DNA of 40,900 nt from an uncultured bacterium (GCA_964619725.1 CAZUFC010000075.1:1-40900), one strand, 5' to 3'; positions 1-40,900 are shown, counted from the stretch's first letter. Notes: generated by a model not told the origin, from the sequence alone. A program made the numbers and translations.

Positions 1-480
1 CGAACACCAACGGATGTCCCCACAAGCACATCATCGCCGACTTTGACTCCCACGCTTTCGCCCACAGAGGAACCGACATTGACGCCTACTAATACACCGA
101 CACGAACACCAACGGATGTCCCCACAAGCACATCATCGCCGACTTTGACTCCCACCCTCTCGCCCACAGAGGAGCCGACATTGACGCTTACTAATACCCC
201 GACCCGAACACCAACGGATGCGCCCACAAGCACCTCATCGCCGACTTTGACTCCCACTCTCTCGCCCACAGAGGAACCGACATTAACGCCCACGAACACT
301 CCGACTCGAACCCCCACGGACGTTCCCACAAGCACCTCATCGCCGACTTTGACTCCAACGCTCTCGCCCACACAGCAACCAACATTAACGCTCACGAACA
401 CTCCGAGCCGGACGCCGACGGATGTTCCTACAGGTACATTGACGCCTACGTCGACCCCCACCCTTTCCCCGACCGAAGAA
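1..480 (+). repeat. Intragenic 102-bp tandem repeat (~4.5 copies)
   Basis: Units resembling CGAACACCAACGGATG start at 1, 103, 205, 307 and 409. Confidence 0.9.
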
Positions 481-630
481 CCTTCATTAATCCCGTCCTA
501 CACGCCAAGCGTTACCTATACTCCAACTCTTATGCCTGTCCCCAGTTTCGATAGTGCAGGCATCGCGTTATTGATTCTCGTGTTAAGCGCAGCGATTCTG
601 TTCTTCAGGATTTCGCATCCAAGGAGTTAA
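1..630 (+). CDS. 3' end of a surface protein: Pro/Thr-rich repeat linker plus IPTL-CTERM-like membrane anchor (5'-truncated by the window edge)
   Basis: Frame is open from base 1. It contains 34-aa P/T/S repeats and ends VPSFDSAG, a hydrophobic helix, then a basic tail (FRISHPRS). Confidence 0.85.
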   Translation, partial: RTPTDVPTSTSSPTLTPTLSPTEEPTLTPTNTPTRTPTDVPTSTSSPTLTPTLSPTEEPTLTLTNTPTRTPTDAPTSTSSPTLTPTLSPTEEPTLTPTNTPTRTPTDVPTSTSSPTLTPTLSPTQQPTLTLTNTPSRTPTDVPTGTLTPTSTPTLSPTEEPSLIPSYTPSVTYTPTLMPVPSFDSAGIALLILVLSAAILFFRISHPRS

Positions 631-1012
631 ATTGATCTGACGCTCTGAATGAGTCAACTCTTTATAAAAACAAAAGAGCGATTCGGTAAAATATTGCCGG
701 TCCTTGAAGTGTCCTGGATACTCGTAGTGTTGCGTTCCGTGTTGAAAGGAGAGGATTATCGCTCATTTAAAAATCGGTTTCTTGTTTATCGCATTTATTC
801 CTGATAATTTATCAGTCGCGAATTCTGCCGGTTCACGCCGCCGTGCTTGTATTCCTTTATGAATGAGCTATATATTCTCTGGTTATAGACGGCAGGGACG
901 AACTCATATTAATGGTCCGGGATTTTGCAGGGCAATCGTTTTTCGTTTCGAATTACTGCTGACCGAATAAGCAAATAATGAATGACTTGCACTGAATTCG
1001 AGGAGATACAAG

Positions 1013-3820
1013 ATGCACAACAAAAATTCATCAGCGCTCCTGCTGACCGTTCTTCTAGTGTTAATTTTACCCGTAATCGTTCAGGGGGGAACGGTTTACT
1101 TTTCCTTCGGGCTGCACACGGATTTTTATCATTCTTATCGAGGCGACACACCTGACGATGACGGATTCGGTCATGATATCGATGCAATAACGGCGACTTT
1201 GGATATACTTGAGGTTCATCCGGAAGTAAAATTAAGCTGGGAATTCGACAGTTGGCAGACGTTGGAGCAGCGCCTGCCGGAATATGCCCCGGAATTGTTC
1301 GAGAGGATAAAGGCACGGGTAGAGGAAAAGGATGAGGTACGTTTTCAGTCCTGGAACGGGGGGATAGTGACGGCTGAGACGCCTGAGGAGTTTGCAGCCG
1401 GAATCAATATGCAGCGGGAGACATTAATGTCGATCTTCGGAAAAGCGGAGAACGGCGTTTATCCGCAGGAAATGATGCATTCGCCTTCCTTAATCCCAGC
1501 ATATAATGATTTAGGAATCGAATGGGTCAGTTTATTTTACAGCGCGTCGCCTTTTACTGCTTTCAGGCGTTATGCGGAGCTGGAAGGAGCGGACCTCTAT
1601 AATCCTTTATGGTTGGAGACGCCGGACGGGCAGCACAGGATGATCGTGCTTCCGACGTATCATCATGCGGATGTGACTGATTTTATGGGTTTTGCGCCCT
1701 GGGCTCAATATGTTCATATGACGATTGAGGAGGATGTATTGATTTTCGTCGCCTTTGATGCCGACAGCATTTCCTGGGAACTGGTATTCGATATGTTTCT
1801 CTCTGATCTCGAAGAATTGACTTTCGTCGAATTCTGCACGCCGGGGGAATATCTGATGACGCATGAGCCTGAGTCTACGATAGTTCTTCGTCGCGATCTG
1901 GCCGACGGCGCTTTTGACGGTTATCATTCATGGGCGGAAAAACCGATAAATCACGAAATATGGACAGCGATAGATTTCAGCAGATCGGGGGAGAACGACG
2001 CCGAATTCCTGACGAATCGTTTCAGCCTGGAATTACCCGCTGTTGAAGATATACTTGAACAAAACTTCCTGACGAGACTCATAACGCTTAAAACGACGCA
2101 CTTCGGCCTGGCGAATCCTTTCCTGCATCCGGACCGTGTGGAAAAAGCGCGCTTTTATGCCGGTGAAATACGCCGGTTGTCATCCGAAGCGAAAACTTTA
2201 ACGGAAACCGCAGTCCAGCCTCACTTGGCAGAATTATTCGGTGAACCGCCGGCGATGGATTTTCCTGGAACTTTGACACCTTGTTATATTTACCGGGATT
2301 CGCTTTCAGAGGAGTCTGCATTGACGAAAATACCGCTGGAATATACGCAAGGAGAAAGTTATCCCGGCGGAATACGGGTTTTTCAGAACGGGCAGGAAAT
2401 TCCAGGCGGCCTGATCAATGTCGAACACTATGAAGACGGTTCTGTAAAAAAAGCGACCCTGGTTTTTGTTTGCATTTTTGAGGACGATCATGACGATGTC
2501 CTGTGCTGGATAAGTCGCAGTGAAGACCCGGATGTCGAAATTCCGGACTATGGGCTGATCGATACTCAGCCGGATGAATTGAACAACGGACTGATAACCC
2601 TGTCGTTCGATGAGAGTGGATTCCCGGTTTCTTTTATTTTTGATGGAATCGAGTTTGCAGGTGATCCTTTCATTTGTCCCGGAATCGTCTATGCGGAACA
2701 ACATTTTGGTCCTGCAGTCCTGGTTACGGTTGATGAGCCGTTCTCGACTTACGGCAGGGGTTTCCTGCATGAAATTAAACGATGGGGATTTTATGATATT
2801 GATTGTGAAAGCGAGTCCATAACGTCTGAAGTGCAATATCGATTTAGAATATATGCAGGAATCCCAGCATTGGAAATTGAAACGAAAGCCGAGTTTCCCG
2901 AACTTGAAGAACCATGCCTGGAAAAATTTACCGAAGCTGTTCCATTGGGCATCAAACCGGAAATATCAGGTGCAAATCTAAGAGTATGGAAGCATAATTT
3001 CTTCGATGACGTTTCCTATTACGACATCGATGATCCGATAGATACGACGAACAGTCACATCACAGCATCCTGGTGCGCAATAAGCGCAGAAAACAAAGGA
3101 TTATGCCTGGCTTACGATGCGGTCAAAAGAGCTTCACACGCTTTCTGTCCATTGAAAATCATCCGGAACGATCAGCAAAAACTGACCCCCGTCATGAATC
3201 CCTTCGGAACATTCTGGGGCGAACTCCCCTCATACGATGCCAGACGCACCGGTGGAAGCGGCATGGGTGAAACCTTCACACTTTCCGTGACGCCTCATCT
3301 GAGTTCCGCCGCTCCTGCTTATTCAGGACATATGGTCGAATCAGCCGTCCTGGCTTTACCCTATTGCGGCGATGAACCGGCCGAAGCGACAAAAAATACC
3401 GCAGAACTTTATTCGACAAGTCCGAGTTTCATACTAACGGACGAACTTCCGTATATTTCTCCGCAATTGCAAATCAATATGCCGGCGGATTTTTTTGTCC
3501 CCGGCGACATATTCGATTGCCGCATTACATTTGAAAACGAAAACATACCCAGGAGAAACGTCCCGCTGGTCCTGCTTCTGGATATTCAGGGGCAATACTG
3601 GTTCTGGGATGACTGGACACAGGAATTCGATTTTGAATCCATAGACATACCGCCCGGCGAATCGGAAAAAATCATCTTCAATCCAATGGAATGGCCCCAA
3701 ACCGGTAATCAAAAGATGGATAATCTAACCTTTCATGCCGCTCTGCTGAATAACGCCATGACTGCCGTCCTTTCCAATATCGATTCCTTCACTTTTGGAT
3801 TCGGACCCGCCCGTCAATAA
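1013..3820 (+). CDS. Secreted GH57/GH38-like (glycoside hydrolase/deacetylase barrel) protein with the shared C-terminal domain
   Basis: GAGGAG RBS and a signal peptide. N-terminal HTDFYH motif, GVYPQEM and VAFDADS motifs typical of this superfamily. Last ~118 aa are the recurrent C-terminal domain. Confidence 0.65.
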   Translation: MHNKNSSALLLTVLLVLILPVIVQGGTVYFSFGLHTDFYHSYRGDTPDDDGFGHDIDAITATLDILEVHPEVKLSWEFDSWQTLEQRLPEYAPELFERIKARVEEKDEVRFQSWNGGIVTAETPEEFAAGINMQRETLMSIFGKAENGVYPQEMMHSPSLIPAYNDLGIEWVSLFYSASPFTAFRRYAELEGADLYNPLWLETPDGQHRMIVLPTYHHADVTDFMGFAPWAQYVHMTIEEDVLIFVAFDADSISWELVFDMFLSDLEELTFVEFCTPGEYLMTHEPESTIVLRRDLADGAFDGYHSWAEKPINHEIWTAIDFSRSGENDAEFLTNRFSLELPAVEDILEQNFLTRLITLKTTHFGLANPFLHPDRVEKARFYAGEIRRLSSEAKTLTETAVQPHLAELFGEPPAMDFPGTLTPCYIYRDSLSEESALTKIPLEYTQGESYPGGIRVFQNGQEIPGGLINVEHYEDGSVKKATLVFVCIFEDDHDDVLCWISRSEDPDVEIPDYGLIDTQPDELNNGLITLSFDESGFPVSFIFDGIEFAGDPFICPGIVYAEQHFGPAVLVTVDEPFSTYGRGFLHEIKRWGFYDIDCESESITSEVQYRFRIYAGIPALEIETKAEFPELEEPCLEKFTEAVPLGIKPEISGANLRVWKHNFFDDVSYYDIDDPIDTTNSHITASWCAISAENKGLCLAYDAVKRASHAFCPLKIIRNDQQKLTPVMNPFGTFWGELPSYDARRTGGSGMGETFTLSVTPHLSSAAPAYSGHMVESAVLALPYCGDEPAEATKNTAELYSTSPSFILTDELPYISPQLQINMPADFFVPGDIFDCRITFENENIPRRNVPLVLLLDIQGQYWFWDDWTQEFDFESIDIPPGESEKIIFNPMEWPQTGNQKMDNLTFHAALLNNAMTAVLSNIDSFTFGFGPARQ

Positions 3821-3892
3821 AGGGGGACAAGTCTCTTATACCCCCCCAAACCCATTCATTAAGTTCATGACCGTGAGTTATGAACTATTCCT

Positions 3893-3955
3893 GTCCCTTA
3901 AGTCCCTTAGGTCCCTTAGGTCCCTTTGGTCCCTTTGATCCCTTTGGTCTTTTTC
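3893..3955. repeat. 9-bp tandem repeat (GTCCCTTWR, 6-7 units)
   Basis: gtcccttaa gtcccttag gtcccttag gtccctttg gtccctttg atccctttg gtctttttc. Confidence 0.9.
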
Positions 3956-4253
3956 GACCTTTCCATACTTTTCCGATCTGCCTGCAGCAAAGTTTCTAAA
4001 ACAAAATCGAACAGCCTGAAAAGCGTTGATTTTATCCCTGTCATCATCATCATCACACCAATGCCGGTCCGATAATTTTCCGTAAATCTTTTTAAACTTT
4101 TTCCGTTAAAACGGATCAAAAAAAAAGGCGCTTAAACGTGCCCTTGAAAATTGAAAAGTTCATGAAAGGATAGAAGGTTGAAAAATTGATCACAACTAAA
4201 AAAGTATGATTTATGTTCATCATGATTTATAGAAGAAGAAAGGCAAAGCATCA

Positions 4254-5633
4254 ATGGCGAAAGCAACGAACAACCGGATAAAATATGTGACCGTGATGAC
4301 ATCGTTTGTTTTTTCAGCAATGGTGACGACAACGATGCTGCCGGTACTGGGCAGTGAGGATAGTATCAGCTTAAGCATTACGGAAGCGATTAACGCGGCA
4401 TTGAAACAGAATCTGGACTTGCGGAGGGGCACGAATGAAATAGAGTCTTATAAAATTGAGAAGGAACGGGCCAAAGCTCATTTTCTTCCGGACCTGCGGT
4501 TATCGGGTCATTCATCCTGGAGCAGCTCTGTGAAGGGTGAAGAGAGCGAATCATTTTCCAGTACGGCGAGTTCCAGTTTAAATTTATTCAACGGATTCGG
4601 CGACGTTTCGGAACTGCGGGCAGCCAGAGCGGAACTTCAAGGGGTCCTCTCCGATTACGAGCGTGATCGTCAAGGGATCGTATATTGGACGATACGGCAA
4701 TTCATTGAAGTAATTTCAGCCGGGGAGTATGTCCGCATTGAGGAGGAAAATCTTATTACCCAGGAGAATTTATTACAACAGATGGAGGCTTTCCACGAGG
4801 CGGGAAAAATATCAAAAGCGGACGTCTATCAGCAGAAAGCGGATATCAAGCAGAGTGAACTTCAGGTCTTGAATGCGGAGCGCAATTGGGAGGTGGGTCG
4901 AATAGAGCTGCTGAAAATTCTGGCTGAACCGGCAGACGCGACAATGGAATTCCAGCCGCCGGAAATAGAGGCTATGACGTCGGCTATTGCGGAATATTCA
5001 CCCTCGTTTTCCCTGGAGGATGTATTGGCGAATCGTGACGATTACAAGGCGTACGAGAGTAAAATGAAAACAGCGAACGAAAGAATCAAGGCCGCCCAAT
5101 CAGGATATTGGCCTTCAATTTCATTATCTGCCGGCGCCGGCTCCAGTTACCGCGATTCAGACCTGATGAATTCATTCTATGAACAATTCTGGGAAAATAA
5201 TCCTTACCTGCAGATCGGATTGAGTCTTTCCTTTCCCATATTCGATCAGGCAGCGCGAAAATCGAGTTTAAAAAAAGCTCAAATTCAACTTTCCAATCAG
5301 GAAATCGCTTTTCGCAGCTTGAAACTTGAAATAGAATCGGAGCTGCAACAGGCGATTCTGGATTTCCGCACTGCATTAAAAGAAAGGGAAGCCGCATACG
5401 CTAAACGTGATTATGCCCGGGAGGCGTTAATAATTTCGCAGGAACGTTACAGAGTCGGAACGGCCGATTACGTCCAGCTCAGCCAGGCCAGGGCGAGTTT
5501 CCTCAACGCTGCTTATCAGCAGATAGATGCCGATTATGGACTTTTTCTGCAGTACACTGCGCTGCATTACTATATCGGTGATATCGACAAGATCATTGAA
5601 TTTTTGAATGAGGTTGAAGGGAGAACCGAATGA
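4254..5633 (+). CDS. TolC-family outer membrane efflux protein
   Basis: Two outer-membrane efflux repeats (FLPDLRLS, YWPSISLS, LSFPIFD, ERYRVG). The stop overlaps the next start (ATGA). Confidence 0.92.
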   Translation: MAKATNNRIKYVTVMTSFVFSAMVTTTMLPVLGSEDSISLSITEAINAALKQNLDLRRGTNEIESYKIEKERAKAHFLPDLRLSGHSSWSSSVKGEESESFSSTASSSLNLFNGFGDVSELRAARAELQGVLSDYERDRQGIVYWTIRQFIEVISAGEYVRIEEENLITQENLLQQMEAFHEAGKISKADVYQQKADIKQSELQVLNAERNWEVGRIELLKILAEPADATMEFQPPEIEAMTSAIAEYSPSFSLEDVLANRDDYKAYESKMKTANERIKAAQSGYWPSISLSAGAGSSYRDSDLMNSFYEQFWENNPYLQIGLSLSFPIFDQAARKSSLKKAQIQLSNQEIAFRSLKLEIESELQQAILDFRTALKEREAAYAKRDYAREALIISQERYRVGTADYVQLSQARASFLNAAYQQIDADYGLFLQYTALHYYIGDIDKIIEFLNEVEGRTE

Positions 5634-6931
5634 AAAAAATGATAATTTTGATTGTCATTGTCGTTTTCATTGCTGCAGGATCAGCGTTTTTCTTCATGAA
5701 TGCCAGGAAAGCCGAAGGGAAAGCAGGATATAAAACGACGGAAGTCGTTATCGGCGATATAGAAAGCGTGATTACCTGCAGCGGAACTCTCAGTCCTCTA
5801 ACAACGGTTGAAGTAGGTACCCAGATATCCGGGATTATTTCGGAGATATACGTTGATTTTAATGACAAGGTTGAAGAAGGACAATTGCTTGCCCGTCTGG
5901 ATACTTTACTTCTCGAAGCATCTTTAATGGATGCAGAGGCTTCTTTGGAAAGAGCTGAAGCGCAGTTGGAACTGGCGCAGTCGGATTATGATCGTAACAA
6001 GCCGCTGTATGAAAAGGGATTAATTTCAGAAGCGGAATTTTTGCCCTATTCCATAGCCGTAAAGACGCAGAAGGCATCTTTGAAGTCGGCGCGAGCATCA
6101 TTCAAGCGCGCGTCACAGAATCTTCAGTATGCGGAAATCACGTCACCCATTGCCGGCAAGGTGATCGAACGTAATGTCGAGGAGGGACAGACGGTCGCCG
6201 CCAGTTTTTCGACGCCTACATTATTCATAATTGCCGAAGATTTGAAACAGATGGAGATACTGGCTGAAGTGGACGAAAGCGATATAGGTCGAATAAAGGA
6301 GGGTCAGTCAGTGAAATTCGATGTTCAGGCTTATGAGGACACAATTTTCAAAGGGGTCGTAAAACAGGTTCGTTTGCAACCTGCGGTCGTATCCAATGTC
6401 GTGACTTATACCGTAATCGTGCAGGCAACGAACGAGAACGAACTGCTTTTACCCGGCATGACCGCAACTGTGGACTTCATCATTGATCAATGTAAAGATG
6501 CTCTTTTAGCGCCCAATGCCGCTCTCCGGTTTCAGCCCACACAGGAAATGAGGGACAAGATTCGTGAAAGAATGGAATCTGAGAGGGAGCCGATGTCTGA
6601 TGAAGAAAGGGAAAAATGGAAGGCGAGAAGGGAAAGTCGAGGAAGAGGAGAGGGAGAAAGAAGCGGACGAGGATTCGGAATGGGTTTTGGAGGAGGTACG
6701 GAACGACGGGAGGATATCAAGCTTTTATGGTTCATTGATGAAGAGGGAAACCTGTTTTTTGATCCTGTGAAAACGGGAATGACTGATGGTTCCGTTACTG
6801 AAATAGTTCATTCCCGAAGACTCAAAAAGGGTCATAGGGTGATTACTGGATTTACGACCGATTCCGACAATAACAGAAGCGACGGAAACCGCAGACAATT
6901 CCGCGGAGGACCTCCGCATAGAATGTTCTGA
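5630..6931 (+). CDS. macA: Efflux periplasmic adaptor subunit (MacA/HlyD family)
   Basis: N-terminal TM, VEVGTQISG, ITSPIAGKV, VDESDIG and LLPGMTA motifs. Confidence 0.9.
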   Translation: MKKMIILIVIVVFIAAGSAFFFMNARKAEGKAGYKTTEVVIGDIESVITCSGTLSPLTTVEVGTQISGIISEIYVDFNDKVEEGQLLARLDTLLLEASLMDAEASLERAEAQLELAQSDYDRNKPLYEKGLISEAEFLPYSIAVKTQKASLKSARASFKRASQNLQYAEITSPIAGKVIERNVEEGQTVAASFSTPTLFIIAEDLKQMEILAEVDESDIGRIKEGQSVKFDVQAYEDTIFKGVVKQVRLQPAVVSNVVTYTVIVQATNENELLLPGMTATVDFIIDQCKDALLAPNAALRFQPTQEMRDKIRERMESEREPMSDEEREKWKARRESRGRGEGERSGRGFGMGFGGGTERREDIKLLWFIDEEGNLFFDPVKTGMTDGSVTEIVHSRRLKKGHRVITGFTTDSDNNRSDGNRRQFRGGPPHRMF

Positions 6932-7026
6932 TTGTCGAAGCAGTTGAAATATCAGATCAAAATTGGAAAACAGAGAGAAACTTACTTCTGAAAATTTCAT
7001 TGATGAAGAACCGCACAGGAGCAGAA

Positions 7027-7728
7027 ATGAAAAAGGTTATAGAAACGAGAGAGCTGAAAAAAACTTTTCATATAGGCAGCATCGCCGTGCATGCATTGAG
7101 AGGCGTTGATCTTACCGTTGAAGAGGGTGAATTCATTTCCGTAATCGGTCCTTCAGGTTCGGGGAAATCAACCCTGATGAATCTGCTGGGTTGCCTGGAC
7201 ATACCCTCATCCGGCGAATACCTGTTGGATGGAAAACGAATAAACGAAATAAAAGCAGGCGAATATGCGGGTATAAGAAACCAGAAAATAGGATTCGTTT
7301 TTCAGGGTTATAACCTTCTGCCGAGAACGTCAGCTCTGGAGAACGTCGAACTTCCGCTTCTATATGACCGAAGCCGAAGGATAAAAGACCCGTCGAAAGC
7401 GGCAAAGGAAGCCTTGAAACGCGTCGGACTGGAGGCGAGAATGCATCACTTTCCTCATCAACTGTCCGGCGGAGAACAGCAACGAACAGCGATAGCGAGA
7501 GCATTGGTCAACCGGCCCTCCATAGTTCTGGCGGATGAACCTACCGGAAATCTTGACAGCGTTACGACGTTAGAAATTATGAAAGTTTTCAGGGCGCTCA
7601 ACGAACAGGATATAACGATAATTCTGGTCACGCATGAGAAGGAAATAGCCGAAACGACGGATCGTATCGTTGAAATAAGAGACGGAATGATTCACAGCGA
7701 TTACAGAGTCGCTGGAAACGGGAAATAG
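7027..7728 (+). CDS. ABC transporter ATP-binding subunit (MacB/LolD type)
   Basis: Walker [17 protein letters not shown] signature and Walker [14 protein letters not shown] lies upstream of the ATG at 7027. Confidence 0.95.
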
Positions 7729-7739
7729 GCGGCAACAAG

Positions 7740-8960
7740 ATGTACAGATTTAAAGGACTTATAAAAACAGCCTTAAAAAGCTTGCTCAGAAACAGAAGCC
7801 GCAGTTTGCTTACATCGCTGGGCATAATAATCGGCGTAAGCGCAGTGATCGTTATGACTGCCATCGGCCAGGGATCACAGCAGAGAATTGAACAAGGCAT
7901 AAATGCTTTGGGAACCAACCTTATAATCGTTTTTCCCGGCAGCAGTCGCATGGGAGGAGTAAGCCGGGGACGCGGCAGTTTCAACCGTTTTACCTTTGAT
8001 GACGTGGACAAAATTCAACAACAGGCGACGCTCGTCTCAGGCGTTTCGCCTGTGGTAAGATCAGGCGGGCAGATCATAGGAGGAGACGGCAACTGGTCTA
8101 CTTCCATACATGGAGTTTATCCGGATTATTACAATATAAGAAATTGGGAACTCGAATACGGCGACTTTTTTACCGACAGGGACGTTAAATCGAAAAAAAA
8201 AGTATGCCTGCTCGGAAAAACCGTGTCCGATGAGTTGTTTCCCGATCTGGACCCCACAGGAGAAACCGTCAGAATCAGGAATATTCCTTTCAAGGTGATC
8301 GGAGTATTAAAAAGCAAAGGTCAGACAGGCATGGGAGGCGATCAGGATGATATTATTCTGGCGCCCGCGACCACCGTGCTCTACCGGCTTAAAGGTCGAA
8401 GATGGGTCGATATGATTAATGCTGCAGCGATTTCTTCCGACCGACTGAAAGAAGCGGAAGAAGAAATGAGACTGCTGCTGAGAGAATCACACGGGCTGCA
8501 ATACGGCGAAGAAGATGATTTCGTCATCAGCGATCAGGCCGAAATTACCGAAACCGCGTCGGAAACCGCACGCGTCATGACCCTGTTGCTGGGCTCCATC
8601 GCTGCAGTATCCCTCCTGGTCGGCGGAATAGGCATTATGAACATCATGCTCGTCTCAGTAACAGAACGAACCCGTGAAATCGGAATAAGAATGTCCGTCG
8701 GCGCACAACACGGCGACATACTCCTTCAATTCCTCACCGAAGCCGTAATACTGAGCCTGGTCGGAGGAATAATCGGCATACTTCTCTCTTTCGGCATCGA
8801 ATATCTTCTTAACTATTTCACCGAACTTACCGCTGTCGTCAGTATGCCCATCATACTCCTGGCGGTCTTCTTTTCTGCTGCAGTCGGAATATTCTTCGGT
8901 TTCTATCCCGCTCAGAAGGCAGCTAACCTCAATCCCATTGAAGCGCTCCGATACGAGTGA
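7740..8960 (+). CDS. macB: MacB-family ABC transporter permease
   Basis: SLLTSLGIIIGV, VGGIGIMNIMLVSVTERTREIGIR and C-terminal PAQKAANLNPIEALRYE. Confidence 0.93.
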   Translation: MYRFKGLIKTALKSLLRNRSRSLLTSLGIIIGVSAVIVMTAIGQGSQQRIEQGINALGTNLIIVFPGSSRMGGVSRGRGSFNRFTFDDVDKIQQQATLVSGVSPVVRSGGQIIGGDGNWSTSIHGVYPDYYNIRNWELEYGDFFTDRDVKSKKKVCLLGKTVSDELFPDLDPTGETVRIRNIPFKVIGVLKSKGQTGMGGDQDDIILAPATTVLYRLKGRRWVDMINAAAISSDRLKEAEEEMRLLLRESHGLQYGEEDDFVISDQAEITETASETARVMTLLLGSIAAVSLLVGGIGIMNIMLVSVTERTREIGIRMSVGAQHGDILLQFLTEAVILSLVGGIIGILLSFGIEYLLNYFTELTAVVSMPIILLAVFFSAAVGIFFGFYPAQKAANLNPIEALRYE

Positions 8961-9061
8961 ACAAAAAACACTCCTATTCGTAATTATTTGATCCGATTGC
9001 GATACCGAAAGAAACGGCCCTTGATGAAAAAAACAGCGTTGAGTTCTTAAATTATTTTACT

Positions 9062-9090
9062 TTGACCGTTTTTTTTCTTTTCATTATACT
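9062..9090 (+). promoter_or_regulatory. Sigma70-type promoter
   Basis: TTGACC (9062-67), 17-bp spacer, TATACT (9085-90), with AT-rich sequence upstream. Confidence 0.6.
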
Positions 9091-9096
9091 TGTCAT

Positions 9097-9158
9097 CGAT
9101 CGACAAGTGAATTTCTTCACTTGTCGATGAGGATAAGGGGAAGGTTACCCCCTTTTAA
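9097..9158 (+). ncRNA. Candidate small structured RNA or attenuator
   Basis: Perfect 13-bp hairpin ATCGACAAGTGAA-TTTC-TTCACTTGTCGAT just after the promoter, followed by an AAGGGG/CCCCTT hairpin and a short T run. Confidence 0.35.
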
Positions 9159-9509
9159 TTCTCTTGACAACATTTGTAAAGAGATGTGGGCTTAGGCATG
9201 AAGCAGGAATTTCTATCATTATCGACTTATCGGCATCCGCTTGACCGCCGCTTCATTTCGTACTTTCCGGGCTGCGAAAGGGGTTTTGTTTACAATATTA
9301 AATTGAAGTCGTTCAAAACTGAACGGCAATTGAAAATATGTCCATGATTCTTTCATCGACAATTTCTTTCCGAAAAAGGATTAGCGGGTTGATTATAATG
9401 ATGCTGCAGCGTGTCGTTTCCTGTAATGTAAAACGAAGAAATCGGCAGCCAATATACTCCCGAAAAGTTTCAATCAATGGAATCCTTAATTGAATCTAAG
9501 CGGAAAAAT

Positions 9510-10862
9510 ATGAAAAAATATCTTGCCTTCATTGTTTCTCTGTCTGTGATCGGAATATTGATATATCATTTCTTTCCTTTTGAATTATTCCGTTCAGCGA
9601 AGGACCTGAACATCGTATTCATTTCGATTGATACGCTCAGGGCAGATCGCCTGAGCTGTTTCGGCTACCCGAAAAACACATCGCCGGAGATCGACCGGAT
9701 ATCCAAAGAAGCTGTCAGTTTCAACAATGCTATGATATGTTCTACATTTACCGCGCCCTCTCATGCTTCAATGCTTACCGGACTTTATCCTTCTTCTCAC
9801 GGTAACTTAACGAACGGTTATGTGCTGCCGGCGGCCAATTTAACGTTGGCGGAAGCGCTCAAAAAAAGCGGATACAATACAGCCGCTTTTGTTGCTGCTA
9901 AAGGAATTCTCGGCAAACAGTTCGGTTTTGCACAAGGCTTTGATTATTTCAGTGAAGGAGACACCGGAACCAGAAAAGCAGAAGAAGTTACGGTTGAACT
10001 TTTGAATTGGCTGGATCAATTTGCCGAAAAAGATAAGTTCTTTATTTGGGTCCATTATTATGACGTACATTGTGATTATAAAGCGCCGGCTCCTTATTAC
10101 AACATGTACTATAGTGATTATGCCGGAGGACTCGATCCGACATCCAAGTGCGGCAAGGCAGATTATAACAAAATGGATTTGAACGAAGACGATTTTTCAT
10201 TTATTAACGCTCTATATGACGGCGAAATTCGCTATGTGGACCATTCCATAGGAATTTTGTACAGGAAATTATTAAAGTTGGGCATCATGGACCATACAAT
10301 TTTTATTATTACATCAGATCACGGCGAATTACTCGGAGAACGGGAATTGATCGGCCATAACCTTTCCGTTTATGATACGGAAATAGTCGTACCCCTGATT
10401 ATCAGGCATCCTGAATTAGAATCAGCCGGGAAAATAATCCCTGATCAGGTTGAATCAATCGCGATTATGCCTGCTATTCTTGATATGGTCGACGTCAAGG
10501 TCGATAGAAATTACGATGCCGCCGGCTTGTTTCCCCTGTTGAAAAATAAGGAATTGAAAACCGGGGTCGGATATTCCGAAACAGCGATGGAAAAAGGAAT
10601 GGAACAATTTGTCTGCTCCAGAACTGTCGAATGGAAATGTATATGGAATGAAACCAGTAATAATTTTGAGCTCTACTCATTGCAAGATGATCCGGGAGAA
10701 CTGAACAACCTGGCGGATGAAGAAAAACCGTTGACCGATTTACAAAAGAACGCTTTCTTGCAATGGACTGAAACGAAAAAAAAGTATTCCCGGGATAAAT
10801 TGCAGGAAATCAGCGAAAGCGTAAAAGATAACCTTAAAACTTTGGGTTACGTTAATCAATAA
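9510..10862 (+). CDS. Sulfatase-like hydrolase/transferase (alkaline phosphatase superfamily), N-terminally anchored
   Basis: NIVFISIDTLRAD, TAPSHASMLTG, TSDHGE and ELYSLQDDPGELNNL motifs, with a C-terminal LKTLGYV. Confidence 0.88.
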   Translation: MKKYLAFIVSLSVIGILIYHFFPFELFRSAKDLNIVFISIDTLRADRLSCFGYPKNTSPEIDRISKEAVSFNNAMICSTFTAPSHASMLTGLYPSSHGNLTNGYVLPAANLTLAEALKKSGYNTAAFVAAKGILGKQFGFAQGFDYFSEGDTGTRKAEEVTVELLNWLDQFAEKDKFFIWVHYYDVHCDYKAPAPYYNMYYSDYAGGLDPTSKCGKADYNKMDLNEDDFSFINALYDGEIRYVDHSIGILYRKLLKLGIMDHTIFIITSDHGELLGERELIGHNLSVYDTEIVVPLIIRHPELESAGKIIPDQVESIAIMPAILDMVDVKVDRNYDAAGLFPLLKNKELKTGVGYSETAMEKGMEQFVCSRTVEWKCIWNETSNNFELYSLQDDPGELNNLADEEKPLTDLQKNAFLQWTETKKKYSRDKLQEISESVKDNLKTLGYVNQ

Positions 10863-10922
10863 TCTGAAAAGACGGGCATTGATCAAAAAAGCGTCTTTTG
10901 AGGTTACAATTCGACAGAATCG

Positions 10923-11036
10923 CCCATCATACTCCTGTCGGTCTTCCTCTCTGCTGCACTCGGAATATTCTTCGTTTTCTATTCCGCTCGAAAAGCGGCG
11001 AACCTGAATCCTGTTGAAGCGCTTCGTTATGAATGA
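10923..11036 (+). pseudogene. Duplicated 3' fragment of a macB permease gene
   Basis: 96/114 nt identical to 8847-8960. Translates as PIILLSVFLSAALGIFFVFYSARKAANLNPVEALRYE*. Confidence 0.9.
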
Positions 11037-11232
11037 AGAGGTGCAATGCCTCCCGGAATTATGTCGGATTTTTTATTCCCGTTAGTATTTGGCATGTGAA
11101 GCATTAAAAGGACAAAATGACATAAGGGGCATAAAGGATTTAAGGGAGTGTAAGGGCCGGGATGATGTTAAATTCGTGTCCCAGACTTTTTCAGGAGGGC
11201 TTGGAAATTCTGCCGGCATACGATATCCCTCA

Positions 11233-11715
11233 TCATAACAGGCCGGCAACCGCCACGCCGATGCGGACAATGATCGGCCAAACCACAAGCAGGTAAAGGA
11301 TTAAGAGAATAATCCATTTGCGACCAGAAAACAGCTTATGAGCGCCGCTGCCCTGGAACCCTATGCTGAAGCCGAACATGGCTTGCCATAGAATCCCTGT
11401 CCATCCATACTCGCTGAATGCGGCCATGGATAAAGCGTGAACCAGCACGCCGGCAACAATCGAACCGGCAAACATCTTCCCGGTACCCCTGAGGTCTTCT
11501 TTGCGAAAGTGGACAAGCAGATCGACGGCCAGCAACGCTAAAAGCGCTCCCAAACAAATGTCCGTCCAGATAATGATCCAAATGAAATATGACATCCCCA
11601 CTTCAATCGTTGCCGGAAGGATCAAAAACAATCCAACCGAGCCGATCGCATGCCAGATCGCCAAAATAATACAGATTACCCGGAAGACTACAATCCCAAG
11701 CACTTGCTTATCCAT
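11233..11715 (-). CDS. Hypothetical integral membrane protein (4-5 TM)
   Basis: 160 aa and strongly hydrophobic. AAGGAG RBS upstream. Confidence 0.75.
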   Translation of the reverse strand: MDKQVLGIVVFRVICIILAIWHAIGSVGLFLILPATIEVGMSYFIWIIIWTDICLGALLALLAVDLLVHFRKEDLRGTGKMFAGSIVAGVLVHALSMAAFSEYGWTGILWQAMFGFSIGFQGSGAHKLFSGRKWIILLILYLLVVWPIIVRIGVAVAGLL

Positions 11716-11944
11716 GACATTATAACTCCTTCCAAAGCATTAAAAAAGTGCAACCCCGGTTTGATCAGACCCAAAATTTGACATGCAACCCATGCATTTT
11801 TCATTACTTTATTCTGCAGATTCAGATGCAGTATACCTCAACCATGTTTTACATATTGTTAGCCTCTTTTCACCTTCCGTCCACAGCATCTGAGACTGCG
11901 GGAATTTCTAGTTAAGCGAAACGGTTATTCGCGAAGAACAGGCG

Positions 11945-13543
11945 TTAATCAATTCCCAGGAGAGCCTGCAGTTCATCAATTTGTCTCTGTTGATCGCCCA
12001 GTTGAATTTGTTGTTGCTGAACCACTCGAGTGAGGACCGCAATGATGTCCATGGTCATTAAGCCTTCTCTGTCGTTTGTCGCCACCAGATCGGGAACATC
12101 CTCGGCGATGAAACCCAATCGTTCTTCCTGCTTGTCGCTGATAGAGTTGAACCTTACGGGATCGAGCGCGGTCAATGCTTCCAGCGCCTCCTGCAGGGAA
12201 AGGCTTGCGATATTCCGGCTGTCTTTCCTGGAAGAAGTTTCCGTGAGGCCGGTGCAGCGGATGTCGCCGATTACATCAAGCAAATAGCCGCTTGCGGGAT
12301 TATTCGTACCAATGCCCACGTCTCCGTATTTTGTAATGGCCACGGCTGTGCCTGGTTCGCCGGTTGGAACGACATATGTACGGAATACGTTATCAGCGGT
12401 ACCAAAACAATTTTGCCCCCCGGAGTAAGGTTGGCTCCAGGCCATTCGGGAATTCCACGTATCTCCTCAGACATACCAGGTATAGACCTGGCCGGCGGTC
12501 ACCGGCAAAGGATTGCTAAAAGTAATGGTAAACCATTCGTTTGTGCCGGTATTTACTCCGCTCTGACTGGCCAGCAAGGCGCCGCCGGTCCCCTGCCCGG
12601 AATATATTTCCAGAGTGCCGTTGTTTATCGAGTCTGATAAAACATATATGTCGATTTTAGTTAACTCCCCGGTAATGCCGCAAGTGAAAGACTGATAACA
12701 AGAACCCGTCCAACTGGTGTCGTATGCTTCATTAACCTGATCGAGTATTTCGTCTCCTCCGCCGATCCGGGGCGCTTGAAAATCTATTATTTCATTGGAT
12801 TCGTCGTAACCGAGGGATGCATCTCCGGGTAAACGGATATAACCGGTCACATTTATGTCGCCGGCAACGTCCAGTTTGTGGTTTGGAGCCGATGTGCCTA
12901 CCCCAACCATCTCTGTCGAGGGATTGAAATAGACTTCAGAACCTGCAGCGGTTCCGCCGTTGTTGTAGATCATTTGTCCGTCAGCGCCTGCCGTCGGTCC
13001 CTGCGGACCGCTTGGACCCCGTTCGCCGACCGGTCCGGTCGGACCGGTTGGACCTTCTGGTCCCGTAGGACCGATCAGTCCCGTTGGATCGCCGGTCCAC
13101 ATGCCGGCGCCGTCAATTACCATGCCGTGACCGCAGATCGATACAGATTGAGGAGTGATATCCTCACACGGGACATCTTCAGCAGCATAAGCCTGACCTG
13201 TACTCGTCATTTTTTGTCTCGGGTCCAGAATTTCCGTATCGACTTCTATTTCCAGATAATAAGTTTCGTCAAAATCAAGATCGATCTGCGTTTCCGATCC
13301 CAGTATCACGTCGAAATAACCTTCGCTTACATAAACGTCTAAATGGGTTTCAGTCCATAAGAGCGTACCCTCCAGCGGATCATCGTAAATTCTGAATATA
13401 AAATCATACGTGCCCGTCAAAGGCGCTCCCGGTGCATCAGTTAACTGACCCTGATAGTTGATCTGATGCGGGATGGCGGCTAATGCTCCCGATGCCTCTA
13501 TGGTCAATACAATTAAAAAGAATAAACCGGCAATTTGTTTCAT
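11945..13543 (-). pseudogene. Secreted collagen/tail-fibre-like protein with C-terminal peptidase-S74 chaperone domain, split by an in-frame TGA at 12467-12469
   Basis: Start MKQIAG at 13543, signal peptide, INYQG domain, G-X-Y repeats and VGIGT repeats. ORFs 12467..13669 and 11945..12445 share one frame (...TWYV*GDTWNSRMAWSQ...). Ends LGFIAEDVP plus a coiled coil. Confidence 0.75.
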
Positions 13544-14391
13544 TTGTCTCCCCTGCTTCCAATTTAATTTTTTCGTCGACTTTACAATTAAAAAATAAAG
13601 GTATGTTTTGTAAGGCCGACAACGCTTTTGCATTCGACAACAACGCCAGGATTGCGGCTCCCTGATCATTTAAGGCTGGATCGTTTCATACGGATATGTT
13701 CTCATAAACATTATCCGCCCGGCAACTTGAAATTGCTCAAATATTCAATGAACGAGACCGCCATGCCCTATCCTGTTATGCGAATTCGCCGACTCCATCT
13801 GATTTTCATCCAAACAAAATGTTTCTCAAAATAGTAAAACGCTCATTGATTCGGGCAGCATGATAACAGTCATCCGTAAATTAAATGCTCGTGCAGGTAA
13901 GGAGAATATCAGACCTAAACGCTTCTTCTGTTACCTCATGATCATCCGAATGCCCCCCTCCTCCAACTGAAACATTCCGAAGATCGATCGGAATTTCACC
14001 TCCTTCCGCAGATTCATCCGGGATCAAGACGCCCCGACTGTTTAAGACAATCAAATTCGTTCTCTACGGAAAAATTGCTGACAATTCAAATCCCACTTAC
14101 CATATTAAGAAATTTAACGCTGAAAGTCAACGTCAGAGCGGATTCTCGTAAATAATATCGTTCCTCGTCCGGAAGACAAAAAGCTGAAATTATCACTTGT
14201 GATAATTCTGCTTCGTATGACATTTAACCTACGGACCTGCCTGTTTTCCGACCGGAGGATTCAACGAACAGTAATCTGGCTGAATAAAAGCAGGGTATCC
14301 AATCCTCCGGCATCCTTTTCATTGATATTTCCCGCTTCAACGTCTCATTTGCTTTCTTGAAATTTGCAAAGGCGTTAAATTTTCAGCATCA

Positions 14392-16380
14392 TTACAGAAA
14401 AACCGCCTGGCTTTTCAATTCCGTGATTTTATCCCTGATCTGGGCTGCTTTTTCAAATTCGAGGTTTTTGGCGTGTTTTCTCATTTCTTTTTCGAGGGCT
14501 TTTATGGTTTTTTCGAGTTCTTCTTCGGTTTCGGGTACTTTCAGGTCTTCTTTACCGGTCGGGATAGTAACGTAATCGGCTTCATATACCGATTTTAAGA
14601 CTTCATGGATGGATTTTTTTATTGATTCCGGGGTTATGCCGTGTTCCCTGTTGTATTCCATCTGTTTTTTTCTTCGTCTTTCGGTTTCTTCGACAGCGAA
14701 TTTGATGGAATCGGTCATGCGGTCTGCGTAAAGTATGACCTGGCCGTGAACGTTTCTGGCGCAACGACCAATGGTTTGGATAAGCGAGACGGAAGAGCGG
14801 AGGAAACCTTCCTTGTCCGCGTCCAGGATAGCTACGAGAGTGACTTCCGGGAGGTCAAGTCCTTCTCTCAGCAGATTTATGCCGACCAGGACGTCGAATT
14901 CTCCCAGCCGGAGGTCCCGGATGATTTTCGTTCTTTCCAGGATGCCTATTTCCGAATGGAGGTACCTTACTTTCACGTCCAGATCAGAATAATATTCGGT
15001 CAGGTTTTCGGCCATTTTTTTCGTCAGGGTGGTAACCAGGACCCGCTCGTTGCGTTCGGCTCTTTTTCTGATTTCAGCAAGCAGGTCATCAACCTGCCCT
15101 TCCACCGGTCTGACGATTATCTGGGGATCGAGCAATCCTGTAGGTCTGATGATCTGCTCCGAGACATGTTTTCCGGCTTTTTCGTATTCATAGGCGCCGG
15201 GCGTGGCGGAGACGAAAAGCGCCTGATCAACGTGTTCCTCGAATTCTTCAAACTTCAACGGCCTGTTGTCCAGAGCCGAAGGCAGCCTGAATCCGTGTTT
15301 CACCAATGTTTCTTTCCGTGAGCGATCGCCTCTGTACATGCCTCTTAATTGAGGAACCGTGACGTGACTTTCATCAATAAATATAAGGGCATCTTCGGGC
15401 ATATAGTCCAGCAGGGTAGGCGGCGGTTCTCCTGTTTTACGACCTGTCAGGTGCCGGGAATAGTTTTCTATACCGGAGCAGTATCCGATCAATTCCATCA
15501 TTTCCAGGTCGTAATTGGTTCTTTGTTCCAGCCTTTGAGCCTCCAGAAGCCGGTTCTGCTTTACCAGGTCATCCAGACGCTCCGCAAGCTCTTCCCGGAT
15601 CGATTGCATGGCGTGCTCCATGCGGGCTTGAGTCGTCACATAGTGACTGTTGGGAAACAGGACCAGTTTTTCCAGGCGTTCGAGAGTTTTACCCCGCAAA
15701 GGATCAATTACCGATATGCGGTCCACTTCGTCTCCGAACAGTTCGATCCTGACGGCCCGGTCTTCATACGATGGAAATATTTCCACGACATCGCCACGGA
15801 CTCGAAAAACGCCCCGCCGGAAATCCATATCATTTCTTTCATACTGTATTTCGACCAGTTTTCTGAGTATGCTGCGCCTGCTTATCTTTTCACCCTGCTC
15901 AACCTGCAACATAAGACCGAAATACTCCTCCGGCGAACCCAAACCATATATGCATGAGACGCTGGCTACAATTACCACATCACGGCGTTCGAATAACGCT
16001 CTTGTTGCGGAATGCCTCATCTTGTCAATTTCATCATTGATGGAAGCATCTTTTTCTATATAAGTGTCCGTGGTGGGGACGTAAGCCTCGGGTTGATAAT
16101 AGTCATAATAGCTTACGAAATATTCCACGCTGTTTTCCGGAAAAAAGGATTCGAATTCGCGGTAAAGCTGCGCTGCCAACGTTTTGTTGTGCGATACAAT
16201 CAGAGTCGGACGGTTGACGCCTTCAATCACTTTGGCCATGGAAAAAGTCTTTCCCGACCCGGTAACTCCCAGCAGTATCTGATGCTTTACGCTATCGTTT
16301 ATTTTTCTGACGATGGATTCAATAGCCGCAATCTGATCCCCTTGGGGTTCGTATTCCGAAACAACTTTGAACCTGGGCAT
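14392..16380 (-). CDS. uvrB: Excinuclease ABC subunit B
   Basis: [41 protein letters not shown] and the C-terminal UVR domain ([11 protein letters not shown]). Likely start is MPRFKVV at 16380. Confidence 0.98.
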
Positions 16381-16551
16381 TCCTCTAGGCCTTTCATTCA
16401 TTCTTATGTCAATATACTTTAACAGCAACTCAAAAAACGATTCATAGCTGACCGTATCTTTTACCGTTACCGCAGAAGCCTGTACCTTCTGCATTCAGAA
16501 TATACATTCATGCCCCGGACAGGTCAAACGTCAGCGATTCCGTTTCGATTG

Positions 16552-17976
16552 TCAGTAATAGTCCCATTCGATAACCTGGAGTTCGCCGATCAGAACGAAA
16601 CTCTCCTGCTGGAACATAGCCGAATAGAATTTCAATCCCCCGGCGGCTCCCGCAGCGTCAGGCCATGTAAAATCCAGAACAGATTCCCAGTCTGAGAATC
16701 CCGGAGTAAGCTGCAGACGACGAAAATCCGCTTCCTCGTTCCATGAAGGCCAGAAGAAGAAAACATTAAATGCTTCCAGCGCAATATATTGATCGACAGT
16801 TTGACCGGAACGGATCAGTGAGCGGCATTCCAGAATAAAACTGTCGTATGCGGTGAAGCTGTCGTCGGAAAGTTTTATGTAAAAGCCTTCTTCTCTATGC
16901 ATCGGCGTGGGAGAAGGGGCAGGCGTAGGTGAAGCGCCCGGATCGCAATCAGGCTCGTAGCCCTGATTCACGGTCATTCGATCCAGTTCTCTGACTGTGG
17001 CATAGGGGATGAAGGAACAGGACGGCGCAAATTGATCATAGAAGACGCTTATTTTGGCCGGTTCGGTCAAATATTCCACGGCCAGTACAGGCTTATCGGC
17101 TGCTCTGAACTGTTCAAGCAGCTCTATGACGTCCCATTGCGGGCAATAATCGTTATTTTCATCATCCGGGCCATAAAAAAAGGTGTCCTCTGAACCGATG
17201 CCGTCAATCGCATAAAAGTAAACGGAACGTTGAACCGAGGCTTCCAGCCCCGGATCGGATGCGTCCGGATAGGAATCAGGACTGATTATTCCCGCTCCGT
17301 TCTGCGGCAGAACAAGAAAGTTATTTATTCCTTTCGTCATCTGAGCGTAATGAGAGATATCCCGGACTAACCGTACCATGTCGGCCGGGGATTGACGATT
17401 TGCATCATTGCCGCCGATCTCGTGAGGGCCCCAATATTCGTAAGCATCCACGACATCAAGGTATACGCCGTCAAATCCCTGATCCATTATGCGGTCCAGG
17501 TAACTCTTGTTCGGACCGGAACTCGTTCCGTAAAGAATCTCCCGCCATCCCTCATGCCAGAATCTCACTTTATAATTCCCGGGCCACTCAGGATTGGACG
17601 GTCCCAACCACTCCGGCGCATCGGCATCGGGAATACCGAAAGGAGCTTCATCGTCCCACCAGGCTTTCCAGTAAAACCTGTAATCCTCTGCCTCGCCGAC
17701 GGAAAAATAGCCCAAAACGATCCGGTCGCCGCAACCGCCGCCGCTCCGGATATATTGAATATCGTGAGCGCTGAATTCTCCCTCTTCGCCCCCGTCCGAA
17801 GAATAATCCATGATGACCAGATCAAACAATGATTCGGTTAATTCGCTCAAGCCCTCATAACCCTGAAGCTGATAAGTAAAATCATCGACCGATCCCAGCG
17901 GATAAGCGCGTATTTTTATTCCAAAGAATGGTATGAAAAGCATGCAGGCGATGAATAAGATTGAATGCCGGTTCAT
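16552..17976 (-). CDS. Secreted GH114/TM1410-family (endo-alpha-1,4-polygalactosaminidase-like) protein with the shared C-terminal domain
   Basis: YQLQ, GYFSVGEAEDYRFYW, GFDGVYLDVVDAY and VLPQNG motifs. GGAGG RBS before the ATG at 17976. P/T linker then the C-terminal domain. Confidence 0.85.
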   Translation of the reverse strand: MNRHSILFIACMLFIPFFGIKIRAYPLGSVDDFTYQLQGYEGLSELTESLFDLVIMDYSSDGGEEGEFSAHDIQYIRSGGGCGDRIVLGYFSVGEAEDYRFYWKAWWDDEAPFGIPDADAPEWLGPSNPEWPGNYKVRFWHEGWREILYGTSSGPNKSYLDRIMDQGFDGVYLDVVDAYEYWGPHEIGGNDANRQSPADMVRLVRDISHYAQMTKGINNFLVLPQNGAGIISPDSYPDASDPGLEASVQRSVYFYAIDGIGSEDTFFYGPDDENNDYCPQWDVIELLEQFRAADKPVLAVEYLTEPAKISVFYDQFAPSCSFIPYATVRELDRMTVNQGYEPDCDPGASPTPAPSPTPMHREEGFYIKLSDDSFTAYDSFILECRSLIRSGQTVDQYIALEAFNVFFFWPSWNEEADFRRLQLTPGFSDWESVLDFTWPDAAGAAGGLKFYSAMFQQESFVLIGELQVIEWDYY

Positions 17977-18178
17977 AACGTCAGCCCTCCATTCCTCAAA
18001 TACACTATAATCAACAATTGAAGCAGGATCAAAAAAATCGCATTGATCAAATGCCAGTGTTTCGAGGTTGCAATTCTGAATAATAACCCACAATGTGCAA
18101 TGGTCCTTTATCAAGTAATTTGCGGGCCGTGACTCATAGGAAAGACAATCCCCCTATCCGTTTCCGGAAGCTATTTTG

Positions 18179-18566
18179 GGGACTGATCAAGCCGGGGTTA
18201 CAATTCTTTCAAAACTTTTGACAATTTGTGTCGACATCGCAATCGGTATCGGGGTCGGTATCGCAATCGGTATCGGTATCGTGGCCGGTATGGCAATCGG
18301 TATCAGTATCGGTATCGGGGTCGGGGTCGTAATCGGTATCGGGGTCAGTATCGAAATCGGTATAGGCATCGGTATCGGTATCGGGGTCGCAATCGGTATC
18401 GCAATCGGTATCGGGGTCGGGGTCGTAATCGGTATCGGTATCGATATCGGGGTCAGTATCGCAATCGGTATAGGCATCAGTATCGCAATCGTGATCGAAA
18501 TCGAAATAAAATGACAGACGATTCTGTCGAATTGTAACCTAAAAAGAGGCTTTTTTGATCAAAGCC
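18179..18566 (+). mobile_element. MITE family A copy with 45 RTCGNN hexamers
   Basis: Left end GGGACTGATCAA..GGTTACAATT, array at 18236-18505, right end ..AATTGTAACC..TTGATCAAAGCC. Flanks are homologous to 40413-40723. Confidence 0.85.
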
Positions 18567-18635
18567 ATAATTTTTACCGGCAAATTATCTGTCGCAAACG
18601 GTTTGAAAAAGCGTTACACCCATCTGATCAGTCCC
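18567..18635 (-). mobile_element. Extra diverged left-type end of family A, in inverted orientation
   Basis: Reverse complement GGGACTGATCAGATGGGTGTAACGCTTTTTCAAACCGTTTGCGACA resembles the 18179 left end. Confidence 0.55.
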
Positions 18636-18817
18636 CCATAATCCCTTTTCTAATCAGGCAACTCCCCTTTTACAGCTAAGGAAAGGGGGCCGGCGGGTAA
18701 GGTCAACGCCGAACTTGTTTGCACTCTACAGAAGTAAAATGTTAATTTAGTATGCCGGTACGGAGTCATCCTTCGCCGGCGAAAAGCAACTCATATTTAT
18801 CCAAAGGAGGCCGGCTC

Positions 18818-19555
18818 ATGAAAATCACGATGTTCAACGGCAGTCACAAGGGGCATCGGGGCAATACTTTCATCATGGTCGAGGAATTTCTGGCCGGAGC
18901 TCGTGAAGCGGGTGCGGAAACGGAACAGGTTATTCTGGCCGACAAGGAGATCAATCTTTGCAAGGCGTGCATGAACTGCTGGTTTGAGACGCCGGGAAAA
19001 TGCATCATCAGGGATGATATGGATGAACTTCTGCCCAAGGTTATTGAAACAAATATCCTGGGACTGGCTACTCCGGTTTATGTGGATAACGTTACGGGAT
19101 TGATGAAGAATTTTCTGGACAGGATAATTCCTGTCGGCGACCCGCACTGGGAAAAAGACGAAAACGGCGAATGCCGCCACAAAGCCCGCTTCGGCGAAGA
19201 CAATAAAATGGTGATGATATCCAATTGCGGATTCCCGGAACAGAGTCATTTTCAGGTTTTAAGATTGCTGGCGCGTCGAATGGCCCGGAACCTTCACGCT
19301 GATCTGATCGCTGAAATATACAGAGGCGGCGGCGGATTATTGAAAAGCAAGAATCCGGAAGTCCGGCCCTTTATTGAAAAATACAAAAAACTGCTGAGGA
19401 AAGCCGGGGCTGAAACCATAAAAAATCAGGCATTGTCGGTAGAAACAAAGGCGGCCCTGGAAAAACCGCTCGTTCCCATGGAAAACCTGGTCGATCAATA
19501 CGTCGCCAGGGTTAATCAGATGTGCGATGAGCGGTTAGGTTCGGGAAGGAAATAG
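18818..19555 (+). CDS. Iron-sulfur flavoprotein / flavodoxin-family protein
   Basis: MKITMFNGS..GNT, CxxCxxC..C (CKACMNCW..GKC), ATPVY and KNFLDR motifs. AAGGAGG RBS. Confidence 0.9.
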   Translation: MKITMFNGSHKGHRGNTFIMVEEFLAGAREAGAETEQVILADKEINLCKACMNCWFETPGKCIIRDDMDELLPKVIETNILGLATPVYVDNVTGLMKNFLDRIIPVGDPHWEKDENGECRHKARFGEDNKMVMISNCGFPEQSHFQVLRLLARRMARNLHADLIAEIYRGGGGLLKSKNPEVRPFIEKYKKLLRKAGAETIKNQALSVETKAALEKPLVPMENLVDQYVARVNQMCDERLGSGRK

Positions 19556-19562
19556 AGAGTTC

Positions 19563-19651
19563 ATCCAACGGCTCAGGATAACCGACGGCGAAGATTCCGC
19601 ATCGGTTTTTCGAAAAGCGTTTTCGCCGTCCGGTTCATCCGGCGATTCGGC
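19563..19651 (-). other. Solitary attC-like integron cassette recombination site
   Basis: Minus strand reads GCCGAAT (R'', one mismatch to AAC), GATGAACC (L''), GACGGCGAA...TTCGCCGTC, GGTTATC (L') and GTTGGAT (R'). The two unpaired bases lie on the R''/L'' arm. Confidence 0.6.
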
Positions 19652-19968
19652 CTGACATAAAAACAAGCTGCAAGTGGACTGTTATTTTTCGGCAAGATGT
19701 TTCTTATTACTCACCAAATAACATGAAAGCCAATATCCTTTTCTTCTGATCGCATGAGTTTGAGGTGTAATCTGTTTCAGCAATCCTTTCCTTTTAGCCA
19801 ATAATAAATTCCCTAATGTGCCGATTACAGGCAAACCAATTTTCCGGGCAACATTGCGACTGTCGAATTTTACTTTTACCTGTGACTATGATTATCATAG
19901 ATTGGGTTCCGGCGGTTGGAGTTTCGGAACATTTCGGCAAGGAGCGCTACGGAGGGATTGAAAAAAAA

Positions 19969-21408
19969 ATGAATCGAAAAAGCATCATCACGGCCTCATT
20001 GTTTTCCTTGATTTTCATCATATGGACGAATTTTGAAATCCGTGCTTCCCAGGAGCCTGAATGGGCCATAGAGAATTCTTATACCTATGACATTCAGATT
20101 GACGGATCGGCCAATTTTGAGCAGGGTAACATGGAATTGACGTTAACGGCTGATGACGTGGTTTACGAGGTGGTAGATTTTGGAATCCGCAGTTTTTCGC
20201 ACGGCAGCATGGCGACGCATGAGGTTTACATCGTGAGTTTCAGCGGTTCGGGTTTCGCTTCGGGAACGGCGGACATAACGGAGCCGGTTCAGTTGAATGC
20301 TCCTGTGGAGATCAGGAATGCGCTTTACGAGGGTGAGATGTGGATAACGACGGAAGGATTGGCGACGGCGAAGATTTACCGGCATATCGCCGGTGAGTGC
20401 TGGATCAAGCCGTTCTTCGCCTGGCAATATGCCGGGCCTGTGGACTTGTGGGAAAACGAGGAATATGATCCGCCGCTGCAGGACGTTCAATTTCCCGCAT
20501 CAGTCGGTGATGAGTGGGAGGATGATTTAATACTTTATGCATTCGGACAGATATCGGCGTACCTGGAAATATACGGCATTCCTTTTTACATTAACGAGCC
20601 TTTCGACCAGTCGCAGAATTTTACGCTTCAGGCTGAAAACGAGATTGAGGAATGGAAGAATCAGTGCTGGTCTTACAGGATATTTCATGACGATTTTTAT
20701 TCAAACGCGTCAGAACGTTACTGGTATTGCCCGGAAGCGCTCTGGTTTTCTGCAAAGAACCTGCAGCAGATCACCGTCTCCGGCTCAGGTCTGAATATAG
20801 AATCCCTGGACATGAACCTCACGTCTTACTCTGTAGTAACTCCGACGCCCTATCTTTCACCGACGCCGGGTCCAACTGGAAGCGCGACTCCGGAGGTTAC
20901 GTCAACTCCCAGTTCCACGTCTACATCGACTGTTACTCCGACATGCACTTCTCAGCCTTCCAAAACACCGGATGAAACTCCGGCAGCAACCCTCACGCCT
21001 GAAGATACTGCGCCTACCAATCCGCCGGTAACTCCCACTGCCGGGCCATCTCCGGAACCCGGAACGATAACGGTCGATTTGATGTTGAACCAGGAGCTCT
21101 TCTATGCCGGCGACACGTTTCTCCTTCGATTAAAAATTACGAACAATAAAGCGGATATGACCCTCCTGGAATTCATTCTGCTGGATGTCTACGGCGCTTA
21201 CTGGTATTACGACGGCTGGACTGAACAAGTCGATTATGTCGAACTTTTCATTCCATTCGGATACGATCAGGATGAAACCATACTTGAATTCGAATGGCCG
21301 CCCGATACAGGAGCGGCGGACGACATCAGGTTCTGGAGCGCCCTGGTGAATCCGGTCGGAATGACGCTGGTCAGCAATGTCGATTCGGTCGTTTTCAGCT
21401 ATCGTTAA
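19969..21408 (+). CDS. Secreted hypothetical protein: beta-rich N-domain, P/T linker and the shared C-terminal domain
   Basis: GGAGG RBS, signal peptide MNRKSII..IRA, PT linker and the C-terminal domain from ~21061. Confidence 0.85.
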   Translation: MNRKSIITASLFSLIFIIWTNFEIRASQEPEWAIENSYTYDIQIDGSANFEQGNMELTLTADDVVYEVVDFGIRSFSHGSMATHEVYIVSFSGSGFASGTADITEPVQLNAPVEIRNALYEGEMWITTEGLATAKIYRHIAGECWIKPFFAWQYAGPVDLWENEEYDPPLQDVQFPASVGDEWEDDLILYAFGQISAYLEIYGIPFYINEPFDQSQNFTLQAENEIEEWKNQCWSYRIFHDDFYSNASERYWYCPEALWFSAKNLQQITVSGSGLNIESLDMNLTSYSVVTPTPYLSPTPGPTGSATPEVTSTPSSTSTSTVTPTCTSQPSKTPDETPAATLTPEDTAPTNPPVTPTAGPSPEPGTITVDLMLNQELFYAGDTFLLRLKITNNKADMTLLEFILLDVYGAYWYYDGWTEQVDYVELFIPFGYDQDETILEFEWPPDTGAADDIRFWSALVNPVGMTLVSNVDSVVFSYR

Positions 21409-21430
21409 AAATTCAGCAACGCAGAGATGA

Positions 21431-24271
21431 TCATTCGCTGTACCCGAATGACCAGGAATCCGGTTCCCCGATCATTTCGGAGACGTTCTGATCCGTAACG
21501 GCTCCAAAGAACTGCAGGTTGTAGAGCTGGCCGCAGTCGTCTGGCCAGGTGAAGTTTGAGAGAATAACTTCACAACGGACTCCTGGGTTCCAATGGTCAA
21601 TGACGGTCCAGGAAAGCTCCGGCGGATATTGTTTCCATTCAGGATGAAACCAGTAATACCCCATTCCGATATCGAGTAATACGAACAGCTTGCAGGAATT
21701 ATAGGAAGATTCCGTATGATTATGCAGGATAGCGTTCAACCAGCAGGAATCGCCCGGACAGTAATGATCGGCCGGCATTAAAAGCCTGACGCCTAATTCT
21801 ACGGGGTGAGTCGCTGTCGGAGCGAAAGTGGGTGATATTTGAGTGGGTATAAGCGTGGCAGTTGTTGCAGGTGAGGCGCTGGGATAGGTTAAAGGCGTTT
21901 CTGTGGGAGGATTAGTCACAGGGACAGGGGTATCTGAGGGTATCGGCGTAAAAGACGGTTCAGGCGTTGCAGGCTGAGTCGGAAAGGGCGTTGGGATGGC
22001 AGCCGGCAGGTAGTGGAAACCCATATCGACCGTAGAGGCGTCCGTAACATGGTCGGTCCTGGTTGTGAACATATCCAGGCAGATTTCACCCGCCGAACCC
22101 GGAAAACAGATCAATCCGGCAAGCTCGCTTCCAGCGTCTAAACAGGGACTGTCCGACGCCTGGCCGGACACGGTTTGACTCAGATAAAAACCGCCCAGGG
22201 AACCTGCGACGAACAGCGGATCGACGTCAATGTTCCCTGTTCCCGGAAAACCGCCCTCAACATTACAATAGCAGACTTCAATATCGCCGGACTGGACTAT
22301 GATTTCTTCAGGCGCATCATTCCAAAGGATGCAGTTGGTGAGCGTCAGGGGAGAATTATAGGACATAACGCCGCCGCCTGACAACTCCGCGCTGTTCTCC
22401 GTAAAAGTGCAGTTAGTGAGTATCCCGGTGGAGCCGTAAGAGCTGTAAAGACCGCCGGCATAGTCGCTTGAGACGTTTCCGGCGATAAGGCAGTTGCTAA
22501 CCTGCGGAGCGGATTCAATGCCGAAAAACAAACCTGCTCCAAACGCTCGCGGCATTCTGAATTGGGCTTGCTTGACGTCGACCGCCCCTGGCGCATCACC
22601 GTAACCGCTTATAAAGTAAGGATAAACTGCTGTCGCATTATTATCAATTATAACGCAGTCCGTGATCACTGGAGAGGCCAGCTCACAGGCTATGCCGCCT
22701 CCGCATGCCTCGGCGGTGTTATTGTCGATCATGCATTCTGTTATTAGCGGTGCGGCATAGCGGGCGCAACATATACCCCCTCCGGTCCGGCCATAGCAAT
22801 CTGTAATACGGCAGCCGATGATGTCGATATAACTTTCAAGGCAATATATCCCGCCGCCCCAGGAACCGTATCCGTTACGAACGGTAACTTCCCGTATCCG
22901 TGCATCGTTGTCGAATATTGCAGCAATGCCCATGTTGATGCCTTCGGCATCCAGTATGGTCGATTCAGCGCTCCAGCCCTGTAATGTAACGAAGGGCAAA
23001 ACCGGCAGGGGAAATCTCTCTCCGGTCCAATCGGCAGTATAAGTTCCCGAATCGAGGTGAATCGTAATGGGATTATCCTCAGAACCCAATATCATACTGC
23101 AGGCGTGATGAATGGTGCGGAAGGGATCACAGTATGAAAGACCGCTGTTGTCGTCGTTGCCGTAGGGTGACACGTAAACGTCCTGAGTGATTGGTTCGAG
23201 TTCTGATGTGCAGTTTTCGAGATCGAATGATACTTGGGGAGTAACGTAATAATCGGAAGGAAAATAACCGGCAAATACGTTCCATTCTGCCATAACAGGC
23301 TGAGCATAAACGCCCGGCCGGTATAAATCCGCCCCTGATCCCGCCCGGTTGCCCTGGAAATAGCATGCATCCTCAGGCGCGTTTCCGATAAAGGGAACGG
23401 AGCTGCTGTCCATACAACATATAGCGCCGCCGAAGGAAGCTGCATTACCGCTGAATGCGGTCCCGGTTATTGTCGGCGATGAAGCGTAATAGAGGCTGAT
23501 TGCGCCTCCATGGACCAGCGCCTGGTTATTCGAAAACAGGCAATCGATAATGACCGGGGAAGAATTGTAACAATGCAGACCGCCGCCGCAATTTTCCATC
23601 GAATATTGATGGGTTTCGTTACCGGTTATGATGCAACGTTCAAGAACAGGCCAGGCATAATCGCAGCATATTCCGGCGCCCAGACGCCTGGCGGCGTTGC
23701 CTGATATTATGCAATCCGTCAATACGGGCGCTGCCGAGGCGCTGCAGGATACTCCGCCGCCGGAGCTGTCGGCCCAGTTCGCAATAATCCGGCACCAGCC
23801 GACCTCGGCCGAAGATTGGCTGAAAGCCATACCGCCGCCGCACGTATTGCTGCTGCAAGCGGTTATCAAACAATCCGTCACAGTGGGCGATGCCGCTTCG
23901 CAAAAAATCCCGCTTCCCCTGCTGCTGCAGCTCCCATGAAGGATTGTAAATCCCGAGAAAACAGAACCTGGACCTTCCTGGTTATGGAAATACGCTCCAC
24001 GGCCCTGAAACTCACAATCCAGCACAGAATACGTCGATCCGTTAGCCGACATCACGGTTATCTCTTTCCCGCAGAAATCCAGGTCCCTGTTGCCTTCACC
24101 GCTGTAAACTCCGTCCGCCGTCAATACCGTGTCGCCATTCAAGGCAGCATCAATCCCGGACTGTATATTCGGCTGATCCCCCGGAACATGAATGACTGCA
24201 GCGAAGCAATGTCCCGCTGACAATGGGAATACAAAAAACGTCGTTAACAGGAGCTTCTTCAGCTTTTTCAT
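21431..24271 (-). CDS. Secreted right-handed parallel beta-helix (pectin-lyase fold, Pmp-like GGA(I)/FxxN repeats) protein with DUF1565-like segment and the shared C-terminal domain
   Basis: Signal peptide, IHVPGDQPNIQSGIDAA, many N-x-A-x-x-GGG repeats, VYVSPYGNDDNSG, PT linker and the C-terminal domain. Confidence 0.88.
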   Translation of the reverse strand: MKKLKKLLLTTFFVFPLSAGHCFAAVIHVPGDQPNIQSGIDAALNGDTVLTADGVYSGEGNRDLDFCGKEITVMSANGSTYSVLDCEFQGRGAYFHNQEGPGSVFSGFTILHGSCSSRGSGIFCEAASPTVTDCLITACSSNTCGGGMAFSQSSAEVGWCRIIANWADSSGGGVSCSASAAPVLTDCIISGNAARRLGAGICCDYAWPVLERCIITGNETHQYSMENCGGGLHCYNSSPVIIDCLFSNNQALVHGGAISLYYASSPTITGTAFSGNAASFGGAICCMDSSSVPFIGNAPEDACYFQGNRAGSGADLYRPGVYAQPVMAEWNVFAGYFPSDYYVTPQVSFDLENCTSELEPITQDVYVSPYGNDDNSGLSYCDPFRTIHHACSMILGSEDNPITIHLDSGTYTADWTGERFPLPVLPFVTLQGWSAESTILDAEGINMGIAAIFDNDARIREVTVRNGYGSWGGGIYCLESYIDIIGCRITDCYGRTGGGICCARYAAPLITECMIDNNTAEACGGGIACELASPVITDCVIIDNNATAVYPYFISGYGDAPGAVDVKQAQFRMPRAFGAGLFFGIESAPQVSNCLIAGNVSSDYAGGLYSSYGSTGILTNCTFTENSAELSGGGVMSYNSPLTLTNCILWNDAPEEIIVQSGDIEVCYCNVEGGFPGTGNIDVDPLFVAGSLGGFYLSQTVSGQASDSPCLDAGSELAGLICFPGSAGEICLDMFTTRTDHVTDASTVDMGFHYLPAAIPTPFPTQPATPEPSFTPIPSDTPVPVTNPPTETPLTYPSASPATTATLIPTQISPTFAPTATHPVELGVRLLMPADHYCPGDSCWLNAILHNHTESSYNSCKLFVLLDIGMGYYWFHPEWKQYPPELSWTVIDHWNPGVRCEVILSNFTWPDDCGQLYNLQFFGAVTDQNVSEMIGEPDSWSFGYSE

Positions 24272-24375
24272 GGTTGTTTCTCCCTTTCCGTTCTAAGTTT
24301 ATGAAAACGGAGTAAAAAACACAAATTCTATTTAATTTAAGATATCTACAAGCCTTTTGCAGATTGCGGACTGCC

Positions 24376-24403
24376 CGAATTTTACCCCTCTTTGATCAGT
24401 CTC
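24376..24403 (-). mobile_element. Possible solo family-A left end
   Basis: Reverse complement GAGACTGATCAAAGAGGGGTAAAATTCG compared with GGGACTGATCAAGCCGGGGTTACAATTC. Confidence 0.35.
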
Positions 24404-24594
24404 CATATTTATCTGATTCACAGACGGTCATTTATTTGATGAAACAACGGAACATTGATAGAATCCAAAATGGGCCGGTGAAAACGGTTATCCTGCAGCA
24501 GTAACGGCATCCACATCGCCGGCTGCATGCGTCGCCTTAAACATCAAAGAATGATGACGGCATCTGTATCACCCCAATACTAAAGGAGCGGGAA

Positions 24595-25341
24595 ATGTCC
24601 AAAATTTGCCTTGTCTTCTCCAGTTCAGTAATCCTTGTCTCAATGCTTGCACTCCCTGCATTTTCTCAATTCGATTTAGATATTGAAACAGGGGCTGTTT
24701 TCAGCGGATATAACGACGTTCAAATTCCCGGCGACGAGGGGACCCGGTTTTCATTATCCGAGGAATTATCGACGGACCCCACATTCTTTTACCGTATCAG
24801 GTTGTTCTACGATTTCGGTCCGCGCCATCATCTGGGAGCTTTGTATGCCCCTCTGTCCATAGAATCAGAAGGCCATTTGAATCGTGATATAGTCTTCGAA
24901 GGGGAAACCTTCCCGGCCGGTACGCCGCTCGATGCGACATACCGGTTCAATTCCTATAGATTGATCTACCGTTACGATTTCCTCAGAAAAGAAAAGGTAG
25001 AAGCCGGCATCGGTTTTACCGCGAAAATTCGTGACGCTGAAATTTCAGTCAGGGGCAATGGAATTGAATCGGAAAAAAAGAATGTCGGCTTTGTTCCTAT
25101 TATTCATTTTCGTTTTTTATGGATGTTCATCGACAAATTCGCATTCTTAATGGACGGCGATGCGCTCGCCGCTCCCCAGGGAAGGGCTGAGGACGTTCTT
25201 GCAGCTTTGACCGTCAAGGTTTCCGACAGGATTGACTGTAAAATCGGTTATCGTATTCTTGAAGGCGGAGCGGATAACGATGAAGTGTATAATTTCGCAT
25301 TGATTCATTATGCATCTTTAGGCGTTTCCCTTCATTTTTGA
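24595..25341 (+). CDS. Putative outer-membrane beta-barrel protein
   Basis: AAGGAG RBS, signal peptide, alternating amphipathic strands and C-terminal LGVSLHF. Confidence 0.75.
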   Translation: MSKICLVFSSSVILVSMLALPAFSQFDLDIETGAVFSGYNDVQIPGDEGTRFSLSEELSTDPTFFYRIRLFYDFGPRHHLGALYAPLSIESEGHLNRDIVFEGETFPAGTPLDATYRFNSYRLIYRYDFLRKEKVEAGIGFTAKIRDAEISVRGNGIESEKKNVGFVPIIHFRFLWMFIDKFAFLMDGDALAAPQGRAEDVLAALTVKVSDRIDCKIGYRILEGGADNDEVYNFALIHYASLGVSLHF

Positions 25342-25421
25342 CCGCTTCAAAGGAAGTTCATCGGAACGGCAGGAATGCTGAAGCGATATTGGCAACCCGG
25401 CTGCTCGATGCAGTGGAGCGA

Positions 25422-26351
25422 ATGAAAAAATTCAGGCTTGCAAAGGAGTTCAAAAAGAGAATCGTTTCTGTCTGGGGAAAAAAGGGCAGCCGGTGGTTGA
25501 ACCGCTTGCCGTCTATTCTGGCTGCCTGTGCGGAAAAATGGGAATTGACGATTGAATCTCCTGTTCCGATTTTAGCTTACAATTTCCTGGTTTATGCCGT
25601 AACGGCAGAAGGAGCGTCGGTCGTTCTGAAAATCGGCGTACCCTGCCTGGAATTAACGACGGAGATCAACGCGCTTCGAGTGTTTCGAGGAAAACGAGCA
25701 GCGGCGCTGCTGGACGCCGATCCGCAAGTGGGGGCATTGCTGTTGAAACGTGTTCTCCCCGGAAAGCCTTTATCTGCAATTAATAATGATGATGAGGCCA
25801 CAGAGATAGGAGCCCGGTTGATTCGTGATATTCCTGCGACCGTACCTTCTGAGCATCAATTCCCGAGTATCGCTGATTGGGCTATGGTATTCGACAGGTT
25901 GAGAGTACGATTCAATGGGAATACAGGACCGTTGCCCCGGAAGATGGCGGAGAAGGCTGAACGTCTGTTTAAAGACCTTCAGACGTCGAGTACGGAGAGC
26001 CGATTGCTCCATGGGGACCTCCATCATGACAACATTCTTTTCGACGACAAGGAAAACTGGCTGGCGATAGACCCGAAAGGCGCAACAGGAGACCCGGCAT
26101 ACGAAGCAGCCAGGTTTCAGCATAATCCCAAACCAGGTTTCCTGGCTATGAATAATCCAGAAAATACCGCAAAGCGCAGGCTCGATATTATGGCGTCGAT
26201 ATTGTCCATGGACAAAGCCAGGTTGTCGGCGTGGGCTTTCTTTGATGCCGTGATCTCCACATGCTGGAGTATTGAAGAAAATGATCCTGACTGGCAGTAT
26301 GGCCTTCGTTGCGCTGATATACTCGATCATTTATCGGAGAGATTCTTATAA
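25422..26351 (+). CDS. Aminoglycoside phosphotransferase APH(6)/streptomycin-6-kinase-like protein
   Basis: WLNRLP, VVLKIG, LLHGDLHHDNIL and WLAIDPKG..GDPAYE motifs. Confidence 0.85.
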   Translation: MKKFRLAKEFKKRIVSVWGKKGSRWLNRLPSILAACAEKWELTIESPVPILAYNFLVYAVTAEGASVVLKIGVPCLELTTEINALRVFRGKRAAALLDADPQVGALLLKRVLPGKPLSAINNDDEATEIGARLIRDIPATVPSEHQFPSIADWAMVFDRLRVRFNGNTGPLPRKMAEKAERLFKDLQTSSTESRLLHGDLHHDNILFDDKENWLAIDPKGATGDPAYEAARFQHNPKPGFLAMNNPENTAKRRLDIMASILSMDKARLSAWAFFDAVISTCWSIEENDPDWQYGLRCADILDHLSERFL

Positions 26352-26460
26352 AAAGAGGTAAATGTCTCCTCTCATCCTGCTTGGTGACGAACGTAATGTC
26401 CTACGGATATAAAGGATAATTCATGAATTCTCTAGCCGGATATTCAACGCAGTGTCGACT

Positions 26461-26635
26461 TAGCCCGCATTTTTCATAAAAAACCTGTTACGAACGTCCA
26501 TATCAAGGCGCTTTCGGGCGCTGCTCCCTACGGACCAGCTTAAAATAGCGCTGCTATGCTTCCGCAGTCCGCCGGCGCTTGAATCCGAGGGAATCTGAAC
26601 GCTCTCACAAAAATTTTGTATGAGCAATGCGGCTG
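26461..26635 (+). mobile_element. MITE family B (~180 bp)
   Basis: TIRs TAGCCCGCATTTTTCATAAAAA and TTTTGTATGAGCAATGCGGCT. The interior is homologous to the reverse complement of 39185-39367. Confidence 0.8.
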
Positions 26636-26959
26636 AGTAGCGGTTTGACTTTTTTTTCTGAATTATTAGACTGATTCCCGTCTACAGGGAGGGGAGCAGC
26701 GCTTCTGATGAGAGTAGAAATTGCGGATTTCTTGTCTGATATCTGAATACGGCGAAATATAATCAAATCCCTGTCATTGCATCAGAGGCGAGCACCGACG
26801 GTTTTCAGGCGAATAAAAATCCAAACGATTTTCCGGAATTCAGTTCGTTCGCATCTCAGGAAAGGGCCACAGGTTCCTCAAATGAATTCTTATTGAATGA
26901 ACCTGTTTTCCGAATCCTGGAGGAACAGACGGGATTAGGAGCAAGGAGGAGAAGGAAGA

Positions 26960-29209
26960 ATGAAGAAAGCAATTTTGACGGCTGTTGCCTTAATAATGGT
27001 TCAATGTTCAGGACCGCTTTTTGCCGGGATTCCCCATACAATAAATTATCAGGGCTTTTTAACGGATGATTCCGGCGTACCCCTGGAAGGAGAATTTGAT
27101 TTCGCTTTTTCGATATGGGACCAGGAAACTGGCGGAACTGAATTATGGTCGGAGAATCAGCCTGATGTAGCGGCAAACGGCGGACTTTTTCATGTCATCC
27201 TTGGTTCGGTGGATACTCCTGTCGATCTTGAATTCGATGACATATTGTGGTTGGAAATCGAAGTAGAAGGAGAGACGACGGCGCCCAGGCTGGAACTGAC
27301 CAGCGTGGGGCAGGCATTGAATGCGGAGGATGTTTACGACGTAGATATACATCCCCGCAGTATAAGCATTCAAGGGTATGGCATAGTTGTAAATTCTTCG
27401 GGCGAATGGACCGGAGAAACGGCGGGTTTGACGGGTTCGACCGGTCCGCAGGGCGACACAGGTCCGATGGGTCCCGCCGGTGATACGGGTTTAATAGGTC
27501 CCCGGGGTGATACGGGTCAGACAGGTCCTGCCGGCGATACAGGTCCGATGGGGCCTGCCGGCGACACGGGTTCAATGGGTTCTCAGGGCGACACAGGTCC
27601 GATGGGTCCCGCCGGTGATACGGGTTTAATAGGTCCCCGGGGTGATACGGGTCAGACAGGTCCTGCCGGCGATACAGGTCCGATGGGGCCTGCCGGCGAC
27701 ACGGGTTCAATGGGTTCTCAGGGCGACACAGGTCCGATGGGTCCCGCCGGTGATACGGGTTTAATAGGTCCCCGAGGTGATACGGGTCAGACAGGTCCCG
27801 CCGGCGACACAGGTCTGACCGGTCCGCAGGGCTATACGGGTCCGGAAGGTCCTCCTGGAGCCACTGGTCCTGTAGCCGGTTCGAACGGTCAACTGATTTA
27901 TAACGATGACGGCAGCGCTGCCGGCGCTGAAGTTTACTATAATGAAGACGACGGCAAAATCGGAATCGGCACGAGTAGTCCTGGCGGCAATTTAGAAGTT
28001 TATAACGGATCGAATCATTCTATTTTGAAGATTCACACAGACGGCGCCAACAAAAGCGCTTTCCTGAACCTGGATGCTCCGGGTTACAATCCGTGGCAGA
28101 TTTACCACTACAGCGGTAACGGAAAACTGCACATCAAGGGGAACAACGGGGTCAGGATGACTTTTGAACAGACCGGAAAAGTGGGAATAGGAAGTGAAGC
28201 GGCTTGGAGCGGAACATTATCCGTCAGCGGCAATGTTTCCATCGGCAGCGGTTACAACACGCTGGGCACTTCTGCCCCGAGCAATGGACTGATCGTTCAG
28301 GGAGATGTGGGTATAGGAACATCAAATCCCTCAAGCGACCTGGAAGTATACAACGGTTCTGATAATTCCATTCTGAAAATTCATTCGGACGGCGCTAACA
28401 GGAGCGCATTACTTTACCTGGATGCTCCCGGTTACAGCCCATGGCAGATTTATCATTACAGCGGCAATGGAAAAATGCACATCAAGGGGAACAACGGCGT
28501 CAGGATGACTTTTGAGCAAACTGGGCGAGTCGGCATCGGCAGCGAGGCGGCTTGGAGCGGAACATTATCCGTCAGCGGCAATGTTTCGGTCGGCAGCTCT
28601 TACAACACACTCGGAACATCGGCGCCCGGCAACGGCATGATCGTTCAGGGCAACGTAGGTATCGGCACGAAAAGTCCCAACGCCAAATTAGACGTAAACG
28701 GAACGGTCAAAGCCGTTGAATTCCAGGGCGACGGATCAGGACTGACCGGTTTGCCCGGCGGAGCGAACGTTCATTACTTCAACGAATCGGAAACCACGCA
28801 ACACACCATTAGCGGAACATCGTGGACCGACCTCCACACATGGACTCTGACCACCGGTAATTCCGATGCAAGGCTGCTGATGATCGCCCTGCGCGGTGAA
28901 TTCGGACACTCCGGTACAGGCGAAAATTATTATAACCTGGAAATCTCAGGTACGAATTTTGGAACGAAATACTGGGCTGGCGTCGGCGAATACCTATGGG
29001 GATACGAAACTGAACCGGACGACAGCCTCTTCACAGTTCCGACCGGCGCCGGCGGGGGAACATACGACAAGAGACGAGCACAATGGTTACTGGATGATGA
29101 TGTTACGGGAGACGATTCATATACCATCACTATTCGAGGGAAAAACGGCGCTGCCGACCAGACATATATGCGGAACGCAGTGTTGACCGTTGTGTGGGTT
29201 GAAGAATAA
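26960..29209 (+). CDS. Secreted collagen-like / tail-fibre-like adhesin
   Basis: Signal peptide, INYQG N-domain paralogous to the 13543 gene, ~50 G-X-Y triplets, GIGT repeats and a distinct C-terminal head. Confidence 0.9.
27449..27815 (+). repeat. 135-bp near-perfect tandem repeat (~2.7 copies) in the collagen region
   Basis: CAGGGCGACACAGGTCCGATGGGTCCCGCC recurs at 27449, 27584 and 27719. Confidence 0.9.
27962..28660 (+). repeat. 348-bp (116-aa) internal duplication
   Basis: GIGT..P...LEVYNGS units start at 27962 and 28310, and the next GIGT is at 28658. Confidence 0.85.
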
Positions 29210-29430
29210 CCGGTATTTTACAAACGAAATCGCTTTTCTCAGATTCTCGGTTATGCCGGCCATTCCCCGTCACCGGGCACTATCCTGGGTACAGGCATGA
29301 AATAAATGCTCCGGCATGTCAAAAAGCAGCCCGGAATATTACTTTTTGATCATCGCCTGTATTTTCATGACCAGGCGAGAAAAAACTGTTACAATACGCT
29401 AACAAGCATTCGACGGAAGGATCGATCTGC

Positions 29431-29655
29431 ATGAAAGAAGCAGAAATAGTCATGAGAAAAAAAGAAGACAGCGAAACCAGGTATTATGTCGATTTGGATT
29501 TGAGGGTGCAGACAATTATCCAATGGGGTTAAGATCAAAGAAATATTCCGGCCGGTCAGAAATTAAAACAGCCCTTTCATCACAGGGTTTTCCTGACCAG
29601 GGGACAATACAATAAGCTTGTGAAGAAATATGTGGAAGTGATGAGTCAAGAGTAA
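29431..29655 (+). pseudogene. Small gene with an in-frame TAA at 29530-29532
   Basis: GAAGGA then ATG. Reads MKEAEIVMRKKEDSETRYYVDLDLRVQTIIQWG*DQRNIPAGQKLKQPFHHRVFLTRGQYNKLVKKYVEVMSQE*. Confidence 0.55.
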
Positions 29656-29717
29656 ACATAAAACGGAAGAGCCCAAAAGGCTTAAAAGCATCCGATCCGT
29701 TTTCAAGGAACCGTGAA

Positions 29718-30380
29718 ATGAATATCGTCCATCTGCCTGACCAGATCAGGAGTCTGATTTTCGATATAGACCTGACTCTTTATGACGACAGGCGATATTA
29801 CGAGTCGCAGACAGCTTTATTGATCGAACGCCTGGCTGATCACCTGGGAACGTCTGTTTGCGAAACCCGGAATATCGTGGAAAAAATGCAGAATGACTTC
29901 GCAGACAGAAACCAGGGTCGAAAACAGACCATGGTAAAGACCTTTCATCAATTAGGGGTAAGCATTGAAACAAGCGCCTGTTGGCGTGAAGAATTATTTA
30001 AGCCGGAGGATTACTTGCAGACTGACGACCTGTTGGTACGCGTTATGGACAGGCTATCCAGGGATTTTTTTATTGCCGCCGTGACCAACAATGCGACGTC
30101 CATCGGCGAAAGAACCCTGACGGCATTAGGCGTCAGGGATTATTTCCATCCGGTGATAGGACTGGACATATCCGGTGAAGCGAAACCCACCATGGTTCCA
30201 TTCAAAATGGTTTCGGAACGGCATGGGGTTCCATTGCATGAAATGGTGAGCATAGGAGATCGAATATCCGTTGACATAGAACTTCCCGTGAAAAACGGCA
30301 TGGGCGGAATTCTGGTTCACAGCGTCAAAGAGGTGTATCGTTTGCCCTGCTTGCTTAATCCCCCTGTTTATTCATCCTGA
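29718..30380 (+). CDS. HAD-superfamily hydrolase
   Basis: Motif I LIFDIDLTLY, VTN, KP and IGDRISVDI. Confidence 0.92.
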   Translation: MNIVHLPDQIRSLIFDIDLTLYDDRRYYESQTALLIERLADHLGTSVCETRNIVEKMQNDFADRNQGRKQTMVKTFHQLGVSIETSACWREELFKPEDYLQTDDLLVRVMDRLSRDFFIAAVTNNATSIGERTLTALGVRDYFHPVIGLDISGEAKPTMVPFKMVSERHGVPLHEMVSIGDRISVDIELPVKNGMGGILVHSVKEVYRLPCLLNPPVYSS

Positions 30381-30755
30381 TCTTTTACTGCTGTATCAGC
30401 TTTTACCGCCAGGAATCCCAGTAACAGTATCAACGCAAGCAGTCTGCTGGGCTTGGTTGAAGGAATGGACGCCGGAGTCGGAGTATACGTAACGGTGGGA
30501 GTTAAAGTCAGCGTTGGGGTGAGTGTTGCAGTCGGACTGGGTGAGCAGGTCGGCGTCAGAGTGTTTGTGGCTGTATATGTCGGCGTGGGAGGGTCCCCGA
30601 GTGTGCCGTCGCTGAGAACACGCTGGGCGAAAAGGTCTGTCTCGCTCTCCTGTCGTGCATCGTTCCAGGCGATGACGGCCTCCTCGCAACAATCCGAGAT
30701 TATGAAGGGATTATACTGGGAACCAATGGCTTTACAAACCGCTATTCCGTTTACC
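30368..30755 (-). pseudogene. Orphan 3' fragment of a surface protein (propeller-type repeat, PT linker, IPTL-like anchor)
   Basis: NGIAVC..Q..P.IISD....VIAW.D.R...DLFAQRV, then PTPT repeats and IPSTKPS plus TM. There is no signal peptide and no plausible N-terminus. Confidence 0.65.
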
Positions 30756-30988
30756 GGTTCGAAAAATACGTTAACACATCGGTTACTGCAGACAGCTGAT
30801 AAATGCGTTTCGGTGAGTTTGAGCAACCGAGCCGGTTGCGTTGACATCGAGAAGAATCCATAAATCATGGTCGGTTCCTGAACGTGCGCGAATCTATCGC
30901 AACTCGGTTTTGCATGTCCTCGCAGGACCTAAGGTGAATCAGCGGCATTGCTGAGCGATTGAGTCCTCCAGCTCCAGGGACGGTTGAA

Positions 30989-33900
30989 CTATCTTCGGTC
31001 CGGGGGGCGCTTAAAAACGCCGAAAACCATGAGAGCGCTCAGAAACAGAAGCAGTATACCGGTTCCGAAGAGTCCGGTCACCGGAATGGGACCTGCTGTT
31101 GGGATCGCTGTCAGGGTGGGAGTGACAGTGGGGACGAAGGTCAGTGTTGGGGTCGGTATAGTAGTGGGCGTATCGGTGGGCGTTACAGTAGGAATGTTTG
31201 TTGGTGTGTCAGTGGTTGTTGCGGTGGGTGTGTTGGTGGGCGTTTCAGTTAATGTTGTGGTGGGCGTGACGGTGGGTGTGCCGGTGGGCGTGACGGTGGG
31301 TGTTTCTGAGGGGGTGGTGGTCGCCGTGGGCGTAGGAGGATCCAGCGGCGAGGCGCCAGTGCTGCCGATGGTGAACTGTCCGAAGCTATTTATGCTGTCG
31401 AATGTTACCGTCGTTTCCGTCACTGCTGCAGCGCCGGTTGCGATCTCCATCCATTCGTCGTCGCTGTTGAAGCCGCGGTGGTAGAGAATCAGGTTCGCCG
31501 CATCCTCCGGGTCAAGGCAGCCGTAGGGGAGGGAGAAGGTCATTTCGGCGGAAAACTCACCGGGATCAGTAAAGCCGTGATCCACCCAATATCGATCCGG
31601 CAAAACATTGCCGCTGCCCCCGGGCGCGGGCAGGATGTTCGGCGCAAGGGAGAGTTGGTTATTGAAAAGGTCCACGGCATAATCGTACGGATTACCGGTA
31701 TCATCAATGGTGACATTGCCCAGTGTCACGACTTGATTCTGAACATCATGCATATAATCGCAGGTACCGCTCCCACAGGGGACAGTGGACGTGATCCAGG
31801 AGGTTTCATCCATGTTTTCAAGGGTGCAGTACAGGCCGGTGGCGCTATCCCGGGAGGTTGATCCCGATCCTTCGTTGAACTGCCAGTAGCCGACCAAACC
31901 CGGTTGAAAATCGTCAAAAGTACGATGCATATATTCGCGGACCTGGTCCCCGGTACGGCCTGTATTCCATAATCGGACCTCATCGATTTTACCGTCAAAG
32001 TGCCTGCCTTGCATATGGATATTTTCACCGATCGTTACCGGATAATTGTGCCGTGAAATCGTACCTGTGGTCGGAATGGAAACATCCAAGACTCCGTCAA
32101 TATAGATGTATTTCATTTGTCCGTCATAAACAGCGGCAACATGATGCCATTGGCCGTCGTTGACATTGATATAGCCTCGCAACTCGCCATTTGATAAACC
32201 ATAAGTGTAGAACATAATATTGTCGGTTTGATTGTATCTCATAAGTTTCCACGAACCTACATTTCTTGTAACAATTGCCTGCCAGGGTTTGGTAAAGGAA
32301 TCCACACGAATCCAAGCCTCCACCGTCATGGCGTCAGTGAAACTGTAACCTGCTTCGTTGGGTAGAACCGCATAATCGTCGACACCGTCAAAATCCAGGG
32401 CTGTGCCGGGAACCTGATCTAGATAGCTGTCCTGTAGTACGAAATTCTGAACGGTTGTATTATGCGCGCTGACTGCAATCCCGGATGCGGTTTCAAATAC
32501 GTATGCCGGTGCAATCACTACCATATCCAAGTTTCCGGGATAACATGGGATAGTATATGTCCCGTCCGGTCCCGTCTGATCCGAAAAGGAGGTCCCGTTT
32601 ACAGTTACCGCTGCACCGTTGATGGGCGTCATACTGCTGTCTGTCACCGTTCCGGTTATGTAACCGTTGATATATCCCGTAAATCCGAAGGAATCGATAC
32701 TCCACCCGCAACCGGTCAGCCCGGCGTTTGTCGGTCCCATTCCGAACCTGATTTGAACGTCGGGACCGGCAGCATACTCGGCAATGTCATATTCCACACA
32801 TTCCCAATGATCCGCCTCCATCCAAGTTGTATTTTCCCATATTCGATGCCAGGCGGAACCGTCGTACACTTCAAGGCAAGCATTATCATACATTGCATGA
32901 TCCACGCCCAGCCATCGCTGGAATACCAGGTGAATATCCACACTGTCGGAGAAATCGTAAATCGGGCTGTACAGCCATTCCGTCTCGGACATGTTGTCCG
33001 GGTAGCAGCCGCCGATTTCATACCCCAGAACCGTTCCTTCACCGGACACATCATAATCCGGATCATGCCCGTACATACAACCGGTGCCGGCAACGGCAGC
33101 GCCCCACTGCCAGCCGTTACCGCTTGCGGCGGGATCAAGCGTCCAGGCGGAAGTGGGATCAGAGGTGAAATCTTCGTAATGGAGCAGTGCTCGGGTGAGG
33201 ACGTCAAGTGATTGCTGTTCGTCGGTTGCGTCAGAGGATACACTAACAACGAAAGAATCCGTTCCCGAATATGAAGGTAAGGTTGTTACCGCCAGGAAAT
33301 CTGCAGACGAGCATGGGTCCACCTGGATCTCGGTAATCGGCGAATAAGCCGGGTCGGTGAATTGGACCGGCCAAAGGTTATCAGTGTGGGTAAACGTATA
33401 CGTGTCCGTGAGAGAACCGCAATTGGCGATGGTCAGGACATGTGCAACCGTATCATATATGCTGCCCCATTTCTCGTCCATGTCGCAATTGAGTTCGAAA
33501 CAATTGACTGGATATTCTTCAATACCGATGCCATCAACGGCGACTGAACAGATATCCCAGGATACCGTAGCGGCGCGGAAACGGAAGGAGACGACCTGAT
33601 CCTCATAGGGGCAGAGATTAATGGTCGCTTCATTCCAACCGTCACCCTGGGAGCCTTCCCGCAACCAGATAGTGTTCCAGGTTTCGCAGTCGTCTTCAGA
33701 AATATCCACATACAGACCTTGGTCCGTGTCGACATACATATAGTAGTTGAACGTCAGAAGGGCGGGTCCGATGACGGATAAATCCAGACAAACGCCGTCC
33801 AGAAGGGCTGTCGAGGATGCACTTCCTTCAGAGTAAACGCTTAAATAATAGTCGCCGTCTGGAGTGGCTGAAGGGCCGATCGGCCAGATTGGCGATGTTC

Positions 33901-36900
33901 CCTGGCGGCGTATCCAGTCTAAATCATCAAACGGAGAGTTGTTCCAGGCGCCCAATCCGGACTCGAAGCTTGCATGGTAGGGGAATTCCGTAATGTTTTG
34001 AAGACAGCAATATTCGGCAATCGGCGTCGGCGTTTGTGGTATTTCCGTCGGCGGAACCGTGGTTGTCGGCGTGGGTGTCAGGCTGGGTGTAGGACTCGGT
34101 CCGTAGAGGGGTGAATCGCCGGAGCTGCCGACGGTGAATTGTCCGAAAGCATTGACGTTGTCAAAGGTCACTGTGGTGGCGGTTACGTCGGATGCGCCGG
34201 AAACGATTGTCGACCAAGAGCCGTCGCTGTTAGCCGGGCGATGATACAGGGCCAGGTTTGCAGCATCCCCTGTTTCCAGATAACCGGTGGGCAAGGTTAA
34301 GGTTATATTAGCTGAAAACGTTCCGGGATCGGAAAATCCGTAATCCACCCAATACCTGTCCTCGAGGACATAGTTATTGCCGCCGGGAGAGGGCAGCAGG
34401 TTCGGCGTGCAACCGATTTCTGTGTTGAAAATATCCACCGCCGTATCATACGGGTCCCAGGTATCATCAATGACCACATTGCCAAGGGTAACGGATCGAT
34501 TCTGAACGCTGTGTTCATAAACACATGTTCCGTTTCCTATGGGTACGGTGGAAGCAATCCAGGCCGAAGCATCCATGTTCTCCAATGAGCCTTCAATTCC
34601 AAGGCAATCAACGGCGCTGTCGCCGGAACCTTCATTAAATTGCCAGTATCCCACCAGGTCCGCATCAAACTCCTGTATAGGAAGACTCAGATGCATTAAC
34701 TCACGGATTCGGTCTGCAGTCCGAGCCGTACACCAGATACGCACTTCATCCATTTTCCCGTCAAAATGCCGTCCTGTTCCCTCGCCGTTCTCGCCGAACA
34801 TCACGCTATAATCATTGGTGTTAATATTCCCGTCGGCAACGGTTGATGCGTCCGCAACGCCGTTGATATAAAGGTATTTCATAGCGCCGTCATAGACACC
34901 TGCAACATGATGCCATTGTCCGTCGGTCAGGCTTGCCGCACTTGGTAAGTCAACGTTAGATAAACCGCTGGTACTGAAACAGATCATATCGGTTTCAGCA
35001 TACCTGGCCAACCGCCATGCGTTGTCGCCTTTGGTGATGATTGCCTGCCATGGCTTGGAAAAGGAATCCACCCGGATCCACGCCTCTATTGTCATGGCAT
35101 CTGTGAAGTCGAAGAGGTATTCATCCGATACGGCGACATAATCATCGTCACCGTCAAAATCCAGGGCATGACCGGGATAATCCGCGACATAAATATCCGG
35201 TAGAGAAACATCTTGGAACGTTGTGTCTTTTTCATACACGGTGAGGTCGTATACGTAAGCATCTTTGTAGCCTGTTCGTCGAGCGATCAGGTCAACGCTT
35301 CCGGGAACGCACGCGAACGTAAATGCACCGTCGGATTCGGTAATGTCCGAATAGGGTTCGCCGATCACCCTCACGGTGGCGCCGGTTATGGGTGCGCCCT
35401 GAGTATCGGTAACGGTTCCGGAAATATATCCGGCGATCACGCCTGTAAATCCGAAGGAATCGAAATTCATTCCACCGGCGTGCAAGTGACTGTCACCGGA
35501 TGTAACGCCGAAGCGTATCCGTGTGTCCGAACCGGCCGCATATTCTGAAATGTCATAAACGCATTCGGTCCATTCCGTATCGCAAAATGCATAGCAATAT
35601 TCCCATATTCGATTCCAGGCTTCGCCGTCATAGACTTCAATAAAATGGTCATCATCATAGGCTGTTAACCAGCGCATGAAAACCAGGTGAATATCAGCGA
35701 AACCGGTAAAATCATACGAGGGACTCGTTCCCCATTCCGGTGTTTCTATGTCAGAACGTACACAATTACCGATCGAAAACCCGACGATTTTCCCTTCACC
35801 GGTATAATCATGATCCGGATCATTGCCGTTGTGACAACCGTGACTGCCAACGGCGGTACCCCATTCCCAACTGATCCCGGAGGGAATAAAGGTCCAGGTG
35901 GAGGACACGTCGTTTGCAAAATCGTCATAATATAAGTAAGCTCGACCGGTCAGTGCTGCCGTATCCGCGGCCGTCGAGGTCATTGATTCCGCCGTAATAT
36001 TCACTGTTTCTACGTCCGTGTCTTCCGATAATACCACTACCCGGAATTGTTCGGTGAAGTACGGTGCGACTGATATATGTTCCAGGGGTGAATATGCCAT
36101 GTCCGTGATTAATATAGGGGATCTGCCGCCGGAATAATCGAGATGAAATGTTTCAGGTTGGAATCCGCAGTTGGTGATGTTAACCACGTGTCTAACACCT
36201 CCCAACGGCCCGTATTTAACGGTTGTTTCCGATTCTGATGTAAGGGTGACGCCGGGTGCGGTGACGTCTTCCACTAAAATGTTATCAACGGCGATGTCGT
36301 CCCATATAATTGCACTGGTAAAATCTCCCAGAAAACGGATGGCAATAGTCCGGTCCGTGTATTGACTCAAATCTACAGCAGCAAGGTTCCACCTTCCCCC
36401 CTGGTCGCCGACGAATTGACAAACGGTTGTCCATGTTTGGCACTCGTCTTCTGAAATAGCTACCTTCAACCCCGGACTCCCGCCGAATATAGCCGCTATG
36501 GAATACCGGAATGTCAACCAGGGGTGCTCCATTCCTGTCAGATCAAAACAAACTCCGTCTAATTGCAGAACTATAGGTACGTAGTATACAAATTGATAAC
36601 TGTAATTGAGATAATAATAACCCTCCTGCGCGCAGGGAGGTCTCCCGAAACCGGGCGCTCTTCCCGACCGGACTTCCCAATCTGCATCGTCAAACGGTGA
36701 ATTGAGCCAGTATCCCAAACCGGACTCAAAACTTTCCGTGTACGGAAATGATGTGACTGTCTCCCAACAGCAGTAATCAGGGAAAGGCGTAGGAGTCGGA
36801 CTCGGGATAGAGGTTGCCGTTGGGGTCGGCGTCGGTTGCTTTAGAAGAGAAGTGCCGGAACTGCCGATGGTGAACTGGCCGAAGGAATCAACACCGTCGA

Positions 36901-37987
36901 ATGTCACCGTTGTCGCCGTAACGTCTGACGCGCCGGTGACGATTTCCGACCAGGCGCCGTAGTCGTTGAAGGCACGATTGTATAGCCTCAAGCCTGCAGC
37001 GTCCCCTGTGTCAAGGTATCCGACCGGAAGCGTGAATGTGATTTGACATGAAAACACGCCGGGATCGGTAAAGCCGTGAACAACCCAATATCTGTCCTCC
37101 AGCACATTGTCGCTGCCGCCGGGGGAAGGCAGGAGGTTCGGCGCTAGGGCGAGTTCAGCGCTGAACAGGTCCACAGCAGTGTCGTACGGATCTGCTGTGT
37201 CTTCAATAATCACATTACCCAGCATGACGGATTGATTCTGCACCCCGCTCTGAAAATCACACGTACCGCTGCCGACAGTAACCGTCGATGCCGTCCAGTT
37301 CGACTCGTCCATATTGGTCAGAGCGCCGTCGTTTTCTCCGGCGCTGTCTTCGGCGACCGTCCCGCTTCCGTCGTTGAACTGCCAGTACCCCACGAGGTCC
37401 GTTTCGTCGCCCTGAAGCGTCAGATGCATGGTCTCGCGGACCTGGGCTCCGGTTCGCGCCCCGCTCCAGATGCGCACTTCCTCGATTTCACCGTCAAAGC
37501 TCCTGCCGGTTATTTCCAAGTTCTCACCGAACGCAACCTGGTGACTGCTGTCGGGAATGCTGCCGATAACTTCCGTCGAACCGTCCAATCACCCGTCCAC
37601 ATACAGATATTTCCAGGAGCCGTCAAACACCGCAGCCACATGATGCCACTGCCCGTCGTTGACCTCAGCGCTTCCATCGAGGTCTTCGTTTGAAAGGCCG
37701 GTTGTGCCGAATGAAAGCGTGTTCGAAACCCCGTATCGATGGAGACGCCAGGAGGAATCACCCTTGGTGATAAGCGCTTGCCATTCTTTGGTAAACGAAT
37801 CAACCTTGATCCAAGCTTCCACCGTCATGGCAGCAGCAAAATCAAACGCTGGTTCATTGGGGATAATGACGTAATCGTCAATCCCGTCAAAATCCAGGGC
37901 TGTCCCAGGGGTGCCGGCCGCCGCCGATGTTAGTATGACCGTGGCCGCTGTAGTAAAAAATATAAGTGCGATCATGATACGTTTCAT
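30989..37987 (-). CDS. Giant (~2330-codon) surface adhesin: 3 LamG, 2 MAM, 2 cleaved-adhesin-like and 2 carboxypeptidase-regulatory-like domains, PT linkers and an IPTL-like anchor, interrupted by an in-frame TGA at 37589-37591
   Basis: GGAGG then MKRIMIAL signal peptide at 37987. ORFs 37589..38029 and 30989..37588 are contiguous in frame (YVDG*LDGS). The ALDFDG.DDY module starts near 37900, 35170 and 32400. Confidence 0.8.
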
Positions 37988-38548
37988 CTTTCTCCTCCCA
38001 TGTAGCTCGGCTGCAAATAGTACATCCATAACCCGCTTCCGCTACTCGCCTGTAATCGCACCGGTTAAATGGCACAACATCTTTCCTGGCGCAGGTTACT
38101 CAAGGATAAAAAAAATATCTTACTGTCAATTTGCTTACCAGTTAAAAATAAATTTTGAATTGTACCACGCTGCTTGCATTTAGCAAGGCGGGGTTCTGAC
38201 TTTCCTTTTCTATCCAATATCCACCTGAATTCCAAGGTTTATTATGTTCATTGTTTCCAGTTGCAGCCGGTAACGGATCAGCAAGAAAAAGTCGAATATG
38301 AGTAACCGTTTCTTCGAAAGAGTCCGGCGCATTTTCCAGTTTATTTTTTCGGAGGAAAGAAGACCATTGGACAGTCTTTTGTGAATCTGAAGAAAACTCC
38401 AGCGAGATTGGGTGACAGGAATTTCAATTGCATGCCTGACCTCCTCTACCTTTTTAAATGACGTCAAGAGGGTTGAAAGAATGTTTAAAAGTTTCAACCG
38501 CCGAAATCGTAACTAGTTTTTGTCCATAAACTACCCCTAAAGGCGAAG

Positions 38549-39180
38549 GGGATCGTAATGGAATTCCGTATAGTGGAAGGGGTGATTCTCCGGATAATCG
38601 ACGGCCGTCAACTGGAACGTGTCGTCGTATTCATAATAATGAGTTCCCTGGTTCGTCGTCATTGATATTCTGTTCTCCGCTTCGTCATGGACCTATTCAA
38701 AACCGGAAATATCCCCTGATGCGACCTTTGAGTTGTAAAGAGCTCTCAACCATCCGGCATCGTTGTATTTATAATTCGTTTCTGTTCCGTTGATCGGATA
38801 ACTCATTTCCGTTCTCCTTACTGACGTATCGTAATCGAGTTCGGCGATAAGGTCAACGTTTATTCCGTCATCATAATAGGCCTGCGATAATTGATTGAAA
38901 CCGTCGAAAACTTAGTCCGCGGTCGTTCCGTCCGTGTAGGTCAGTCTGGTTCGATTTCCGATAAGGTCATATTCCGAGCAGACCGTTTTATCGTCGGGAT
39001 ACTCGGTCGAAAGGAGGCGTCCGGCATCTTAGTATGCGAATTCTGTGGTTCCGTTGATGTCCGACACCGACGTCATTCTTCCGAGATCGTCATATTCGTA
39101 AACGGTTTAAGCGGATGTCGATTCGTCGACCGGGCAGCCGTCCAGATAATACGTTTTTCTCGTCAGTCGCCCGATACCAC
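38549..39180 (-). pseudogene. Rhs/YD-repeat protein fragment
   Basis: Manual translation gives YEYDDLGRMTSV..TTEFAY*DAGRLLSTEYPD..EYDLIGNRTRLTYTDG..YKYNDAGWL..YEYDDTFQLTAVDYP. Stops lie at 39107-09, 39029-31, 38912-14 and 38693-95. Confidence 0.9.
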
Positions 39181-39184
39181 CCAC

Positions 39185-39367
39185 TAACCCGGATTTCTCA
39201 TACAAAATCGTAGTGAGAGCGTTCAGATTCCCGCAGATTCAAGCATGGCGGACTGAAGGACTGCGGAAACATAGCAGCGCTACGTTGAGCAAGGCCGCAG
39301 GGAGCAGCGCTTGAAGGTGCGGGGATATGGACGCTCGTGACAGGTTTTGTATGAGAAATGCGGGCTA
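39185..39367 (-). mobile_element. MITE family B, second copy (inverted)
   Basis: 23-bp TIRs including the flanking TA, TAACCCGGATTTCTCATACAAAA and TTTTGTATGAGAAATGCGGGCTA (21/23 match). Confidence 0.85.
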
Positions 39368-39391
39368 ATGCCGCAGCCTTAAAATCCAGCA

Positions 39392-40204
39392 TCATTCACC
39401 GCTTAACTTTCTTATCGCCTTAGCTGCTGACTCCCTGACAGGAAAAGTTGAAATTTCTCTTCCGTCTCGCTTCTTTTTCCATTCATAAGGATCATTGTCC
39501 TTTAACTGTCTCAAGACCGGAAGAACAGAAGTATCTCCCAATTCAGCAAGCGCCTCCGATGCGGCTATCCTTACGTATGCATTATCGCTATCTATTTTAT
39601 TCAAAATCGACTGTTTCAATTTAATTTGTTGTTCTTCGGTCACATTTACGCGCCCGAGCAAAAGGACTTTTGTTTTCAACGCTCCTATCCATAATTCCTG
39701 ATTAACGCTGCTGTTCAAAGATTCATTAAGCGGAGAAACGGCTTCTTTGCCGAAATCCGCTATGGCCTGCTGCACCTTTATTGAACAGATTGAACCAGGT
39801 ATTAATGCAGGGATGACTTTTTTATCTTTTATCTTTGTCGCAACGCTGAGAAGATTAAGATAATATTCCCCGCGTCCCTCATTCAGCGTCGGCTTCAAAT
39901 CTTCCTCATAAATTTTCCTTCTCCACCATTGCTCCTTGCGTGCGCTTTCTTTTTTCAGCAAACTTATCAATGCATCCTGAACATTTTGTTTTTCAATTTT
40001 ACCCCGTAAGTTTTCAACAGCCCTGTCCTTTGTTTTCCAATCAGGCGATTTCAGCATTTTCAACGCTTCCTGAATAGTATCCTCATCTTTATCATTATCA
40101 TTACTTGCCTTTAAGCTGTCGTTTATCCCGGCTTTAAAACATGAAAACAAAAGTAAAATAATACAAACGATCAACCTTATCTTCACAAATATAAATTTTT
40201 TCAT
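39392..40204 (-). CDS. Exported HEAT-repeat protein
   Basis: GAGGAG RBS before MKKFIFV and an N-terminal hydrophobic segment. Contains VRIAASEALAELGDTSVLPVL and PVRESAAKAI repeats. AT-rich. Confidence 0.85.
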   Translation of the reverse strand: MKKFIFVKIRLIVCIILLLFSCFKAGINDSLKASNDNDKDEDTIQEALKMLKSPDWKTKDRAVENLRGKIEKQNVQDALISLLKKESARKEQWWRRKIYEEDLKPTLNEGRGEYYLNLLSVATKIKDKKVIPALIPGSICSIKVQQAIADFGKEAVSPLNESLNSSVNQELWIGALKTKVLLLGRVNVTEEQQIKLKQSILNKIDSDNAYVRIAASEALAELGDTSVLPVLRQLKDNDPYEWKKKRDGREISTFPVRESAAKAIRKLSGE

Positions 40205-40230
40205 TTTTTTCTGACTCCTCATTGTTTTGT

Positions 40231-40412
40231 TATGGCCAATCAGCATGTACCCATATGCCGGTATCTTCGTAATCCTCCATATAATTCGCTCCTTCAATTA
40301 AACATTCAAAAGCAAAATTAACCAATCAGAATATTCAACTTGCCCATCAAGGTTAAAATCTTCTACCAATAAATCAACGGCATCCCCCGGTCAGTAAATG
40401 TGCGCACCTTTT
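40231..40412 (-). pseudogene. Possible peptidase-M15-like C-terminal remnant
   Basis: GAHIY*PGDAVDLLVEDFNLDGQVEYSDWLI, then a frameshift, then AFECLIEGANYMEDYEDTGIWVHADWP*. This resembles the H-x6-D plus HxD zinc motifs. Confidence 0.45.
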
Positions 40413-40723
40413 GGGATTGATCAAACTGTGGTTACACTTCTTTCAAAACGTTTGACAGTTTTTTTCAGTAATCGGTATCGGAGTCGGTATCGCAATCGGT
40501 TCCGGGGTCGGAGTCGCAATCGGTATCGGAGTCGCAATCGGTATCGGAGTCGCAATCGGTATCGGAGTCGGGGTCGGTATCGCAATCGGTATCGGCATCG
40601 CAATCTGTATCGGCATCGGTATCTGTATCGGCATCGGTATCGCAATCTTTATCGAAATCGAAACAAAATGACAGACGTTTCTGTCGAATTGTAACCTCAA
40701 AAGAGGCTTTTTTGATCAATGCC
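40413..40723 (+). mobile_element. MITE family A copy with 32 hexamers and a 9-bp target-site duplication
   Basis: GCACCTTTT occurs at 40404-40412 and 40724-40732. TIRs GGGATTGATCAAA and TTTGATCAATGCC match at 12/13. The array spans 40471-40662. Confidence 0.92.
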
Positions 40724-40900
40724 GCACCTTTTTCAATACTCCGGATACTTCAACGAAAGAATCCTCAGAAACATAACCCTCAATTAAAACATAACATTTA
40801 TTGGTAACGGAATCAATTGTGTTCGGGAAAATCTCACGATATCGTCAAAGTAATTAGCATTTTTTTGAATTGATTTTTTGAAAAAAATCAATTCAAAAAA

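Follow-up and report, generated by a model that had tools for sequence, protein, structure and literature searches.

A domain of about 115 residues that closes four proteins with different passengers in a 40,900-nucleotide stretch of DNA from an uncultured bacterium (the window) is a real shared family, far beyond chance, and is confined to one clade of the candidate phylum CSSED10-310. We give about an even chance to the reading that this C-terminal domain (CTD) is a surface-docking address module with a putative receptor in the cell envelope. Most of the degradative secretome in this uncultured phylum carries the CTD, peptidases, glycosidases and adhesin-like proteins among it, and annotation gives the domain no name, such that the proteins that bear it now read as unanchored 'hypotheticals'. 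With a name for the domain, several thousand proteins in databases could be grouped at once as surface-addressed, and there would be a handle on enzyme display by a diderm bacterium that probably lacks type IX secretion (T9SS).

The original prediction placed the domain at four locations in the window, and all four were recovered (Table 1). The four copies align over ~115 columns with 20-33% identity to the first sequence, and D, L, W, G, W-P, F and A positions are invariant among them. The interval 21061-21797, which the prediction had put forward, comprises the ends of two convergent genes (P0003 and P0004). The passengers proved to be of the kinds described, the beta-helix protein lacks an autotransporter barrel as had been noted, and three of the four domains follow a Pro/Thr linker in the translations. 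Signal-peptide-like N-termini are present in all four proteins as judged by eye, for P0002 and P0003 from internal Met codons.

Table 1. The shared domains, their linkers and passengers, and two context genes in the window
Feature	Position	Strand	Remarks
P0001 signal peptide and passenger	1013..3460	+	weak Glyco_hydro_57 match
P0001 CTD	3461..3817	+	HMM E 2.8e-48; no upstream Pro/Thr linker
P0002 CTD (GH114 protein)	16555..16905	-	HMM E 6.7e-46
P0002 linker, short Pro/Thr/Ser, ~13 aa	16906..16944	-	translation
P0002 signal peptide and GH114 passenger	16945..17976	-	likely start Met 17976, chosen by eye from signal-peptide-like stretch
P0003 signal peptide and passenger	19969..20832	+	no Pfam family; likely start Met 19969, by eye
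P0003 linker, Pro/Thr/Ser-rich, ~76 aa	20833..21060	+	translation
P0003 CTD	21061..21405	+	HMM E 1.4e-48; AlphaFold-modelled copy
P0004 CTD (beta-helix/PMP-like protein)	21434..21805	-	HMM E 1e-48
P0004 linker, Pro/Thr-rich, ~68 aa	21806..22009	-	translation
P0004 signal peptide and right-handed beta-helix passenger	22010..24271	-	Beta_helix, NosD, Chlam_PMP, DUF1565
P0005, giant LamG/MAM/CarboxypepD_reg repeat protein (context)	30989..37588	-	
3' gene end, truncated at contig start (context)	1..630	+	

A hidden Markov model built from the four domains was run against the 9.2-Mb source genome of the window (G000), searched as stop-to-stop frames. It retrieved 222 domains in 221 frames (E<=1e-3) and, in a second round, 225 domains in 224 frames, a family much larger than first reported. 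The distance to the stop codon is at most 5 residues in 208 of the 225 copies and at most 15 in 215, so that the expected C-terminal placement holds for nearly all copies but is not strict: five are separated from the protein end by over 40 residues, two of them N-terminal, directly after the signal peptide, and three internal. Given these five, the CTD is an autonomous module. Two copies occur in one protein in only one of the 224 frames. A crude heuristic with a high background (36%) found a signal-peptide-like start in 171 of 201 CTD frames as compared with 364 of 1000 control frames, and at least 40% Pro, Thr or Ser was present in the 40 residues upstream of 136 of 210 copies and at 13 of 1000 control positions. 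Internal copies are thus rare and signal peptides usual, and no characterised family gave a confident match. Across the phylum, the domain is present in 11 of 14 species genomes and lacking in three, with 58 to more than 150 matches in each of the 11 carriers, and a search of 1.84 billion proteins returned 2479 representatives, which bears out its description as lineage-specific.

The CTD is 113-118 residues long, acidic and rich in aromatic residues, F, W and Y comprising 17.7% of its positions versus 11.3% in the passengers. The AlphaFold model of the P0003 copy (pLDDT 98) is an all-beta sandwich of eight strands, and the domain is accordingly predicted to adopt an Ig-like beta-sandwich fold. 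The conserved residues, including a Y-W-F-W-P-x-W run, are adjacent and lie on both faces of several strands, from which a shared interaction surface may be inferred. None of the four copies matched Pfam or NCBIfam even at E<=10, in agreement with the proposal that the tag was undescribed, and a sequence search of the PDB gave chance-level matches only (LRP YWTD propellers, E 0.0024). Membership in the CBM, CARDB or E-set sequence families was rejected on the same Pfam result. The model resembles sandwiches of these types in overall fold (8wae, 3idu, RbmA 4kkq/4be5 and the GH66 N-domain 5axg), but the likeness is generic and structural only, with Foldseek TM-scores of 0.5-0.69 and a best VIA Z of 9.9, near a background of 7-8. 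We take the N-terminal strand pattern 'F-x-P-G-D-x-F-x-L ... N' to resemble CARDB. The conserved aromatic run is compatible with glycan binding and is not specific to it.

The closest structures raise the question of whether the domain is a substrate- or matrix-binding module, similar to a CBM or to Vibrio RbmA, whose target would be particles, prey walls or the organism's own matrix and not the envelope. We consider this quite unlikely. The top Foldseek match is a porphyran-binding module (8wae, E 2.3e-4), and this carbohydrate-binding match, like the generic nature of the others, counts against docking; RbmA has the best TM-score (0.69) with a Z of 9.7; the aromatic content and the conserved aromatic run agree with such a role, as do the internal and N-terminal copies. 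Set against these, the CTD matches none of the Pfam CBM families in sequence, is almost never in tandem, and would need a single specificity suited to peptidases, nucleases/phosphatases, glycosidases, sulfatase-modifying enzymes and adhesin-like proteins.

The range of this cargo was sampled from 55 random frames among the 199 in the source genome that bear a CTD, measure 300 aa or more and lie outside the window's own contig. Ten are peptidases (C25, M14, S8, C1, S15, C39-like), four carbohydrate-active proteins, seven beta-helix/PMP proteins, four BNR proteins and nine others, and 21 lack a family. Of the 150 top-ranking representatives from elsewhere, 70 were examined as well, and C11, PAD_porph, PETase-like and VWA domains were also seen among them. 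Exported passengers of this diversity agree with the tag-like nature originally proposed and are more varied than a substrate-specific module would allow.

The same cargo bears on another possibility, which we regard as fairly unlikely, that the CTD is an export-and-attachment signal for a dedicated outer-membrane system and an independently evolved functional analogue of T9SS. Under this reading the domain may be cleaved off and the cargo then linked to the surface, and a new secretion pathway would be revealed if it were true. C25 gingipain-like proteins, PAD_porph, M14 and beta-helix proteins are type IX cargo in Porphyromonas, and the CTD cargo mirrors this set. T9SS type A CTDs, Ig-like beta-sandwiches such as the CTD is predicted to be, are likewise C-terminal, with many copies per genome, a restricted lineage, and C25 and M14 peptidases, PAD-type deiminases and beta-helix proteins as passengers. 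High copy number, a near-obligate C-terminal place with a tail of at most five residues and the predicted fold all favour such a signal; the 96% C-terminal bias is typical of terminal sorting signals and, being stricter than is usual for plain binding modules, counts against docking. Among 119 homologues of the P0004 passenger from other phyla, 24 have the T9SS tail PF18962 and 5 a dockerin. TIGR04183 (PF18962-type) tails are absent from 12 of the 14 genomes of the phylum, which leaves the slot free for a signal of another kind.

The comparison with known sorting domains speaks against export. An alignment of 31 CTD sequences compared by hhalign with 11 true TIGR04183 domains from two genomes of the set (G009 and G006) gave a probability of 0.3%, and neither TIGR04183 nor TIGR04131 matched the CTDs at E<=10; the domain was therefore rejected as a T9SS type A sorting domain (TIGR04183/PF18962), as the original prediction had anticipated. 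The type A domain spans ~72 model positions and has a basic end, whereas the CTD is longer and acidic and, unlike type A tails, has a few N-terminal and internal copies. Solved T9SS CTDs are seven-stranded and the CTD model has eight strands; no T9SS CTD was noticed among the titles of the Foldseek and VIA matches listed, and a likeness is compatible with such matches. SprA (TIGR04189) was not found in six genomes (G000, G001, G005, G006, G009, G010), nor did any control genome match it; GldM_1st was not found in G000, the sole control match (Caulobacter) being below the cut-off. A single PorP_SprF match of 22 bits in G000 was rejected, as the protein scores 60.6 bits as TraF_2, and no control genome matched PorP_SprF. 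Judged from these searches, the T9SS machinery is likely absent.

The other C-terminal tags of the phylum bear on the position that the CTD occupies. In the source genome, 207 frames end in the pattern [IV]P[AST]x followed by a helix and a basic tail, and none of these also carries a CTD; likewise, the 25 dockerin frames and 34 cohesin frames do not overlap with the 224 CTD frames. Signals of the helix and basic tail type include PEP-CTERM, IPTL-CTERM and similar tags. They stand in for the CTD within one genome and among homologous proteins, but are short, membrane-spanning and subject to exosortase-type processing, whereas the CTD is a folded soluble domain. This exclusivity argues against substrate binding, as substrate-binding modules usually combine freely with anchors.

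Homologous peptidases exchange these tags between families of the phylum, an observation not contained in the original prediction. Proteins that combine M14 with CarboxypepD_reg have the CTD at their end in G000, G001, G009 and G010. Their counterparts in G005, G006, G007 and G008 terminate in a Pfam dockerin, those of G003 in a cohesin and those of the CTD-free genome G012 in VPAL and a helix. Among the C25 homologues, five of six in G000 end in the CTD and one in a membrane tail, a G012 copy ends in VPTL and a helix, and 15 of 18 in family f3 share a frame with a dockerin, among the dockerins listed. Such swapping shows a common position of the modules and not a common way of working. The type I dockerin, which takes the exact place of the CTD on these enzymes, is like it a linker-borne C-terminal address module that serves a variety of secreted enzymes and is usually, though not invariably, terminal; it is however a duplicated calcium-binding helical domain of ~60 residues where the CTD model is all-beta, and the cohesins of the phylum already have dockerin partners. 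The CTD was rejected as a type I dockerin (PF00404) on its all-beta model and the lack of a Pfam match, true dockerins being readily detected in the phylum.

A second new observation concerns the scaffoldins. G000 encodes eight proteins with 2-5 tandem cohesins, three of them confirmed by Pfam; the membrane-tail pattern was flagged in seven, and a hydrophobic stretch closes the eighth as well. In two relatives the foot of the scaffoldin is instead a CTD: a G005 protein has five cohesins and a C-terminal CTD, its gene sitting among three dockerin-bearing genes, and a G007 protein has two cohesins and a CTD. In Gram-positive cellulosomes the scaffoldin C-terminus is the place of the anchoring module, and the CTD stands where SLH domains, type II dockerins and sortase or membrane tails are found on other scaffoldins, although it has no similarity to SLH domains (no Pfam match). 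Its target cannot be a Gram-positive wall polymer, since 7 secretin and 6 Omp85 matches in the source genome show the organism to be diderm. Cellulosomal scaffoldins classically also bear a substrate-binding module, which counts towards the substrate-binding reading; the replacement of a membrane tail by the CTD counts against it. The phylum therefore has a peptidase-loaded cohesin-dockerin system with a foot that is either CTD or membrane tail, and represents a natural experiment in interchangeable anchoring modules.

The original prediction had proposed an outer-membrane export or an envelope-docking tag. Docking fits better and export less well, given the dockerins and transmembrane tails in place of the CTD on homologous enzymes of sister lineages, the CTD-bearing scaffoldins, and the few N-terminal and internal copies. 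The copy number and position, the signal peptides and linkers, the diverse cargo, the exclusivity of the tags, the conserved surface and the tails on P0004 passenger homologues in other phyla also count in favour of docking. In the docking reading, proteins with the CTD would be exported by their N-terminal signal peptide and reach the cell surface by a route independent of the CTD, where the folded domain on its flexible Pro/Thr linker would bind non-covalently to the putative receptor, for which an outer-membrane protein and a surface glycan are candidates. Peptidases, glycosidases and beta-helix adhesin-like proteins would thereby be retained on the cell, as would whole cohesin scaffoldins in some species, with the CTD in the slot otherwise taken by dockerins, SLH domains or C-terminal membrane tails. 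This analysis found no receptor or export machinery for the CTD; once matched with its receptor, the domain would offer biotechnology a new pair for protein display. It is unlikely that the CTD is instead the recognition tag of an outer-membrane export-and-attachment pathway that arose independently of T9SS in this one clade, serves over 200 proteins in each cell, entire cohesin scaffoldins among them, and has its translocon or receptor among clade-specific genes annotated without function.

A variant of docking, in which the CTD would be a second, non-dockerin ligand of clade-specific cohesins and would load proteins onto anchored scaffoldins, is very improbable. Cohesins of the subtype present on the G000 scaffoldins (alignment A5) occur in 10 of 11 CTD genomes and none of the three CTD-free genomes, and cohesins outnumber Pfam-detectable dockerins (53:11 in G000, 6:1 in G001, 7:1 in G002). 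The co-distribution reflects one clade and hence a single evolutionary event, however, and G010 combines 106 CTD matches with one Pfam cohesin and no cohesin of the A5 type. The 25 dockerin frames of G000 came from a more sensitive profile, and 20 of them belong to giant proteins with cohesins, whose genes often neighbour those of scaffoldins, which accounts for the cohesins. The scaffoldins of G005 and G007 themselves bear the CTD. The CTD was also rejected as a cohesin (PF00963), with an hhalign probability of 4.6% over 28 columns against the G000 cohesin alignment and no Pfam match.

The window itself contains the other C-terminal tag of this genome. The giant protein P0005 ends in a Pro/Thr linker, an IPVT motif, a hydrophobic helix and a basic tail, and the gene end at the contig start is a second case, in which a long Pro/Thr repeat leads to VPSF, a hydrophobic helix and a basic tail.

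The four proteins originally predicted to share a C-terminal domain were confirmed by alignment to do so, with identities of 20-33% and invariant D, L, W, G, W-P, F and A columns across the ~115 residues of this domain (CTD). The features claimed to accompany it are also visible by eye, namely signal-peptide-like starts on all four proteins and Pro/Thr linkers on three. The interval that had been flagged spans two CTDs, those of P0003 and P0004, since these are the tails of convergent genes, and a scan of the P0004 passenger (the part ahead of linker and CTD) bore out the claim that this beta-helix protein lacks an autotransporter barrel. The window is an entire 40.9-kb contig of a metagenome-assembled genome, G000, of 9.17 Mb in 344 contigs with a completeness of 90.9% and a contamination of 6.5%. 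The efflux operon listed with the other features below adjoins P0001, and nothing ties it to the CTD.

Features of the window, with the CTDs of the four proteins P0001-P0004 listed first
Feature	Position	Strand	Description
CTD of P0001	3461-3817	+	passenger a weak GH57 match
CTD of P0002	16555-16905	-	passenger GH114
CTD of P0003	21061-21405	+	passenger without family
CTD of P0004	21434-21805	-	passenger Beta_helix/NosD/Chlam_PMP
Helix-tail protein	1-630	+	
P0005, helix-tail protein	30989-37588	-	giant LamG/MAM/CarboxypepD_reg repeat protein
MacAB-TolC-type efflux operon	4254-8960	+	TolC-like OEP, HlyD-type adaptor, ABC ATPase, MacB/FtsX permease
Three small/medium frames	11233-13669	-	two without Pfam match, one Peptidase_S74
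Collagen triple-helix-repeat protein	26960-29209	+	749 aa; Pfam Collagen, E 7.6e-23
In-frame TGA	37589-37591	-	between Laminin_G_3 frame and P0005
Laminin_G_3 frame	37589-38029	-	146 aa

To evaluate the genomic extent of the domain, we applied an HMM built from the four sequences to the six-frame reading frames of G000, which identified 222 CTDs in 221 frames and, after one iteration, 225 in 224 frames distributed over 124 contigs; a locus search with a narrower CTD alignment gave 4 loci only. This recurrence is not chance. The distance from the domain end to the stop codon is at most 5 residues in 208 of the 225 copies and at most 15 in 215, and only one frame contains two copies. A crude signal-peptide heuristic was positive for 171 of 201 CTD frames of at least 300 aa as compared with 364 of 1000 control frames, and Pro/Thr/Ser made up 40% or more of the 40 residues ahead of the CTD for 136 of 210 copies as compared with 13 of 1000 controls. 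The expectation that the domain is always C-terminal and paired with a signal peptide held for the great majority of copies, but five are not C-terminal, sitting more than 40 residues from the protein end. Two of these directly follow the signal peptide, with passengers of the FGE-sulfatase and 5'-nucleotidase types, and three are internal; rare internal copies likewise occur among database representatives.

The CTD family is unnamed in Pfam and NCBIfam: at E ≤ 10 the four isolated window copies gave no family match in either collection other than DUF936 at 0.13, dismissed as meaningless. An AlphaFold2 model from a 31-sequence alignment (mean pLDDT 98, pTM 0.88) comprises an eight-strand beta-sandwich, for which Foldseek against the PDB returned only generic Ig-like or E-set sandwiches, led by a porphyran-binding module (E 2.3e-4), with TM-scores of 0.5-0.69, the highest to Vibrio RbmA, and CARDB at rank 40. 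VIA-align against 48,161 chains gave a best Z of 9.9 (the GH66 N-domain), close to its stated background of 7-8, followed by RbmA (9.7), Spo0M (9.3) and macroglobulin domains. Neither structural search provided a function-specific match, and the view that the domain lacks a confident counterpart among characterised families is upheld. An ESM Atlas search returned unnamed clusters only, and a profile-profile alignment with cohesin (4.6%) indicated no similarity. The best match of the 31-sequence profile to PDB sequences, LRP YWTD propellers at E 0.0024, runs through a Y-W-x-D-like motif and was put down to chance, since propeller blades are not sandwiches.

Across 216 copies, conservation is strongest in an N-terminal F-x-(P)-G-D-x-F-x-L...N motif and in L-D-V-Y-G-x-Y-W-F-W-P-x-W-T, F-x-W-P, F-W-G-A and a final F-G-Y. 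As neighbouring residues are both conserved in several strands, we infer a conserved surface besides the conserved core. Domain and passengers alike are acidic (for the domain, median pI 4.05 and net charge -13), and aromatic residues make up 17.7% of the domain as compared with 11.3% of the passengers.

The cargo is diverse. Within a random sample of 55 drawn from the 199 G000 CTD frames that are 300 aa or longer and located on contigs other than the window's, ten carry peptidases (three C25, three M14, S8, C1, S15 and C39-like), seven beta-helix/PMP passengers, four BNR/sortilin and four carbohydrate-related modules (GH123, GHL10 with Amidase_3, CBM96, CBM30), while nine carry other families (FGE-sulfatase, LTD, LVIVD, FG-GAP, amidohydrolase, endo/exonuclease-phosphatase, DUF4397, AhpC-TSA and a CarboxypepD_reg/SdrD-like protein) and 21 have no family. 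Further passenger types, namely C11, PAD_porph, PETase-like, VWA, Kelch and DJ-1, came from 70 of the 150 top-ranking representatives found elsewhere. Of these 70, 31 lack a family, and at a cut-off of E ≤ 1e-6, which would miss weak dockerins, none has a Por_Secre_tail, a cohesin or a dockerin. A module that binds a substrate or matrix would be consistent with the generic likeness to carbohydrate-binding modules and RbmA and with the aromatic richness of the CTD, but is distinctly unlikely given the breadth of this cargo and the total absence of combinations of CTD and anchor.

Database searches extended the family well beyond this genome. Among 1.84 billion representative proteins the CTD profile matched 2479 at E ≤ 1e-3 and 2121 at E ≤ 1e-10, with the domain at the C-terminus in nearly all of the best 150 of the 2479. 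Eleven of 14 species genomes of the window's phylum, belonging to four families (f1-f4), carry the CTD with 58 to at least 150 matches each, and no copy was found in the remaining three (f5-f7; 9.2, 5.5 and 6.1 Mb; 93, 96 and 87% complete). A single copy on a 15.3-kb contig of a 7.2-Mb Verrucomicrobiota-labelled genome, where the neighbouring genes show no clear affinity to G000, is a candidate for mis-binning or gene transfer. The sole paper devoted to the CSSED10-310 phylum (PMC8248873) is a genome announcement that predicts Gram-negative cells, and its text makes no mention of the domain. Of 688 listings in the literature on sorting domains, cohesins and dockerins in candidate phyla, the titles and abstract beginnings of 12 likewise contain nothing on it. 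Many-copy C-terminal address modules are a well-known kind, and the present family has no sequence relationship to those already known.

Two other address systems coexist with the CTD. A helix tail, in which a Pro/Thr linker and an [IV]P[AST]x motif lead into a hydrophobic helix and then a basic tail, is not matched by Pfam PEP-CTERM and ends ~207 G000 frames, including proteins of 12092, 8482 and 6399 aa, none with a CTD. The genome also encodes 56 cohesin domains in 34 frames, with two to five in tandem in eight proteins (scaffoldins; Pfam cohesin confirmed on three), of which seven were flagged as helix-tailed and the remaining one likewise has a hydrophobic C-terminal end. Every scaffoldin gene adjoins a gene for a giant protein that combines a dockerin with a cohesin-like domain close to the C-terminus, all three giants scanned being beta-helix proteins, and 20 of the 25 dockerin-like frames are on cohesin-bearing giants. 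Overlap of the 224 CTD frames with cohesins, dockerins or helix tails was zero in each case in G000.

Related genomes exchange these tags on equivalent proteins. Among homologous peptidases that combine M14 with CarboxypepD_reg, the terminal module is a CTD in G000, G001, G009 and G010, a Pfam dockerin in G005-G008, a cohesin in G003, and VPAL plus helix in G012, which has no CTD. The C25 peptidases of G000 end in a CTD in five of six cases and in a helix tail in one; copies in G001, G002 and G010 have a terminal CTD and one in G012 has VPTL plus helix, while among 150 of the 270 dockerin matches listed at least 15 of 18 C25 homologues in family f3 share a reading frame with a dockerin. Scaffoldins also participate: in one from G005, a signal peptide is followed by five tandem cohesins and then a C-terminal CTD, and a G007 protein has two cohesins and a CTD. 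The CTD therefore fills the slot of a dockerin or membrane tail on enzymes and that of a membrane tail on scaffoldins.

The simplest account, which we regard as about evenly balanced between right and wrong, is that the CTD is a surface-docking module. Its position, mutual exclusion and swapping are observed; beyond these, the folded sandwich on its flexible linker would bind an envelope component, presumably a receptor at the cell surface, and thereby display enzymes, adhesin-like proteins or whole scaffoldins. No obvious receptor is encoded in some 20 kb around the G005 scaffoldin gene, where the products include a histidine kinase, a CoA ligase and dockerin proteins, and three dockerin-bearing genes (LTD, CBM56-like, M14) lie within ~7 kb of it. 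A clade-specific cohesin subtype occurs in 10 of the 11 carriers and none of the three non-carriers, as expected if the CTD were its ligand; however, the carriers form one block of families, such that any clade-specific gene would co-vary with the domain. That the CTD is a cohesin ligand is very improbable, as this cohesin subtype is missing from G010 despite its 106 CTDs, dockerins already serve as partners of the cohesins, and a CTD is present on some of the scaffoldins themselves.

An export signal would explain why the CTD is so strictly terminal and why its cargo resembles that of type IX secretion, but we consider this unlikely as no machinery was found, N-terminal copies exist and sister lineages deliver the same enzymes without the CTD. 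The window CTDs matched no NCBIfam model at E ≤ 10, type IX tail models included, and hhalign with 11 genuine type A tails from two relatives gave 0.3%, such that nothing at the sequence level supports a type IX tail. Only two of the 14 genomes have genuine type A tails, one in G006 and ten in G009 (69% complete, 520 contigs); the ten are spread over separate contigs (2.7-6.4 kb for those fetched) and may represent bin contamination. In the proposed check for type IX genes, SprA was not found in six genomes including G009, nor GldM in G000, and a single 22-bit PorP_SprF match in G000 scored 60.6 bits as TraF_2, with no control for any of the three exceeding the cut-off, so that these components are likely absent. 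Sortase is absent from G000 with a positive control, while Slam/SlipAM (G000) and the short PEP-CTERM motif (14 genomes) were not found with silent controls. One exosortase-family (EpsH) match in G000 (C134:13003-13455) probably serves the helix tail, perhaps as its processing enzyme, and not the CTD. Six Omp85 and seven secretin matches indicate that G000 is diderm.

Cohesin-dockerin loci were noted on G000 contigs C8, C97, C20, C154, C64, C2 and C15, at L128, L129 and L131, and at L145 of G005, and amount to a full cohesin-dockerin system in a diderm uncultured phylum. Pfam dockerins and cohesins occur in all 14 genomes, with dockerins numerous only in f3 (21-55 per genome), where their presence on C25 and M14 peptidases suggests a complex that degrades protein rather than cellulose.

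Peptidase_S74, found in one of the three small/medium frames of the window, is the endosialidase chaperone domain, characteristic of the tail fibres of phages and of some surface fibres. The Laminin_G_3 frame and the TTG start of P0005 share a reading frame, with the motif LYVDG spanning the intervening TGA, for which recoding, a pseudogene or a sequencing error may be responsible; several CTD matches of related genomes likewise contain isolated in-frame TGA or TAG codons.
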